Virus record (IMG/VR): IMGVR_UViG_3300021255_002784
Location: 88,416-152,415 of that record
Length of the DNA stretch: 64,000 bases
Source of the DNA: a virus
Lineage: Duplodnaviria > Heunggongvirae > Uroviricota > Caudoviricetes
Reading direction: 5' to 3' (one strand)
In this document: piece after piece, positions 1 to 64,000 of the stretch
Layout: the number at the start of each line of letters is the position of its first letter
Numbering within the stretch: position 1 is the stretch's first letter
Made by a program: the position numbers and the translations under genes
The notes under the pieces: model-generated
Told to the model about the DNA's origin: nothing
Database searches by the model: none
The model's input: the letters and a program-made list of their open reading frames with translations, nothing else

Positions 1-50
1 ATCAAGATCGTTGAGACCGCGATGAAGATTGAGTTCTCTCACAAGTAATC

Positions 51-143
51 AAAAATCTTTGATATAAAGAAAGATCTTCTTTGAGGTAACCAAATATATA
101 CCTTAAAGAAGATCTTTTGTTATACACAAAATAACCGCGCAAT
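51..143. repeat. AGATCT-core inverted-repeat element, copy 1 (convergent gene junction)
   Basis: Arms TATAAAGAAAGATCTTCTTTGAGG (63-86) and CCTTAAAGAAGATCTTTTGTTATA (101-124); the whole ~95 bp is near-identical to 29611-29700. Confidence 0.85.
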
Positions 144-153
144 AAATCGATTT

Positions 154-1773
154 TTATCGAGCAGCATATCCGTGACCTGAATAGAAGTGTCGTGCCAAGT
201 CGTTAATCACACAGTTAGGATGTTGAGTAGTGTATTTAATCGACTCTTTGATAGCATCTGTCGTACCCAGGTCTCGATTGTACAGTTTGATATTGGTTAT
301 CATGCATGGATATGGTTGAATGTAGCATTCTTGTTTCTCACCTACTTCCATATCCAAATCATATCGGCTTGTTTCTGAATAGTACGGTTCTTCTTCAAAC
401 CAGTACATCTCCGGACGAAGCATGTATTTGGGTACATCTTCTTGATGGACGTACTTATACAGTTCCATACTGACAGTATATAACTTACGATTCCAACGAA
501 GGATAACCAGACTGGTGGCGAACTGTGATATTTCTACACTCATTCCGTTGAACGTCATAGTATACATACCTGTATGAGAGTCCTGTGACATGCGAACTTG
601 TATAGGCCCGAAGTTGATAATGTTTTGTCCTTCTGTGGGCTGACCTTGTGTTTGTAGTATGAAGGACAGTGTGCCATCCGCCCCACAATATCCATTTTGA
701 TAGGTAATGACAGCCCTAGGGTTCTTGAATTTATATATAGTTCGAGCGACTACGTTACTGTGATGATTGTACTGATAATCAATAACAGATACGTCTTCTT
801 TCGAATATTTTTGTCTTACAGCATCTTGCATAGAAATGTCGTATAAATTTGTAGCTGCATATGATGGAGAGGTAAGGGGAGTGGCTCCAGTCAATCTATC
901 CTGTTCATTACGTTCTTGTTGTCCGAACACCTCTTCGTATGTATTGAGGTTGAGATTGTCAATAAGGTTGTTTATTTCGTCCGGTATATTGATGTTGGTA
1001 GAATCCTCGTATTTGATGAGAGAAAGCTTCCAGGTAGTAGGTCTCCACATCAATCCCTCGTTCTTCTCGTCATAAGCTGTGTTCACCTGCCACATACGTT
1101 TCATCATAGGTATATATATGAAATCGCGCTGTTTAGGAAATGCTGTATCACCGAATGCCGTAGCAAACTCTGTTTTACCCACTTCCACATCCCAATCATT
1201 CTGCCAATCAAAATCAAGTGCAGTAAACTTAGGATTAGAAGAAGGCATGGTACCATCTTGGATCATCAGGTTGATTTGTTTGACCGCCTCTACTTCATGA
1301 AGGATATATTCCTTAAACGTGTAGTCAGCGGTATCTGCGTTGGGTTTTACCTTAAAGTAGTATACAGGTATACCAAACATACAGATGATACTGTCTGCCA
1401 TCTGTTGCTGGAGTAGCAAAGCACAATCCAGATTATTATACGGCTTGAACAGATTAGCATCCCCACAGAACGACTCCAGAAACGGATTGGTGGCATCTAC
1501 GCATATACTGTAGCACTTGGTAAACAGATTATTGATAGACACCTTTTCGAACGAATCGAACAATAGTATACGGAGATAGAACTCCTCTCCTATATTTTTA
1601 CAAATACTCAGATAATGAGCATAGTCGGTCCAGGTGGTCCAACAAACCAGATCATTCGACCAACTGTACATGCAGTTTTTTGTGATATCTATACCATCAC
1701 AATTGAACACCTGAACGGGTCCGTAACTAACTGCTTCATTAAACTGTAGTATTCGTTTTATTACGCAACTCAT
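154..1773 (-). CDS. Neck/head-closure protein, T4 gp14-like, with C-terminal extension
   Basis: Segment FGIPVYYFKVKP...YTFKEY...FPKQRDFIYIPMMKRMWQVNTAY resembles the gp14 family; lies in a structural cluster. Confidence 0.55.
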   Translation of the reverse strand: MSCVIKRILQFNEAVSYGPVQVFNCDGIDITKNCMYSWSNDLVCWTTWTDYAHYLSICKNIGEEFYLRILLFDSFEKVSINNLFTKCYSICVDATNPFLESFCGDANLFKPYNNLDCALLLQQQMADSIICMFGIPVYYFKVKPNADTADYTFKEYILHEVEAVKQINLMIQDGTMPSSNPKFTALDFDWQNDWDVEVGKTEFATAFGDTAFPKQRDFIYIPMMKRMWQVNTAYDEKNEGLMWRPTTWKLSLIKYEDSTNINIPDEINNLIDNLNLNTYEEVFGQQERNEQDRLTGATPLTSPSYAATNLYDISMQDAVRQKYSKEDVSVIDYQYNHHSNVVARTIYKFKNPRAVITYQNGYCGADGTLSFILQTQGQPTEGQNIINFGPIQVRMSQDSHTGMYTMTFNGMSVEISQFATSLVILRWNRKLYTVSMELYKYVHQEDVPKYMLRPEMYWFEEEPYYSETSRYDLDMEVGEKQECYIQPYPCMITNIKLYNRDLGTTDAIKESIKYTTQHPNCVINDLARHFYSGHGYAAR

Positions 1774-1823
1774 ATGATAATATAATAAGATCGGGCCCCT
1801 GGTGTGGAGACCCGATCATCTGT

Positions 1824-2135
1824 TTAGAAATTACCCATAGTAGGCATCTTTATAGTTGAAGGCATTTTGAAATCAGGCATCTTCGGCATCTTGGGTATAC
1901 TGTTACTCATCATCTTCTGCATAGCTCCCGGTTTAGTCATCTTCATAGCATCTTTTGCGCCGGACTTATCCAGTTCGCTCTTTTGCTGCTCGTTTTCGTC
2001 CTTAACCAGACGTTCTAGTTCTTTGGTAAACAACTCGAACTCCCAAAAGGCCATCTTGTCTATTTCGGAAGGCTGGATGCTAAACGCCTTACAAAGTTGT
2101 GCCTTGATCGATATAAGGTCCATAGGATCTACCAT
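1824..2135 (-). CDS. Baseplate hub/tail assembly chaperone, T4 gp51-like (start uncertain; frame open from 2249)
   Basis: AFSIQPSEIDKMAFWEFELFTKEL resembles the gp51 / P2 gpE'-type motif; directly follows a gp26-like gene. Confidence 0.5.
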   Translation of the reverse strand: MVDPMDLISIKAQLCKAFSIQPSEIDKMAFWEFELFTKELERLVKDENEQQKSELDKSGAKDAMKMTKPGAMQKMMSNSIPKMPKMPDFKMPSTIKMPTMGNF

Positions 2136-2175
2136 GAAGAGGTGATAAATCGCCTCTTCAAAGTAGGTAGCCTTA

Positions 2176-3291
2176 TCATCTAGAACCAAACTTCTGAACT
2201 CGGGTTTCAGTCGTGAAGAGAACTTTGACGCCGTTGGGAAACTGAACATTAGAGATCACTTCCTCCCCACAGTGAGGACATACAGCTTTGAGAGTCTCCT
2301 TCGGATTGATAGTGATATTGCGGATGATATCTGTCATCAATTCATACATAGGGACACTCCATGCTTTGTATATCTTTTCAATCTTTTGAACTTGGCGATC
2401 AAATTGCGTCTCATCACGGGATGCTTTATTGATCATCCATGGAAGGAAGGTAGAAACGAAAGTCTCGTCCAATTTCTTTTTGCGTTGGTACTGACGTTGA
2501 GCCCAATCGATAATGGCTTGCTGCTTTGCTAAAGTCGGAACCCAAAGAGTGATAGGCTCTTCACCTTCTACACCGTACTCAGTCGGATCGATGTTCCATT
2601 CCATCGTATCAGAGTTCCAGTGTTTCTTAACGACATCCTCATCCGGAAACTCATAGTGTAATGAACTGGAGCGAAGCTCGAACGTGATCTCCTCGTCGCA
2701 CTCTTGACAGTTGTCTTCGAAGGTAATGGTTTGTTTGTTAGATGCAAAGGTCAGTTCGCGTACTTTGAGAATAAACCAGAAACGATCCCAGGTATTGATA
2801 TGACTCCAAGAAATGACTTGTTGCCCATCCTTAATACGAACACACATCTTAATGATTTCATCAAAGGTGTTGTTCATCTGGAGTGCGTTCTTCTCGTCGA
2901 TACCAATCCAGTTCTTGATAGCCTGCACTGTAGCAGGACGAATATAGAACTCCCAGTCTTCAGGATAGAACTCTGAACGAATACCCATTTGCTCACGAAC
3001 AATAGGTACCCATCCTTCGGAAATAGAGGTGTCTTCAGACACACCGATTGTACGGGGTTCGTATTCAGGCATTTCATCTACCGGTTCAGCCTGTTGGGAT
3101 AGACGTTCTTTCATCTGACGCTCGCGCTCAAGAAAAGCGTTTTTTGAAGCTTCTTCCTCTGGAGACAGAGCCATAGGATTGTATGCTTTTTCGTTTTTTA
3201 GCTTACCGAGACCATGTTCTTGGATAGTGCCTTCTGCCCCAAGATCACCGATTTGCTCGGCTACTTGCTCGTACTTGTCTTTTTTAGCCAT
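2176..3291 (-). CDS. Baseplate hub assembly protein, T4 gp26-like
   Basis: IRPATVQAIK, DRFWFILKVRELT, CQEC and C-terminal CPHCG...FPNGVKVLF are typical of gp26-like proteins. Confidence 0.6.
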   Translation of the reverse strand: MAKKDKYEQVAEQIGDLGAEGTIQEHGLGKLKNEKAYNPMALSPEEEASKNAFLERERQMKERLSQQAEPVDEMPEYEPRTIGVSEDTSISEGWVPIVREQMGIRSEFYPEDWEFYIRPATVQAIKNWIGIDEKNALQMNNTFDEIIKMCVRIKDGQQVISWSHINTWDRFWFILKVRELTFASNKQTITFEDNCQECDEEITFELRSSSLHYEFPDEDVVKKHWNSDTMEWNIDPTEYGVEGEEPITLWVPTLAKQQAIIDWAQRQYQRKKKLDETFVSTFLPWMINKASRDETQFDRQVQKIEKIYKAWSVPMYELMTDIIRNITINPKETLKAVCPHCGEEVISNVQFPNGVKVLFTTETRVQKFGSR

Positions 3292-3406
3292 CTGCTAATT
3301 GAATTTATTTTGCATATATTATAACCCAAAAAACGTGTGTTTTTCAAGAAAAATGCCTAGAAAAACACGTTCTATCATTATTATATATACAACAAAACAA
3401 ATAATT

Positions 3407-4042
3407 ATGCCAGTTAAGTTCAATCCAGTAAAAGAAGAAATAGATGGAAAAAAGGCTCATCGAGTCATCTGGTCGACTGAGTCTTTGGAATTAGCACTCA
3501 AGGGATTGGAGCAAGGTCGCAAACTCATAGCGAATCCTTTTTATGAAAATAATACCCATCTGACCAAAGGCGATCTGGTGTTCGAGCGTACCGAAGAAGA
3601 GACACTTGAATGGCGTCGTTGTCGAAAGGATATTCTTTATTTTGCTCGTAAGTGTAAACTGATGACCCCTGAAGGTATCAAGTTCGTCAAACTACGTGAA
3701 TATCAGAAGCGTTATCTCAAACACTTGCAAGAAAACCGATTGAGTATATACCTGGCGTGCAGACAGTGTGGTAAATGTCTTTCATTAGCTACAGCAATCC
3801 ATTGCAAATTAACGCCAACCTTCCTATCCCACATTGACGACAAAATAAAAAGCCGATGGTATACATATTATTATATAAATGAACTAGATATTTTCCAAAT
3901 ACCATTATTCGAATTATACAATGTATTCGATCGTAGACCGATTTGGAAAATCAAATATCCTTTATATAAAATGTTGTATCAATTGATATGCCGAAAAGTC
4001 GAAAACGAACATCCGATAGAAAGAACTACTATCAATGCATAG
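3407..4042 (+). CDS. terL: Large terminase N-terminal fragment fused to split-intein N part
   Basis: CRKDILYFAR, LREYQ (Q motif) and Walker A LACRQCGK, followed by intein start CLSLATAI; stop at 4042. Confidence 0.9.
   Translation: MPVKFNPVKEEIDGKKAHRVIWSTESLELALKGLEQGRKLIANPFYENNTHLTKGDLVFERTEEETLEWRRCRKDILYFARKCKLMTPEGIKFVKLREYQKRYLKHLQENRLSIYLACRQCGKCLSLATAIHCKLTPTFLSHIDDKIKSRWYTYYYINELDIFQIPLFELYNVFDRRPIWKIKYPLYKMLYQLICRKVENEHPIERTTINA
3776..4039 (+). mobile_element. Split intein N-fragment (88 aa)
   Basis: Cys directly after Walker A GK (CLSLATAIHC, block A-like); no terminase sequence follows in this ORF. Confidence 0.8.
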
Positions 4043-4896
4043 AGTACTATTTGTACAGATATCCTCAGTTGAGTGAAGAACAATGCGAACAGCTGAGAAA
4101 AGAACGCATACAACAGTCCGTAAAAAAGAGGCCCGATTCTACCGGAATTTCTAATCCATCTCACAGGACTCGTGTAAGTCTGAGTGAAAGAAAACGCAGA
4201 TCGCCAATGTGCATAGAATACTGGATCTGGAAGCATCCTGATTTGAATGTTTGTGAGTGTGAGAAACTATTACAAGAACACAAACAAAAAATCAGTGATA
4301 AATTAAAAGATAAGACCAATCAACCTAAGTGTATAGATTATTGGGTATCTCGAGGATATACGCCAGAAAAAGCTAAACGCATCATTTCTGATTCGCAGAA
4401 AACTTTTTCATTAGAGAAATGTATATATAAATATGGTGAGGCGCGAGGAAGACAGGTATTTGCAGAAAGACAACGCAAATGGCAAGAGTCCCTTCGCAAA
4501 TCGTTCGCTCAAAACGGAGATTCCAGAAGTCCTCAAAGTTTTTTAGCAAGGACACTGATCACTACTCTGTGTAGTGCGCTATCAATAGGATACCCTTCTA
4601 AAGAAAAATATATATCTGATGAGGACGGTAATCATTTCGCATATGATTTTACATACGGAGATAAGATGATAGAAATCAATGGAGACTACTGGCATTGCAA
4701 TCCATTGATGTATAAAGAAGACTTCTTCAACAAAAGTAGACTATCATATGCAAAAGAAATATGGAACTACGATGCTAAAAAGGCGGAGTGTGCGAAAAAA
4801 CACGGATATAAATTGTTGACCATTTGGGAAACTGAATACAACCAAAATCCTGAAGACACTATAAAAAAATGCTTGGATTTTTTGCATGATCGATAA
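3988..4896 (+). CDS. Free-standing homing endonuclease, Vsr-like/PD-(D/E)xK type
   Basis: C-terminal FAYDFTYGDKMIEINGDYWHCNP...GYKLLTIWETEY; N-terminal CIEYW/CIDYW repeats; lies between the two terminase halves. Confidence 0.8.
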   Translation: MPKSRKRTSDRKNYYQCIEYYLYRYPQLSEEQCEQLRKERIQQSVKKRPDSTGISNPSHRTRVSLSERKRRSPMCIEYWIWKHPDLNVCECEKLLQEHKQKISDKLKDKTNQPKCIDYWVSRGYTPEKAKRIISDSQKTFSLEKCIYKYGEARGRQVFAERQRKWQESLRKSFAQNGDSRSPQSFLARTLITTLCSALSIGYPSKEKYISDEDGNHFAYDFTYGDKMIEINGDYWHCNPLMYKEDFFNKSRLSYAKEIWNYDAKKAECAKKHGYKLLTIWETEYNQNPEDTIKKCLDFLHDR

Positions 4897-5296
4897 ACTG
4901 ATACATATCATCTTGTTCATCATATCATTTATAGATAAATTCGAAAGAGATGACGAAAAACTCATCAAATCCTTTGAATTAGACGGAGTAAGCATATATA
5001 CAGATACTGGATTCAAAAAGGCTTCGCATATTCATTTAACGAAGGCGTTTTCTATATATAACATCCGTCTAGAGAATGGTTATCATCTGGAATGTGCAGA
5101 TACCCATATCGTGTTCGACGAGGATATGAAAGAGGTATGCGCCAAGGATCTTGTTATTGGAGACAAGATAATGACTGATCAAGGATCGAAACGCATCATC
5201 AATATAACTTACGACGACAAAAAAATATGTATGTGTGATGTTACTATAGACGATCAAGATCATCGTTATTATTCCAATGGTATACTATCACACAAT
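4886..5296 (+). mobile_element. Split intein C-fragment (137 aa)
   Basis: Block B-like LECADTHIVF, block F MCDVTIDDQDHRY, block G SHN followed by Thr+1. Confidence 0.9.
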
Positions 5297-6784
5297 ACCA
5301 CTACTTCAGCCATCTTCCTACTGTGGTATATATTATTTAATACCGATAAAAATGCACTGGTGCTGGGTAACAAAGCCAAGACGGCCAATGAAATTTTGGA
5401 TAAGGTCAAGAAGATTTATTTGGAACTTCCATACTATTTGAAACCCGGTATCTACAAATGGAACGAGAGCGAGATTGTTTTGGACAACGGGTGCCGCTGT
5501 ATGTCCGAGGCAACTACCATTAACTCAGGTATCTCTTTCACTTTCCATTGTGTGTTAGCAGATGAGTTCGCGCACGTTCCACCTACAATACTTGAACCAT
5601 TTTATAACAACCTGTTTCCTACTATCACAGCAGGTAAGGCTCGTTTTATCATCACCTCTACCCAAAACGGATACAACCTGTTTTATCGTTTGTACAAATA
5701 CGCAGAAATGGGTGTTAACGAATACAAGCCATTTAAGACTGACTGGTACGAGGTACCTGAATGGAATCCGGATACACATACCTGGGAGGTTCGTGATGAG
5801 AAATGGCATCAGCTTCAGGTGGCCAACTACGGCTCAGAAGAAGCGTTCAACAAGCAGTTTGGTACCAACTTCGATATCAATGCGAACACACTCATCAGCG
5901 CCAAGTACATCAGAAAGATACGTCCACAAGCCGTTGAGTTCGTCAATCAGGTTATCCCTGGTGTGGAATATAGTGATCACTACTACTGGGATCCGTCCTT
6001 CGAACCAGAGACAGACTTGCGCACATCCCATATGGTCATCACTATCGATATTGCCGAAGGTATAGGAGGTGACTTCACCACGTACTGTTTCAATAAGATA
6101 ATCAATAACGATGGAGACACCAAGTGTATAGGTGTCTTCCACGCTAATGACTTGGATACTGAACAGTGCACCAGGTCGTTGCAAGAACTGATATGTTTCC
6201 ATATGAATGCAGAACGCACCCTGGTGTCTTTGGAAACCAACCTATACGGAGAGTTGTTCATCAAACAACTGTTCGAGAATATGGATAAGTATGATGGTAC
6301 CCTCGGGACCATCTTCGATCCCGGTGTGCTGATTAAGTACTGGAACAAGAACATGACCGAATACACGTACGGTCTGAAGATCACCGCTAGTAACAAACCA
6401 AAGGGCTGTGTACTGTTCAAACAAGATTACGAACGCGGTCGTATCATCAACAACTCTACTGTGTTCTTAGGGGAGATCGAAAACTTCTGCGACTCCAAGG
6501 GAACAGGAACGTACGCATCATCATTCGGTCACGATGATGTGGTCATGTCTCAGATGCAATTAGTGTTCGCCAAACAGACACTTCAGTTCAAAAATCTATT
6601 AGACGACTACACCTCAGGTGTGTCTTGGGCAGAAAACGATAAGATATACAACCCGTACGATACACAAGAAAACATAAACGTGGCTATGAGTATGCCGACT
6701 GAAAGATTACCATTCATCAGTCAGTACGAAATGATGAAGGAATTGCAACGTAGTAATATAAATCGACTAAATGGCTTGAGATAA
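4886..6784 (+). CDS. terL: Split-intein C part fused to large terminase C-terminal fragment (ATPase remainder + RNase H nuclease)
   Basis: Intein end YSNGILSHN, then TTTSAIFLLWY; Walker B VLADEFAH; nuclease motifs TIDIAEGIGGDFT and GHDDVVMS. Confidence 0.92.
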   Translation: MIDKLIHIILFIISFIDKFERDDEKLIKSFELDGVSIYTDTGFKKASHIHLTKAFSIYNIRLENGYHLECADTHIVFDEDMKEVCAKDLVIGDKIMTDQGSKRIINITYDDKKICMCDVTIDDQDHRYYSNGILSHNTTTSAIFLLWYILFNTDKNALVLGNKAKTANEILDKVKKIYLELPYYLKPGIYKWNESEIVLDNGCRCMSEATTINSGISFTFHCVLADEFAHVPPTILEPFYNNLFPTITAGKARFIITSTQNGYNLFYRLYKYAEMGVNEYKPFKTDWYEVPEWNPDTHTWEVRDEKWHQLQVANYGSEEAFNKQFGTNFDINANTLISAKYIRKIRPQAVEFVNQVIPGVEYSDHYYWDPSFEPETDLRTSHMVITIDIAEGIGGDFTTYCFNKIINNDGDTKCIGVFHANDLDTEQCTRSLQELICFHMNAERTLVSLETNLYGELFIKQLFENMDKYDGTLGTIFDPGVLIKYWNKNMTEYTYGLKITASNKPKGCVLFKQDYERGRIINNSTVFLGEIENFCDSKGTGTYASSFGHDDVVMSQMQLVFAKQTLQFKNLLDDYTSGVSWAENDKIYNPYDTQENINVAMSMPTERLPFISQYEMMKELQRSNINRLNGLR

Positions 6785-6800
6785 ACATATATATTAAACT

Positions 6801-7424
6801 ATGGCAACAGATAAGAAAACGACTACTGATAAGAAACCTAGTAAAAACTATTCTCTCATACGCGAGATACGTAAGGACAACTTATATAAAAGTAATGTAG
6901 GCCGTCGCGATATTAAAGCTCGGCAAGAGATTAACGAACAGTGCGAGATATCTGGTCCGTCTAAGGTCATGCCAGGTCAGTTGATATCATTCAACTATCT
7001 CCAGCCGAAAACAATGGAAGAACTAGAGTATTACGATGCTATGCCGGTTACTATTTTCTTCGGTGTGTTTAATACCGATCAAGGTCAGCGCATCATGGGA
7101 TTCAATATTCACTACTATCCACCACGTATCCGCTATCAGATCATGAATCGTATATTTGAGATCTGGAAACCTATGTATTTGAAAGCCTGGGGGAACGGTC
7201 TAAAAAGCGACCTCACCCATTTTGATTATCAATGGTTACAGGCACAATTGGAGAACGCAGGATTAGGTTTTGGCGTCCGCATGTACATACCTAATCTTAC
7301 TGGTGCTATACGTGTTGTGCCTCCAAAGTTATGGGTAAAGGCTGTGTTCACTGAAGGTGTGTTCAAGAAGAAAACTCGAGAAGCTATTCTTAAGTACTGG
7401 ACACAGTATAGAAAGAAAAACTAA
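6801..7424 (+). CDS. DNA end protector protein, T4 gp2-like
   Basis: PGQLISFNY...YYDAMP...GFNIHYYPPRIR matches the gp2 family pattern. Confidence 0.7.
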   Translation: MATDKKTTTDKKPSKNYSLIREIRKDNLYKSNVGRRDIKARQEINEQCEISGPSKVMPGQLISFNYLQPKTMEELEYYDAMPVTIFFGVFNTDQGQRIMGFNIHYYPPRIRYQIMNRIFEIWKPMYLKAWGNGLKSDLTHFDYQWLQAQLENAGLGFGVRMYIPNLTGAIRVVPPKLWVKAVFTEGVFKKKTREAILKYWTQYRKKN

Positions 7425-7468
7425 AGATTCAGAATCGACATCATATATTATATCAAAACCATATCAGT

Positions 7469-7753
7469 ATGACTCTAAAACAAACCATTACCGAAAGCCT
7501 TCATGGCGGGATAGGTGTAACATTCATTCTCCATCGTAAATATTACGATGACCGATGGAATGGAGAGCGCGACGGATATATGGAAGTCGAAATAACAGAC
7601 TACCACGAAAGTGAATCAAAAGACGACTCATTGGTTAAGATCCTAGTAAAAACATCGTTCCAAAGACATCATATTGGTGATGCCGAATGGCATGACATGA
7701 ACTGGTGTTCGCAATGGGAAGTTATTACAATCTTATCCATGTGCCCTATCTAA
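7469..7753 (+). CDS. Hypothetical protein (CTS-like N-terminus MTLKQTITES)
   Basis: Compact ORF with AT-rich leader. Confidence 0.55.
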   Translation: MTLKQTITESLHGGIGVTFILHRKYYDDRWNGERDGYMEVEITDYHESESKDDSLVKILVKTSFQRHHIGDAEWHDMNWCSQWEVITILSMCPI

Positions 7754-7754
7754 T

Positions 7755-7955
7755 ATGAAACAGTACGTAACAGCTGAAGAGTTTCGCGATACCATATGTG
7801 TCAAATGCAAGTGCCTACCGGGTTATTGCGCAGACAAACAAGACCTGAGCGATCCAAAGAACGTACACTGGATGTATGCCTGTCCAAAGTATTTCGAAAT
7901 GAATCTTGAACGTTATAAAGAAAGAGTTAGTTATGTGGCCGAAGATGACGAATAG
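7755..7955 (+). CDS. Hypothetical Cys-rich protein
   Basis: CVKCKC..C...C; tightly coupled to neighbours. Confidence 0.5.
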   Translation: MKQYVTAEEFRDTICVKCKCLPGYCADKQDLSDPKNVHWMYACPKYFEMNLERYKERVSYVAEDDE

Positions 7956-8430
7956 CGAAGTAGTATTTCGGGAGTTTCCTGACGAGGTGACTCTGGCGAT
8001 CAACCTTTCTGGATGCCCATTTCATTGTAAGGATTGCCATTCGCCTTGGCTTCAAGAACATACTGGTGAATATGTCACACCTCAATTACTTAACAAACTC
8101 ATCAAAGCAAACCCGATGATCACATGTGTCGGACTGATGGGAGGCGACGGTTACTATCATAAGGTAGAACAGATAGCTCGCTATCTATTCAAAATGTACC
8201 CACACCTCAAACTCGGATGGTACAGTGGTCGTGAGACTCGACCATACGACATGTACACTCAGATGTTCACGTACGTCAAGTACGGTCCATACATACCAGA
8301 ACGAGGTCCACTGGATAATCCTAATACTAATCAAAGGATGTATTTCAATCCGACCCCTACTGAATCGGACAACTTTCGTAGTGTAGAATGGATAGACATT
8401 ACTCATAAATTTTGGAGAGAAAATCAATAG
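7933..8430 (+). CDS. nrdG: Anaerobic ribonucleotide reductase activating protein (radical SAM)
   Basis: VVFREFPDEVTLAINLSGCPFHCKDCHS (CxxxCxxC), MGGD, YVKYGPY...GPL...TNQRMY; Bacteroides-type NrdG. Confidence 0.85.
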   Translation: MWPKMTNSEVVFREFPDEVTLAINLSGCPFHCKDCHSPWLQEHTGEYVTPQLLNKLIKANPMITCVGLMGGDGYYHKVEQIARYLFKMYPHLKLGWYSGRETRPYDMYTQMFTYVKYGPYIPERGPLDNPNTNQRMYFNPTPTESDNFRSVEWIDITHKFWRENQ

Positions 8431-8434
8431 CAAC

Positions 8435-8469
8435 CACTAAAGATTTTCTCTTTTTTCTTATATATATAC
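8435..8469 (+). promoter_or_regulatory. Putative phage promoter CACTAAA-N18-ATATATATAC
   Basis: The same bipartite motif recurs at 10730, 12730, 25527 and 53856, each upstream of a + strand small-gene cluster. Confidence 0.6.
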
Positions 8470-8489
8470 ATATAACAATTGATAAGAAT

Positions 8490-8747
8490 ATGACACTTGA
8501 ATATAATCCAATGAAAACTATCACGTACGAATCAGCAAAAGAAGCAGCCAAGCAAGTACGAGAATATATGAACAATGATACGTGCATCATTGGTCCGCAA
8601 TGGGTTCAACTGACATCCGATTTGGAATATACTCTTCAGGAATGGCATTATACCAATGATCCGCGTGCAAACGAGTTCAAAGAAGAATACGAGTACATAC
8701 ACGAACGCGCCACATACAACTGGCACAAGTACGAAGATCCAGAATAA
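8490..8747 (+). CDS. Hypothetical protein
   Basis: ORF directly downstream of the promoter motif. Confidence 0.55.
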   Translation: MTLEYNPMKTITYESAKEAAKQVREYMNNDTCIIGPQWVQLTSDLEYTLQEWHYTNDPRANEFKEEYEYIHERATYNWHKYEDPE

Positions 8748-8878
8748 TAAAAACATCATTATATGCCAAGTATAGCTTATCGCGTTTATCGAAATGGTAA
8801 ATATGTTACCACAGTTTACAATCGGTACGAATCCAAGTGGTGGCGAGGAGAAGGTATAACTATTGAGGAGGAAAGACT

Positions 8879-9079
8879 ATGACATGTAAAGAACTTGCAG
8901 AGATTCTTTTGAAGACTCCAGATAGACCAGTAATGATTGCAAAAGCGGAAGTAGAGGGAGACCTGGATGGGGTATGGATGGAGAGTCATCTGGCATATCT
9001 TAACAAGCAGTATATTAAAACAGTAACGCTAAAAGACGGAACAGAGGCAATAGTACTCGATGATGACCCGTGGTCATAA
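8879..9079 (+). CDS. Hypothetical protein
   Basis: MTCKELAEILL start; ATGA-coupled to an upstream small ORF (8763-8882). Confidence 0.55.
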   Translation: MTCKELAEILLKTPDRPVMIAKAEVEGDLDGVWMESHLAYLNKQYIKTVTLKDGTEAIVLDDDPWS

Positions 9080-9126
9080 TGCATGTATCAAGAAAGCACT
9101 TGAAATAATTTTAGTGAAAGAAGAAT

Positions 9127-9420
9127 ATGAGCGATTACACACCCAGCTACAGCTTGTATCTTTACAAAGCTGGAGGACTAAGTCTATATGACGGACACCC
9201 AAGAAAAAAGTTCAAGACGATCGATGAAGCAATCAGTTATGTACAAAGACGGATCGCCAAACTGAAGCATATTTCCAAACCGGAGTTTTACGAGTTCTAT
9301 CGCAAACAGCAGATCCTGGTAGTAGAGTACACCGATGCCTGGACGTCGCGAATCCGAGGTATCTTGACAGATGAAGGTAAGTGCTATACCAGGATTCCAT
9401 CCCTAAGCAACTCTGAATAG
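9127..9420 (+). CDS. Hypothetical protein
   Basis: ORF in small-gene array. Confidence 0.5.
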   Translation: MSDYTPSYSLYLYKAGGLSLYDGHPRKKFKTIDEAISYVQRRIAKLKHISKPEFYEFYRKQQILVVEYTDAWTSRIRGILTDEGKCYTRIPSLSNSE

Positions 9421-9573
9421 GAAAGAATTATGAAAACTATTAAATTCACTGATGGTGAAATTGAAATGTTAAAAGATATGCTCAATTCATATATTTCGTA
9501 TATGAAAGTATCTGGTACAAGTACGAAGATCGCGACTATTAAGAACACCCACCAAAATTTTATTTAGTGCAAT

Positions 9574-9777
9574 ATGGAAAAAGAAAATTTATTTGCATTA
9601 GAAGAGCCGCAAGTATATCTTATACGACGTCCCTACGATCTTGCCGACCCAAACCCACACATTTATAGTGATTACGGAGGTAAGGGTCATTCGACAAAAC
9701 ACGGTGCACATAATTCGAATGCACACACGAAAAAACGCAAAGCAAAACGTAGGTTAAACAAAACACATAACAAATAA
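9574..9777 (+). CDS. Hypothetical protein, basic C-terminus
   Basis: ORF in small-gene array. Confidence 0.5.
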   Translation: MEKENLFALEEPQVYLIRRPYDLADPNPHIYSDYGGKGHSTKHGAHNSNAHTKKRKAKRRLNKTHNK

Positions 9778-9947
9778 GATATGGAAAAACTCAAATCACT
9801 AACAGTACAACAACTGTACGACTACGCTCGCGAACACAACATGGAGCATGCAAGGCTCATGTTCAATGATGGGTGCAACTACGACGTTGTAGAAGCAAAA
9901 ATCAGTTCGTCTATTCTTTATCCTGATCAACAATTCATTGTACTGTC

Positions 9948-10454
9948 ATGAAAATCACCGAAATGATGTATGGCGACCTAGCCGTATACAAAGATAAAGT
10001 CATTGTAGTAGATGCAGTTCATAAACGCAAGATAGGTTTTCACGAACGTCCGGATATAATGAAATGGGTGCACTATAGTGAACTAAAATCTATTCCTATC
10101 ACAGAGAACCTCCTTCAACGCATTGGATTCGTAGATGTTTCTTCCACGATGCCCGGTACTCAAAAAGTATTCGTGATTCAGAAAAACAAACAACACTGGT
10201 TCATGCTGACGCCGACTCAACAAGAAGGCATATGGCACATACGCATCCAAGGCCCTAAAGCGAATATGGATGGTGTTGCTACATTTATTCATGAAGTTCA
10301 GAACTATATGACAGTCACTGGTCTGATAACAGTCAAAGAAAAACCTAAGGTAATCCAGTTGAAGTTTCCTGTCCTGAGCTGCAATGAAGATAGTAGTAAG
10401 CCTACACCAGAGGTTCAAGAACAGATTATCATACCTTTATATCCAAAACAGTAA
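9948..10454 (+). CDS. Hypothetical protein
   Basis: LKSIPITENLLQRIGF motif, seen in many phage small proteins. Confidence 0.55.
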   Translation: MKITEMMYGDLAVYKDKVIVVDAVHKRKIGFHERPDIMKWVHYSELKSIPITENLLQRIGFVDVSSTMPGTQKVFVIQKNKQHWFMLTPTQQEGIWHIRIQGPKANMDGVATFIHEVQNYMTVTGLITVKEKPKVIQLKFPVLSCNEDSSKPTPEVQEQIIIPLYPKQ

Positions 10455-10455
10455 T

Positions 10456-10704
10456 ATGTATCATATCATTATTAAAGTCACCAACATCACCACCAAAGAG
10501 GTGCTGTACGAAGGCGTCAAGAAAGAGTATGAATCTTATTGGCAGGCGGCACGCGTCTTAAAACAAGCAACGATGCATTCTGATTGCACCTCATACCGTG
10601 TGCCTGACAGATACGTCGAGAGCATCCACGCATATGCATCTTGGCATTATTATGGAAGCAGTATTCGTTCCACATTATATATAAAAAGAGTGGAGGCAGA
10701 CTGA
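10456..10704 (+). CDS. Hypothetical protein
   Basis: Coupled ORF; start inferred at MYHIII. Confidence 0.5.
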   Translation: MYHIIIKVTNITTKEVLYEGVKKEYESYWQAARVLKQATMHSDCTSYRVPDRYVESIHAYASWHYYGSSIRSTLYIKRVEAD

Positions 10705-10729
10705 CAAAATCTAAAAAACTTTAGAATTT

Positions 10730-10764
10730 CACTAAATATTTCCTCTCTTTTCAGATATATATAC
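10730..10764 (+). promoter_or_regulatory. Putative phage promoter CACTAAA-N18-ATATATATAC
   Basis: Identical boxes and spacing to 8435. Confidence 0.6.
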
Positions 10765-10782
10765 ATAAAAAGAAATAAGAAT

Positions 10783-10992
10783 ATGAGATACATCATTAGA
10801 ATCACAGCCCAGAGAGGAGAAGCTTTAGAAGGTTGGTTGCATTTTGATTGGAGTCGCGGACGTAAGTGTCCTGAGTGGTGGGGAGTGTCTGCAGAGAACG
10901 AGGCTCGTTTGATGACAGAGAGGCAGATGAAGATCCTTAGTGAGATGCTTCAAAATAACGATTATGAATTTCAGGTGATTCTAGTACAATGA
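10783..10992 (+). CDS. Hypothetical protein
   Basis: ORF following the promoter motif. Confidence 0.5.
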   Translation: MRYIIRITAQRGEALEGWLHFDWSRGRKCPEWWGVSAENEARLMTERQMKILSEMLQNNDYEFQVILVQ

Positions 10993-11270
10993 GATTTGTG
11001 CAATTAGACAAGCTGGAAAACTATCTGTTTTCCAAAGGGTTCCACAAGACGAACAAGACGTTCGATTATCCTTCACCAGTATGGCAGCAAACGCTGTTCT
11101 ATGTGAATAACGACAAAAGAAAAATTTGTGTGACCGTATTCTGCGAACTCCATAAGATACCACTGGTACCTGGTAACAATGTGGTAAGCATATTAGACGA
11201 CGGGTTACGTGTTACTATTGACTTCAGAAAGAAGTTTTGGAAAGAACTTTCTATTGACCAAAAACATTAA
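10989..11270 (+). CDS. Hypothetical protein
   Basis: ATGA-coupled ORF. Confidence 0.5.
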   Translation: MRFVQLDKLENYLFSKGFHKTNKTFDYPSPVWQQTLFYVNNDKRKICVTVFCELHKIPLVPGNNVVSILDDGLRVTIDFRKKFWKELSIDQKH

Positions 11271-11506
11271 CATTTTATGGAAGAGAAAATTATTGCCTGG
11301 ATAGCAAGAGATGAAGATGGAGAACTCCATATTTATACTACAGAACCATGGAAACTTGGCGGACAATGGGTAACCGATGATGATGGGGGTGATAAAAATA
11401 AATTTCCTCAAGTCAAATGGGATGATAAAGACCCCACCAAAGTAGAATTGACGATTAAAATATGTAAATGATTTGATCAAAAACATTAACATTTTATGGA
11501 AGACAA
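11254..11506 (+). repeat. 34-bp direct repeat pair (11254-11287, 11473-11506) flanking one small gene
   Basis: TTGA(C/T)CAAAAACATTAACATTTTATGGAAGA(G/C)AA; 2 mismatches; each copy contains a start codon. Confidence 0.9.
11277..11471 (+). CDS. Hypothetical protein
   Basis: WIARDEDGELHIY..EP...FPQVKWDDKDPTKVEL; recurrent Bacteroidota-phage small-protein pattern. Confidence 0.6.
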   Translation: MEEKIIAWIARDEDGELHIYTTEPWKLGGQWVTDDDGGDKNKFPQVKWDDKDPTKVELTIKICK

Positions 11507-11675
11507 TTTTGAACAATTGAGTGAGGACGAGTTCCAGGATTACCGAATAGCGTTTCTCGTCATTAAATCACTCGAGAAGAGCGACAAAATCAGCCCCGAA
11601 ACCAGGGCTCACTTTACCATTGTTCGCAACTATCTGGCGAACGTGATCGCACAATACTCAGTCGACAATCTATAA
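11496..11675 (+). CDS. Hypothetical protein (59 aa)
   Basis: Starts inside the second repeat copy; my translation begins MEDNFEQLSEDEF. Confidence 0.45.
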   Translation: MEDNFEQLSEDEFQDYRIAFLVIKSLEKSDKISPETRAHFTIVRNYLANVIAQYSVDNL

Positions 11676-11687
11676 CTCTATAACTAT

Positions 11688-12020
11688 ATGTTAGACAAAT
11701 TCATCGGAGGTCTTAAAATCCTCCAAAAACATGTTAAGAATGAGAAATGGGCTGATGTTCATGGTGAACACGACATGGTCGTGGTGACCCATATCAAAGT
11801 AGCATCCTGTACTGCTGAAGAGATCCGTCAACTGAACTTCCTTGGATTCGTTCCTGGATTGGATGGCGACATGCTTGAAGACGACATCCACCAAGCTCTC
11901 GAAGAGGCTGGTATGCCTATCGAAGAAGGTCAGGATTTTGAGTGGGACGACCTCACCGATGCTCAATGGGCGGTCCTGAAAGATTACTATAACAATGACT
12001 GCTTCACGTACTACTCCTAA
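11688..12020 (+). CDS. Hypothetical acidic protein
   Basis: ORF in small-gene array. Confidence 0.55.
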   Translation: MLDKFIGGLKILQKHVKNEKWADVHGEHDMVVVTHIKVASCTAEEIRQLNFLGFVPGLDGDMLEDDIHQALEEAGMPIEEGQDFEWDDLTDAQWAVLKDYYNNDCFTYYS

Positions 12021-12222
12021 GTTATTGTAAACTGTTCGGATAATATGAATGAAAGGAAATTTTTAGTCCACTACAAATATGATGGTATGGAATATGCTCT
12101 GGTTTTCAACACTACAGGAAAAGTGAATGTAGAAACCTTCAGACGGCTCGTCAGATATTGGCATGGTGATAGAGATAAAAACTTACAAACAATTATATAT
12201 AGTTGGTCTTTAATTGAGTAAT

Positions 12223-12606
12223 ATGCAAAACAATTTAAGAATACTAGATCTGTCGCTGACCTATCATTGGTACGACATGATTGCTTCCGGAGTCAAGAAA
12301 GAAGAGTACCGGGAACTGAAGGAGTTTTACTTCAAACGCTTGAACTCGGATTGGCACCTACATCTTGAGAAAACCTGTTGTAAAGACTGTCAGGCATTCA
12401 CATACGACCGAGCATGCTGCGTAGGATGCAAGGAGTTCAATCCATATCCATATGACGCTGTTCGATTCCATAGAGGTCAGGGTGGTAAGACGTCCATGTT
12501 GGTCGAGTGTAAAGGAACCCGCATCGACTACGGTGAACCTGAATGGGGTGCACCTGTAGACAAACCGGTATTTATCATTAGCCTGGGAAACATCATTCAT
12601 GATTGA
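12223..12606 (+). CDS. ASCH (PUA-like) domain protein with Cys-rich insert
   Basis: LSLTYHWYDMIASGVKKEEYRE (GxKxxExR)...YDAVRFHRG...GEPEWGA. Confidence 0.75.
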   Translation: MQNNLRILDLSLTYHWYDMIASGVKKEEYRELKEFYFKRLNSDWHLHLEKTCCKDCQAFTYDRACCVGCKEFNPYPYDAVRFHRGQGGKTSMLVECKGTRIDYGEPEWGAPVDKPVFIISLGNIIHD

Positions 12607-12691
12607 GTTCATCATTTGCAAGTGAATAGTATTATTATTTATATTGATACTATCCGAAATATGAGGAGTAAAGACATTGCTCCAACACTAT

Positions 12692-12720
12692 AAAAATGAG
12701 GGATCAACCCTCATTTTTTT
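12692..12720 (+). terminator. Intrinsic terminator
   Basis: AAAAATGAGGG-ATCAA-CCCTCATTTTTTT. Confidence 0.75.
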
Positions 12721-12781
12721 ATGGACATTCACTAAATATATCGTTATCATTTCATATATATAAACAACAAAAGAAAATACT

Positions 12782-12940
12782 ATGGTAAAGTCAATAGAAA
12801 TAGAAGCGCTAAAGGCAGCACGACGCAATTCGAGAGAGGAGGAGATTCGTCTTTACGGCAAACCTATCTGTTGGTCGAACATAGTACGTAATAGAAAAGC
12901 ATACAATCGCAAACATAAACACAAACAACAATATGAATGA
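12782..12940 (+). CDS. Small basic hypothetical protein (Bacteroidota-type)
   Basis: ALKAARRNSREEEIRLYGK...RKAYNRKHK; not in the ORF track (52 aa). Confidence 0.55.
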   Translation: MVKSIEIEALKAARRNSREEEIRLYGKPICWSNIVRNRKAYNRKHKHKQQYE

Positions 12941-13139
12941 AAACAGTAAAGGTATGGGAGGACTATTTCTCATTATTCTATTCGCGGTGTGCGTAGTACT
13001 GAAGATGACCGGTGCAGTATCTTGGTCCTGGTTGTGGGTGACTGCTCCTCTTTGGATGCCATTCGCTATCTATGCTGGGTGTGTAGTACTGCTCCTCGGG
13101 TGGTCATTGCTCTTAATTCTTTTGAGCCTGTTCCTCTAA
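12933..13139 (+). CDS. Small membrane protein
   Basis: VLKMTGAVSWSWLWVTAPLW, a common phage two-TM motif. Confidence 0.65.
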   Translation: MNENSKGMGGLFLIILFAVCVVLKMTGAVSWSWLWVTAPLWMPFAIYAGCVVLLLGWSLLLILLSLFL

Positions 13140-13250
13140 AGAATCAGAGAGCACTCTATATATTAAATAGAGAGTCGGTTCCTCATTAGACTATAAAGAA
13201 CGAGGTGGTGGGAGATTTTATTATCAATCTTCAAAACAAATCAAACATTT

Positions 13251-14654
13251 ATGAGTAAGATTTTTTCACAATCTGTAAACATCAGCAAAGAGTACACTTG
13301 CTCGATCGTCAAAATAGGAGTGGTGACTCCTGTGGAGGGTTCCGATTTCCTCTCCAAGACTGAGATCCGTCCTAATACACCAATCGTTGTAAGACGAGAT
13401 GAGGTGAAAGAGGGTGACATCATGTTCTACGTGGACTTGGAGTGTCAGCTGAACGATCGCTTCCTGGCTGTAAACAATATGTACGAGGATGCCAAACTGA
13501 ACGACAATAAATCGGACAAAGGTTACTTTGGTAGCAATGGACGTGTTCGCATGAAACGTATGCGTGGTCAAGAGTCATTAGGATTCTTGTTCAGTCAGGC
13601 AACTATGGCAAAGTTCTGTCCAGAGGTAGCTGGCCTCGACTTGAGCACCATGGTAGGAGAAGAGTTCGATACTGTGGATGGTAAGTTGTTTGTACAAGCC
13701 TATGTCCCAGTCAAGAAAGTAGAGCGCACCGGGGGATTACACGAAGGTAAGCGCAACCGCAAAATCAAACGGTTCGACCGAATGATTCCAGGTCAGTTCT
13801 CATTCCACTACGATACCGACATGCTGGAGAAGAACCTGAATCGCATCCACCCAGAAGACGTTGTGACCTTGTCTGTCAAGTTGCACGGCACGTCAGCAAT
13901 CTTCGGGAACGTTCGTGTCAATCGCAAGTTGAGTGTCTGGGAGAAGATCAAGAAATTCTTCGGCGCCGATGTACCTCTTACTGAGTGGGGTAACATCTAT
14001 TCCTCGCGTTCTGTGATCAAGAATCAATACATCAACGAAGGTGTTACTGAAGGATTCTACGGTACCGATCTGTGGGGTGTCTGGAACAATCTCATTAGCA
14101 GGTACATTCCTCGAGGATGGACTATCTACGGAGAGATTGTAGGATTTGTAGGACCCGGATCCTATATTCAAAAAGATTTCGATTACGGATGCCGCAATGG
14201 TGAGTCCAAATTGATGATCTACCGCATCTCTCAAGAGACCGAAGACGGCCACAGGGTTGAGTGGAACGTAACTGATGTTCGTGACTGGACCATGAAACTT
14301 ATCCGTGACTTGGAAAAGATCGGAGAGAACAAGCTCGCCGGGATGATCCACCCAATTGACATTGTGTACCACGGCACCCTTCGCGATTTGTATCCCGAGA
14401 TCGCAGAAGACGAGAACTGGTCAGCGAATGTTGTTCGCACATTGGCAAACGAGAAGAAGTTCTGTATGGAAGAGGAAGAACCTCTGTGCAAGAACCACGT
14501 ACCTCGTGAAGGTCTGGTACTTCGTAAGGATGACGATCCTGTTAAGGAAGCCTTCAAGTTGAAAACCATGAAGTTCCGCAACAAAGAGGCAAAAGCAATC
14601 GATAATGGCGAGTCTGACATCGAGATGCAAGAGCGTTATGATAATGAGGAGTAA
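13251..14654 (+). CDS. ATP-dependent RNA ligase (Rnl2/DRB0094-like) with N-terminal OB-like domain
   Basis: Motif I KLHGTS, III IYGEIVG, IV EGLVLR, V FKLK. Confidence 0.8.
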   Translation: MSKIFSQSVNISKEYTCSIVKIGVVTPVEGSDFLSKTEIRPNTPIVVRRDEVKEGDIMFYVDLECQLNDRFLAVNNMYEDAKLNDNKSDKGYFGSNGRVRMKRMRGQESLGFLFSQATMAKFCPEVAGLDLSTMVGEEFDTVDGKLFVQAYVPVKKVERTGGLHEGKRNRKIKRFDRMIPGQFSFHYDTDMLEKNLNRIHPEDVVTLSVKLHGTSAIFGNVRVNRKLSVWEKIKKFFGADVPLTEWGNIYSSRSVIKNQYINEGVTEGFYGTDLWGVWNNLISRYIPRGWTIYGEIVGFVGPGSYIQKDFDYGCRNGESKLMIYRISQETEDGHRVEWNVTDVRDWTMKLIRDLEKIGENKLAGMIHPIDIVYHGTLRDLYPEIAEDENWSANVVRTLANEKKFCMEEEEPLCKNHVPREGLVLRKDDDPVKEAFKLKTMKFRNKEAKAIDNGESDIEMQERYDNEE

Positions 14655-14688
14655 TTCCTCGATTCATAATTATTAAAAAAGATCGAAT

Positions 14689-15393
14689 ATGCTGAGAATA
14701 GTAGCAATGAGTGATATGCACGGTGAGCTTCCTGTTGAGGTTCAGGAGTGTGATGTAGTTGTGATTGCTGGTGACATCATGCCACTGGACATCCAACGGA
14801 ACATTCCCACTTCAATCAAGTGGTTCAAAGAAGCCTTCATTAAGTGGGCAAACAGTCTACCTTGTCAGAAAGTGATTCTGGTGGCTGGTAATCATGACTT
14901 CTGGATGGAGACTGAAGTGTGGCAGGAAAATTGTCCTCTCGCTCTGACGGTTGAATGCGCCTTATTGAGTCCTAACGGATATGGAAAGATAGTCTACTTA
15001 CGAGACTCTGGTTATGAGTTCAACGGCTACAAGTTCTGGGGTTCTCCTTGGGTTGATGGACTGTCTGGTTGGGCTTTCAACGCTGATGAGCAGGCTACGT
15101 ACTTCGATAAGATTCCTCGCGACACCGATGTGCTCATCACTCACGCACCGGCTTACGGGGATGTCGGTACTGTTCTACAAAAGTGCCGGAACTATAACAA
15201 CAACTACGGCAGTATTGCTCTTCGTAATGTACTGGAGGATCCTGATTGCAAAATCAAACTATCGTTTGCAGGACACATTCATTCAGGTCTCCATGCTGGT
15301 GAGAAGATCGGCAATACTATGTGCTACAACGTGTCCATCAAAGACGAGAACTACAGATACGTGTACGAGCCATTCTATATAGAACTTGAATAA
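14689..15393 (+). CDS. Calcineurin-like metallophosphoesterase
   Basis: SDMHG, AGDI, AGNHD, ITHAP, GHIH. Confidence 0.9.
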   Translation: MLRIVAMSDMHGELPVEVQECDVVVIAGDIMPLDIQRNIPTSIKWFKEAFIKWANSLPCQKVILVAGNHDFWMETEVWQENCPLALTVECALLSPNGYGKIVYLRDSGYEFNGYKFWGSPWVDGLSGWAFNADEQATYFDKIPRDTDVLITHAPAYGDVGTVLQKCRNYNNNYGSIALRNVLEDPDCKIKLSFAGHIHSGLHAGEKIGNTMCYNVSIKDENYRYVYEPFYIELE

Positions 15394-15408
15394 ACGCGTC
15401 ATATTTGC

Positions 15409-15473
15409 GATATAACAAAAGATCTCCATTTAGGTTTAGAACTATTCACCCGAATGGAGATCTTTGTTTATAT
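15409..15473. repeat. AGATCT-core inverted-repeat element, inverted copy (convergent junction)
   Basis: TATAACAAAAGATCTCCATT...AATGGAGATCTTTGTTTATA. Confidence 0.8.
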
Positions 15474-15481
15474 TTGAATTA

Positions 15482-18163
15482 TTAGTCTTCTCTGATTTCG
15501 TCTGTCTGAATAAAGGCGCTTTTCAACATCACCTCATGGATGGTTTCATCCCCATCGGGGCGATCAACTAGTTTGTATCGGAATATCACATCGTAGTATC
15601 CTGTATCGAGAGGTTTTCTCTTATCGGTGTAGGCTACGATAGGTTCTTTGATTGAATTCAATTCTATATCTTCCAAACGACTGGCATTATGGAATATCCA
15701 TTCATAGGACGAAATGCGTTCCAAGAAATTGATATCGGGCACCACGCATATAGTTTCATCTCGAGCTATTTTGAAGTCGTCCAGTGTATTGGGCGATATC
15801 GGTTCCAGATAATGGAATTGAGGAATGAACACCTGATCGTTTCGAATAATAACCGGTTGAGATTTGACTGGGTTCAATTGATTGATCAAGACAATATATT
15901 CAGGATCCAAAACAAAATCATACGATTTGCTTATAAACACATAATACTTGACATCATCAGTTAAGCTTACACCGTTTTTGGCGTCGATTCTATTGTTTAA
16001 TGTAAAATATTTTCTAGGAAACTCATAATAATTATATCTCAGATAATCACATACTTCATATCCGCCATGTTCGGACAAATACTCCATAAAATCTACCAGC
16101 TGATCGCCAATTTGTACCTTCCCCACTAATACCAATACATTATTCAAACGAGCACCGTGTCCTTTTATGTACGAAGGAACGAATTGTGTGTAGTATGCTT
16201 GAATATTTTCAGGATCAAACTTCTTGATGTCTATGAGAGTATGTGTGAATATGTGATTACCAGCTTCACGTTTTCTCCAATTCTGTACATTCTCGAATGT
16301 TTGTCCTTCCGGAATAGCTTTCAATCTATATACGGTAAGTCCTACACGACGAGTGTCAATCACTTCAAAGGTCACTTTCTTAAAATAGGTCTGACTATCT
16401 GCTCCTACAAATTGAACAAGAATATCATATTTGTGATCTTTGGTGAATAATAGATTGAACTTGATATGTATGTGTTTTGGTCCATCAGGATCAGCGGGAT
16501 CATCCGATTCAACAGCAAACACCTTACTGAAGGTTCTAGTGATCCATTTATCTTCATCATTATCCTTAATAGATATGATGGATTTATGAATGAAGTCTCC
16601 TTCGTTGGCTGCAATAACAAATTCGAAAGGAACGATCACACCAGGACCCTCATAATAGTTGACCATGAAGTTTTTGAGTACATCCTCATCGTCACCAAAG
16701 GCATCTGATTTTGGATTAACTTCATCTACTCCGAAGGTCTGATGAATATCGTAATCATATATTTCTTGTTCAGTCGCCGGATCGATAGTACGACAATCCG
16801 TCCATGGTGTATAGAACACCGTCTCCTTGTTGACATTAGCAGTCACATCACCCAATAGGAAAGTCTGTCCGTTTTTGATATTACAATCAATGTCGCTCAG
16901 CGATTCAAAATGATCTGTACGGGACATGTATCCCAGCGGGATAACCTTGATAGCATTGGTATACACCAAGTCTTCGATAGTGGCGTGTATAAGATCCAGA
17001 TGAATCGGCATGAAATACGTTTCGTAGAAGTTGCCCAACAAGGCCATCTTAATAGACAACTCTGTTCTGCTCCACATATAGGCCACATTCTCCAAAGCAG
17101 GTACGGGTTCGGCTAACAGACGTTCTTGCGTACTGTAGTACTCTGAATAACGACGCCAGTTAGCACCAGCCATATCTGTATGCTCATCTGGATGATCAGT
17201 AACGTATGCTGTACCTACTCCTACTTGAGAAAGAGTATCTTTATCGGTGCCCTGTGAAGACACCAGGCCTTGTGGTAGGCTTTTATCCAGTGTTGCATTG
17301 TATATCATATCGTACTTTGCGTACTCTGGATATATCTCTTTATCGTACTGGATACTCCCATCCCCATCCTTACTGTGGACTTCTTGTTGCATAGCCAGAT
17401 AGATACCGATGTAAGTTGTCTTGACAAAATTGGTGAGCATGTGTTTAGCTCGGTTCGTAAGTATCTGTGTGAACTCTTGATCGTTGTATATGATGCGCTC
17501 CCATTCCTTGTGTTTCCAGAACTCTTTGATGGTAAGCAGATCGCCGTACTCAAACCAGTGAAGTGAGTTGATAAGTGATGAATAGGACCCTTTATTACCC
17601 AGTACATCTATGTAGTCCATCAACAACTCTTTATACTTGCGATTGAGTAAGATATTGTCTTTGGCTTCTTCGTGTACGTTGGATGGATATATAGCACGTT
17701 GAACGGACTCAGGCAATTCTATACCGAAGTTGCCGAGGTTGATTTTAAGCTCTTCGCGTTCCTCATAGAAGTCTGCACCGACTATAAATGTTTCATCGTT
17801 AATAGTGAACTCTTGGCGTGCCTCTATAGCCGTATCACTAGACCCTACCACATATATCATATATATATAGTAGTTGTCGTACTGCACACCTTCGATATTC
17901 AGTTCGTTGCAGTACATGGTGGCCAAATCCTGATACTTAATCTGATTCATTTCGATAGTGTTCCCATCGCATATCTTGCTGACGTCCAACAGACGAAATA
18001 CGGGGTTGTCTGGCATAGATACGTGCAGGAACTCAGAATCACTCATCACGCAGAGTCTTTTGACATATATCAAATCAATACTTTGTTGGTCGTCAAACCA
18101 GTGTACATAAGGTGCATCCCCGTTGTACACTCGGCCATTATCTATGTTGATAAATCTAATCAT
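15482..18163 (-). CDS. Large structural protein, probable baseplate wedge component
   Basis: NKGSYSSLINSLHWFEYG resembles the KGT...F motif of wedge/gpI-like domains; co-transcribed with gp6/gp25-like genes. Confidence 0.4.
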   Translation of the reverse strand: MIRFINIDNGRVYNGDAPYVHWFDDQQSIDLIYVKRLCVMSDSEFLHVSMPDNPVFRLLDVSKICDGNTIEMNQIKYQDLATMYCNELNIEGVQYDNYYIYMIYVVGSSDTAIEARQEFTINDETFIVGADFYEEREELKINLGNFGIELPESVQRAIYPSNVHEEAKDNILLNRKYKELLMDYIDVLGNKGSYSSLINSLHWFEYGDLLTIKEFWKHKEWERIIYNDQEFTQILTNRAKHMLTNFVKTTYIGIYLAMQQEVHSKDGDGSIQYDKEIYPEYAKYDMIYNATLDKSLPQGLVSSQGTDKDTLSQVGVGTAYVTDHPDEHTDMAGANWRRYSEYYSTQERLLAEPVPALENVAYMWSRTELSIKMALLGNFYETYFMPIHLDLIHATIEDLVYTNAIKVIPLGYMSRTDHFESLSDIDCNIKNGQTFLLGDVTANVNKETVFYTPWTDCRTIDPATEQEIYDYDIHQTFGVDEVNPKSDAFGDDEDVLKNFMVNYYEGPGVIVPFEFVIAANEGDFIHKSIISIKDNDEDKWITRTFSKVFAVESDDPADPDGPKHIHIKFNLLFTKDHKYDILVQFVGADSQTYFKKVTFEVIDTRRVGLTVYRLKAIPEGQTFENVQNWRKREAGNHIFTHTLIDIKKFDPENIQAYYTQFVPSYIKGHGARLNNVLVLVGKVQIGDQLVDFMEYLSEHGGYEVCDYLRYNYYEFPRKYFTLNNRIDAKNGVSLTDDVKYYVFISKSYDFVLDPEYIVLINQLNPVKSQPVIIRNDQVFIPQFHYLEPISPNTLDDFKIARDETICVVPDINFLERISSYEWIFHNASRLEDIELNSIKEPIVAYTDKRKPLDTGYYDVIFRYKLVDRPDGDETIHEVMLKSAFIQTDEIRED

Positions 18164-18173
18164 GTGCTATATA

Positions 18174-18902
18174 TTAAATATCAAAATATACTATTTTACC
18201 ATCTGCACGCTCTCCGAGGTTATCTGAATGAAGATCTCCATAATCAGTAGTCTCATAACCAAGTTCATCAAGTGGTTCGCGAATAGCTCGCATAAAAGCA
18301 ACAGCTTCTTGCTGCTTACTGTTTAATTTGACTCCTTCTAACTTATTATCTTGAATCAAGTGATAGAGTGTATCATCTCCAACATCCTTGTGAAGAGTAT
18401 GAATGATATCCTGACATTTCTTGGTTCGGACTGCTAGACGCTCCATCACCACATATCCTTTACCGATGCGATAAACGCGAGGTAGTACATCGTACTTGCC
18501 AGTCTTACACAGTTCGTAGAACTTCAACAAATGAGCAGGAATGTTTCCTCGTTTGAAACACTTGATAACTTTATCGTTCACGCCATAGGCTATTCCGTCT
18601 TCGCCGACACCCAAAATTTTATCTATTTTCGAACTGGGTAATGAACATAGTTGATTATAAAGAAATCTCAACATAGTTTCATCTACATCCACGTTCATTT
18701 TGTTGAGGTCGGATATAAAATTGATAACAGTATCGTCCAGTACTTGGATGAGTTTGTAATCGCGTTTAACACCGAATCTTTTGTGGAATGCTTTTGCTAC
18801 TTTTCCTGTCCCAGCCACATTTACATAATCACAGAACTCCTCAAAAGTTATTCCAAGGTTGCCGATTGCTGCTTCTAATATGTATTCGTATAAAGATGTC
18901 AT
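18174..18902 (-). CDS. Protein kinase-like (APH/Ser-Thr fold) protein
   Basis: Gly-rich LGVGEDGIAY, VIK lysine, VVMERL hinge, catalytic GDLHSDN, terminal YFDI. Confidence 0.75.
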   Translation of the reverse strand: MTSLYEYILEAAIGNLGITFEEFCDYVNVAGTGKVAKAFHKRFGVKRDYKLIQVLDDTVINFISDLNKMNVDVDETMLRFLYNQLCSLPSSKIDKILGVGEDGIAYGVNDKVIKCFKRGNIPAHLLKFYELCKTGKYDVLPRVYRIGKGYVVMERLAVRTKKCQDIIHTLHKDVGDDTLYHLIQDNKLEGVKLNSKQQEAVAFMRAIREPLDELGYETTDYGDLHSDNLGERADGKIVYFDI

Positions 18903-20584
18903 TATTCAAAAGTTATGATTAGCGGATCGGTTACAGTAGTCAGCTCTTCGCGATCCTTGGAGCTGATGTATGACCATCCTCCCATCAATACCGGGTACTG
19001 TTCATCACTCTCCAGGAAGATGTTTCCGTGCTCGTCCAATCCCAAACCAGGATCCTCGCCTTCATATAGACGAACAGCACGCTCCGTCTTTTTGTACGTA
19101 CCAGTAGAAGGGTCAAATGTAGAAGTCCTCTCTGTGTAACGACCAGTCTTGATTGCTGTTTCGTTAGCTTCACTCAAGAAATACAAATCCACTCCATCCA
19201 CTTCGTCGCAATTATCTTTAATCAATTGGATGATATCAGATTTTGGTACATATATATCACTATTCAAATTAGAGAAAAACTCTCCGATTAGTTTACGAAT
19301 CTTACCTGATACAAAATCTTTATCGTACGCACTGCTTTTGAGTTTGAGATACAAATATAGAGCATACTTTTTGATTTCGGGATCGAATATGTTATAAGAC
19401 ACACCAGCCAACTGACGGCCACTGTTTGTTATGCAATGCGCAATGGAGTCTTTTTGAGCTTGTGTGAGATAAAAATCGTTTTCTTTTAGATTGAAGTAAT
19501 CAGTGCCATCCTTCAATTGAGACTTGTAGTTTCTCATGATGAGCGAGTTGACCACCAAAGAACCCGTTTCTGACCAGGTGCGATTGTATCCACAGAATGA
19601 GAAGCGATTGATGAACGCTTTGTAGTTCTCAGGGCTAGCCAATACCAGAGCGCGCGATGTATAACCAGTCATCTGCTTAACCTGATCGATATCCTCACTG
19701 TATGTGCCACTGGTCACACTGTCGTTAGTGGCTAGTGATATATTAAATACAGCGTTGCCATCAATCTCTTTACCAGATATATCGTGTAGGGGTTTAACGA
19801 ATGCGAATTTAGTGTATTCAGCAGTATCTATATTACCATATTCCCCATCATGTTTGAGGTAGGTTACTTCGATAGTATCCCCATCTCGAAGTGAACGTCC
19901 GTACACATCATTACCGAATCCGAGGATGATACCAGATATAATAGACGTCTTGTAGAACCACTGTTTACCATCAGGTTCCATATCGTACAGACTAGAAGCC
20001 CGTTCCCATTTTTCGTTATTCACTTTGACAGTAATGTAATCCTCATCCACATCCCCATTGAAATCCACATGTTGCAGATAAAGCTTACCACCGGTAGATA
20101 CGTACTTCTGAGTTTCGAACACTCCCTCTACTATATATAGATACTTGCTGGTGTTGTCCTTATCTACCGACAACACAATAGCATCTTGAGGGAGGATGAT
20201 CTGATATTCCAAACCGTTCTGACTGCATACCACACTGGTATGGTTGTCCACAATTACATTCAGGTTCTGCTCGTTAGTAGGTATATAAGAGAGTTTGATC
20301 TGCATGCCAGCCGCCTTACCCAAAGATGGATTGTAACCAGATAACTGTGCGAGTCCATAGATAGACTTTTTGCGGGTAGCGGTGAACTTATTCTGCTCAG
20401 TGAATGCATCCTCTATGTACAAGAGAATATTTTGCACAGTGGTTTCCATGACCGTGATGATCTGACCAAACACTGTGCTGTTGTTATATTTCTGTCCAAA
20501 ATTAGAAAATGTCTTGGATAGATAATTCTTCACTGCATGTGAATAAGACATGTAGCTCATTTCTATGGCGTCAAATATCTTCAT
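18902..20584 (-). CDS. Baseplate wedge protein, T4 gp6/baseplate-J-like
   Basis: FTATRKKSIYGLAQLSGYNP...RALVLASPENY. Confidence 0.75.
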   Translation of the reverse strand: MKIFDAIEMSYMSYSHAVKNYLSKTFSNFGQKYNNSTVFGQIITVMETTVQNILLYIEDAFTEQNKFTATRKKSIYGLAQLSGYNPSLGKAAGMQIKLSYIPTNEQNLNVIVDNHTSVVCSQNGLEYQIILPQDAIVLSVDKDNTSKYLYIVEGVFETQKYVSTGGKLYLQHVDFNGDVDEDYITVKVNNEKWERASSLYDMEPDGKQWFYKTSIISGIILGFGNDVYGRSLRDGDTIEVTYLKHDGEYGNIDTAEYTKFAFVKPLHDISGKEIDGNAVFNISLATNDSVTSGTYSEDIDQVKQMTGYTSRALVLASPENYKAFINRFSFCGYNRTWSETGSLVVNSLIMRNYKSQLKDGTDYFNLKENDFYLTQAQKDSIAHCITNSGRQLAGVSYNIFDPEIKKYALYLYLKLKSSAYDKDFVSGKIRKLIGEFFSNLNSDIYVPKSDIIQLIKDNCDEVDGVDLYFLSEANETAIKTGRYTERTSTFDPSTGTYKKTERAVRLYEGEDPGLGLDEHGNIFLESDEQYPVLMGGWSYISSKDREELTTVTDPLIITFE

Positions 20585-20922
20585 TACTGTATCTTGTATG
20601 TTTTTTCATAATACTCCTCGTCGCGAGATAGACCTATCTTGCAAAGGATAATATCGTTCTGAGTACCTTCCAAAATAGTCACCTCCACATGAGGCACAAA
20701 TCCGAATAGATTCATTTTTCCTAAATCACTCTCAATCTTGTACGCTATAGCAGCGTTAGATGCTTGCATATTAAATAGGAACTGATCATAGTCTGTACCA
20801 AAATCTGGACTTCCCATCAGTTCATGTTTCGCTGTATCAAGCAACAAATCTATCTGCTGAATGATTAAATCAGACTCTTGGTTGATTATAGGCGTCCCTT
20901 CATTTAGATTGAAATCGACCAT
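20584..20922 (-). CDS. Baseplate wedge/sheath initiator, gp25/gpW-like
   Basis: IQQIDLLLDTAKHELMGSPDFGT. Confidence 0.75.
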   Translation of the reverse strand: MVDFNLNEGTPIINQESDLIIQQIDLLLDTAKHELMGSPDFGTDYDQFLFNMQASNAAIAYKIESDLGKMNLFGFVPHVEVTILEGTQNDIILCKIGLSRDEEYYEKTYKIQ

Positions 20923-22448
20923 TATTGTTCGTACGTATATTGACCAGTGGTAACCAATTCGCTATTTTGATCCAGAATGTAATATATACCACTCTGTGCT
21001 TTGTTAGGTAGGTTGGTTCCTACTATTCGGAATATGACTCCGGCCGCAGTTCTTCCGTATTCTACGAATGAAGTCTCTTCAATTTTAATGATGAATGCAT
21101 CCACTTTAGATTTGTACTGATCCAAATTGATACATATTTGTTCTGTAACGGTGGGGTGGATAATCAGATGAGCCAACTCACGTGTGCGGAAGAACACCGG
21201 TTTGATTATGCCTGCCTTATAGTCGTCAGGGCGCTCCACCTGAATGATATTCTGCTGTATCTTATTGACAGCATTGATAGTATAGTTATTCATATTTACT
21301 GCGTCTAAGTATACTTTATCTATAGGATTGTCACCAACAAGATAACTGTATAGTTGTTGAGTGATGATGATAGGATTGGATGTCAAATAGATAAATGCCT
21401 CTTCGTCGCCTTCATGTATGTATATGTTTAAGAATGCTCGGATGTACATACCTTCATGGAACCCAGACCAATTTTCAAATTTAATATCCTCCCGGTTGAT
21501 AGCTTGCCAAGGGGATTCGACTGTCTTTTCTATACTCTTGTACACATTCTCATCATCCTGAACGACAAATTCCATCTTCATGACATATCCATTTATCAGA
21601 TAAGTCTCGCGAATGTATTGATTGAAACCATCCGGTGTTTGTGCATATGAATCATTGTATGCGGGAGAAGTCTTGAACTCCAACAAATCATCATCGTACG
21701 AGTTGACATCACGGTTATCTGATAGATTGAGAGACAAATAATCCGTCACCTCATCGGAAAGGTTGATTGAGTTCTGCCCTCCATGGTAGTTGTCTATTTC
21801 GCGATACACATCAGGCTCGGATTCGATAACAGGGTGTAATGATATATTGATAATAGATCCCGTGTTGTTTAGTTCATCATCGCCTCCGCCTAGACCAAGG
21901 ATAAACGCCAGTGTACATGGTAGATATGATCCATCTCGCGTTTCCGCTTCACCACACACATGCTGGCGGAATCGTTTCCATCGATCGCTATAAACAATGT
22001 CCCATGGGTCTATGATTTTAACATTGAGGTATTCGTAGTAATCTTCGTTGGCGAATTTACGAATAGTGTCCGCGGCCACCACGTCATTGCGATCAATTAT
22101 ATAGTTACCTAAATAAACGATATGCCCATGGATCCAGGTGTTGATAGTCAAAGCATACTTGACATTTTTTTCATATGTCTCAACAGAGAAGCGCGGAAAA
22201 TAAATATTGACCGACGATACATCATACACAGACGGCATATAGTCGTGTGTAATAGAGTGATTCTCAACACGATACCATTCATTGTTATGGCGTTGTATAC
22301 ACTCTTCGGATTCCACGATATCCACGTCGCCGTTTTCATTTACTGAATACCGGTAATCATTGTCAGCCATTTCGGCATTATCAAAGTATTCAATAAAGTA
22401 TTTCATCTGGCCGTATGGGCTGGTAATATTTATGTTGGTATGCTTCAT
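20922..22448 (-). CDS. Hypothetical structural protein
   Basis: First gene of the baseplate operon; beta-rich C-terminus. Confidence 0.45.
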   Translation of the reverse strand: MKHTNINITSPYGQMKYFIEYFDNAEMADNDYRYSVNENGDVDIVESEECIQRHNNEWYRVENHSITHDYMPSVYDVSSVNIYFPRFSVETYEKNVKYALTINTWIHGHIVYLGNYIIDRNDVVAADTIRKFANEDYYEYLNVKIIDPWDIVYSDRWKRFRQHVCGEAETRDGSYLPCTLAFILGLGGGDDELNNTGSIINISLHPVIESEPDVYREIDNYHGGQNSINLSDEVTDYLSLNLSDNRDVNSYDDDLLEFKTSPAYNDSYAQTPDGFNQYIRETYLINGYVMKMEFVVQDDENVYKSIEKTVESPWQAINREDIKFENWSGFHEGMYIRAFLNIYIHEGDEEAFIYLTSNPIIITQQLYSYLVGDNPIDKVYLDAVNMNNYTINAVNKIQQNIIQVERPDDYKAGIIKPVFFRTRELAHLIIHPTVTEQICINLDQYKSKVDAFIIKIEETSFVEYGRTAAGVIFRIVGTNLPNKAQSGIYYILDQNSELVTTGQYTYEQ

Positions 22449-22543
22449 TAGATATATAATAAATAGCAAAATCAAAATAGGGTATAAACCAATGACGGTT
22501 TTCTTATATATTTATATGAAAGAATTCATAAATCAATTCGATT

Positions 22544-25486
22544 ATGATATTAGACTACAAATACATTAAGAAACAACACAAGTTGTCTGTATCGTATGTG
22601 AACGAGCAAGGTATGAAGTCAATTATTGATTTCGATGTCGATAAGTTCAAGACGTATTACAAGACACCTAAGGGAAAGTTCCTTAACTGGGACGGTAGCA
22701 GTTGTGATGAGAAGTACACCTCCGACCCTTCCAAATTTGATATCCGCACATTCTTTCAAGAGCTCGATCCTAAGTACAAAGCATTGTTTCAGGGTAAGAC
22801 TAATCCAAAACTGTACACGTTTGATATTGAGACGAAATTGCGGGATGATCGAGAGTTCACTGAGCCTAGTATAGCTGATCAGCCTATCCTAACTATATCT
22901 ATTGTAGCTCCGGATCTGAAAGCAGTCGTACTAGGAACGAAAGACATGGATGAACTAGGCCGAGATTGGGTCTCTAAAGAGTTCACGAAGTATCTTAATG
23001 ATACTGCGTTCTTCCACACATTAGGATTGCCGATGCCAACGATCAGGTATATCAAGTTTGATACTGAGAAGGATATGCTTGAGTACTTCTTAAAATGCAT
23101 CGTGTCGCAGGTACCAGTACTTAGTGGATGGAACTGTATTGGATATGACTGGCAGTACATCACTTCGCGTATTCGCAACTACTATCCGGAATTGAGTGTG
23201 ACTCTCTCCAGCGTATCACATCAGGTCACCAACCGGAACTTTACAGATTTCAAAGGTGAGAAGTTCTCATTACCAATGCCTCTTCACACGCCTATCATTG
23301 ATATGATGGATGTAATGGAGTTCGACCTAGCCGTCATGCCCATCAAAGAGAGTTATAACTTGGATTACATCGCCAGTGAAACACCGGGTCTAGGCATCCA
23401 CAAGATCGAGTATGATGGCGACTTGCAATTGCTGTACGAACGAGACTTTCCGCGGTATGTTTTCTACAACGCCATTGATAGTGTGCTGGTTCAGTTGATT
23501 AACTATCGATACAAGACGCTGGACACCATGTACATGCAAGCCTTATATTGTGGAACCAAGATTCAAGACCCATTCTCCAAGATAGCAGTCAGTGAGGCAC
23601 TAGCCTGGAACGACTTCTACGAACACGGATACAAAGTGGTATACGAAGAGGATTACGGTGAGGAACGTGGATATCTTCAAGGCGCTTATGTCAAACAGCC
23701 AGTACCCGGCAAATGGGACTTCATCACTTGCAATGACTTTGCATCACTGTATCCAAGCACAATTATCACTTGCAACATATCCTTTGAAAATTTTGTAGGA
23801 GCGTTTTATGACGAGGAGAAGTTAGCACCTTATCGAGATAAACCCGAGTACCTTGTGGCTGGTTCGTCTGTGTATATAAATAAAGGTACCGCGAAGATTC
23901 CTGAGTGGAAGTTCATAGCATCTTATCCGGATCATAAAGCACTGGAACCATATCGTAAGGATCCGAGTTACTTTGTTAGTGTCAATGGGCACGTATATAA
24001 GAACGATAAAGACTACTCATTTAAGCGCATTCAAGCGAAACTGAAAGCAACACGTAATGTCAGCAAGTACTTGTCCAAACAGTTGGATGCTATTGTGATG
24101 TTGGATGTTGAACACATCCTTAAGAAACGCAAACCAAGCGGTACACCATATCCAGATAACATCCGGGAGGCGCTAGTCGAGATGGGGTACAATATTCGTT
24201 CGAGTGAAGAAATAGAGGTTATGTCACTGGATGAACTGAATGAATTCAAATCCAAACTGAAGATGTCTATTGACTTCTATGCTTGCAAAGAACAGGCTAT
24301 GAAATTGTTGGGTAATAGTATGTACGGTGGTAGTAGCCATGTAGCATTCTATTGGTTCAATATCGATCTGGCACGTGACATTACAGGCGAAGCACGTAAC
24401 CTAATCCATTTGATGGAGAAACATCTTCCTGAGTTTTGGGATCAAAACTGGAGCAAGATGTATGAATGGCATAATAAATGGGGATTCACGGTTGACAAGA
24501 AAAAGGTGCAAGACATTCTCGATTCGGGTGAGCACATGATCACGGTAGTGTATGGAGATACGGATTCGCTCTATATATCTTATGCAAAACTATTAAGCAC
24601 CATCAATGAGTTCAATGGAATGTCAGAGCGTGAGAAACTGGACGTTATCGTTCATATCAACACGGACTTCCTTAACGACCACAACAAATCCTATATGGAG
24701 AAGTACTATGGTGATCGACACGTTAAGTCCATCCATGACTTTGAGTTGGAGACAGTAGCGCTATCTGGTCTTTGGTTGAATGTCAAAAAAAGATATTGTC
24801 AAATTCTATTGTGGAAGGATGGCAAGTATTTCGATGCCGATTCGCTTCCACTCAAGGTAAAGGGATTGGAAATGGTTAAATCCAGCTATCCAAAGTTTGA
24901 TCGTGAGGCATTGAAACGAGTAGTACGGGGTATCCTAGAAGCACGTGATCAAAAGGACCTTTGGGCCTATACCAACATACTTGTTCAGCAAGAGAAGATG
25001 AAACATCACCAATCTGATATGGATGATATCTGTGCAGCACTGGGTGTCAATGGTTATACCAAATATATCATTACTGAAGAAGATTGGCAACGTGATCCAA
25101 AACACTGTCAACGCACAGCGATAGATGCATATGGCACCGTATTGTACACCGCGCCAAAATGTCCGGCTAACGTGCGAGCACTGGGTGATTACAACATGAT
25201 AAGAGAAGCGCACGGACTATCTGGTGATCCTATATACGGAGGTAAAGTCAAGTTGTATCTGTACAATATACCAGGTAGTGGTAAAAACGCATCCCCACTT
25301 CCATTTGCATTCCAAAGTAAAAATTATCCAAAATGGGCTGCGCAATATGCACCCATCGACAAAAATGCAATGTTTCAAAAGTATTTTTTGGACCCACTGA
25401 ACAGAATTTGTAGAGACTCAATGGGATTCAAACCGTTCCTGGTTGACGGAAGTCAACAGATGGATCTGTTTGCAGGACTATTCTGA
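22544..25486 (+). CDS. polB: Family B DNA polymerase (T4 gp43-like)
   Basis: Exo motifs FDIET, GWNCIGYD, YNAID; polymerase motifs DFASLYPS, KLLGNSMYG, YGDTDS. Confidence 0.97.
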   Translation: MILDYKYIKKQHKLSVSYVNEQGMKSIIDFDVDKFKTYYKTPKGKFLNWDGSSCDEKYTSDPSKFDIRTFFQELDPKYKALFQGKTNPKLYTFDIETKLRDDREFTEPSIADQPILTISIVAPDLKAVVLGTKDMDELGRDWVSKEFTKYLNDTAFFHTLGLPMPTIRYIKFDTEKDMLEYFLKCIVSQVPVLSGWNCIGYDWQYITSRIRNYYPELSVTLSSVSHQVTNRNFTDFKGEKFSLPMPLHTPIIDMMDVMEFDLAVMPIKESYNLDYIASETPGLGIHKIEYDGDLQLLYERDFPRYVFYNAIDSVLVQLINYRYKTLDTMYMQALYCGTKIQDPFSKIAVSEALAWNDFYEHGYKVVYEEDYGEERGYLQGAYVKQPVPGKWDFITCNDFASLYPSTIITCNISFENFVGAFYDEEKLAPYRDKPEYLVAGSSVYINKGTAKIPEWKFIASYPDHKALEPYRKDPSYFVSVNGHVYKNDKDYSFKRIQAKLKATRNVSKYLSKQLDAIVMLDVEHILKKRKPSGTPYPDNIREALVEMGYNIRSSEEIEVMSLDELNEFKSKLKMSIDFYACKEQAMKLLGNSMYGGSSHVAFYWFNIDLARDITGEARNLIHLMEKHLPEFWDQNWSKMYEWHNKWGFTVDKKKVQDILDSGEHMITVVYGDTDSLYISYAKLLSTINEFNGMSEREKLDVIVHINTDFLNDHNKSYMEKYYGDRHVKSIHDFELETVALSGLWLNVKKRYCQILLWKDGKYFDADSLPLKVKGLEMVKSSYPKFDREALKRVVRGILEARDQKDLWAYTNILVQQEKMKHHQSDMDDICAALGVNGYTKYIITEEDWQRDPKHCQRTAIDAYGTVLYTAPKCPANVRALGDYNMIREAHGLSGDPIYGGKVKLYLYNIPGSGKNASPLPFAFQSKNYPKWAAQYAPIDKNAMFQKYFLDPLNRICRDSMGFKPFLVDGSQQMDLFAGLF

Positions 25487-25526
25487 TAAAAAATCTGTTT
25501 CGTTTCACAAAAAATAAGGAGGATAT

Positions 25527-25562
25527 CACTAAAGATTTCTCCTTGTTTTTATATATTTATAC
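25527..25562 (+). promoter_or_regulatory. Putative phage promoter CACTAAA-N17-ATATATTTATAC
   Basis: Same motif family as 8435 and 10730. Confidence 0.55.
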
Positions 25563-25587
25563 ATAAGAACATTAAACCCATTACACT

Positions 25588-25962
25588 ATGAACAAACCTA
25601 TGAAAGGACATTGTATCTGGGAGAAGTACGAACGATACTCACAAGGAGCGATTTTCAAAGCAGAGTTTACGGCTCGTGACCTTTATGAGGTGATGCGTAA
25701 AGTGGTGGATCATCTCCGCACATACATTGAAGATGACTGCTTTGAAAAACCCGGAAATGATTGGGATGATGATTTGGAATACAACTTCTGGCTTCCAGAA
25801 AATGCCACTCAGGAAGAACGCGATGAGATGGGTCTCAGAATTTTGAATATGATCATAGATAACAACGGAGATGGGTGTGATTTTATCACATTGCTGGAAT
25901 GGAACGGAGAGAAACTCATTGAAGAAGAACAGGAATTGGATAACGAACAAAACTGGGGATAA
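25588..25962 (+). CDS. Hypothetical acidic protein
   Basis: ORF downstream of the promoter motif. Confidence 0.55.
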   Translation: MNKPMKGHCIWEKYERYSQGAIFKAEFTARDLYEVMRKVVDHLRTYIEDDCFEKPGNDWDDDLEYNFWLPENATQEERDEMGLRILNMIIDNNGDGCDFITLLEWNGEKLIEEEQELDNEQNWG

Positions 25963-25982
25963 CAATCAAATTTTATAACAAT

Positions 25983-26552
25983 ATGGTAACATTGTCACAC
26001 ATTTTCTTATCATTCTTGGCCTTGCTGATGATAGTTGGCATCCTATCATTGGTAATCATTGGAGGATCAACGAAGATTACTCTATTTCAGTATTTGTATC
26101 TCAGATTCTTCGCTGAGAGAAAAGACTGGCGCAACTATGTCGATATGAACAAGTACATCAATTCAGGTCACTCTATTCCTATCATGGAACTACATGATTT
26201 TGTTCATTTGAGGTGTGATCCGTCTATGAAAGAAAAATACTCAGAGTTCATATCGCACAATCCTTATTACTTCCTGATATTCGACGAATCCGGTAAGCCT
26301 GAGTTGTGCGGATATCGTGCGAATATAATGGAGGATAGAGACATCATATTCTCAGCATTCTACCAAAAGTTGTGTCTGAAGATGGCTGGTGAAATGGGAT
26401 ATACCTACGACGAGTTATGCACTATGCTGAAGGATGGTTTGGCGCGTAACAAAAACAGACGTATGGAAAACGCTCGCAGGATAAAGGAACTTGAATCTTC
26501 GTTGGCTTCGCTGAAAAAGGACCAGGAACATTTGAATGAAAAAACAGAATAA
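25983..26552 (+). CDS. Hypothetical membrane-anchored protein
   Basis: N-terminal hydrophobic segment, C-terminal coiled coil. Confidence 0.55.
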   Translation: MVTLSHIFLSFLALLMIVGILSLVIIGGSTKITLFQYLYLRFFAERKDWRNYVDMNKYINSGHSIPIMELHDFVHLRCDPSMKEKYSEFISHNPYYFLIFDESGKPELCGYRANIMEDRDIIFSAFYQKLCLKMAGEMGYTYDELCTMLKDGLARNKNRRMENARRIKELESSLASLKKDQEHLNEKTE

Positions 26553-26561
26553 CACATCAAT

Positions 26562-26864
26562 ATGAAAACAGACAAAGTATTCATTGTAAACACGGATCAA
26601 GGGCCACGTGTTGTCACACCAGGAGTGATTGAGAAGGAAATTCTCTCTGCATATCCGAAAGATGCTCCAAAAATAAAAGCAAAAGAGGTTGTATCCTATG
26701 CACAAGATCTCGCATCAGAACTGATAGGTCAAGCGATTAGTGATGATCTGTTTGCCCAACATATCCATGCGGCAACTGAAGCATTGGCAGGATTCTCTGT
26801 ATTAACACCGTTCAAATATGGTAAGATGCTGAATCAAATGTTGAATCAACAAAATTCATTCTGA
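26562..26864 (+). CDS. Hypothetical protein
   Basis: Coupled ORF. Confidence 0.55.
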   Translation: MKTDKVFIVNTDQGPRVVTPGVIEKEILSAYPKDAPKIKAKEVVSYAQDLASELIGQAISDDLFAQHIHAATEALAGFSVLTPFKYGKMLNQMLNQQNSF

Positions 26865-26867
26865 TCT

Positions 26868-27383
26868 ATGCAGTTAACAGGCAAGCAAATAGTTGAACGA
26901 GGAATCGTTACCGGCGCAATCATCGAAGGAATCCAGCAACAAGGTATCGATGTAAGACTTCGAGACGTAGTTTCATTCGCGCCAGGTATCAACGGGTCGC
27001 CCGGAATTGTTCCGGCAATAGGCAAGACCACTCTTCGCAGTCGTGCCAGTATCCCGACTAATATGGATCGGGGACCACAAGGAGCATGGTACTTGGAACC
27101 CGGTTACTACGAAGTGATCGTAGAAGAGGGTTGTAAGATGCCAAACAATGCTGCTATGGTGTTCATTTCACGAAGCTCGATGGTACGCAACGGTGCAATT
27201 ATCCATTGTGGGCAATTCGATGCAGGATTCGAAACGGAACATATGGGGTTCTTCATGCAAGTACTTTTCCCAATCATTATTGAGAAGGGTGCTCGTATTG
27301 CACAGACTCGAATATTTGAGACAGCTCCGGTAGACAACCTCTATCAGGGTCAGTGGCAAAACGATAAACAGCGTGCACAATGA
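26868..27383 (+). CDS. dcd: dCTP deaminase / trimeric dUTPase family
   Basis: QQQGIDVRL, LEPGYY, SRSSMVRNG, FDAGF, KGARIAQ, YQGQWQ. Confidence 0.8.
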   Translation: MQLTGKQIVERGIVTGAIIEGIQQQGIDVRLRDVVSFAPGINGSPGIVPAIGKTTLRSRASIPTNMDRGPQGAWYLEPGYYEVIVEEGCKMPNNAAMVFISRSSMVRNGAIIHCGQFDAGFETEHMGFFMQVLFPIIIEKGARIAQTRIFETAPVDNLYQGQWQNDKQRAQ

Positions 27384-27562
27384 ACTGGAAACAATTTCGC
27401 GAACTGACCAAAGACGTCCCAGACAATGAAGAGGTGTTTTTCGATGTAATCATTGGACACAGATATTTCTGCTTAGTAGTCGATGAACAAAAGACTCGCG
27501 CCAGCATGACAAACGATAACACAATCATTCTAAAAGAAATTGAATATGACAAAGAAAACTAA
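27380..27562 (+). CDS. Hypothetical protein
   Basis: ATGA-coupled ORF. Confidence 0.5.
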   Translation: MNWKQFRELTKDVPDNEEVFFDVIIGHRYFCLVVDEQKTRASMTNDNTIILKEIEYDKEN

Positions 27563-27938
27563 AAAGGCAGCAACAGATCTGTCAAACATCTACAAGATTG
27601 ATGAGGTAAAAGGTCTCGTCAAGTACACGGTAAAATGTCACGGCCACTACTTTACAGGTCGCGCACAAGTCAATCGAGACTCGGGTGATGTATTCGATGT
27701 TGAGAAAGGTAAACGCCTTGCAAAACTCCGCGCACTTCTGAAGATGAAACGCGCACAACTGGCTGAATTGATTGAGATTCAGACTCTGGTTCGCCAAATC
27801 GCTGAATCCGAACAGAAGATCACTGAAGAGGTAGCTATCTTCACCGACAGTGTATGTCGTTTGGAGGCCAAGCTCAATGAGGAACTTGGTATTGCACCAA
27901 CAGAAGAACCAGTAGACGTTCCTCATACCGCGAAATAA
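27546..27938 (+). CDS. Hypothetical protein
   Basis: FTGRAQVNRDSGDVFDVEKGKRLAKLRA resembles phage G.A.C...D.FD...G..IA proteins. Confidence 0.55.
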   Translation: MTKKTKKAATDLSNIYKIDEVKGLVKYTVKCHGHYFTGRAQVNRDSGDVFDVEKGKRLAKLRALLKMKRAQLAELIEIQTLVRQIAESEQKITEEVAIFTDSVCRLEAKLNEELGIAPTEEPVDVPHTAK

Positions 27939-27950
27939 AAACAATCTCGC

Positions 27951-28478
27951 ATGAAAACACGAGAACAGGCATATAAGGACATCAGGCAGGCACATTTCCT
28001 GCTTGTTTGTCCTCATTGTGGTACTGAGTTGGTCGTTCCTCATAGTGAACTGAAATGCGAACTATATAAGCCGCACAAAAAAGCCTATGTGTATTGGCAA
28101 GGAGGTATGGATGACACGCACAAACACATCGGCGAACGGATGGTATCCAGTGATATCAAGAAGGATGTCTACAAGGATATCAAATGCTGCAATTGTGGAC
28201 ATATTTGGAATGAAAATGTTTTGCATGTACTGAAAAACTGTCGTTGCAATGCAGACGGCCTACGAACTCAGGTGATCGAGTTGTCCGAAGCAGAGACAAA
28301 AAAGGCAGAAGCGTTCATGCAGGAGCACCTTCATAAATGTTGCCCGAGCAAACCATTTACAACATTAGGTATGCAATTCACGTACACGATCACCCCCGGA
28401 GGGTTAGGATCGATGGTAAGTATCAAATGCAATGCCTGTGGCGAAACTGAAGACATCACTTGTACAGAAGATTGGTAA
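27951..28478 (+). CDS. Zinc-ribbon protein
   Basis: CPHC, CCNC, CNAC; GGLGSMVSIKCNACGETEDIT. Confidence 0.6.
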   Translation: MKTREQAYKDIRQAHFLLVCPHCGTELVVPHSELKCELYKPHKKAYVYWQGGMDDTHKHIGERMVSSDIKKDVYKDIKCCNCGHIWNENVLHVLKNCRCNADGLRTQVIELSEAETKKAEAFMQEHLHKCCPSKPFTTLGMQFTYTITPGGLGSMVSIKCNACGETEDITCTEDW

Positions 28479-28479
28479 T

Positions 28480-28617
28480 ATGGAAGATTCTGATTTTGAA
28501 GTATATGACCGCAGAGGTCGTTATGAAGGATTTGGTGCATTCATGTGGTTGTGCATCATTGTGTTATTCGGATTAGTGGTAACCGTAGGTGCTGCTTTAA
28601 TACATGTATTTTGTTGA
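28480..28617 (+). CDS. Small membrane protein
   Basis: Single TM segment. Confidence 0.45.
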   Translation: MEDSDFEVYDRRGRYEGFGAFMWLCIIVLFGLVVTVGAALIHVFC

Positions 28618-28619
28618 GT

Positions 28620-28832
28620 ATGAAAGTAAGGGTTCCGCACACACTGTATAAGGATCATGAAATGTACACGTTATTCATTGATTATGCTCCTCACAAAGAA
28701 AAAAGGCATCTTTGGCAGATAACCTATGTAGGGGATCACGGTATCCTCTTCAAGGAGGAGGACAAAGAATTACGTGTATTGGAAGACAAGGTGTTCGAAT
28801 TTATCAAAATGAACAATCTTGAATACGAATAA
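28620..28832 (+). CDS. Hypothetical protein
   Basis: Coupled ORF followed by a terminator. Confidence 0.45.
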   Translation: MKVRVPHTLYKDHEMYTLFIDYAPHKEKRHLWQITYVGDHGILFKEEDKELRVLEDKVFEFIKMNNLEYE

Positions 28833-28857
28833 AGAGCAGGATAGATTCCTGCTTTTT
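28831..28857 (+). terminator. Intrinsic terminator
   Basis: AAAGAGCAGGA-TAGAT-TCCTGCTTTTT. Confidence 0.7.
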
Positions 28858-28868
28858 ATTATATATAC

Positions 28869-29078
28869 ATGATCACTTCTTTCAAAGAATATATAGCTCA
28901 ACAAATGGTGGGTAAGTCCTTCCATTTTGTTTGTGATTGTGTCTTTCCGATGGACTTCGTAGGCACAATCAAAGGCTACGATGCGTCTGGTAGTGAAATC
29001 ATATTTAATGTAGAAACTGGCAACAAAATGATTAACATTGGTGAGAACCATCCCAAATTAAAAGTAACTCCAGTATGA
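28869..29078 (+). CDS. Hypothetical protein (CTS-like N-terminus MITSFKEYIAQ)
   Basis: Preceded by TTATTATATATAC. Confidence 0.55.
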   Translation: MITSFKEYIAQQMVGKSFHFVCDCVFPMDFVGTIKGYDASGSEIIFNVETGNKMINIGENHPKLKVTPV

Positions 29079-29326
29079 GAGGTCTGTACGAAAGCATATT
29101 AGATGATGAATCTACCATCCTATCCCTGTTGATTCGTTTCGCAGATGTCTCTTCACAGATAATCACAGATATTCAAAAACTTTTGAAAAAACAACGTTAT
29201 ATTTCTGATGATGAATTGAGAGCTGTATTTCCGTTGGATAATTTTACTAACATAAAGTTCATTGTTTGGAATGATGGGTCCGATGAAGGTATAGTAAAGA
29301 CACCGAAAGGATGGCACATAAAATAA
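29075..29326 (+). CDS. Hypothetical protein (MRGLYESILDDE family)
   Basis: N-terminal motif shared with the 58801-62062 cluster. Confidence 0.55.
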   Translation: MRGLYESILDDESTILSLLIRFADVSSQIITDIQKLLKKQRYISDDELRAVFPLDNFTNIKFIVWNDGSDEGIVKTPKGWHIK

Positions 29327-29338
29327 ATATACATATAC

Positions 29339-29599
29339 ATGAAAAGCTTACAAGACTCAATCAATGAAAGTTTATTGAACGAAGGGACAGACTATATTAT
29401 TTATATGCCGTGTTCAGACCCTAGTGAAATGGAAGATATATACTGGGCTATTACTGATGAATTTGGAGATGGTTCAGATATGGCGAAAGATGACTGGACT
29501 ATCGGAGATGATTATATTAAATGTTATGTTCATGCAAAAAATCTCTCTCAAGTGAAAAAATTTGTAAAAGAGTATGACGCAGACTTCGAAAAACAATAA
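29339..29599 (+). CDS. Hypothetical protein (MKSLQDSINES)
   Basis: CTS-like N-terminus. Confidence 0.55.
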   Translation: MKSLQDSINESLLNEGTDYIIYMPCSDPSEMEDIYWAITDEFGDGSDMAKDDWTIGDDYIKCYVHAKNLSQVKKFVKEYDADFEKQ

Positions 29600-29610
29600 C
29601 TAAAAATAAA

Positions 29611-29700
29611 AAATCTTTGATATAAACAAAGATCTCCTTTAGGGCAACCAAATATATATCTCAAAGGAGATCTTTTGTTATACTCAAAATAATCGAGCAA
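29611..29700. repeat. AGATCT-core inverted-repeat element, copy 2 (convergent junction)
   Basis: AAAGATCTCCTTT...AAAGGAGATCTTT; near-identical to 51-143. Confidence 0.85.
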
Positions 29701-29710
29701 TATGAAGCGT

Positions 29711-29953
29711 TTAACGATTAGTGTATGCGTAGTCCTTAAAGTGTTGCATACGTTGAGTGAACTTCATAAGCACGATGAATGAGTTTTCTACAAACTTGAG
29801 CAAGTACTGGAACGTCTTGTTTTTTGCTTGCACAATGGTATGAGACATCACTTTGTTGAAGAAGCCGTGGCGTTCATAATCGTAAGGTTGGTTCTTTTTG
29901 GACTCCCAACGCTCATAATCGTAGAATCTATGTCCGTTTGGATAGGTTTCCAT
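29711..29953 (-). CDS. Hypothetical protein
   Basis: Last gene of the minus-strand tail operon. Confidence 0.5.
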   Translation of the reverse strand: METYPNGHRFYDYERWESKKNQPYDYERHGFFNKVMSHTIVQAKNKTFQYLLKFVENSFIVLMKFTQRMQHFKDYAYTNR

Positions 29954-29956
29954 ATA

Positions 29957-30643
29957 TTAGTCAAGTGTTACTACATCGGAATTGATGTAGTCTGGGTCAT
30001 TTTCAAATTTTGTGATTTCTTCTTCTAATGCAATCCCTAACGGAGACGTGTGCGGATCACCTTTGGCTGTTTCTGCGAGGCAGGACAAACATGCTATCAA
30101 CTTATCGAACAATTCAGCCACCTTGTCTCCATGACAAGCTGGATGTGCGCTACCACCCTTGGTGCCTAATGATATACCGTCGTCGGATATTTCAATAGTA
30201 CCGTGGGGTTGACCATTGGTCAGCGTGATGTTACCATCGTTGTCCAATTGGATTACTACTTCCTGGTTCCTAATGATCCAACCAGTACCATCCGAGAAAT
30301 ATATAGTGGCTGTACCTGTACCTGATTCACGATTTGACAGCACTTCTACGTTTTGTTTTTGTTGGATGTCTTCAGCCAACTTACCGTTGTTCAGTGCATA
30401 GTTGTCTTTACGGAACCAAAACAGTTGTTGCTCGTTATCTCCAAAGAATAGCACCCATACCTCATCGCCCTTGTTCGGAGTAGAGTAAGTATTAGATCCT
30501 CCTACACAAAATGGCTGTATAGGGGGCAGCACTTCCGCATCTTCCGCAGAGAACAATCCAGGGACGCTGGCCTTGATCGCTCCTTCAGGCGAAAGTACTT
30601 CGAGTATAGTGCCTGGTCGTATTTCCCCGTTAATTAGTTTCAT
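29957..30643 (-). CDS. Baseplate central spike/hub, gp5-OB / gpV-like
   Basis: IKASVPGLFS...STPNKGDEVWVLFFGDN (OB-fold signature), then beta-helix-like repeats. Confidence 0.7.
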   Translation of the reverse strand: MKLINGEIRPGTILEVLSPEGAIKASVPGLFSAEDAEVLPPIQPFCVGGSNTYSTPNKGDEVWVLFFGDNEQQLFWFRKDNYALNNGKLAEDIQQKQNVEVLSNRESGTGTATIYFSDGTGWIIRNQEVVIQLDNDGNITLTNGQPHGTIEISDDGISLGTKGGSAHPACHGDKVAELFDKLIACLSCLAETAKGDPHTSPLGIALEEEITKFENDPDYINSDVVTLD

Positions 30644-31406
30644 GACTGTTGTTTAATTCTTCGTATGGTCCTTGTTGTTCTATACCATCCTTACCGTATC
30701 CTAATAGATTGAACTGGGTGTGTTTGATATAGTTATCAGCAGGAATCACCGTACGATTATCAAATACTGGTATACAAGTCTCAACAGTTATGTCGAGCGT
30801 CATCTTACGACGTCTGTCATCGGTAGTGGCTTCATCAAAATCCAACATGTGCTCTCCATCTAATGAATCCGGTATGTTATATGAACATCGTATCTGTTGC
30901 CCCATATAAGTGATATTGAACGTACGAACGAAAGCCATGTGGGTAATGACTTGTTGCACTATTTCCAAAAAATCATTATAAGAATCCATCAAATATACCA
31001 ATTCAAACGACACGTTCATTGGAATACGTCTGAACTCGGATACAAAAGTAACGACTCCATCCTCCGACTCGTACTGGAAACGTCCTGTCGCATATGGATT
31101 AGACAATTGATCCAGCACCAGGTTGATTCCTTTAGGTGTTACCGAGCATCGAGGTACAATGGTGTAAATGTAGTTCTCGTTAACCGTTTCAAGAGGTTCC
31201 TTGGAGTGATCCTGCCCTTTGACCTCCAACATCATGATCTCGTCACCTGTGTTGAGTATATAATGAGGCACAGGTACACCCCGAACAGTCACATTATCAC
31301 GTAGTTCGGCCAGTAGACCTTTGGACAAAATGGAGAGGAAGCGAGACTGATTATTGCAATCAATCTCACCTCTTCTTATTTTCTCGGTTATCTCTCGAAT
31401 ATCCAT
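30630..31406 (-). CDS. Tail terminator/sheath stabiliser, T4 gp15-like
   Basis: VPVP...IVPR...RIPMNVSFELVY...EIVQQVI...RKMTLDITVET. Confidence 0.6.
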   Translation of the reverse strand: MDIREITEKIRRGEIDCNNQSRFLSILSKGLLAELRDNVTVRGVPVPHYILNTGDEIMMLEVKGQDHSKEPLETVNENYIYTIVPRCSVTPKGINLVLDQLSNPYATGRFQYESEDGVVTFVSEFRRIPMNVSFELVYLMDSYNDFLEIVQQVITHMAFVRTFNITYMGQQIRCSYNIPDSLDGEHMLDFDEATTDDRRRKMTLDITVETCIPVFDNRTVIPADNYIKHTQFNLLGYGKDGIEQQGPYEELNNSHETN

Positions 31407-34400
31407 TATTGATTCTTAATTATTGTTTTGTATCGGGATGCGTTAGTTATTGCGCGTTGTTCTTGTAGTGTGCTTGCGGTGGATGCCGAGATACTTTCTA
31501 ACATCGTTCTACTCATCAACCTATTAAGTGATGAACGAGCGCTCTTCTGTTGCACTGTATCAGTTGAAGTCGCATCAAATTCTATCAGATAGTTGACTGG
31601 GTCGCTATACAGACTTGGACGCAAATCAAATGTGATGATTTTGCTGATGGAATTAGATTTGTCTTGTAAATTTGGTACATAATACTGCACGGTTAGTGGG
31701 ACCACAACAGCTTCTGTAGGAGCCAGTACCAATTTGCTATGAGTACTGTCGCTGTCCAATTGGAGAGCTCCTTTTTCACTCAAATACGGATAGATTGTCA
31801 TAAGCGGATCAGTAGAACCAGTTGGAATATCGTCCAAAACCTGATAATCATCAGCGTCGGCAGACCCTAATTCATAACTCAACATGTTTGATGTACTGAA
31901 CTTATTCCCCTTATCGTAATAAGGCGTTTTATCATACGCATCACTAATGCGGAATGTCAACCATTGATTAGCCCGCTGAAGAGTCCAGGCTATACTCTTG
32001 CTTTCATCATATGATGCATGAGCCAGCCATACACCACCAGCATTTTGTCCTTCACCATAGCAGTACCCGTTTGTCTCCCATCTCGTATATTGCAAATCGT
32101 TGATCTTCTTATCACGTGAGCCTGGGAACACACTGTACAAATAAGATGTGAATGTGCTGATGTTTGCGATCTGTATAGTGGCCACTGTAGTATATATTTT
32201 TCCGTCTTTTCCAGCTTGGGTATCCAGATAAGCTGGTAGGGTGATCTTATTGATCTGATCAGGTTTGATGACTGTTTCCATACCATCGATGATGATGCTA
32301 ACTTGCAAGTTTTCAGAGCTTGCACCAGCCACCATTGCATTCAAATTTTTGATAGAGGCATCAATGTCCTGGAGTTTATCGCGCAAAGGAATGATACGAC
32401 GTTCTGCTGTATAGAAACCGGATGATATGTTTTCAGGTTTATGGAAGAACGTTATATCTTGGTCGACAACCTTGTCATTTATATGATCTGTGACACCCTC
32501 CTCTTTAAGGATGTTCTTGAATCGGTTGGTTTCGATATCATCGTTATTCTCCTTTACAATATCCAGTACTTGCACATCTTTAAGGAGTTCTTCTGGGAAT
32601 GTGATGTTGGTTACCTCTGACCACGCTGAAGTGGTTTCGATGAACGGATAACCAAAATCCCATACGATCTTCAATCGAATATCTACTGTCTCTCCTTGGG
32701 AGATGGGTATATCTATCTGATTGAAAGATGGTTCGTTCATACCACCATTATCTTGGGACTCGGTACCATCCACTGCGTATTGCGGATAGCCGAACTTATA
32801 GCCATCCTCGTACGAAGGCTCCTTCTGTAATATAAAAGAAGGCATGTCATTCCAATCACTGAAGATGAATTTGTTATCGGTACCTATGGTTGCAGCGGTA
32901 CCGGTCTCTCCATCCACAGTCTTGTAACGATATTGCACCTTGATGCCGTGTATGTGATCTTTGAACCGCGCCAATATTTCGTCTACATCCGAACCTACAT
33001 TCCATTTGTAGTATCCGCGAATATGATACTTTGCATTTTCCAATGGAATGACGCTGTCGTTTGCTGAGGTAGCTATCTCTTGCATGATGCAAGTGATACT
33101 CGTGTTCAACTCATTACGACGAGCGTTGTATTGGCTCAGTTGAGACAGGTACGAATCTCGAATACCGGTGGTATCTACAAATGATATCTCTGCCAGTGTC
33201 TTGTTGAGGTCCGCGATCTTACCTTGAAGTTCATTTAATTCAGTGAGGTATTCCTGTTTTTGTGAGTACAGGGCACGAATATTCTTAACCGTCTGAGAGT
33301 TGTTCAGATGCGTGTTGATCTGAAGAACTTGCAGATTGTTCGGGTCTACGTATGGTTTATAATTACGGAAGCGATCAAAGTCATCCTTGCTGTACTTCAT
33401 GATCGTATTGGACATGATCGATGTGATCTCGTATAGCACATCCCCCACATTGCGAACATTCTCCTCGTAGTATTGTTTGAAGGTTTTTTGACCGTCATTC
33501 ACATCTATTATTACGTCTGTGTCGATGATCACACCGCAACCCCAAGGTGCCTGTACATTCATACGGTTATTGAGAGCGGCGATAAATATGCAAACATATC
33601 GATCCTCTTCCAGAGGCACATTGAGGTATTTGTCTTTGGTAAAGTCTACTGCAGAGAAGAATTTTAACTTCGACAAGTCACTAACGTAGTTCTCATCGCC
33701 GGGATCCGCAACCAGATTGAGATAATCACCATTGAGCACCTTAACCGTTAGTTGGCGGGCAGCAGGATTGATAGATACAATTTCCATCTTCGCGCTGTCG
33801 TCGTATGTAACCAGCTGATCACCAACGGATAGATACTTCTCCATGGTCTCATCAAATAATAGATATTTGAGATCTTCAGCAAAAGTTAGTGTGATGTACT
33901 CATCCAAGTTATCATCCACAATATCCTTATCAATAGACTTGATGGTGTATGTACCACTACCTATATTTTTGCGAATAGGTAGGCTTCTGGTTGTGTCGTA
34001 TAGGATATAATCCGTATCCTCTTTATAAACAGACAGTATCTTCCACAGATCCGACCACTCACATTCGACAGTGGTCGATCCATTCAATTTTTCGCCTATT
34101 ATCGACTGGAGCGTGTCGCTTTTGATAGCCACTTTGCGAACCAGTGCCTGAGTAATATCATTTGGAAGAGTTTGTAAATCAAATCTGACGAACGGATTAG
34201 GTGTCAGCATGTCCTTGAGGATATCATTCTGCTCATGATCAAACCCTTCAGGCAGTGCTAATTTTAGACGACCTGGTGTGCACGTATAACCTCGTACTTC
34301 GATCGATCGGCTATTACCATCAAAATTGAATGTAGCCTCACCAGTTTTCGGGGCATTCACTAGATTGAGAAAATTCTCTTGCAGAGAGTTAATCTTGTTC

Positions 34401-34561
34401 TCCAATGATATGAATGAAGGTATTACATATTCAGCATCACCCACTGATACGGTAAGGTGTTCGTGCTTGGTAAAGAACGAATCGTTAATTGCTTGGAGGA
34501 TCTCCAAATTCTTTTGTGTCAACGTCTGCAGTTGAGTTAGATATTCAGCTATATTTGCCAT
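31406..34561 (-). CDS. Large hypothetical virion protein (1051 aa)
   Basis: Leads the tail operon; coiled-coil and beta-rich segments; no recognisable family. Confidence 0.45.
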   Translation of the reverse strand: MANIAEYLTQLQTLTQKNLEILQAINDSFFTKHEHLTVSVGDAEYVIPSFISLENKINSLQENFLNLVNAPKTGEATFNFDGNSRSIEVRGYTCTPGRLKLALPEGFDHEQNDILKDMLTPNPFVRFDLQTLPNDITQALVRKVAIKSDTLQSIIGEKLNGSTTVECEWSDLWKILSVYKEDTDYILYDTTRSLPIRKNIGSGTYTIKSIDKDIVDDNLDEYITLTFAEDLKYLLFDETMEKYLSVGDQLVTYDDSAKMEIVSINPAARQLTVKVLNGDYLNLVADPGDENYVSDLSKLKFFSAVDFTKDKYLNVPLEEDRYVCIFIAALNNRMNVQAPWGCGVIIDTDVIIDVNDGQKTFKQYYEENVRNVGDVLYEITSIMSNTIMKYSKDDFDRFRNYKPYVDPNNLQVLQINTHLNNSQTVKNIRALYSQKQEYLTELNELQGKIADLNKTLAEISFVDTTGIRDSYLSQLSQYNARRNELNTSITCIMQEIATSANDSVIPLENAKYHIRGYYKWNVGSDVDEILARFKDHIHGIKVQYRYKTVDGETGTAATIGTDNKFIFSDWNDMPSFILQKEPSYEDGYKFGYPQYAVDGTESQDNGGMNEPSFNQIDIPISQGETVDIRLKIVWDFGYPFIETTSAWSEVTNITFPEELLKDVQVLDIVKENNDDIETNRFKNILKEEGVTDHINDKVVDQDITFFHKPENISSGFYTAERRIIPLRDKLQDIDASIKNLNAMVAGASSENLQVSIIIDGMETVIKPDQINKITLPAYLDTQAGKDGKIYTTVATIQIANISTFTSYLYSVFPGSRDKKINDLQYTRWETNGYCYGEGQNAGGVWLAHASYDESKSIAWTLQRANQWLTFRISDAYDKTPYYDKGNKFSTSNMLSYELGSADADDYQVLDDIPTGSTDPLMTIYPYLSEKGALQLDSDSTHSKLVLAPTEAVVVPLTVQYYVPNLQDKSNSISKIITFDLRPSLYSDPVNYLIEFDATSTDTVQQKSARSSLNRLMSRTMLESISASTASTLQEQRAITNASRYKTIIKNQ

Positions 34562-34664
34562 TCGAGCTGTATGTTTTATTGTTACAAATATAATAAGGTA
34601 TCAAAAAGTGGTTCTTAAAAGAAGAAAAAATATACTGTTATTATAATTGTAATATAAATAGAGC

Positions 34665-36683
34665 ATGGCTAAAACAACCAATATATATGGAGCGATGAGT
34701 GGACTGGTTGGTAAAAACATCCATTCAAAAGTAAGGATCACACACGAAAACTTGATGTCTGATGGTATGTCCGAGGAGTTCAATACTTATCGCATGTGGT
34801 CTGCGGTCAATCTGGTTACCGAGGTGGATCCTCTTACAACAGATGATTATGAAAAAGATAAAGACGGCAACTGGATAAAAAAGAACCAACGTACAGTTGC
34901 TGAGTCTACTGGTATTCGAGCCATATTCAATAAATGGCATGCTGTACCCGCTGAAAACAAATCATTCGCCTGGCGTGTATCACAAAACATGCCATTGATC
35001 GATTCACCAAAAACACGTCAGTTGCAACGCTCTATGAACTCGTGTACCGTGCGGGACTTGGTGGAAAAATCAGCAGCTGGTTTATTGGGGGCGTCTGTAT
35101 ATAGTTATTCTGACTTCATGTTCTGTAAATATCTTGGACGGGTTCCTAATAACTACCTTATTACACTACGTCGATATACTGTTCCGGTACTGGACTATAT
35201 CAAACCATATGGTAACACGTCTGCGATTACCGGAGGTAAAGAATCCACTCAGACCGATGGAGGCGGGGCTCCAATAGGCACTATGGTCACCTGGTTGGGT
35301 ACGCCTGGTAACGAGATGAAGGAGATTATGAAGTACGACATCAGCATGCCGTACAAACAGGTCAATTCCAGCTTTGAGAGCGATGGTGTACCTACTCCGC
35401 AAGTTGTGAGCAAAGATTCGCAGGGTGCCATAGGAAATGCATTCAAAAAAGCATTTAACGAAAATATAGTAAATCAACATCTTGCTAATCACATCATGCC
35501 TGGTATGTTCAATAGGCGAGGTGGACGAGCTAATCCAGAACGCGTACCATATTACGACAAGAACAAAGCCTATGCTGGTGTAGATATGGTAAAGAGCATA
35601 TACGTACGGGATGCTGAACGAGGACTCCAATTCAAGCAATCATTTAAGTTGGTGTTCGACTACGAACTTCGTTCATACGATGGAGTCAACGGCAAACAGG
35701 CTATGCTGGACCTACTTGGCAACATCCTTTCTGTTTGTTATACCAACGGCGATTTCTGGGGCGGTGCCTATCGCCATGAAGCCGGGTCCAGTAGTATGCA
35801 ACCTATGTCTTCACTCGAATGTATGCAACACCATGGAACCTTTTCTGGTTATGTCAATGCATTCACCAGAGACTTTCAAAAGATCCGGGGCCGTGTAGCA
35901 AGTATGACGAAGAATCCATTGGAGACCCTGAAGACCTTGCTTAATGATTTAGGAGGTGCTCTTCTCGGTGGAGACATGAACATGGCACCTATCCAATATA
36001 AAACTGGTGTCAACTCGTTGTTATCAGATACTGCAGTAGGTCTTTGGCACGTAACCGTGGGTAATCCTTGTGCTCCTATGATGAGTATCGGTAACCTTAT
36101 ACTTACCAACACAACCATAGAGCATTACGGACCGCTTGGTATAGATGATTTTCCAACAGGACTTCGAGTAACATGCACATTTGACACTGGCAAACCTCGC
36201 GATAAGCGTTTGATTGAACGTATATACAACGGAGGTAATGACCGGATCTATTCACCACTGGATCAGTCTATACTGGACTCTCTTAATAATGCTCCTGATG
36301 TTCATAGTTATGACAAGGCAAATACTGATGCAAACGGCAACGCATCGCATGTCGTCACTACTACAGGCGCCAATACGATAGATGATGTCAGGAACGGTAC
36401 TACTGGCGGGCGATCTATTCAATCCCAAGTAGTTATGTCTGCGGAACTTTCAAAGCGAGATGAAGAGGCCAAATCAATGGCTAGTAGATTGATCCCGAAC
36501 ATAGAAATGTCCGTGTCTGGTTATCATAATAAAAACCTTGGTGCTGTATCCACTTTGCGTACCGCGGATATGGTAAAGAAGTATTTTGGTACGGCAGGTC
36601 AATACGCCATCAATGTAACTTCAGGTGAAATGAACGAAGGGTTTGCTGCACCTACAACAGATCCTAATGCTGGTAAAATATAA
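34665..36683 (+). CDS. Hypothetical structural protein, possibly tail-tube-initiator-like
   Basis: SFKLVFDYELRS...WHVTVGNP...GNLILTNTTIEH...FPTGLRVT is tube-fold-like. Confidence 0.35.
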   Translation: MAKTTNIYGAMSGLVGKNIHSKVRITHENLMSDGMSEEFNTYRMWSAVNLVTEVDPLTTDDYEKDKDGNWIKKNQRTVAESTGIRAIFNKWHAVPAENKSFAWRVSQNMPLIDSPKTRQLQRSMNSCTVRDLVEKSAAGLLGASVYSYSDFMFCKYLGRVPNNYLITLRRYTVPVLDYIKPYGNTSAITGGKESTQTDGGGAPIGTMVTWLGTPGNEMKEIMKYDISMPYKQVNSSFESDGVPTPQVVSKDSQGAIGNAFKKAFNENIVNQHLANHIMPGMFNRRGGRANPERVPYYDKNKAYAGVDMVKSIYVRDAERGLQFKQSFKLVFDYELRSYDGVNGKQAMLDLLGNILSVCYTNGDFWGGAYRHEAGSSSMQPMSSLECMQHHGTFSGYVNAFTRDFQKIRGRVASMTKNPLETLKTLLNDLGGALLGGDMNMAPIQYKTGVNSLLSDTAVGLWHVTVGNPCAPMMSIGNLILTNTTIEHYGPLGIDDFPTGLRVTCTFDTGKPRDKRLIERIYNGGNDRIYSPLDQSILDSLNNAPDVHSYDKANTDANGNASHVVTTTGANTIDDVRNGTTGGRSIQSQVVMSAELSKRDEEAKSMASRLIPNIEMSVSGYHNKNLGAVSTLRTADMVKKYFGTAGQYAINVTSGEMNEGFAAPTTDPNAGKI

Positions 36684-37138
36684 TGTCACATGATATAAAA
36701 CAGTTGAAGCCTAGTGCCAATTCGAGATATAGGCAAGGCTACATTGATCCGGGAAGCTGTAAAAAACTCTTCCCGGATCTTGTTAAGGATAGCATCATAT
36801 ACAGAAGTAGTTATGAGCAAAAGTTTATCTACTGGTGCGAAAACAACCCCAAGGTCAAGCATTGGGGGTCTGAATGTATGTCCATCAAATATATATCCAT
36901 GATCGATAAAAAAGAGCATACTTACTATCCAGATTATGTAGTAGAGATGGAGAACGGAGAGAAGTGGGTGGTGGAAATCAAACCCTATTCACAAACACAG
37001 CGCCCAGTTGTTGAAAACGGGTGGTTATGGAACGCCTACACTACAAACATGTCTAAATGGGTCGCAGCCAAGCAGTTCTGTGATGCGCGTGGGCTTAAAT
37101 TCAAGATACTTACCGAACGCACTATCGAGTTGTTATAA
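36683..37138 (+). CDS. Head completion nuclease, T4 gp4-like (TnsA-type)
   Basis: YRSSYEQKF..WCE.NP.V..WGSE...YYPDY...EIKP...KWVAAKQFC...FKILTE. Confidence 0.9.
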   Translation: MSHDIKQLKPSANSRYRQGYIDPGSCKKLFPDLVKDSIIYRSSYEQKFIYWCENNPKVKHWGSECMSIKYISMIDKKEHTYYPDYVVEMENGEKWVVEIKPYSQTQRPVVENGWLWNAYTTNMSKWVAAKQFCDARGLKFKILTERTIELL

Positions 37139-37154
37139 TGTTATTATATAGTAT

Positions 37155-37427
37155 ATGAATAACAAAGGATTTCTATATTCAGCACACTGTGAAAAAGGCG
37201 TACCTAGTTCCAAAAGATTTTGGGGTGGTATAGGCTTTGCAATATGTCAGTTATGCATCATCGCTGCTACAGTATTGTCGTTCATTCATACAGGCGAATT
37301 ATCCGGCACTGTTTCCAGTCTGATCGATTTCGACTTAGGTATCAGCGCAACATTATTAGGACTTTCTACTATCACTCGGATGTTTCAAGATAAAACATCC
37401 ATAGGTAAAACAGAATTTGATAAATAA
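37155..37427 (+). CDS. Small two-TM membrane protein (holin-like)
   Basis: SSKRFWGGIGF..., two hydrophobic helices, charged C-terminus. Confidence 0.45.
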   Translation: MNNKGFLYSAHCEKGVPSSKRFWGGIGFAICQLCIIAATVLSFIHTGELSGTVSSLIDFDLGISATLLGLSTITRMFQDKTSIGKTEFDK

Positions 37428-37441
37428 ATACTCGAACATAC

Positions 37442-37966
37442 ATGCCAACATATTTAGAAAATATATTAACCGGCATCAAGACTTGGGTAACAAGTAAGCT
37501 AGAAGATATATCTTATATCACAGCCAGCCATCTTAATTCGTTGCATGAAAGCATCGAAAATATCGAATCCATACTTGCTAATGAGTTCGAAGAATCCGAT
37601 TATTCCGAACGTGCATTATATACGACTCAAGAAGTAGAAGGAGACATAATGGCTACAGGCAAGATAATCAAACACGGAAGCAAGGTGTCCTTGTTTATTA
37701 AGAATGCAAACACGGTGAATGGGAGCCAAGATGTGTACTACGTTTTACCTTATGCTCCTGATACTGAATATGTAAATCTTGTAAACAATAGTGGGTTGTA
37801 CGAATATCTCGGAATACAATTCAAGGTAGAGATAACGACTCAAACCATCGACAATGTAATATATGATGTCATCAAGTTAAACAGATACGTCAATGGCAAT
37901 ATAACCAACTGGGATGCTGACCAATCAATAGCGTTCAGTTTAGTTTATGTTGCTGAAAACGTGTAA
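37442..37966 (+). CDS. Fibre-associated protein
   Basis: N-terminus (NILTGIKTWVTSKLEDISY) paralogous to that of 38001. Confidence 0.45.
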   Translation: MPTYLENILTGIKTWVTSKLEDISYITASHLNSLHESIENIESILANEFEESDYSERALYTTQEVEGDIMATGKIIKHGSKVSLFIKNANTVNGSQDVYYVLPYAPDTEYVNLVNNSGLYEYLGIQFKVEITTQTIDNVIYDVIKLNRYVNGNITNWDADQSIAFSLVYVAENV

Positions 37967-38000
37967 GTTTATCGGGTGCAGAATAAAATAACAATCATAT

Positions 38001-38840
38001 ATGATAGCAGAACAATTTATCCAGAACATTCTCATTGGTGTTCGTAGATGGACTAATGGTAAACTTGAAGAAATTTCTTATGTAGTATCCAGTCACATCA
38101 ACGAACTGACAGATAAAGTAAGCGCATTAACCGGTCGTGTAACAACAACCGAGACCAAACTTAATGGGATCGAAGCCGGAGCACAAGTTAACGTTATTGA
38201 GACTATCCAAGTGAATGGTACTACGGTTTCACCAACAGGAAAAGTAGTAGATATTACCATCCCCGCAGCAACGGTGACCGGTGTTAAATCTGGTGAGAAC
38301 ATTTTAGGATTGGATGGTACCGAGCTTACCTCTACCTTGACATTGAACTACGATTCTTCTAGTTCCAAGATTCAACTCAAAGGTAAGGAAGGCGCACTCG
38401 TAAGTGAGATCGATGCTACAGACTTCATCAAAGATGGTATGCTCGATTCCGCAAGCGTCCACACTCGTAAGACAACTTCTAGCACAGCAAACTGGACGCC
38501 GACTCTTCCATCCGGTGTAACCGAACCTACTGGGTGGACTGAGTCTAATGACGGTACCTATATCGTTCTTGTTTGGAACACTGATTCAGGCAAGTCAACG
38601 ACTTTCGTAAATGCAACTTCGCTCATTGACGTATATACAGCAGGTACGGGTTTGACTCTCAATGATCATGAGTTCTCACTCAATGTTGCTGGTTCTAGTG
38701 CAATCGGTGGAGTTAAGGTGGATAGTGCATCCACATCCGGCTTGTCTCTCGGATCTGATGGTTCGTTGAGTATAGCAGCTCCTGAGGTAGCAGATATTAT
38801 TGCATTTCTAAACAACGATGGTTCAGATCCTGTAGCGTAA
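38001..38840 (+). CDS. Tail-fibre-like protein
   Basis: KLNGIEAGAQVNVIETIQVNG, FIKDGML, YTAGTGL, GGVKV motifs typical of fibre proteins. Confidence 0.6.
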   Translation: MIAEQFIQNILIGVRRWTNGKLEEISYVVSSHINELTDKVSALTGRVTTTETKLNGIEAGAQVNVIETIQVNGTTVSPTGKVVDITIPAATVTGVKSGENILGLDGTELTSTLTLNYDSSSSKIQLKGKEGALVSEIDATDFIKDGMLDSASVHTRKTTSSTANWTPTLPSGVTEPTGWTESNDGTYIVLVWNTDSGKSTTFVNATSLIDVYTAGTGLTLNDHEFSLNVAGSSAIGGVKVDSASTSGLSLGSDGSLSIAAPEVADIIAFLNNDGSDPVA

Positions 38841-38874
38841 GTACAGGATTTGATAGTATAAAAAACTATCTAAC

Positions 38875-39621
38875 ATGAAAGAGTATATTAAAAAATTTGC
38901 TAATGCTTCTGATGGTGACAACTATTTAATTGAGAATATTCCTTTTATGACATCTGTAGAAGCATCTGGTCAAAACCTTGTTTGCAACCAATCTGGTAAG
39001 AAGCTGGTGAATGTATCTGGGATACTCCAAATTCAATCAGCTGGACCAGAAATGGTTGATCTTGGCTTATCTGTTAAGTGGGCTGCAAACAATGTTGGTG
39101 CGAATCCAGGTTCAACTCCAGAATCTTACTATGGTGATTACTATGCTTGGGGTGAGACGAAAACTAAATATGACAAGGAATATTCGTGGGAGACTTATGC
39201 ATTCGGTTCATCATCTCCATTTAGTAAGTATGACTCGGATGGTAAAATAGTATTGGAATCAGTAGATGATGTAGCTGCTCAAGTCTATGGTTCTGATTAC
39301 CGCATGCCTACTGCCACAGAAATTCAAGAGCTGATTGATGGAACAAGTAAAGTATGGGTAACTGACTATAATGGCATATCCGGTTTGAATGGATGCAAGT
39401 TCATGAAGAAATCCGATCATTCTGTATTCATATTCATCCCAGCTGCCGGCAACTATAGTTCTTCTGTCGTTGATGCCGGTAATTACGGCTACGTTTGGTC
39501 TTCATCTCTCAATTCGGACGATCCCAACTACTCTCGGATACTCAACTTCGATAGCAAAGGAATCTTCGCATTATACGACGATCGTTACTACGGTCTACCA
39601 GTTCGTGCAGTAGAAGTTTAA
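38875..39621 (+). CDS. Adhesin-like protein with DLGLSVKWA domain (DUF1566/FISUMP-like)
   Basis: VDLGLSVKWAANNVGA...YGDYYAWGET...RMPTATEIQEL...IFIPAAG...GLPVRAV. Confidence 0.75.
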   Translation: MKEYIKKFANASDGDNYLIENIPFMTSVEASGQNLVCNQSGKKLVNVSGILQIQSAGPEMVDLGLSVKWAANNVGANPGSTPESYYGDYYAWGETKTKYDKEYSWETYAFGSSSPFSKYDSDGKIVLESVDDVAAQVYGSDYRMPTATEIQELIDGTSKVWVTDYNGISGLNGCKFMKKSDHSVFIFIPAAGNYSSSVVDAGNYGYVWSSSLNSDDPNYSRILNFDSKGIFALYDDRYYGLPVRAVEV

Positions 39622-39664
39622 GTCTTTGAGAACGACGATAGTACAAAAAAGTTATTTAATATAC

Positions 39665-41242
39665 ATGAAAGAATATTTGAAAAAATTCGATTCTGCTACC
39701 GCCGCAGATAATTACCATATAGTAGATATTCCGTTTGCTACTTCGGTTGCTGAAAACCCTATTCAGAACTTGGTTTGTAACCAGACTGGTAAAAAACTTG
39801 TGAACGTATTCGGAATAGTGCAAATTCAATCAGCAGGTCCGGCACCCGATGAGATTTGGTACACAAGTTCAGACGGAAATATTGTGTCACCACAGTCAAC
39901 AAGCGCGCTTCCAACTATAGTTTCAAATACATATGTTGATGGTAAAGGTGCAATTAAATTTGCAACAGATGTCACAAGCATTGGAACTAATGCTTTCTCT
40001 GGTCGCAGTAGTTTGGCCTCTATAACGATTCCTGATAGTGCAACAAGCATTGAAGATTATGCCTTCAATAATTGCACTAGTTTGACATCAGCGACGATTC
40101 CAGATAGTGTAACCAGCATTGGAAATTGGTCTTTCCATGGTTGTAGCAGTTTAACCACTATGACAATTCCTGATAGTGTAACCAGCATTGGAAATGAGAC
40201 TTTCTCTGGTTGCACTAGTTTGACATCAGTAACGATTGGTAATAGAGTAACCAGTATTGGAGATAGTGCTTTCCAATATTGCACTAGTTTGACATCAGCG
40301 ACGATTCCAGATAGTGTAACCAGCATTGGAATACAAGCTTTCTCTGGTTGTAGTAGTTTAACCACTATGACAATTCCTGATAGTGTAACAAGCATTGGAA
40401 ATAGTGCTTTCTCTGGTTGTAGCAGTTTAACCACTATGACAATTCCTGATAGTGTAACAATCATCGGAGATGGCATTTTCGAAAATTGTACAGGTTTAAC
40501 ATCTGTAATGATTCCTAATAGCGTAACAAGCATTGGAATCTCTGCTTTTTATGGGTGCACCGGTTTGACCTCTGTACATATATCTGATATAGCAGCTTGG
40601 TGTGCTATCGGATTTATACATTCATCATCCAATCCATTAACATCAACCAATTCAACTAATCTATATTTGAATGAAACGTTAGTTACCGATTTGGTTATTC
40701 CTAATAGCGTCACCAGCATTGGAAATTATGCTTTCTATAATTACGCCAACTTGACATCGGTGACGATTGGTAACAGCGTAACAAGCATTGGAAATGAGAC
40801 TTTCTCTGGTTGTAGTAGCTTGACATCTATAACGATTCCTAATAACGTTATAAGTATTGGAACACAAACTTTTTATGGTTGCACCGGTTTGACATCAGTG
40901 ACTATTGGTAATAGCGTAACAAACATTGGAAGTAGTGCTTTCGGATCAATTTTAGCAAAAATAATATTTAGTAAATTATATTCAACATATACTAATAAAA
41001 TATTCGTGGCACCATCAACAAATGATGCATCATACACATATAATATTGAATTTAATATTTCCGAAATTCCAGCCGATTACAATATTTCAACAATGTTGCC
41101 ACAAGTAGCTAATGATGGAAAAGGTACAATAACATATAACATATATACAGATTATGCGCCTTGTAAAGATCAGGCACTTGCACTTGTTACCACAAAAACA
41201 ATAGTAAATGTTTATCACATTGATGGCACACCTTGGGAATGA
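39665..41242 (+). CDS. BspA-type leucine-rich repeat (LRR_5) protein
   Basis: More than 10 copies of CTSLTSVTIPDSVTSIGxxAF; N-terminus shared with 38875. Confidence 0.9.
   Translation: MKEYLKKFDSATAADNYHIVDIPFATSVAENPIQNLVCNQTGKKLVNVFGIVQIQSAGPAPDEIWYTSSDGNIVSPQSTSALPTIVSNTYVDGKGAIKFATDVTSIGTNAFSGRSSLASITIPDSATSIEDYAFNNCTSLTSATIPDSVTSIGNWSFHGCSSLTTMTIPDSVTSIGNETFSGCTSLTSVTIGNRVTSIGDSAFQYCTSLTSATIPDSVTSIGIQAFSGCSSLTTMTIPDSVTSIGNSAFSGCSSLTTMTIPDSVTIIGDGIFENCTGLTSVMIPNSVTSIGISAFYGCTGLTSVHISDIAAWCAIGFIHSSSNPLTSTNSTNLYLNETLVTDLVIPNSVTSIGNYAFYNYANLTSVTIGNSVTSIGNETFSGCSSLTSITIPNNVISIGTQTFYGCTGLTSVTIGNSVTNIGSSAFGSILAKIIFSKLYSTYTNKIFVAPSTNDASYTYNIEFNISEIPADYNISTMLPQVANDGKGTITYNIYTDYAPCKDQALALVTTKTIVNVYHIDGTPWE
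39973..40950 (+). repeat. 69-bp (23-aa) tandem LRR-coding repeats
   Basis: Near-identical DNA units, e.g. at 40073 and 40280 (207 bp apart). Confidence 0.85.
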
Positions 41243-41266
41243 TAAAAAATTAAATCGTAGAATAAT

Positions 41267-41827
41267 ATGAAAAAAGTAACACTGAAATACTTCAATAAAA
41301 ATTTGCGCAGCATATTTAATTTAGAAACTCCTAAAGCCTACTATTGTGTTCACGAACAAACAGAAGTAAATACCGGCATGCAAGATGATTGCGACATGCA
41401 ATATTGCGAAGAACACAGTATTCCAGTTTATTTAATGGAACGTTCTGGTGGAACTATTGTATGTTCTAAAGGCAATATCGGAATTTCTGTAATTACACCA
41501 GTCAAATGGGGTTGGCAAACAAGTGCGTTCATGACCTCTCTGGCTGAGTATTTACAAAATAAAGGTCTTGATGCAAGATATGCTGGTAATGATGTTCTTA
41601 TTGACGGATTCAAAGTAGCATCTAGTGCAGAGATTCGAGTTGGAGATAATTTGAAGAATGTTTATAGTACCTATCAAATATCCATCAATCAAGATATTGA
41701 GGCAATTGAACATATCTGCAAAAAAGAAATGATTAAAATTCCAAAAGCTCTTTCAGATTATGGAATAACAACAGAAGAAATTGTCAATTTCTGTAAAGAT
41801 TATTGGAATAAAATTATTGAAAACTGA
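41267..41827 (+). CDS. Lipoate-protein ligase (BPL/LplA/LipB) family catalytic domain
   Basis: YLMERSGGTIVCSKGNI (RxxGGGxV-like) and GNDVLIDGFKVASSA (NDxxxxGxKxxG-like). Confidence 0.7.
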   Translation: MKKVTLKYFNKNLRSIFNLETPKAYYCVHEQTEVNTGMQDDCDMQYCEEHSIPVYLMERSGGTIVCSKGNIGISVITPVKWGWQTSAFMTSLAEYLQNKGLDARYAGNDVLIDGFKVASSAEIRVGDNLKNVYSTYQISINQDIEAIEHICKKEMIKIPKALSDYGITTEEIVNFCKDYWNKIIEN

Positions 41828-41883
41828 TGCAAAAATATGAAGGAATATTTGAAAAAATTTGATTCTACAATAAAATTCAATTC

Positions 41884-41941
41884 TAACAAAAGATCTTTTT
41901 TGAACAATATAATTATTCATCACAAACGAGATCTCTCATTA
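41884..41941. repeat. Degenerate AGATCT-core inverted repeat
   Basis: TAACAAAAGATCTTTTTTG...CAAACGAGATCTCTCATTA at a convergent junction. Confidence 0.5.
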
Positions 41942-41959
41942 GAATTGAAATAAACAATA

Positions 41960-41991
41960 AAAAAACCTCTTCGTTAGCGAAGAGGTTTTTT
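41960..41991. terminator. Bidirectional intrinsic terminator
   Basis: AAAAAACCTCTTCG-TTAG-CGAAGAGGTTTTTT. Confidence 0.9.
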
Positions 41992-42319
41992 AATCTTCCT
42001 GATTAAGCAAATCGATAACATCTTCTACAGATACCTCGGGGTTAGGACCAACAGGGCCTTGTGGTCCTTGTTCTCCTCGTGGACCTTGTGGACCGGTCTC
42101 TCCCGGATCGCCTTTATCTCCTTTTGGACCTTGTATTGAAGATAGTTCAACAGTTTTATTTATGACCGGTGCCGGTACACCATCTACTTTGACAGCTTCG
42201 ATGATGTTTTTATCTCCCAAATTCTCGTGATTGTATTGAATATTGTCGATGAGTTGATTGACATGAACGTCTTCGAACAACTCACCGTTGGTCATGTGAT
42301 TCATTGGTACGTAAGCCAT
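41990..42319 (-). CDS. Collagen-like repeat protein
   Basis: [29 protein letters not shown]; C-terminus resembles that of 38001-38840. Confidence 0.75.
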
Positions 42320-42333
42320 AATATCGATCTTTT

Positions 42334-43503
42334 TTATTGTTTAATCTCATCAAATGTATTATTCGCGAAAAATTTTTTAATCATAGGTATATCTTTTAGT
42401 TGTTTGAGACCAACATTCCATTTCAATATATCGTCTCTCATCTTATCATCCATATCATCAACTAAAAGGTAACCCGCAAAGTAATCCCCATCATCACCAA
42501 CACCGCCTAGTAATCTGGTATCTATATTTTCCCTTTTTGCCCGGGCTATGGCCTTAAATATAATTTTGCGCGAGGGTTTGTTCTTAAGATCTAAATTATC
42601 GATAAACTTAAACAAATCGTAAAAATCCAAACGATACTTTTGGTATGATATAACATATTTAAGAGATATGTTAAACATAACATTCGGTTTAGCAACATTT
42701 ACTAGGTTTATAGAGTTCCATACCGCCAAGCCTTCGTCTAGTAAATTACGACCACGCAATCCGTGGACAAATAGATATAGCCCTGTTTTATATCCCCACC
42801 ATCTACGGCCAACATGCCCTTTGATTTCATGGGCGATGAGTCCTTCAATATCCGCTTTACTGAATAATGCGGTTTTACATATACGAATTGTATTGTTTGG
42901 CAACACATTCATACGAGCCAACATATCAGGTTCTATAGCTACTTTCCAATTGTTATACTTAAGTTCTTTTAGTGCATTTTCTAACATCACTTTGGCTTCT
43001 TCTGCAGTAATGTTGCGATCAAGATTATCAGTCGATTCAAATTTGGAAGATTTAAGCACTTCTAAAGCCTTTATATACGTCTCGGAGCTGAGGTGGGATT
43101 GGTCCCAAGCTCTATCTATACCAGCTTTACGATCTATGTAGAACTGACACCATTCAATTGTTCTATTGATATTATCAATATAGTATTTTGATAAAGGACA
43201 TGAATCGAAATCTATAAATTTCCTCAAAAGCTTATTTGATTTCTCAATAATTCCGTCAGTGTCATATTTACATTCACCCAATTCCAAAACTGGATAATAT
43301 TTCTCACCTTTATCATAGGCACTGAAGAATTTGTCGGCTTCTTCATCTAGATTATGTACATCTTTCTCATTAAAATCGTCTCTACGTAACATAATTAGCT
43401 CGTTATACTCACGATCTAGAGCAATAAGCTTTTTGTGATCATTTAGGGACATCTTTTGAGAAAATGAAAAATCGTCATGTAAATATTGAGCAAGACTAAT
43501 CAT
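42334..43503 (-). CDS. DUF1704/QEGLA (MATCAP-like) zinc carboxypeptidase, paralog 2
   Basis: LIAHEIKGH (HExxxH)...LDEGLA...DYFAGY. Confidence 0.75.
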   Translation of the reverse strand: MISLAQYLHDDFSFSQKMSLNDHKKLIALDREYNELIMLRRDDFNEKDVHNLDEEADKFFSAYDKGEKYYPVLELGECKYDTDGIIEKSNKLLRKFIDFDSCPLSKYYIDNINRTIEWCQFYIDRKAGIDRAWDQSHLSSETYIKALEVLKSSKFESTDNLDRNITAEEAKVMLENALKELKYNNWKVAIEPDMLARMNVLPNNTIRICKTALFSKADIEGLIAHEIKGHVGRRWWGYKTGLYLFVHGLRGRNLLDEGLAVWNSINLVNVAKPNVMFNISLKYVISYQKYRLDFYDLFKFIDNLDLKNKPSRKIIFKAIARAKRENIDTRLLGGVGDDGDYFAGYLLVDDMDDKMRDDILKWNVGLKQLKDIPMIKKFFANNTFDEIKQ

Positions 43504-44704
43504 TCTGTTTTGATGGTTTTATTGGAGGAAACTTATTAACCTTTATAAATTTTTGAAGCGTATCAAGTTCATACAATTGATCCGGACCTATCGGGAGAAG
43601 AAGAAGTTGTTCCCTTTCTTCTTCTGTCATATTTTTAACCCTTATATAACCATCAAGATAATCTTCATCGGTCGAATAATTACCTAATGGGGTATATATA
43701 TAGATACGCGAAGCCCTAACTATAGCCAATGCTATGCGTTTGTCTTCTATATTAGTCAATTCCTTGATTTTTTTATACGCGTCGACTATATTAGTTTTAT
43801 GCATTTCGTATAGTAGGATTATCTTAATACATATGAAGAACAGTATGTTTGGCTTAGGTTTATCCACTTTATTTAATGAATTATATATAGCTAAACCTTC
43901 ATCATATACATTATTGCCTTTGAGACCATGTATAAACAAATATAATCCTGCTTGAAGTGCGTGGAATTTGCGTGCTACATGGACAGCAATCTCATGGACT
44001 TTGAGAGATTCGATATCTACTTTACTAAACTTATTATGTCCATTGATACGAAACTCTTGATAAGGACGTACACTCATTCGTGGCACCATATTGTTGTCTA
44101 TGACGACGTCCCACCCATATCCATGTTTATCTATTTCTTTTTGAAGAATTTTTTTCGACTCCTCCGGCGAAATAGTTTGTTCATAGTCTTTATCTTTTTT
44201 GGCTAATTCTTTAACATCGACAAATTTGTTCTCTTTAATTAGCTTCATGGCAATATCATATAATCTGCGCGATGGATGATTAGAAACCTCCCCTCTATAT
44301 GAAGGGTCCTTGGTGAATCTATTTAGGAACATTATTTGCTCAATAATCTTATTGATTCGATATATATAGAATTTTGTGACATAACAATTAAGTTCTATAA
44401 AATCTAGTTTAAGATTGTTAATCTTCTTAATAAAATCATCACACCACTTATCATCAGCTATATTGCTCTTCTCATATTTGATATCAACTTGATATTTTTT
44501 ATCATTAGTTCGTATAGCTTTCAGAACACCATCGATGGCCTCCTCCATATTCGTAACATTTGCAAAATGAATATGCTCTTTCTCAAACTCATCAGCTAAA
44601 TCATTGAACTCCTTATCTAGTTTAATAAGGAGCTCCCTATCTTTTTGAGTTAATTTTAGCTGATTATCAAATGATTCATATAGATATTGTGTTAATGATT
44701 TCAT
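43496..44704 (-). CDS. DUF1704/QEGLA (MATCAP-like) zinc carboxypeptidase, paralog 1
   Basis: LKVHEIAVH (HExxxH)...YDEGLA...DYLDGY. Confidence 0.75.
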   Translation of the reverse strand: MKSLTQYLYESFDNQLKLTQKDRELLIKLDKEFNDLADEFEKEHIHFANVTNMEEAIDGVLKAIRTNDKKYQVDIKYEKSNIADDKWCDDFIKKINNLKLDFIELNCYVTKFYIYRINKIIEQIMFLNRFTKDPSYRGEVSNHPSRRLYDIAMKLIKENKFVDVKELAKKDKDYEQTISPEESKKILQKEIDKHGYGWDVVIDNNMVPRMSVRPYQEFRINGHNKFSKVDIESLKVHEIAVHVARKFHALQAGLYLFIHGLKGNNVYDEGLAIYNSLNKVDKPKPNILFFICIKIILLYEMHKTNIVDAYKKIKELTNIEDKRIALAIVRASRIYIYTPLGNYSTDEDYLDGYIRVKNMTEEEREQLLLLPIGPDQLYELDTLQKFIKVNKFPPIKPSKQND

Positions 44705-44711
44705 AATAAAA

Positions 44712-46334
44712 TTAGATAATCTTTACTTTCTCCATTTCCGGAGTAAGAATATGTGATTGATCGGGATGAACAACATATCCCAGTTTTGACAAAGTATCTC
44801 GGTTAATCAAACAATTCGTAGTCTTATTACTACGCGATTTAACAATACTGATTGGGACTTTGGCAATCTTACGAAGACCAAGTGTTAACTCTGGAAGAAT
44901 AATAACTGGACGTTTGTACTGTTGTTCACCAGCATTAACAATAGATTCGGTATTCTTTTCGAAGCTGAGCTTTTTACCACCTAAGCTGAATGTGATCTTG
45001 CCGTCAGCTTCCGTGAAATCTCCAACCTCGAGACAACAAGCATTAGTAGAGTTGCCAGTATCCAGTTTGGCCAAGAATTCTTTTTGGAATCCGTCTCCGA
45101 AATCAATAGTAACGGATTCGATGTATCCAGCAATCTTATCCTGAAGCATGAATTGATTTGGATCGTCTAACTCATTAAGTAGCAAGTTGATAAAGTTCTC
45201 ATCCATAACATCAGATATACCAGCTGTGCCCGGAGAGGCGTTGATTTCGAGAACTACATTGTCACCTATTTTTGGATTACTGCCTTTGACCAATGGCATG
45301 ATATCCACGGCGCACCATGGAAGGTGAGATAGCTGTGCTGTCTTGAGTGCGATCTGTTCCTGTTCGGGTGTCAATTCTACCGGTTCAGCTTCAGCACCGA
45401 GTGATACATTTGAACGGAAATCTCCACCCAGTTTAACCCGTTTCATCTTGGCCAGAATGACCTGTTTGTCACGCAATGTAAGCACATGGACCCGGATATC
45501 CCCACCATCAGCTTCCTCCTTTTTCTGAATGATGAGCCGACGCTCGGGATCGATAGCGAATATCATTTGGAAGATGGCCAGGATCTTTTTACCGTCCACC
45601 ATTGCTACACCGGTACCCCCATGACCGTCTAATATCTTGATTACGAACATCAGTTTCTCGTTGTTGTCCGGGTTCTTTGGGTCCCATTCCGGATACACAG
45701 TCTTCATGGCCTTGTTGTACTGTTTCTCGTCGTAGAGGATGTCTTTGGTCATGAGGGTGAAGTTCGGTTGAGGAATGTCACCTTTTTGGAACAGTACAGC
45801 AGACTCGTATTTATCACAAGCCAAGGCACTGTACTTGACTGGGTTCAGTACTAAGAATCCGCGATCCTGAAGTAACTGAACTATGTGTTCACACTGATCC
45901 TCTCCTTGCACCCCAAGACGAGCAAAAATGAGTGTGTCCAAGTTAGACTCACCTTTAAGCACGAACTCCTCGTCTCCATCAGTAATCTTGATCTCTTCTT
46001 CTCGTTCATCAGCCTCCATTTCTGCTGCCACAAAAATATGCAGTTCCGGAATGATAGGGCACTTATCCTTTTTGAGGTTTTCAATAGCATCGTAAATGTT
46101 CTTCAGGGTTTTGTTACCCTTCGGATCACGGTCGTTAGTAAAGATGATGATGTGTTTGAAAATGTTGGTATATGTTTTGATCTTATCAGCATAATGAACG
46201 TCGAAGTGTTCGGCATTGGGATTAAGAGTCTTTTTGGATACATCTTTCTTATCATCTTTGGCTTCATTGATAGGACGTTTCAGAATCCCGTTTATGTACA
46301 GGTCATTGACCTCGTTAATGTTTCTGTAGTTCAT
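44712..46334 (-). CDS. rimK: RimK-like ATP-grasp ligase fused to RimB-like (DTG) retropepsin-type protease
   Basis: ACDK, VIKILDGHGGTGV, GGDIRV, DFRSNVSLG, AVD, VLEINASPG; C-terminal AKLDTGN...KRPVI...CLINRDTL. Confidence 0.85.
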   Translation of the reverse strand: MNYRNINEVNDLYINGILKRPINEAKDDKKDVSKKTLNPNAEHFDVHYADKIKTYTNIFKHIIIFTNDRDPKGNKTLKNIYDAIENLKKDKCPIIPELHIFVAAEMEADEREEEIKITDGDEEFVLKGESNLDTLIFARLGVQGEDQCEHIVQLLQDRGFLVLNPVKYSALACDKYESAVLFQKGDIPQPNFTLMTKDILYDEKQYNKAMKTVYPEWDPKNPDNNEKLMFVIKILDGHGGTGVAMVDGKKILAIFQMIFAIDPERRLIIQKKEEADGGDIRVHVLTLRDKQVILAKMKRVKLGGDFRSNVSLGAEAEPVELTPEQEQIALKTAQLSHLPWCAVDIMPLVKGSNPKIGDNVVLEINASPGTAGISDVMDENFINLLLNELDDPNQFMLQDKIAGYIESVTIDFGDGFQKEFLAKLDTGNSTNACCLEVGDFTEADGKITFSLGGKKLSFEKNTESIVNAGEQQYKRPVIILPELTLGLRKIAKVPISIVKSRSNKTTNCLINRDTLSKLGYVVHPDQSHILTPEMEKVKII

Positions 46335-46434
46335 ATGAATTCATTTATGTAATTATATAATAACAGTTGGTTCTGGGGTCTTATAAATTTTCGACACATA
46401 ACATATATATTAAATTGTATATAATTATAAACAC

Positions 46435-47523
46435 ATGAAAAACAAGTGCACATTACTGGTAGATGGTAACTGGTTGTTGATCAGTAGATTCTCTGTGATG
46501 ACAAAACTGTTTCGTAAAGATCGACCGGAGACCACTCTGGAGGCAGCAACAAATAATCTGCACGACATGATGGCTCGTTCTATTCACATGATTCTCAATA
46601 GATTCAAGGAGATAGACAACATCATATTTATCACAGATGGCGGATCCTGGCGTAAACAATTACAGGTGCCATCCCAATTGCAAAACATTACATACAAGGG
46701 CAATCGTGGAGAAGAGGTAGGAATAGCCTGGGAATACGTATTCAAGGCGCTGAATAAACTATCCAAACGTTGTAAAGAGGTAGGCATCACGACCTGCACT
46801 CAATCCAACATCGAAGGGGATGACTGGGCTTGGTACTGGTCACGTCGTCTGAATGCAGAAGGTACTAGTTGTATTATTTGGACATCAGACCACGATCTCA
46901 TGCAACTCGTACAAAACAAAGGAGGTGTATTCACTGCTTGGTATAATGACATAGCTGGTTTGACTCTACACGAAAGCCTGGAGATAAAAAATCCCGATCC
47001 GAACGATCTAGATTTCTTCATGCAACCCATCATTTACAAAAACCCTATTGTAGAAGGTCTAGAAAAGCGTTCCGGTAAGAAAGTCAACTATATAGATCCT
47101 AATGACATTATCAACGGTAAGGTGATTTGTGGCGACTCTGGGGATAATATTAAATCTGTGGTGCGAGTAGTCAAATCCGGACGCAACTACGGTGTAGGTC
47201 CGAAGGATTGGGAGAGAGTGGCGCGTACATTACATATACACACTGTTCAGGAATTGATATCACATAAACAGGATATTGCATACGAATTATTGAAATTGAA
47301 TAAATTTAGTGGCTACTGTATGATGCCTGAACAAGTCATGGAGATGATTGATTACAATATCAAACTGGTGTGGTTGAATGAAGAGGTCATCCCAGAAACG
47401 ATCCTATCCGTTATGAACACACACGAATACAATCTGGCAGATATTGACTATTTGAGGGGGTCGTACACAGTATTGTTGGATGATAAGGAGAAACATATTC
47501 AAGAAATTTTTGAGGGTATCTAA
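46435..47523 (+). CDS. rnh: 5'-3' exonuclease / RNase H (T4 rnh-like)
   Basis: LVDGN, FITDGGSWRK, YKGNR, EGDD, TSDHDLMQL, GDSGDNI. Confidence 0.9.
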   Translation: MKNKCTLLVDGNWLLISRFSVMTKLFRKDRPETTLEAATNNLHDMMARSIHMILNRFKEIDNIIFITDGGSWRKQLQVPSQLQNITYKGNRGEEVGIAWEYVFKALNKLSKRCKEVGITTCTQSNIEGDDWAWYWSRRLNAEGTSCIIWTSDHDLMQLVQNKGGVFTAWYNDIAGLTLHESLEIKNPDPNDLDFFMQPIIYKNPIVEGLEKRSGKKVNYIDPNDIINGKVICGDSGDNIKSVVRVVKSGRNYGVGPKDWERVARTLHIHTVQELISHKQDIAYELLKLNKFSGYCMMPEQVMEMIDYNIKLVWLNEEVIPETILSVMNTHEYNLADIDYLRGSYTVLLDDKEKHIQEIFEGI

Positions 47524-47609
47524 AAAATACTAATTTTCATATATATTATATATGAAAGAGGTATATATACTTTTTGTAACAAATAACAAAACAAATTACA
47601 TATCAAATT

Positions 47610-48812
47610 ATGTCAGATTTAATTGATTCGATTTTGGGCTTTGACCCCGAAAACATGACGGTGTTCCAAGAGAACAGCAGTTCCAAAGTAAATCCAAACA
47701 TCTACAAAACCAATCCAAAGGACAGTAAGTCCGAAGACGGAAATTACCGTTCAAAACTCCGAGTTATTTACAACCCCTATTCTATCAAGGATTCAATCGT
47801 TGATCAGACTACGTACGCAATGCGTGATGGTGCCGGGTTCTTCATGGCTAAGGCCCTTCCTTACGACCAAGGAGGTCGAGACAAATGTCCGTTGTTCAAG
47901 GCTTGGAAGACTGTATTCTTCGCAAACTCTGCGTTCGCCGGTAAGTTCGCTTCCAAGATGTTCCCTGGCGAGGGCAACGCAGCAAAACGTGAGGCGCTCC
48001 TTCAAGAGTTCAACGCGGTACAGGGTTACGGCAAAGAGGCAAACGACAAGCGCTTCAAAGGTACCGAGCTCGGTAAGATGATCCGCGAGTACGCTAGCGA
48101 GACCTTCGAACGTGCTGAGTCGACCTGGGTACTAGTACAGATCCTCGAAGACATCAACAAGCCGGAACTGGTTGGTCAGATCAAAGTGATGAAACTGCCT
48201 TCAGTAATCCTCACGAAACTTGAGGGTAAGATGCACCCAGCAAAAGAGTCCGGTAAGAAACCTGTTGACCTTATGAGCTGGGTATTAGGTTATCCGTTGG
48301 AGATGGATGTTCAACCCGGACCAGACGATCCAAAGAATCCTGAGCGCCGCCAACGCGAGATCTCGTATGACCTCTGTGACTTCAGTACTGATTTTGAGCC
48401 GATTCGTAAGATTGATGGTACTCCACTGTTTACAGACGAACAAGTTGCTATTTTGGATGAATATGCTACCGCCCGTACCGATGCCGAGAAGGCAAAAACG
48501 GAAGCAAAGAAAAAGGCAGCAGCAGAGAAAATCACCAAAGGTTCAGACCTTTACAACAAGGTACGTGAGTTGGTAGGTATCGCTTACGACTATCTCGTCA
48601 ACGAGGCCAAGGTTATCAACTTGGTGGATGAGTGCGCTTACAAGGAATGGGATTCGGAGACATCCGAGCGCATTCAGAAATGGATCGATGATGTGACTCT
48701 CACAAACTTCACTGCGGAAGCATCAGCGAATGATGCTCGTGTTACAGAGGAAGCACCGACAGAGCAAGTAGTAGATACTACAGAACAGCCTGGTAATGAT
48801 CTTCCTTTCTAA
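47610..48812 (+). CDS. Single-stranded DNA-binding protein, gp32-like
   Basis: NYRSKLRVI...CPL...VQILED..PELVGQIKVMK...YD..DFS; acidic tail ending DLPF. Confidence 0.7.
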   Translation: MSDLIDSILGFDPENMTVFQENSSSKVNPNIYKTNPKDSKSEDGNYRSKLRVIYNPYSIKDSIVDQTTYAMRDGAGFFMAKALPYDQGGRDKCPLFKAWKTVFFANSAFAGKFASKMFPGEGNAAKREALLQEFNAVQGYGKEANDKRFKGTELGKMIREYASETFERAESTWVLVQILEDINKPELVGQIKVMKLPSVILTKLEGKMHPAKESGKKPVDLMSWVLGYPLEMDVQPGPDDPKNPERRQREISYDLCDFSTDFEPIRKIDGTPLFTDEQVAILDEYATARTDAEKAKTEAKKKAAAEKITKGSDLYNKVRELVGIAYDYLVNEAKVINLVDECAYKEWDSETSERIQKWIDDVTLTNFTAEASANDARVTEEAPTEQVVDTTEQPGNDLPF

Positions 48813-48830
48813 TCGAAGAGCAGAGCACAA

Positions 48831-48866
48831 AAATAAAGGAGACTCGTGATGAGCCTCCTTTTATTT
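48831..48866. terminator. Bidirectional intrinsic terminator
   Basis: AAATAAAGGAGACTC-GTGAT-GAGCCTCCTTTTATTT. Confidence 0.75.
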
Positions 48867-49051
48867 TATTCTTCTTCTCCTGCTTTCTTAGATTTCTTCT
48901 TACGATGTGGATGTTCTTTTTTTGCTTTAGCGGTTAGGGGTTCGGTCCCTTTTCCATCCCCATCATCAGCAGTTGGATTACCCATACCGGTCGTATTACC
49001 AGGAGTGGCGCAGTTACCATTCTCTTCTATGTAGTCAAATAGGTTTTTCAT
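48866..49051 (-). CDS. Small conserved-type phage protein (ATPGNTTGMGNP motif)
   Basis: MKNLFDYIEE CTS-like start; basic tail. Confidence 0.55.
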   Translation of the reverse strand: MKNLFDYIEENGNCATPGNTTGMGNPTADDGDGKGTEPLTAKAKKEHPHRKKKSKKAGEEE

Positions 49052-49141
49052 ATATCTACATTTTCACTAAAATAATAACGATGTCGTAACATAAAGTTTA
49101 GGTGGGATACCTATATATTATTATGTACTGAAATCAATGAA

Positions 49142-52100
49142 ATGACTAAAGATATTACACTGGAACAATCATTGCAGGCGTACCGTGTGATGTCCACACC
49201 GACCAAACTATCCTGGAAACAACATTGGGCCCAGGAGACATTTTCTGATGTGGATTATTTGAAGTGTGATCCGATGGAACGGAAGCAATTCAATAAGCGA
49301 TTACAAGAATGTCAAGTAACGATATGTTCAAACATCAAACAGACGCAAGGTATCTCGTGTACACTGGAGGATCTGGTGAACACTATCATTTCTCCCGATA
49401 ATAAGAATTGCGCAAAGATCAATCGTAAAGTAATATATTCTACGTCGAACGGAGAACGACCTATAGGTAAGAAAGCATTTGAACTCTGGAATGGTTTTCA
49501 AGTCATCGATATGGATATCAAAGATGAACAGTTAGCGCAGAAACTAAAGGTGCACATTTTCAACCACCTCAATAAGTGCAACTGGTTCTTAGGCTGCACC
49601 TTGTCTAGTTCGGGTAAGGGGCTTCACGTCTATACCAAGATCGCTATTGCTGATGCGGATCAAGAGGATGATAAGCGCAAGAAACTGTTGTTCTTGACGA
49701 ACTTCCGACATAAGTATTCATTTGTGTACATAGCTTGTTTGAGCGCTATGGAAGAACTTCACTTCGGTAAAGATGACCTGCTGAAATGGATGGACTTGGC
49801 TATGTTCAAACCTCAACAAGGTGCGTTCATTGGATATGACGAGCATCCATTGATCAACACACACTTCTTCGAAGACTTCATCTATGTGAACTTTGATAAC
49901 ATAGAGGACATCGGACATCCGGATATTGACTGGGTGACCTATCCCGACCTGAAAGAGATATTCAAACGCTGGGAGTGGTTCGAGGACAATGATGAGGAGG
50001 ACTTGAAGGTAGAGGTACTCGAAGCCAAAGACCTAGAGTTCGATACACATAACCGAGTTCATTACAAACATAATGAGCGTTGGCGTTTGGCAAATACACT
50101 GGTCAAGTTGTACGGTCTGGAGAAAGGATTCAAGTACCTTCGTTTGATATGTTCAAATGCCATATCAGATAAGGAGTTACAAGCAGACTGCATCACAGCA
50201 GCACGTCATGAGAAACCTGTGGATACTTGGGCGGTTAGTAGATTGAACTCCCAACACGGATTCAAGATCAAGTTGAACATCCAGGACGAAGCATTCGACG
50301 AGAGTGCGATTTTCAGTAGTGTAGACAAGATTGAGAACCCGACATTGATACGGGAGAGCAAGTACGTCAAGACCTTCCATATCACCAAGAACGAGTATCT
50401 GGGCGATATCAAATGGGAGTTACTTAATAATATAGGTCGAATCACATTGATCGAAGCTGGTGCTGGTGTGGGTAAGACAGAGATGATCAAGTCTCTGGTG
50501 CGAGACGGCAAGAAGGTGGTGATGGTCATGCCTTTCACCTCTACTATCAAGTCCAAGGTTGAAGGAGAGGCTGACTGGTACTATAGCTACGGCAACAAGA
50601 AACCGCGTTTAGATCTGACTCGAGGTGTTTCTATGACTATTGATAAGTTCTCACACATGAACCTGATGGATATCAAGGCTGCGGGGTTTGATTATATAAT
50701 CATAGATGAGTCCCATCTGATGTTCATGAGTGAATACAGACCAGTCATGCCGAAGATCATTGAGATGATTCGCAATACAGAAGTACCTATTATTCTTATG
50801 TCAGGAACCCCTAGTGGAGAAACTGTGTTCTTTCCGGATATCGTTCACTTGAGAGTTATCAAGGAGGATATCCGCAAAAAGGAGTTCATGGTGAATCTCG
50901 TTGAAAACAGTAACGATCTGATGTACCATATGTGCCGATCTATGGCCAATGATATTGCAGAAGGTAAACGTGTGTTGTTCCCGACGAATAAAGGTACGCT
51001 GTTCAGCGAGCAGATCAAAGCAGCTGTTCAGTACTTCCTTGAAAAGGAACACCTCATATTTGATGAAGTGCGATTGAAGTACTACAAGAAGTCCAATCTG
51101 GGCGAGCAGTTCATGGACGATGTCAATTTTGAGAAGACTATTAAAGACACACAGATTCTAATGTGTTCCAGTTATCTCTCTGTGGGTGTAGACATCTTGG
51201 ATAGGTTCAAGTTCAATATATACTTCGACGACCTCATGATGCCTCAGGAGGTAGAGCAGTTTGCTAACCGATTGAGATCGAACGACTTGTATATCAGGCT
51301 GTACATTGCCAAGAACGATGCGGACGGAAACTCACGTTCGATACACAAATTCAAACCTATGAACTTCAAATTGAATGATGAGGAGATCAAAGATGTTCAC
51401 TCTATATTACGTTTGTGCAATGCGATGATTGAACGTAATCCCGTTGAATATCGATATAACTCACTGGTGGCATCTATCATTCACGACAACACGTATATTG
51501 AGTACAATGATGTAGAAAACAAGTACTACCTGAACGAAATAGCATATAAAGTTGTATATTTCGAACGCAAGTATCGAGAATATGTACAGCAGCTTCCTGT
51601 ATTGATGAAGGGTATGATGGCATACGGGTACGAGATCAGTTCAAAAGACTTAGGTGGGTTTGCATTGGAAGATGGGGAGATCTTCGCGGACTTGAAGAAC
51701 ATGGTTAAGCTTGCATACGATGACCGTTTGCAACTCAATACGCGTCATGTAGAGGAGCTGATGGACATGATCACTGAAGATCGATTGACTATATATAGGG
51801 ATGTGCTTCAAGGTGTGTATGACATCAAGAAGGGTGAGGTCTGGAAGGAGGATCTCTTCAAACGTACGATGACAGTTAAGAATGTAGAGGTGTTTGAGAA
51901 AGTGGTACCAATCTTCGTCAGCATGTCTAAACAATACAACGTAGAGGACATCAAAGACATATTCGAGAGCTGTCGTAACAAGAACGGTTCGTTCAATTTC
52001 GCAGCAATCAAGCGTATCAAATTGTTAATCAATCTGGTATACAACAACAAGAAGGAACGGTTGGATATTCCGATCCGGGACTTTATGAATAAGGTATATG

Positions 52101-52450
52101 ATTTCTGTCAGTACGAGACCGTTAAGAAGTCAGAGATAACTAAGTTCTTACATGATTATGCGCAACAGTATGCTATGCGTGAATCGAAAGGTGATATCAA
52201 GATCTACCTGGCGCAGATCACTATGGAAAAAATCCAAAACACTTTTACCGACATATTCAAGTGTCTGGTGAAGATGTCTCGTCCGAACAAGCAAGGTATT
52301 TGTACGCTCGAAAAGGTTGAACTTCTTTGGAAGGAACGCGAAGAATATGAGAAAATCGACAACAACGAACACTCGTTCTTGTTAGCAGAGTTCCTTGAAA
52401 ATCAGCACGTTGACCATCATGAAGTCCATATGAATGACCAAGTGGGGTAA
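49142..52450 (+). CDS. Primase-polymerase (AEP/BT4734-like + PriCT-2) fused to SF2 helicase
   Basis: VIDMDIKD and SSSGKGLHVY (AEP motifs); HNERWRLANTL (PriCT-2-like); Walker A AGAGVGKT, IIDESH, MSGTP. Confidence 0.7.
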   Translation: MTKDITLEQSLQAYRVMSTPTKLSWKQHWAQETFSDVDYLKCDPMERKQFNKRLQECQVTICSNIKQTQGISCTLEDLVNTIISPDNKNCAKINRKVIYSTSNGERPIGKKAFELWNGFQVIDMDIKDEQLAQKLKVHIFNHLNKCNWFLGCTLSSSGKGLHVYTKIAIADADQEDDKRKKLLFLTNFRHKYSFVYIACLSAMEELHFGKDDLLKWMDLAMFKPQQGAFIGYDEHPLINTHFFEDFIYVNFDNIEDIGHPDIDWVTYPDLKEIFKRWEWFEDNDEEDLKVEVLEAKDLEFDTHNRVHYKHNERWRLANTLVKLYGLEKGFKYLRLICSNAISDKELQADCITAARHEKPVDTWAVSRLNSQHGFKIKLNIQDEAFDESAIFSSVDKIENPTLIRESKYVKTFHITKNEYLGDIKWELLNNIGRITLIEAGAGVGKTEMIKSLVRDGKKVVMVMPFTSTIKSKVEGEADWYYSYGNKKPRLDLTRGVSMTIDKFSHMNLMDIKAAGFDYIIIDESHLMFMSEYRPVMPKIIEMIRNTEVPIILMSGTPSGETVFFPDIVHLRVIKEDIRKKEFMVNLVENSNDLMYHMCRSMANDIAEGKRVLFPTNKGTLFSEQIKAAVQYFLEKEHLIFDEVRLKYYKKSNLGEQFMDDVNFEKTIKDTQILMCSSYLSVGVDILDRFKFNIYFDDLMMPQEVEQFANRLRSNDLYIRLYIAKNDADGNSRSIHKFKPMNFKLNDEEIKDVHSILRLCNAMIERNPVEYRYNSLVASIIHDNTYIEYNDVENKYYLNEIAYKVVYFERKYREYVQQLPVLMKGMMAYGYEISSKDLGGFALEDGEIFADLKNMVKLAYDDRLQLNTRHVEELMDMITEDRLTIYRDVLQGVYDIKKGEVWKEDLFKRTMTVKNVEVFEKVVPIFVSMSKQYNVEDIKDIFESCRNKNGSFNFAAIKRIKLLINLVYNNKKERLDIPIRDFMNKVYDFCQYETVKKSEITKFLHDYAQQYAMRESKGDIKIYLAQITMEKIQNTFTDIFKCLVKMSRPNKQGICTLEKVELLWKEREEYEKIDNNEHSFLLAEFLENQHVDHHEVHMNDQVG

Positions 52451-52501
52451 ATTTCTGAATATGTTTTGATATATTTACCCATAAAATATAGTATCACGTG
52501 A

Positions 52502-53806
52502 ATGACATCATTAGATTCATTTGAAAAGAAACTGGATAAGTTCCGTAGTAACAATCCCGAATTGATAGAGGCGTACGAAAGCAAACAGGGCGATTCTTTC
52601 GATGATTATACACATGACTTATACCAGATGTATGTTAAACTCACCAAGTTAAGACCTACCGCAAATCCTATAGCAGCGATTCAATCAGCGCTTTGCGAAG
52701 CTATCCGTAACAATACTAATGTATTGGATGCTTTCGATGCTATTATAGCTCGTGCTATGATAAGTGAGGATGATCATAGCACACTTCAACAGTACTTCAA
52801 AGAACTTGGGCGAGTATATGATAAACACAATAACAATTACGATATAGTGTACTGTCCTGAAAATCGAGACAAGCTCATCGAGATGAACTTGAAGACGGTT
52901 ATCAGTATTGCAAAAGGTTACCAAGGCTTAGGACTCACATTAGAGGAGCTCATTAGCGCTGGTAACCTTGGTTTGGTTACCTCCTTTGATAAATACGATC
53001 CGGACCGTGCCAAGCTGAAAGACAACATGCTTGCTAGTCTGGAAGACCTTCCGGATAATGCAGACCAGGTTGCTATATTGGGGCGGGTATACGAATACAT
53101 GAAGTATGGCGATATCAAGAAAAAGTTCATCAAGGCATTCGGTATCACTGAGAAGTCCAAAGTTGAAAAAACAGAAGAGTCCGAAGAGGATGAACTGGAG
53201 GAAATGATGGGTAAGTCTAAATCGAAATCCGAACCTAAGTTGATTGGTTGGAAAGAGTTTACCAAGAATGACGTATCCGGGTGGATTAAGAAGACTGTAC
53301 AAAACGCTACGTTCAACTCAGTGGCGTTCATGTGGATTCGTGCTTTTATACTAATCGAGATTGATACCAACTCTCGATTGGTCAAGAAACCTAAGTCGGA
53401 GATATATAACGACAAACTCAAGTACGGCTCGTACAAGAAAGAGGTGACCTTGGATATCGGTGCACCAGTCAATGATGACGGAAACACTTGCTTCGGAGAC
53501 ATCCTTCAGATTGAGGACGACACCCCTTCGACAATGGAAGTGAGCGAATCGTACGATATATTTAAGGATGGTCTCAATAAGCTACTGGATGGGGTCAAAC
53601 CACGTGATCGTAGTGTATTCCTTAAAAAGTTCGGTATCGGACTACCGCGCCCCATGCTCCCAAAAGAGATCGCGGAACAAGAGAACCTTTCTATTGCACG
53701 TATATCTCAGATATTCCAATCGGTTATAGAGCAGATGCAATACAATGCATCAAAGTATAATATCAACCCTGACGTACTGTTTGAAGCGGCGCGTAGTCTG
53801 GATTAA
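52502..53806 (+). CDS. RNA polymerase sigma-70 family factor
   Basis: LIEMNLKTVISIAKGYQGLGLTLEELISAGNLGL (2.1-2.2), FNSVAFMWIR (2.3), region 4 RDRSVFLKKFGIG...EIAEQENLSIARISQI. Confidence 0.88.
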   Translation: MTSLDSFEKKLDKFRSNNPELIEAYESKQGDSFDDYTHDLYQMYVKLTKLRPTANPIAAIQSALCEAIRNNTNVLDAFDAIIARAMISEDDHSTLQQYFKELGRVYDKHNNNYDIVYCPENRDKLIEMNLKTVISIAKGYQGLGLTLEELISAGNLGLVTSFDKYDPDRAKLKDNMLASLEDLPDNADQVAILGRVYEYMKYGDIKKKFIKAFGITEKSKVEKTEESEEDELEEMMGKSKSKSEPKLIGWKEFTKNDVSGWIKKTVQNATFNSVAFMWIRAFILIEIDTNSRLVKKPKSEIYNDKLKYGSYKKEVTLDIGAPVNDDGNTCFGDILQIEDDTPSTMEVSESYDIFKDGLNKLLDGVKPRDRSVFLKKFGIGLPRPMLPKEIAEQENLSIARISQIFQSVIEQMQYNASKYNINPDVLFEAARSLD

Positions 53807-53855
53807 AAAACTTTAGGTTTTCACTGATGAAGTCTTGAAAAATTTATTTTTTTTT

Positions 53856-53890
53856 CGCTAAAATATTTCAGCTTTTTTAGATATATATAC
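53856..53890 (+). promoter_or_regulatory. Putative phage promoter CGCTAAA-N18-ATATATATAC
   Basis: Same spacing and downstream box as 8435 and 10730. Confidence 0.55.
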
Positions 53891-53907
53891 ATAAAACAAA
53901 AAAGCGT

Positions 53908-54084
53908 ATGACTCTTTGGATATCTCTTACAGTAATTTTTATGACAATAATGGTAATAAGTTGGATTCTCAGCAAGATTTATAACGAATCTATAGATGAT
54001 GACTCTACCTTGTCTGGTATGGGATTTTCTGTAGGTGCAGCTGGTATGATTTTCTTTGGAATGATAACAATTCTTTGTATATAA
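53908..54084 (+). CDS. Small two-TM membrane protein
   Basis: My translation begins MTLWISLTVIFMTIMVISW; follows the promoter motif. Confidence 0.5.
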   Translation: MTLWISLTVIFMTIMVISWILSKIYNESIDDDSTLSGMGFSVGAAGMIFFGMITILCI

Positions 54085-54087
54085 TAT

Positions 54088-54276
54088 ATGTCGCCCCTTT
54101 CAATTCTCGGTCTGTGCATGATGGCAATATCGTTTGTCGCACAGGTCAACATCAACGCAAAACAAAAAAGTATGAATCCTAAACCACTGACTGATGAGGA
54201 ACACAAGTATCTGATCGCACAATGGGCGTTCTGTTTCGGCCTGGGTGTTTTAGCATTCGTGGTAGGACTGCTATGA
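54088..54276 (+). CDS. Small two-TM membrane protein
   Basis: Two hydrophobic segments. Confidence 0.5.
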   Translation: MSPLSILGLCMMAISFVAQVNINAKQKSMNPKPLTDEEHKYLIAQWAFCFGLGVLAFVVGLL

Positions 54277-54569
54277 ACGAACCAAAACCAATAGAACAAC
54301 AGGGCAAAGAGTTTGCGGATTCACTACTGGAAGTAGTAGAGACGTCTGGCATTCAGTCTGAATTAGATGATCCGAAAGAAGCATTCATGAGTGGATGCTA
54401 CTTTGGTGCTACTCAAGGATACAAGAGAGGAGTCAACTTCATGCTGGTGGAAGCTATCAATCATCTACCAGACATATATAATATGATAGTTGAATCTGGA
54501 CACGATATGTCTATCAACTGGATAGAAGAATACAAAAAACTACTAATCAAAAACATATTTGGAGCATGA
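54273..54569 (+). CDS. Hypothetical protein
   Basis: ATGA-coupled ORF. Confidence 0.5.
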   Translation: MNEPKPIEQQGKEFADSLLEVVETSGIQSELDDPKEAFMSGCYFGATQGYKRGVNFMLVEAINHLPDIYNMIVESGHDMSINWIEEYKKLLIKNIFGA

Positions 54570-55363
54570 AATACATTGGAATACGAGGGCACCGAGGTGC
54601 TGGTAAGAGCACTGTGGCTTATCTATTAAGTAATACTATTCAGTATTTGTTGGATCACGGAGATGAACACCCCATCGAGCAATTCACAAAAGAGTTCAAT
54701 AACTGGTGCGAAGAGTTCCGCAACGACGAAACTTGCATCTCCAGAACTGAATTGGATCGAGTCATCATTGAGGGATTCGGGGACACACCCCGTATGTTGT
54801 TGAGCATGTTGACTGGTATTCCATATAGCGACATGTGGAATGATTACAAGAAAGATCATCTGGTCATCAACCTCAAGAATTTCGAAATAAAAGAAGTAGA
54901 CGACACCTCATCCATCCCGGATAATTTATGGGAGGCTCGTGAGTACTTCATCACCACTACAGCTTCTACAGACCCGGAAGTGCTGAAGGACGACGTCTAT
55001 ATGACGCTCCGAGAACTGATTCTGTATTTTGGTATCTACGTTATGCAGAACGCATTCGGATTGAACGTTTGGGTTAAGTCTTTGATAGCCAACAACCAGT
55101 TCTTCGCAGGTCTCTTTCCGGATGATAAGAACGGTTACAAGATCTTTCAAGACATCAAAGCACGTTCAGAAATATCTTATATCAAAGACAAAGACGGAGT
55201 TATTATCAAAGTATCCAGACCTGGTCATAAAAAGACAGGAGGTATGGACCTGCTCAAAGGTGATTCCCGGTATGATTATGAAGTGATCATTGATGGAACT
55301 ATGGAAGACCTCAGAGATCAGATATTATCGATCGCAAAAAATATCATTCATGAAAAAGATTGA
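54566..55363 (+). CDS. Deoxynucleoside monophosphate kinase (T4 gp1/T5 dNK-like)
   Basis: IGIRGHRGAGKST, GFGD..R, TLRELILYFG...NVWVKSL, DIKARSE, IIKVSRP. Confidence 0.8.
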   Translation: MKYIGIRGHRGAGKSTVAYLLSNTIQYLLDHGDEHPIEQFTKEFNNWCEEFRNDETCISRTELDRVIIEGFGDTPRMLLSMLTGIPYSDMWNDYKKDHLVINLKNFEIKEVDDTSSIPDNLWEAREYFITTTASTDPEVLKDDVYMTLRELILYFGIYVMQNAFGLNVWVKSLIANNQFFAGLFPDDKNGYKIFQDIKARSEISYIKDKDGVIIKVSRPGHKKTGGMDLLKGDSRYDYEVIIDGTMEDLRDQILSIAKNIIHEKD

Positions 55364-55559
55364 GATTAAAGGCTGGCCGGCCATCATAGTATTTGGAATA
55401 GTCGCTTGGCCGTTCTGGTTAGTATACGGCGCATCGCTTTGTATTACCTGGTTGATTATATGGGTGCTATACTACAGCATACTCAAACCTATCGAAAAAC
55501 TATATACATACATAAAAAGAAAATGTCATGAAAGCTTATCGAATCGTAGTCGAAATTAA
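55350..55559 (+). CDS. Small membrane protein
   Basis: Hydrophobic core. Confidence 0.45.
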   Translation: MKKIEIKGWPAIIVFGIVAWPFWLVYGASLCITWLIIWVLYYSILKPIEKLYTYIKRKCHESLSNRSRN

Positions 55560-55797
55560 AGATCCTATCCATTCACCGATCAAGTACATCAGTCCGAGAG
55601 TGTTCCTATTCCCTCCGTTCAAGTGCGCGTACAAATATGAACAAGAGTTCGTTGCTCAATGTCGGGTTCTTTTCAACACAGAAGAACATGTGCATCCAGA
55701 CAGTCAAGAACTCAATGTTAGTTACAAGGAGTATGAAATCCATCCTCTGCACGACTTGATCAATCGCGTGATCTGTGCAGTCAAATACTTTATGTGA
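55528..55797 (+). CDS. Hypothetical protein
   Basis: Coupled ORF. Confidence 0.45.
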   Translation: MKAYRIVVEIKDPIHSPIKYISPRVFLFPPFKCAYKYEQEFVAQCRVLFNTEEHVHPDSQELNVSYKEYEIHPLHDLINRVICAVKYFM

Positions 55798-56116
55798 TAA
55801 ACCAATCTTTTTATTATTGAAAATAAACTACAGTATATGGCATTATTAGACGTTATCGACAATATAAAGAAACATCTCAGTCATACCCACAAGTCACAAG
55901 ACAATCCAGAAAAATGGAATCTCCATAATATTTCGAACAGTGGTTCCTGGGTGGGAGAGACTGTGGAAAAAGATTGATCATTAGTTCTTAAAGAGGAAAG
56001 CATCCTGCAAATAATCTCTATCATATATTTCAAAAGACTCAATGGTAAAACGTTGGGTCTTTTTTTATATATTTATACGTGTAAAACAATGAATTAAAAA
56101 TATTACATCCAGGTAT

Positions 56117-56401
56117 ATGTTACTAAAAGACAAACTTATCATGGTCTTCTACATAGGCGTGGGAGGTTATAACAGAGCACAGGCAATTGAGATATTTAAC
56201 ACTGCTCGCAATTATTTTGAATCATTACGTGATGAGAGTGTTGCGTTTATTTTCGCACCAGATTTTGAAACTCGTTCCTGTAGAGTAGAGGCTATCAATC
56301 CCAAACGTATTTCAGATGAAGAATACGAAAAGGTGTCGGAGATCGTTAAGGACTACGATAATCGCTTAAAAAAATTCGACGAACGCCGAATACGTTTATG
56401 A
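56117..56401 (+). CDS. Hypothetical protein
   Basis: ATGA-coupled to uvsW. Confidence 0.55.
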   Translation: MLLKDKLIMVFYIGVGGYNRAQAIEIFNTARNYFESLRDESVAFIFAPDFETRSCRVEAINPKRISDEEYEKVSEIVKDYDNRLKKFDERRIRL

Positions 56402-58137
56402 TCAACGCACTATATAATCCGAGCGACTTGCGCTACATATTCTTTACTGGTGATATGACCGAGTTGGCATCTTGCCGAGGAAAAGATAAAAAATATCGAC
56501 GTCCAAATCTGGAGGACTATCTTAATCAGATTCCGTCATACATGTTCTTACCTTCATTCCGCGGAATACCCAAACCAGAAGTATTCCTCCATAAGTTCAA
56601 GAATGCAAAAGGACAGACAGTGTACTACTGTCATAGTGGTTTATGGAAGACTGTATTTGATTGGTGTGAGAAAAAGAACATCGTTGTAGAAATACAGAAT
56701 CTCGATCAATTCAAGTACACCGATTTTGATATGACTCTGGAAGAGTTCACTGAGTACGTCAATGGTTGGGAGATCACACTCAATCCTTATCCTTATCAAT
56801 TGAAAGCTGCGTGGTTGATACTTCATTACAAACAGTCCCTGAGTCAATTGGCTACACGTGCCGGTAAGACACTCATTGCGTACATCGTATTTCGATACAT
56901 GATTGAACACGGTGCAAACAAGATACTTATGGTGGTGCCCAACACCACTCTTATTAAGCAAGCGGTCAAGGACTTCGATGATTATAAAGAATATTTTATG
57001 TCCGAGACAGTATGGGCAGATGGAGAGACTGTCGAAGGAAGTAACCTGACGATAGGCACGTTCCAGTCCTTAGTCAAGAGAGCGGATAAACGTTCAACCA
57101 AGTACGACCCACACTTTTTCGATCCATACGATGTAGTGCTGGTGGACGAGGCTCACACACTCAAATGCGATTCTATCAATACGATTCTCAATCAACCATT
57201 TATCAAGAACTTAAAATTGAAATTTGGTTTCTCTGGATCCTTGCCTGATGAGAACACCATCGAGTCGTTCTGCTGTCATGCCCTAATGGGTCCTACTATA
57301 CAAGATATACGTAGCAAGGAACTGATGGATGGTGGTTTTATCACACCTATCGACATTACACAAATACGTATCAAACATGAGATGACTGAAGAGCTCAGAC
57401 AGACATACATTCGTTGCGCGGAATATCTGAATGGTAACCCTATTCAGGAGATGTATATCAACAAAAATGGCAAGTTAGAAAAACGAAATAAACTTTTACC
57501 TGTTGATCAACGCGAGTTCACCATCCAGGAGGAGCGTCAATTGCCATTAGTGCTCCGAGAGATGCAGAATGGTGACCAAGATGAGTACTTCGATTACCTG
57601 ATCGATCTCTGTAAGGCACGAGGCAGCAATATACTCATGTTGGAACAGATGTTGGTGCACCGAGACAAAAAACGCCTGGACGTGATTGAGGAGTTGTTAA
57701 ATAAGATGAGCAAGAACTGTATTGTGTTTGCCCATCATACAGAATATTTGAAATTCTTACAAAAGTATTTCACAGAGAAGTTCCCGGATCGCCCTATATA
57801 TCTCATCACTGGCAACACTGCAGAAAAAGCACGCGAAAAAATCATCCAGGCTCTGCTCACGGATATGGGTGCCATTCTCTTTGCATCGTACGGTTGTGTG
57901 GGTACCGGTCTGACACTCAAGAACATCGATTACGGTATCTTCGCACAGTCCTTCAAGTCCCATATCATCAACAAACAAGCACTCGGACGTGGTCTGTGTC
58001 TGGCTAACGATAAAGAAAAGTACTACCTGTTTGATCTAGTGGACGAATATCCCACAGAACGACTAAAAGTACAAGGTGTCGAGAAGATGAAACTATATAA
58101 GTCCGAGAAGTTCGATACCAGGATAATCAATAGGTGA
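56398..58137 (+). CDS. uvsW: SF2 DNA helicase, T4 UvsW-like
   Basis: PYPYQ, LATRAGKT, VDEAH, GFSGS, GTGLTLKNI, QALGRGL. Confidence 0.88.
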   Translation: MINALYNPSDLRYIFFTGDMTELASCRGKDKKYRRPNLEDYLNQIPSYMFLPSFRGIPKPEVFLHKFKNAKGQTVYYCHSGLWKTVFDWCEKKNIVVEIQNLDQFKYTDFDMTLEEFTEYVNGWEITLNPYPYQLKAAWLILHYKQSLSQLATRAGKTLIAYIVFRYMIEHGANKILMVVPNTTLIKQAVKDFDDYKEYFMSETVWADGETVEGSNLTIGTFQSLVKRADKRSTKYDPHFFDPYDVVLVDEAHTLKCDSINTILNQPFIKNLKLKFGFSGSLPDENTIESFCCHALMGPTIQDIRSKELMDGGFITPIDITQIRIKHEMTEELRQTYIRCAEYLNGNPIQEMYINKNGKLEKRNKLLPVDQREFTIQEERQLPLVLREMQNGDQDEYFDYLIDLCKARGSNILMLEQMLVHRDKKRLDVIEELLNKMSKNCIVFAHHTEYLKFLQKYFTEKFPDRPIYLITGNTAEKAREKIIQALLTDMGAILFASYGCVGTGLTLKNIDYGIFAQSFKSHIINKQALGRGLCLANDKEKYYLFDLVDEYPTERLKVQGVEKMKLYKSEKFDTRIINR

Positions 58138-58152
58138 TTATTATATATCCAT

Positions 58153-58704
58153 ATGAAAAGTCTGTACAACATAGTTGAGTCATTGGATGAGTTGTATCAT
58201 TATACCAACGTAGACAACGCCATAGACATGGTGGCTGGCGATGAGTTCTTGGCTAGTGAAAATGATGGATATGGTCGAAAAGATTACCGTTGGTACATGT
58301 CCACTACCAGGCAACGAAACGCTCTTACTGGTTACCCTACCGGGATGATAAACAACCATATTGTGCGATTTGTACTGGACGGACGAGCACTGGGTGCGAA
58401 ATTCAAAATCGAACCTGTTGATTGGGGACACGCCAAACGCACGGCTATCAAAAACAATTGGCCGAACCCAGATCAGTTCGATAAAAATTATGATTCGATA
58501 CGACTGCAGACCAATGTCGAAAACGAAGACAGAGTATATCTGAAATCTGAGGTCTTGAAGGATCTACATAGATATATAAAAGAGATACACCTGGATGATC
58601 GAACCACCACATCATCCGAACAACACCTGTTCAAAACATATTGTGATGCCTACGGTATAGTGCTACGGATAATGAGTGGTAAAGAATTTACATTGGGTCG
58701 TTAA
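58153..58704 (+). CDS. Hypothetical protein, possible ADP-ribosyltransferase-like fold
   Basis: LYHYT...YMSTTR...ENEDRV; CTS-like start MKSLYNIVES. Confidence 0.4.
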   Translation: MKSLYNIVESLDELYHYTNVDNAIDMVAGDEFLASENDGYGRKDYRWYMSTTRQRNALTGYPTGMINNHIVRFVLDGRALGAKFKIEPVDWGHAKRTAIKNNWPNPDQFDKNYDSIRLQTNVENEDRVYLKSEVLKDLHRYIKEIHLDDRTTTSSEQHLFKTYCDAYGIVLRIMSGKEFTLGR

Positions 58705-58707
58705 AAG

Positions 58708-58753
58708 AAAAATCGCATTAGAGCTCGTTTATTTGCGTTCTAATGCGATTTTT
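58708..58753. terminator. 15-bp perfect hairpin at convergent junction
   Basis: AAAAATCGCATTAGA...TCTAATGCGATTTTT. Confidence 0.75.
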
Positions 58754-58800
58754 CATTGGACTTGATAAATTATATATCCTAAAAAAGATCTCTTGTTAAA

Positions 58801-59247
58801 TCAAGATTTTTTATTATACCAGATAGTTATTTCCAAAGTATCTTCCGGGTCGCCAGTAGGCTTGGTTATCTTGTATGTTGTAAATTTACTGCTCCATTTG
58901 TTCTCATTTTTATCGTCCAAAGAGATGACGAATCGAGCTTTGAGGAATCCTCGGAGTAACACCAGAATGTTTTGTTCGAATCCAATGTACGGAACATTAA
59001 GGATGATAGTCGGTAGTTCGCTTATGTCGATGTCATTAAGAGAGAATCTTTTTTCTGGTTTGAGACCATTTTTCTTACAATAGTTTTTGATATCGTTCCA
59101 CTTAAAGTATCTCGCAAGTTGCACTTCAGTATAAGCATCGTTACCCATAGTTATACTCGAAATATCATAAACGTCCTTCAGACGTTTCATGGACTGGTTT
59201 GTTATGGTCTCTTCATCATCTAATATGGATTCGTACAACGATTTCAT
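58801..59247 (-). CDS. Hypothetical protein (MKSLYESILDDEE family)
   Basis: TAATG-coupled; shared N-terminal motif. Confidence 0.6.
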   Translation of the reverse strand: MKSLYESILDDEETITNQSMKRLKDVYDISSITMGNDAYTEVQLARYFKWNDIKNYCKKNGLKPEKRFSLNDIDISELPTIILNVPYIGFEQNILVLLRGFLKARFVISLDDKNENKWSSKFTTYKITKPTGDPEDTLEITIWYNKKS

Positions 59248-60302
59248 TATGCATCGTATTTTTTGAATATTGTGTCCAATTTCTTGCACAATTCAAGAAT
59301 GATTTCTTTGTATTGGTCGCGCTCCTTCAGCAGATTCGATGAATCCTTATAGTGACTATCTTCGTCTCTCAAATCAATAATGACACCACAATATCTATTG
59401 TACCACATAAGTAGACCATCCTTACCGGTATAATCAGACGACGTGTAAGAACGACCATTGCCACTATAGCGGCGCCGATCGTAGATCATTTCCATGATTC
59501 TTGTGAATGAATAACTGCTGGATATTTCATACTTTTGTGGATCTTTTGTGACGTTGGATGCCGCTTTGGTCAGGCGCGACATAATATTCTGAACCGCATC
59601 GTCCACTTCTTTGGTATCTTGGGACTGTGCAAATTTGCGTTCAGCTACTATAGCTTTCCACTTTTTAACAGCTTCTTCAGCTAATGCCTTACAACGTCCG
59701 TAGTACGTGTTCCAACCAACCCAATCCGAACGACCACCAGCTGTTTTTCCGAGTTCGCCTTTAGCGAGGTGATGTGACTTACGATCAGTATCGGTTAGTT
59801 CCCAGGCACCACCCCGGGCATTTCTGCGTTCATTTCTTAAGTCATCTACAAGATGTGCATCAATATATACTTTCACCAGATAGTCACAGCCAGCCAATAT
59901 AGCAAACTGTTCCTTCTGAGTCATATACTTGCGTTCACTAGTGGCATCCATCATGAATCTACGTGTTGAATTAAAATTCACAACAGTTATAGAAGTATCC
60001 CATGGATGGAAGATGCATTTCAGTTCCTCATTCTTGAATCCGAACACTACGTATTTCTTGGTATCCTTACCTGCTTTGAGACGGCGGATTTTAGCGAACT
60101 CATTTTCGATGTCATCCACGTCTACTATTTCCACATCATCCTTGTCTATTTCGGACCAACGAAATGCATTACCATCGGCAAAGATATCGGGCCATTTCAT
60201 GCCTTTATCATGAAGAGTTTTCCAGGCTTGATATATATGTTTTTCTTTGAAGGCTTCACAAACCATCTCAGATTCATTGACTATTTCAAACAGGTCTTTC
60301 AT
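59247..60302 (-). CDS. Hypothetical protein (MKDLFEIVNES)
   Basis: Long ORF in operon; CTS-like start. Confidence 0.65.
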   Translation of the reverse strand: MKDLFEIVNESEMVCEAFKEKHIYQAWKTLHDKGMKWPDIFADGNAFRWSEIDKDDVEIVDVDDIENEFAKIRRLKAGKDTKKYVVFGFKNEELKCIFHPWDTSITVVNFNSTRRFMMDATSERKYMTQKEQFAILAGCDYLVKVYIDAHLVDDLRNERRNARGGAWELTDTDRKSHHLAKGELGKTAGGRSDWVGWNTYYGRCKALAEEAVKKWKAIVAERKFAQSQDTKEVDDAVQNIMSRLTKAASNVTKDPQKYEISSSYSFTRIMEMIYDRRRYSGNGRSYTSSDYTGKDGLLMWYNRYCGVIIDLRDEDSHYKDSSNLLKERDQYKEIILELCKKLDTIFKKYDA

Positions 60303-60303
60303 A

Positions 60304-60849
60304 TTAGTAGATTGCATTTTGTTTTTTGACACCTGGGCAAGCCTTGTGTATATCTTTCCATTCGAACTCTTTGCCACAGTTATCCACTTTGAATAACTTA
60401 TTTGCTTTTTTCGGACATCCGTTCAGTGATGTGAGCTTTGGACAATTGATCACAGAGAATGTCTCCACTTCTTCTGGTAGTTTAGGTAACTCTTCCAAGT
60501 TAGGACAACCAGATATCATCACTATTTGAGCACGAAATGGAACGATTCGTTGTGGAATGGTTTTACCATCATATCCTTTGATGAACAAACGGTAGCAATA
60601 CATGATGGCAGGAATCACTTCAGGAATACTGCGTTCTGTGTCTTTCTTGGTTAAATATATCTCACCAAGATTATCCTCTAGACCGTGTTGACCTTCCGGG
60701 TCATCTTTAGTACCAACATAATGACGATTCTTGAAACCATGATCCCATAGCCAACCATAACCAGCTTCCTCTTTGACCTTATCATTTTGTTCGATTCTAC
60801 CTATGATATCTTCCTCGTCGTCTAATATGCTTTCGAATAAGTCTTTCAT
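60304..60849 (-). CDS. Hypothetical protein with short leucine-rich repeats (MKDLFESILDDEED)
   Basis: CPNLEELPKLP...CPKLTSLNGCPKK. Confidence 0.6.
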   Translation of the reverse strand: MKDLFESILDDEEDIIGRIEQNDKVKEEAGYGWLWDHGFKNRHYVGTKDDPEGQHGLEDNLGEIYLTKKDTERSIPEVIPAIMYCYRLFIKGYDGKTIPQRIVPFRAQIVMISGCPNLEELPKLPEEVETFSVINCPKLTSLNGCPKKANKLFKVDNCGKEFEWKDIHKACPGVKKQNAIY

Positions 60850-61448
60850 AATAGTTCTTTTTTTATATGGCGAAAATCATATATCCTATATTTACCTCCA
60901 ATTTCGGATTTCAAAACACCCCAACTCGATATTTTTATTTTTTCTGTCACAATATAATCTTCAAAGTGTTCATCTAAAACATCTATTATGGATTTGGTTT
61001 CAGGAATGTCTAAGGCGTATATAGCCGTTTCATGCAACTCCAATATATGTTCTGTAAGTGTATCAAGCGAGCGCCCCGTCACATAATCTATACTGATGTT
61101 ATAATAGCCGAATCGCGGGTCTGAAAATGTCGTTCCATAATCCTCTACATTTTGATCGGCCAACCTGCGGATTCCATATTTGGACCCAAATTTAGCGTCA
61201 GGAGGTAACTTTTTCTTGAGTTTGTTGACTATCTTTTTCACATCATCTTTAACCAGACGCAATTTGTTATCTTCTAAAAAGGTCTGCATAGGAACTTCGG
61301 TGCTCCATTTCGCCTGAAATATCCCATCGAGCATGGGTTTCATTTTTTGAAGTATCTCTTTAGCCTTCAAAAATATTGCCCCCTTCTTATCAACACTTTT
61401 TAATATGTCGTCTTCCGTGTCTAATATACTTTCGTATAATGATTTCAT
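60846..61448 (-). CDS. Hypothetical protein, tandem paralog B (MKSLYESILDTEDD)
   Basis: Aligns end-to-end with 61445-62062. Confidence 0.65.
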   Translation of the reverse strand: MKSLYESILDTEDDILKSVDKKGAIFLKAKEILQKMKPMLDGIFQAKWSTEVPMQTFLEDNKLRLVKDDVKKIVNKLKKKLPPDAKFGSKYGIRRLADQNVEDYGTTFSDPRFGYYNISIDYVTGRSLDTLTEHILELHETAIYALDIPETKSIIDVLDEHFEDYIVTEKIKISSWGVLKSEIGGKYRIYDFRHIKKELL

Positions 61449-62062
61449 AATAGTTCTTTTTTTAGGCGTTTCAAATTGTATACTCGATATTTACCCCCTA
61501 TTTTAGATTTTATTATATATGAATTAGATATCTTTATCTCTTCCTCCGTTGTATAATCTTCGAAGTATTCATTTAATTTATCTAGCATGTCTTTAGTTTC
61601 GGGGATTTCCAAGACATATATAGAGGTTTCGTATAATTGCAATATCTCTTCATCCAAATCGCTAATGCTGATTGACCTAGGTCGAGGTCCTGTGGCAGCA
61701 TATTCTATTTCAATCTTATAAAAACCGAATGGTGGATTTGAATGAGCGGTTCCATATTCTTCCACATTTTGATCAGCTAGGTGATGAACCCCATATTTTG
61801 CCATTCCAAACTTAGCATATGGAGGCAACTTTTTCCCAAGTTTGTTAACAATCTTTTCTATATCACTCTTAGTCAAACGTAAACCATTATTTTCCAAGAA
61901 AGCTTTCATAGGAAATTCGGTGCTCGCATGAAATATCTTATCGAGTCGGGGTTTCATTTTTCGAAGTATCTCTTCTCCTTTTAGAAATATGGCCCCTTTC
62001 TTATCCACGTTTTGCAATATATCATTTTCATTATCTAATATACTTTCATACAAGGATTTCAT
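61445..62062 (-). CDS. Hypothetical protein, tandem paralog A (MKSLYESILDNEND)
   Basis: Shares VDKKGAIFLK, LADQNVE.YGT and GGKYR.Y....KKELL with paralog B. Confidence 0.65.
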   Translation of the reverse strand: MKSLYESILDNENDILQNVDKKGAIFLKGEEILRKMKPRLDKIFHASTEFPMKAFLENNGLRLTKSDIEKIVNKLGKKLPPYAKFGMAKYGVHHLADQNVEEYGTAHSNPPFGFYKIEIEYAATGPRPRSISISDLDEEILQLYETSIYVLEIPETKDMLDKLNEYFEDYTTEEEIKISNSYIIKSKIGGKYRVYNLKRLKKELL

Positions 62063-62138
62063 AGATAAAATGTCTATTACTAAATAATAATGCCTGTTCT
62101 TATATATTTTTATGTATAACTTCAATACTATAACACGC

Positions 62139-62927
62139 ATGAATAAAAACATTGTAGCATTCGACGTAGAAACAACTGGACTCAATCCACAAGAGGATTA
62201 CATCATCCAGTTGGCTATGGTTAAGATCTCTGCTGACACACTTAAGGTGATCGATTCACGCAAATGGTACATCAAACCTATTCACACCTATACGATTACT
62301 CAAGGAGCTTTTGAGGCGCATGGACTCACGAAAGAGTTTATCGAAGCCAATGGGGTTAACCTTAAAGACATCGCGCCGGAGATTATTGAGTTTGTCAAGG
62401 ATTGTGATTACCTCACATACAACGGCAACTCGTTCGATGTCAAGTTTATATACAAGGACTTGGCGATAATCGGTTACACATTCCCGATGGAAGGCAAGGT
62501 GTTCTATGATGCCTTCTCTATCTACAAGATCTATCATCCCAGTACCCTGTCTGCTGTATACAAGAACATGACAGGCAAGGAACTGGAAGACGCACACGAT
62601 GCCTTTGCTGATGTGAATGCAACGATCGCTGTGTTCGAAGCGCTCCAAAAAGAACAAAACACTACACTTCAGGAATGGGCTGGGATGAAAGAGAATCAGA
62701 TGTTGTCGCCGGAAGGATCCATCAGACGAGCAACCAATATAGGAGAGGATGGAGATTATATCGTATTCGCTGTAGGCAAGTACAAGGACGCTGAGTTTTG
62801 TGAGATACTCCAGAAAGATTACGGATATGTCAAATGGTTCCTTTCCAACGTAGCGTCCGACTATACAAAGAACATACTCCGAGATTATTGTCGAAGAAAA
62901 AATGCTAAATATACCCTGCCGTCCTAA
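62139..62927 (+). CDS. DEDDh 3'-5' exonuclease (DnaQ/ExoX-like)
   Basis: FDVETTG, YNGNSFDV, AHDAFADV; C-terminal FAVGKYKD. Confidence 0.9.
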   Translation: MNKNIVAFDVETTGLNPQEDYIIQLAMVKISADTLKVIDSRKWYIKPIHTYTITQGAFEAHGLTKEFIEANGVNLKDIAPEIIEFVKDCDYLTYNGNSFDVKFIYKDLAIIGYTFPMEGKVFYDAFSIYKIYHPSTLSAVYKNMTGKELEDAHDAFADVNATIAVFEALQKEQNTTLQEWAGMKENQMLSPEGSIRRATNIGEDGDYIVFAVGKYKDAEFCEILQKDYGYVKWFLSNVASDYTKNILRDYCRRKNAKYTLPS

Positions 62928-63009
62928 AATGATGAAAGGGTATATATATATTATTTGCATCAGGTTCGATACTGAATCATATTGTTTCACCTTTTAATTT
63001 CATTTTTGA

Positions 63010-64000
63010 ATGAGTAAAAACATTTTTGCGAATCGAGTTCGAGTAGATCACACGTTCCTCGAACCAAAACCTCGTGCAACCCAAAAAGGTCCGAAGGGCA
63101 AAAGAAATTCTAAACAAGCTGAAGAGCCGGAAGAGCAGGAATACATTCGAGTAGCCTATCCGGTTTGGACAACGCCCACATCGCGTGCGCCCGAGTCCAC
63201 AATGGATTTCGAGTGGCCTAAGTACGATACCAAAGACAAGATCAAGGTGTTTACCGAAGCCGCAAAAGGTCTCACGATTATCGAGGCGTTTAAGGCTGGG
63301 TATGGTATTCCAATTCATGTCGATCCAAAGATCGAACACCAGGTGAATGATGCACCGGCAGAGCTCCGTGTTGGAGACGTGCTCGAGATGAACATTCGAA
63401 ACATCAGTAAACACGGCGTAGAGTTTGACTGCCTGAACTTCAAACAACAGATCACTTCCTGTGTGAATCTCAACCGGTTCGAAACCTTCAAACACTTCAT
63501 TCCTAAAGATCCCATCAATGTTCGGGTAGTATCCTCTACACGAGAAAAGGCAGTTGTCGATCCATTATCCCCGATGTTGGATGAGTGGTTGAAGCCGATT
63601 CTCGAAAACCCAGACGTTCAACGTGTGATTGATGCACCACAAACGGTCGAGGTGAAAGATCTCAGACTAACCAAAGGTGGATTCGTAGGCCGAGCGGTGG
63701 TTCCCAACATCAGTCGTTATTTATCGGAAGACTATACCATCGAAGCATTCATTCCCGGATCGCAGATTGTTCTCAATATCGAGGATGATTTCAACAAATG
63801 GGTAGGCAAGACGGTACATGCGTTTGTTACCAATTACATTCCGAAACCAGGAAACATCAATCAGATGTCACTTATCTGTTCCGTCAAGGAATACCTCAAG
63901 TTCATCGGCGAGCGCAACATGGTGAATCTATTTGGTAAATGGTGTGATGACAGCAAAGAGTGGGACGTACTATCGCGTGAGGTTCTTTCTGGGCGAGTAA
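63010..64000 (+). CDS. rpsA: S1 RNA-binding domain protein, ribosomal protein bS1-like (truncated by window edge)
   Basis: Open frame from ATG 63010 to the end; KGGF...IEAFIPGSQI...DDFNKWVGKTV resembles the S1 motif GG...EAFLPGSQI...VGKT. Confidence 0.65.
   Translation, partial: MSKNIFANRVRVDHTFLEPKPRATQKGPKGKRNSKQAEEPEEQEYIRVAYPVWTTPTSRAPESTMDFEWPKYDTKDKIKVFTEAAKGLTIIEAFKAGYGIPIHVDPKIEHQVNDAPAELRVGDVLEMNIRNISKHGVEFDCLNFKQQITSCVNLNRFETFKHFIPKDPINVRVVSSTREKAVVDPLSPMLDEWLKPILENPDVQRVIDAPQTVEVKDLRLTKGGFVGRAVVPNISRYLSEDYTIEAFIPGSQIVLNIEDDFNKWVGKTVHAFVTNYIPKPGNINQMSLICSVKEYLKFIGERNMVNLFGKWCDDSKEWDVLSREVLSGRV

Follow-up and report, generated by a model that had tools for sequence, protein, structure and literature searches.

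A RimK-family ligase fused to a retropepsin-like domain and a candidate tail-editing operon with two MATCAP-family carboxypeptidases in a T4-like phage

Described systems and layout of the phage locus

RimK polyglutamylates a C-terminus with alpha-linked glutamates, and RimB both cuts polyglutamate and has a stimulating effect on RimK; a RimB-RimK hybrid with activity has also been described (PMC11957791). A RimK ligase and a PF05618 DTG domain are combined in one system in Pseudomonas (RimABK) and in the RimBK hybrid of Desulfotalea/Flavobacteriales (Little et al. 2025, PMC11957791; Grenga et al. 2020, PMC7343187), as they are in the phage ligase described here (LIG). As in RimBK, both domains of LIG reside in one polypeptide (PMC11957791), but in the reverse order, RimK preceding the RimB-like domain. 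Unlike RimABK, LIG is phage-encoded, has no RimA (c-di-GMP phosphodiesterase) partner and, in some lineages, has two MATCAP-type carboxypeptidases attached. A retropepsin-like peptidase that cleaves polyglutamate is likewise linked to an ATP-grasp ligase in rloABC of P. aeruginosa (Lormand et al. 2025, PMC12239564), where RloA cuts Glu-rich sequences. RloA-type structures (9g59 and 9g58) match the C-terminal domain of LIG; however, RloA is a secreted, separate protein, whereas the LIG domain is fused, and the LIG operon contains no equivalent of RloB, a transglutaminase-like membrane protein.

Human MATCAP1/TMCP1 (KIAA0895L) and TMCP2 (KIAA0895) are tubulin tail carboxypeptidases/deglutamylases (PDB 7z5g; PMC10499314) that remove C-terminal Tyr/Glu and deglutamylate (PMC10499314). 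They have PF08014, HExxxH and the downstream Glu in EGLA in common with the phage peptidases (PEP1 and PEP2), at ∼16% identity, and the phage host has no tubulin. The phage proteins, whose activity is predicted, differ further in an extra N-terminal helical region, a CTS-like leader and their arrangement as a tandem paralogue pair.

A phage precedent was reported by Monier, Claverie and Ogata in 2008, who described marine T4-like phage contigs with a putative rimK carrying a C-terminal DUF785/PF05618 domain (PMC2530865). Its two-domain architecture is that of LIG and its neighbourhood is similar (replication/early genes, regA). The first-pass annotation knew of no described phage system of this kind, and this holds for the MATCAP pairing, which is absent from the literature searched, but not for the fusion itself. 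LIG aligns with proteins of Pelagibacter phage Mosig (aa 134-540) and Yersinia phage YerA41 (aa 134-524) at an identity of only 25-28%; none of these phages has a MATCAP gene, a search of 50,697 phage records having given no match.

In the window (the whole 64,000-nucleotide stretch of phage DNA that was analysed), positions 41990-46334 of the minus strand are occupied by a compact unit in which LIG is followed by PEP1, PEP2 and a small collagen-like gene, with a strong terminator behind the last of these (Table 1). LIG and PEP1 are separated by 7 nt, the PEP1 and PEP2 reading frames share 8 nt, and the gap from PEP2 to the fourth gene is 14 nt. The tight coupling of three minus-strand genes noted in the first-pass annotation was therefore confirmed, at the coordinates given there. 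No internal terminator comparable to the closing hairpin was found, and all three genes belong to the one unit which that hairpin bounds. The collagen-like gene is a shortened form of a 373-aa gene that is located directly 3' of the ligase in the nearest relative, L008, and tblastn matches were obtained at both ends of the L008 gene.

We propose, with a probability of about 0.45, that LIG, PEP1 and PEP2 constitute an optional, extended RimK/RimB-type tail-editing system in a large T4-like phage that infects Bacteroidales of the gut or rumen.

Table 1. Positions of the features in the window
Feature	Positions	Strand	Details and evidence
Intrinsic terminator hairpin	41960-41991	-	14-bp stem and T-run; closes the LIG-PEP1-PEP2-collagen unit
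Collagen-repeat protein, 109 aa, fourth gene of the unit	41990-42319	-	Pfam Collagen and PHROG tail-fibre matches via Gly-X-Y repeats
PEP2, 389-aa PEP1 paralogue	42334-43503	-	PF08014, alignment A1; HEIKGH and DEGLA intact; N-terminus MISLAQYLHD
PEP1, 402-aa predicted MATCAP/DUF1704 zinc carboxypeptidase	43496-44704	-	PF08014; N-terminus MKSLTQYLYE|S
PEP1 HExxxH zinc-binding/catalytic motif, H237-E238-x3-H242	43979-43996	-	Invariant columns in A1
LIG, 540-aa RimK-family ATP-grasp ligase with C-terminal retropepsin-like fusion	44712-46334	-	Pfam, TIGR, fold
PF05618 (RimB/RloA-type) retropepsin-like domain of LIG, aa 392-540	44715-45161	-	Profile A3; DTGN (D425-T426-G427-N428)
ATP-grasp (RimK-like) catalytic region of LIG, ∼aa 60-390	45165-46157	-	Pfam PF08443, TIGR00768, Foldseek
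Tentative LIG acceptor, 61-aa basic protein	48866-49051	-	CTS-like N-terminus; conserved C-terminal EEE

Domains, motifs and leaders of the three proteins

The RimK domain of Pfam (PF08443) matches LIG at aa 174-379 (3.3e-20; 72.9 bits against a cut-off of 21), and TIGR00768 matches aa 108-381. The ATP-grasp residues K233, the G237/G240/G242 loop, D279, R281, R307, N309, D344, E363 and N365 are invariant. In the AF2 model (pLDDT 88.6), the top fold match was RimK 7qys (TM 0.85 normalised to the target; ∼332 columns aligned in Foldseek). RimK was the top solved structure by both sequence and fold, the Pseudomonas and E. coli proteins being the nearest, and the fold is closer to RimK than to LysX/ArgX. 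LIG nevertheless differs from RimK in scoring under the RimK equivalog and rimK_fam cut-offs, and in an extra N-terminal leader; its N-terminal ∼50 aa are weakly conserved and modelled with low confidence. The INE sites pointed out earlier in this leader are present, but are not conserved in the orthologues. The RloC-type NCBIfam model did not match LIG.

The DTG domain alone gave no match in a Pfam search. Its family profile (A3), however, matched 2pma (7e-12), 9g59 (2.3e-11) and 9g58 (1.5e-9) in the PDB; the solved PF05618 proteins 2pma and 9g59 were matched end to end, with AKLDTGN aligned to AKLDTGA. Within the domain family, 21 of 36 members have a PF05618 match, and the DTGN motif is kept in 33 of the 35 full-length LIG family members. 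The predicted fold is all-beta. These profiles and models show LIG to be a RimK-family ATP-grasp ligase whose catalytic residues are intact and whose C-terminus is a RimB/RloA-type retropepsin-like domain that also looks intact, in agreement with the fusion first read from the motifs.

Both peptidases matched PF08014 (Pfam MATCAP) above its cut-off (PEP1, 1e-15; PEP2, 2.8e-12), and they are 36% identical to each other. TIGR02421 matched PEP1 at 4.5e-18, under its cut-off. Profile A1 detected human MATCAP (7z5g) at 2.8e-11, and 7z5g was also the best solved fold match of the PEP1 AF2 model (pLDDT 92; VIA, Z 16.6, rmsd 4.0 Å over 267 residues). Across A1, neither HExxxH nor DEGLA varies, the latter being the third-ligand region at aa 268-272 of PEP1, and the two motifs align with HEIGTH and EEGLA of the human protein. 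Replacement of the Glu equivalent to that of HExxxH abolished the activity of TMCP1 (E281A; PMC10499314). The proposed paralogous pair with a MATCAP/DUF1704 fold is thus upheld, and PEP1 and PEP2 are by profile and model intact MATCAP-family zinc carboxypeptidases.

T4 internal proteins and Alt bear a ten-residue CTS leader, in which hydrophobic or aromatic residues at positions 4 and 7 govern targeting and L/I-X-E at 8-10 directs gp21 processing (PMC9026906, PMC3012670). A CTS-like N-terminus was found on both PEP1 and PEP2, as claimed earlier. The PEP1 leader (L4, Y7, L8-x-E10) fits both parts of the rule; PEP2 carries D10, which in T4 allows targeting and blocks cleavage (PMC9026906). As in T4, a gp21-type prohead protease (PF03420) is encoded by the phage and the leader is common to many unrelated proteins (20 ORFs observed against ∼4 expected). 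Because of the leaders and the protease, PEP1 and PEP2 probably enter the head and are injected, by analogy with T4; metallopeptidases as such cargo have no known T4 precedent, and packaging here is inferred from sequence.

The leaders and the protease are also consistent with peptidases that act independently of the ligase, as packaged and injected host-takeover or counter-defence effectors clipping a host C-terminus, the adjacency having arisen through an accessory-gene hot spot. T4 internal proteins are a diverse injected set that counters defence, with the CTS as the sole common feature (PMC3012670), and the neighbours of the L005 peptidase include an Alt-like ADP-ribosyltransferase gene. 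We consider this explanation rather unlikely.

Pairing of ligase and peptidases across phages

The LIG fusion is a near-core gene of its T4-like clade (9 of 11 close-clade records, both negatives being incomplete). Large phages often have it (at least 588 IMG/VR loci), usually on its own, and the family extends to phages of SAR11, Yersinia and cyanobacteria. The ligase is found without peptidases in L008 (ligase 87% identical), L033, L009, L011 and L029. PF08014 was found in 0 of 34 ligase-selected and 0 of 17 exonuclease-selected phage records (51 record tests in total), and no ligase-MATCAP fusion occurred in 10 long homologues.

The two peptidases form an accessory cassette that is rare and low in GC. 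At least three lineages have it directly 3' of the ligase, and a jumbo phage unrelated to them has a peptidase and a RimK-like gene one gene apart. L112 has the trio at the same site (identities: ligase 69%, PEP1 70%, PEP2 52%; flanking exonuclease only 51%), and the P0012 contig has it in the same order and at the same site, so that the trio was kept in place despite ∼30% protein divergence. In each of L006, L112 and the P0012 contig, PEP1 and PEP2 orthologues form a pair. Co-occurrence of the three genes in relatives, which the first-pass annotation had named as a test of its proposal, gave a mixed result: it was seen in L112 and P0012, but not in the five ligase-bearing relatives and the 51 records above. 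The pairing of ligase and MATCAP-like peptidases is real but optional.

Several of these contexts fit independently acting peptidases. Adjacency is the exception (4 of ∼21 peptidase contexts), ligase and peptidase being 60-230 kb apart in most peptidase-bearing phages, and the ligase family is mostly without peptidases. PEP1 and PEP2 are compositionally foreign in the present genome (GC3 0.29-0.31, against 0.46 for LIG) and lie in a low-GC variable island. Accessory genes of other kinds occupy the same island, and the neighbourhood could therefore be a matter of position alone; the interval from the ligase to a TnsA-like gene has different contents in L008, L009, L011 and L112. On the other hand, the pair stays 1-9 nt from the ligase 3' end where the remaining island content differs (L112, P0012 contig). 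The jumbo-phage contig, L111, has a peptidase-DUF6734-RimK-like array, with another ligase subfamily and another gene order, and is an independent juxtaposition. Moreover, one RimK-family gene was present in all seven peptidase-bearing IMG/VR records that are ≥56% complete, as well as in the present phage, compared with 9 of 17 exonuclease-selected large phages. As the ligase is present almost throughout the close clade, this genome-level co-occurrence is partly a clade effect.

Possible activities and acceptors

In the tail-editing system that we favour, LIG would use ATP to attach glutamates, or a similar residue, in alpha linkage to the free C-terminal carboxylate of a protein, or alternatively could grow free poly-alpha-glutamate. 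The retropepsin domain, as a dimer, would cut within acidic tails and may stimulate the ligase, like RimB on RimK. PEP1 and PEP2, being MATCAP-like, would remove C-terminal residues one at a time; they could shorten tails, or strip a blocking end residue to expose an acidic acceptor end. The ligase would be a standing clade gene that works without the peptidases, and the pair an accessory cassette with which some lineages set or reset the length of the tails. Packaged and injected, PEP1 and PEP2 would act before LIG is made. With peptidases injected and the ligase expressed later, both may never meet on the same molecule. The chemistry of the reversible writer/eraser originally proposed is coherent with published enzymes. 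LIG has its own polyGlu-type endopeptidase domain, and hence the MATCAP genes are an optional extra and not the eraser.

The product could instead be a non-protein one, either free poly-alpha-glutamate or a glutamylated small molecule, cofactor or nucleotide-derived compound, which the peptidases would recycle. RimK with RimB makes free poly-alpha-L-glutamate (PMC11957791), and the top NCBIfam scores of LIG tie between MptN, a cofactor ligase (86.2 bits), and the general rimK_fam (85.8 bits), all far under cut-offs. In YerA41, whose thymidine is hypermodified, the homologue sits among nucleotide-metabolism genes (PMC9023294), and a cytidylyltransferase-ligase fusion exists. We regard such a product as improbable, given the nearness of the LIG fold to RimK itself, before LysX/ArgX, the protein C-termini targeted by characterised MATCAP-family enzymes (PMC10499314), and the finding of no cofactor or base-modification pathway genes in the LIG-PEP1-PEP2 operon.

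The target first suggested was the C-terminus of host bS6, whose editing would reprogram the Bacteroidota ribosome platform. bS6/RpsF is the only established protein substrate of RimK (PMC7343187, PMC11957791), and PHROG and GenBank annotators label phage homologues of LIG as S6 modification enzymes. In Bacteroidia, bS6, bS18 and bS21 sequester the anti-SD, and the C-terminal extension of bS6 touches the last 16S nucleotides, so editing of that end could matter (PMC7797042, PMC9976891). However, the Bacteroidetes protein lacks the Glu tail of the paradigm; its C-terminus is a phylum-specific helix that contacts RNA through basic and aromatic residues (PMC7797042). LIG scores 49.8 bits on the RimK equivalog model against a cut-off of 331, and the same ligase family occurs in the phages of SAR11, Yersinia and cyanobacteria mentioned above. 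The analysis gave no support to bS6, which we regard as a very improbable target.

A better target lead, as a candidate suggested by its sequence, is the small EEE-ended protein encoded nearby (Table 1). Its family ends in EEE or EEEE in 15 of 16 close members, and the distant members in L112, L035, L036 and L038 are without this end.

Probable transcription unit and the two-domain ligase

The RimK-type ligase gene LIG, the paralogous MATCAP-like peptidase genes PEP1 and PEP2, and a collagen-repeat gene follow one another on the minus strand, separated in order by a 7 nt gap, an 8-nt overlap and a 14 nt gap. The tight coupling of the first three, noted in the first-pass annotation, is thereby confirmed. 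A hairpin with a 14-bp stem and a T-run begins at the last base of the stop codon of the collagen-repeat gene, and we found no comparable terminator between the genes of the unit. The four genes look like one transcription unit. The flanks consist of T4-like replication genes (5'-3' exonuclease, gp32-like SSB and a helicase-like gene), and the IMG/VR record is a complete 197,528-bp phage genome with direct terminal repeats, of which the window is bases 88416-152415.

Features of the ligase-peptidase unit and of related loci (L-numbers, loci of related phages; G000, whole phage genome; coordinates without a prefix count within the window)
Feature	Coordinates	Strand	Size	Remark
LIG	46334-44712	minus	540 aa	first gene of unit
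PEP1	44704-43496	minus	402 aa	second gene
PEP2	43503-42334	minus	389 aa	third gene
Collagen-repeat ORF	42319-41990	minus	109 aa	fourth gene
Basic ORF	48866-49051	minus (ligase strand)	61 aa	2.5 kb upstream of ligase; CTS-like leader, ends EEE
Homologues of the 61-aa protein	L008:2275-2463, L009:1988-2161, L011:1143-1316, L033:2023-2214, L112:1392-1568, L035:7874-8047			near ligase
ORFs with CTS-like starts (examples)	18174-18902, 29075-29326, 58801-59247, 60304-61448			
gp21-type prohead protease	G000:184069-184398			PF03420
Variable island	~36683-44704			ligase to TnsA-like endonuclease gene
Island counterparts	L008:6639-11375, L009:6639-7634, L112:6001-10217			
LplA-like ORF	41267-41827	plus	186 aa	PF21948
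Single MATCAP-like gene and neighbours	L005:3644-5909			91-kb relative
Family-B DNA polymerase gene beside PEP1-PEP2 pair	L006:8609-11938			181-kb relative

We assigned LIG to the RimK family of ATP-grasp ligases from its sequence and predicted structure, in agreement with the motifs reported earlier. The Pfam RimK ATP-grasp domain matched at 72.9 bits (cut-off 21, E 3.3e-20), and the closest solved sequences are the RimK proteins of Pseudomonas and E. coli. When the whole AF2 model (pLDDT 88.6) was compared by Foldseek, with only ATP-grasp matches listed, the top 20 were all RimK (E 7e-17, TM 0.85 normalised to target), and RimK chains ranked above LysX/ArgX and RiPP ATP-grasp enzymes. K233, the Gly loop, the Arg and Asn of DFRSN, and D344, E363 and N365 (Mg ligands) are invariant in 35 family members, down to 23% identity. 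LIG falls below the NCBIfam cut-offs of both TIGR00768 (rimK_fam; 85.8 bits against 143.4) and PRK10446 (S6--L-glutamate ligase equivalog; 49.8 bits against 331), and the model of the cofactor ligase MptN scores it at 86.2 bits, the same as rimK_fam. Therefore, we place LIG in the RimK superfamily and not among the RimK equivalogs, and its amino acid and acceptor are accordingly what we infer. With E raised to 10, Pfam still returned nothing usable for the N-terminal 125 aa or for the isolated C-terminal 162 aa.

In the predicted structure, the final 150 residues fold into an all-beta domain, which could be identified only through a family profile and not from the single sequence. This profile aligned end to end with solved PF05618 proteins (2pma, 7e-12; 9g59, 2.3e-11; 9g58, 1.5e-9), and the AKLDTGN of the LIG family lies in register with the AKLDTGA of the solved members. 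PF05618 is matched individually by 21 of the 36 members of the LIG-domain family, and is carried by 8 of the 10 distant full-length relatives that align over both domains. In LIG the motif reads D425-T426-G427-N428; the Asp is kept in 34 of 35 family members and the whole DTG in 33. Hence the DTG-motif protease domain proposed earlier is assigned, on the family profile, to the RimB/RloA family. RimB, with D31 of its DTG motif as catalytic residue, cleaves polyglutamate tails and also stimulates RimK (PMC11957791), and RloA proteins cut sequences rich in Glu (PMC12239564).

An active RimB-RimK hybrid occurs naturally (PMC11957791). However, the RimB part is N-terminal in that hybrid, whereas in LIG and all 35 aligned relatives RimK comes first and PF05618 after it. 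The unit also differs from rloABC, which has a separate secreted RloA, a transglutaminase-like membrane protein RloB and a RloC-type ligase. Compared at the level of the operon, the present unit contains only LIG, PEP1, PEP2 and the collagen-like gene, and the RloC-type NCBIfam model had no match in LIG.

A phage rimK with a C-terminal DUF785/PF05618 domain was pointed out in 2008 in marine T4-like contigs (PMC2530865). We found homologues with both domains in Pelagibacter phage Mosig and Yersinia phage YerA41, and the RimK::RimB-like fusion in at least 588 IMG/VR loci. It is thus among the commoner uncharacterised enzymes of large phages, with hosts ranging from SAR11 to Yersinia to, putatively, rumen Bacteroidales, and identifying its substrate would close a real gap in what is understood of host takeover. 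Seven homologues (P0316, P0253, P0216, P0285, P0177, P0180 and P0232) bear additional parts: two have an Acb1 anti-CBASS phosphodiesterase domain, and the others an ADP-ribosyltransferase of Exotoxin-A/PARP-like type, a cytidylyltransferase, a second RimK in tandem, or ~760 aa of unassigned sequence. The fusions to ADP-ribosyltransferase, Acb1-type and cytidylyltransferase domains give a hint that the family may work in host takeover or counter-defence.

The MATCAP-like peptidases

Both peptidases exceed the cut-off of the Pfam MATCAP family PF08014 (27 bits; PEP1 58.0, PEP2 46.7), and both fall below that of the QEGLA-motif equivalog TIGR02421 (338.65 bits; 65.6 and 45.2, respectively). A 24-sequence profile matched human MATCAP (7z5g) at 2.8e-11 with HExxxH and EGLA in register (HEIGTH, EEGLA); the profile was required, as phmmer of PEP1 alone against the PDB gave chance matches only. 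HExxxH and the downstream DEGLA are invariant in the 24 aligned proteins and in 22 of 22 further phage homologues. For the PEP1 model (pLDDT 92), the top five PDB hits of Foldseek were MATCAP (E 1.6e-4, TM 0.42-0.50). The top VIA match was also MATCAP (Z 16.6, rmsd 4.0 Å, 267 residues aligned), effectively level with DUF885 (Z 16.1); M32 carboxypeptidases scored ~11. Family, motifs and fold all agree with the kinship to MATCAP/DUF1704 proposed earlier, and we classify PEP1 and PEP2, from sequence and model, as zinc peptidases of this family with a predicted carboxypeptidase activity on acidic tails.

To our knowledge, MATCAP/TMCP enzymes are known only as eukaryotic tubulin-tail editors, and no role has been assigned to their relatives in prokaryotes and viruses. 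The human enzymes depend on the Glu of HExxxH; they strip C-terminal Tyr and Glu as well as polyglutamylation (PMC10499314). Our literature search found no paper on the function of phage or prokaryotic DUF1704/MATCAP proteins. A survey of jumbo phages names R2K-type ATP-grasp peptide ligases and RNA ligases, and RimK-type ligases and MATCAP are absent from it (PMC7824862). The first-pass annotation knew of no described phage system of this kind; this holds for the pairing with MATCAP in the literature searched, but not for phage rimK with PF05618, on record since the 2008 report (PMC2530865). RimK, RimB, the RimBK hybrid, the Rlo system, MATCAP/TMCP and the putative phage rimK with a PF05618 domain are all already known. 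A phage operon coupling MATCAP to a RimK/RimB-type ligase would extend the ligase-plus-trimmer logic of the tubulin code to bacterial viruses.

Possible capsid targeting and candidate acceptors

In T4, gp21 cleaves after L/I-X-E; residues 4 and 7 of the ten-residue capsid-targeting sequence (CTS) serve targeting and residues 8 and 10 processing, and Asp at position 10 permits targeting and blocks cleavage (PMC9026906). PEP1 begins with MKSLTQYLYE (L4, Y7, L8-Y-E10), and [ILV]-x-E is retained at the corresponding positions of every PEP1 orthologue; PEP2 begins with MISLAQYLHD, with D at position 10. Over the whole genome, the pattern M-K-x-L-x-x-[YS]-[IL]-x-[ED] is found at the start of 20 of 610 ORFs, about five times the ~4 that internal methionines would predict. 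These 20 ORFs belong to unrelated families, and most share the fuller form MK(S/T/N/D)L. A gp21-type prohead protease (PF03420) is encoded in the genome at 35.7 bits, above cut-off. As the leaders match the T4 rule and the pattern is enriched, PEP1 and PEP2 are, by analogy, plausible head cargo. Should they be injected, they would represent a novel class of effectors delivered by the capsid.

Packaging had been proposed for the ligase as well, on account of INE sites. LIG lacks a leader of the CTS type, and these sites vary in the orthologues (ISN, IKS and others); therefore, the idea of a processed or packaged LIG was dropped, while packaging of the peptidases remains plausible. The LIG homologue of YerA41 is a middle gene whose product was found in particles alongside polymerases and helicases (PMC7354516). 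We take this detection as weak evidence for packaging of the ligase. A subgroup of the CTS-like ORFs reads MKSLYESILDDE; its Asp at position 10 would mean, under the T4 rule, targeting without cleavage.

The tail on which the RimK paradigm rests ends in Glu, and the LIG family occurs in phages of unrelated hosts. The first-pass annotation had favoured ribosomal protein bS6 as the target, and its background is correct: in Bacteroidia, bS6, bS18 and bS21 sequester the anti-SD (PMC7797042, PMC9976891). However, the C-terminus of Bacteroidetes bS6 is a phylum-specific helix whose Trp, Arg and Lys residues bind the 16S 3' end (PMC7797042, PMC9976891). We saw nothing in favour of bS6, and we consider it unsupported as a target.

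Only five ORFs in the whole genome end in Glu-Glu. One of these is the basic 61-aa protein encoded upstream of LIG, which has a conserved TPGNTxGMGNP...SEPL core and a variable basic run before the C-terminal Glu. Genes of its family are always close to the RimK-type ligase, with homologues in nine such loci. An EEE or EEEE terminus is present in 15 of 16 close members of its family; the exception, P0328, resembles a frameshift read-through of the Lys/Glu-coding run. Distant members, including that of the trio-bearing locus L112, end otherwise, and so we treat this protein as a hypothetical acceptor. Its genome-encoded Glu run would act as a primer that LIG lengthens, and the retropepsin-like domain together with PEP1 and PEP2 would trim the tail. 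Such editing would tune the charge of an internal, DNA-associated protein that travels in the capsid and is injected. We put the chance that the phage's own 61-aa protein is lengthened and trimmed in this way at roughly one in eight. If true, this would parallel, in a virus and on an ejection protein, the tubulin glutamylation/deglutamylation code. The system is tractable, with small genes, natural plus/minus variants (this phage and L008-like phages) and a candidate Glu-tailed substrate.

Linkage of ligase and peptidases, and the variable island

The order exonuclease, LIG, PEP1, PEP2 recurs with equally tight junctions on the contig of homologue P0012 (PEP1 69% identical). The arrangement in L112 is identical and as tightly joined, with 69% identity for the ligase, 70% for PEP1, 52% for PEP2 and 51% for the exonuclease. 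A sister strain with PEP1 (98%) and ligase (95%) probably also has the trio, because the PEP1 and ligase clusters each have a longest contig of 25,601 bp. Exactly one RimK-family gene occurs in 7 of 7 peptidase-bearing IMG/VR records with a completeness of 56% or more; three peptidase-bearing records lacking such a gene are 15-20% fragments. In exonuclease-selected records, which served as a baseline, 9 of the 11 closer relatives have the ligase and all 6 distant ones lack it, and therefore part of this co-occurrence reflects clade membership.

The co-occurrence expected by the first-pass annotation is thus found in L112 and on the P0012 contig, but it fails among nearer relatives. In L008, the closest phage (ligase 87%, exonuclease 90%, SSB 93%), the ligase is followed directly by the collagen-like gene, and the pair was not found at L008, L033, L009, L011 or L029. 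This phage and L008 are sisters in the ligase tree (100/100), and L112 branches elsewhere; hence the pair must have been gained or lost at least twice, a minimum only, as the backbone is unresolved. In L006 the PEP1-PEP2 pair adjoins a DNA polymerase gene, with no ligase within 6 kb, and in jumbo phages peptidase and ligase lie 60-230 kb apart. None of the 34 ligase-selected and none of the 17 exonuclease-selected large-phage records yielded PF08014. No ligase-MATCAP fusion was seen in 10 ligase homologues of exceptional length, MATCAP is also missing around two other distant ligases with both domains, which lie in T4-like phage contexts, and neither megablast of the 4-kb region nor tblastn of PEP1 against 50,697 phage records gave a match.

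The composition of the peptidase genes also stands apart. GC3 is 0.29 in PEP1 and 0.31 in PEP2, compared with 0.46 in LIG and 0.46-0.54 in other core genes, and among large ORFs their GC lies at -2.8 and -2.1 sd, respectively. In the low-GC relative L112, the GC of PEP1 and PEP2 matches the surroundings. The cassette would have moved into this lineage from a lower-GC relative and come to lie at the border of the variable accessory island that follows the ligase directly. We concluded that the phage ligase-endopeptidase is widespread and that the peptidases supplement it as an optional and mobile extra. The reading of ligase and peptidases together as a tail-editing module is plausible but unproven.

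A scan of genome contigs returned three loci only, all at ~33-42% identity, of which at least one (L111) is clearly phage DNA in a MAG bin. L111 (JBGVNW010000068.1) is 360 kb long and forms part of a fecal 'Bacilli' MAG; the contig looks like the genome of a jumbo phage that was binned with bacterial DNA. It encodes a split family-B DNA polymerase, an Mre11-like phosphoesterase, a DNA methylase, and MATCAP-like and RimK-like proteins. A peptidase gene, a DUF6734 gene and a 586-aa RimK-like gene stand there in a row, the last belonging to another subfamily than LIG. In the 91-kb relative L005, the divergent partners of the only MATCAP-like gene are an uncharacterised 560-aa gene and a gene resembling ADP-ribosyltransferase toxins (Alt-like). 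In L006, an intein-splicing domain is present in the family-B DNA polymerase gene beside the pair.

The island is low in GC, and its gene content changes from relative to relative. Besides the peptidase pair, it includes collagen-like genes (109 or 373 aa), an LplA-like gene, a gene for an LRR protein and small ORFs. The LplA-like product matches only the catalytic domain of lipoate-protein ligase A/B (9e-14) and is 86% identical in L008; a phage-encoded lipoyl or biotinyl-type ligase fragment is unusual.
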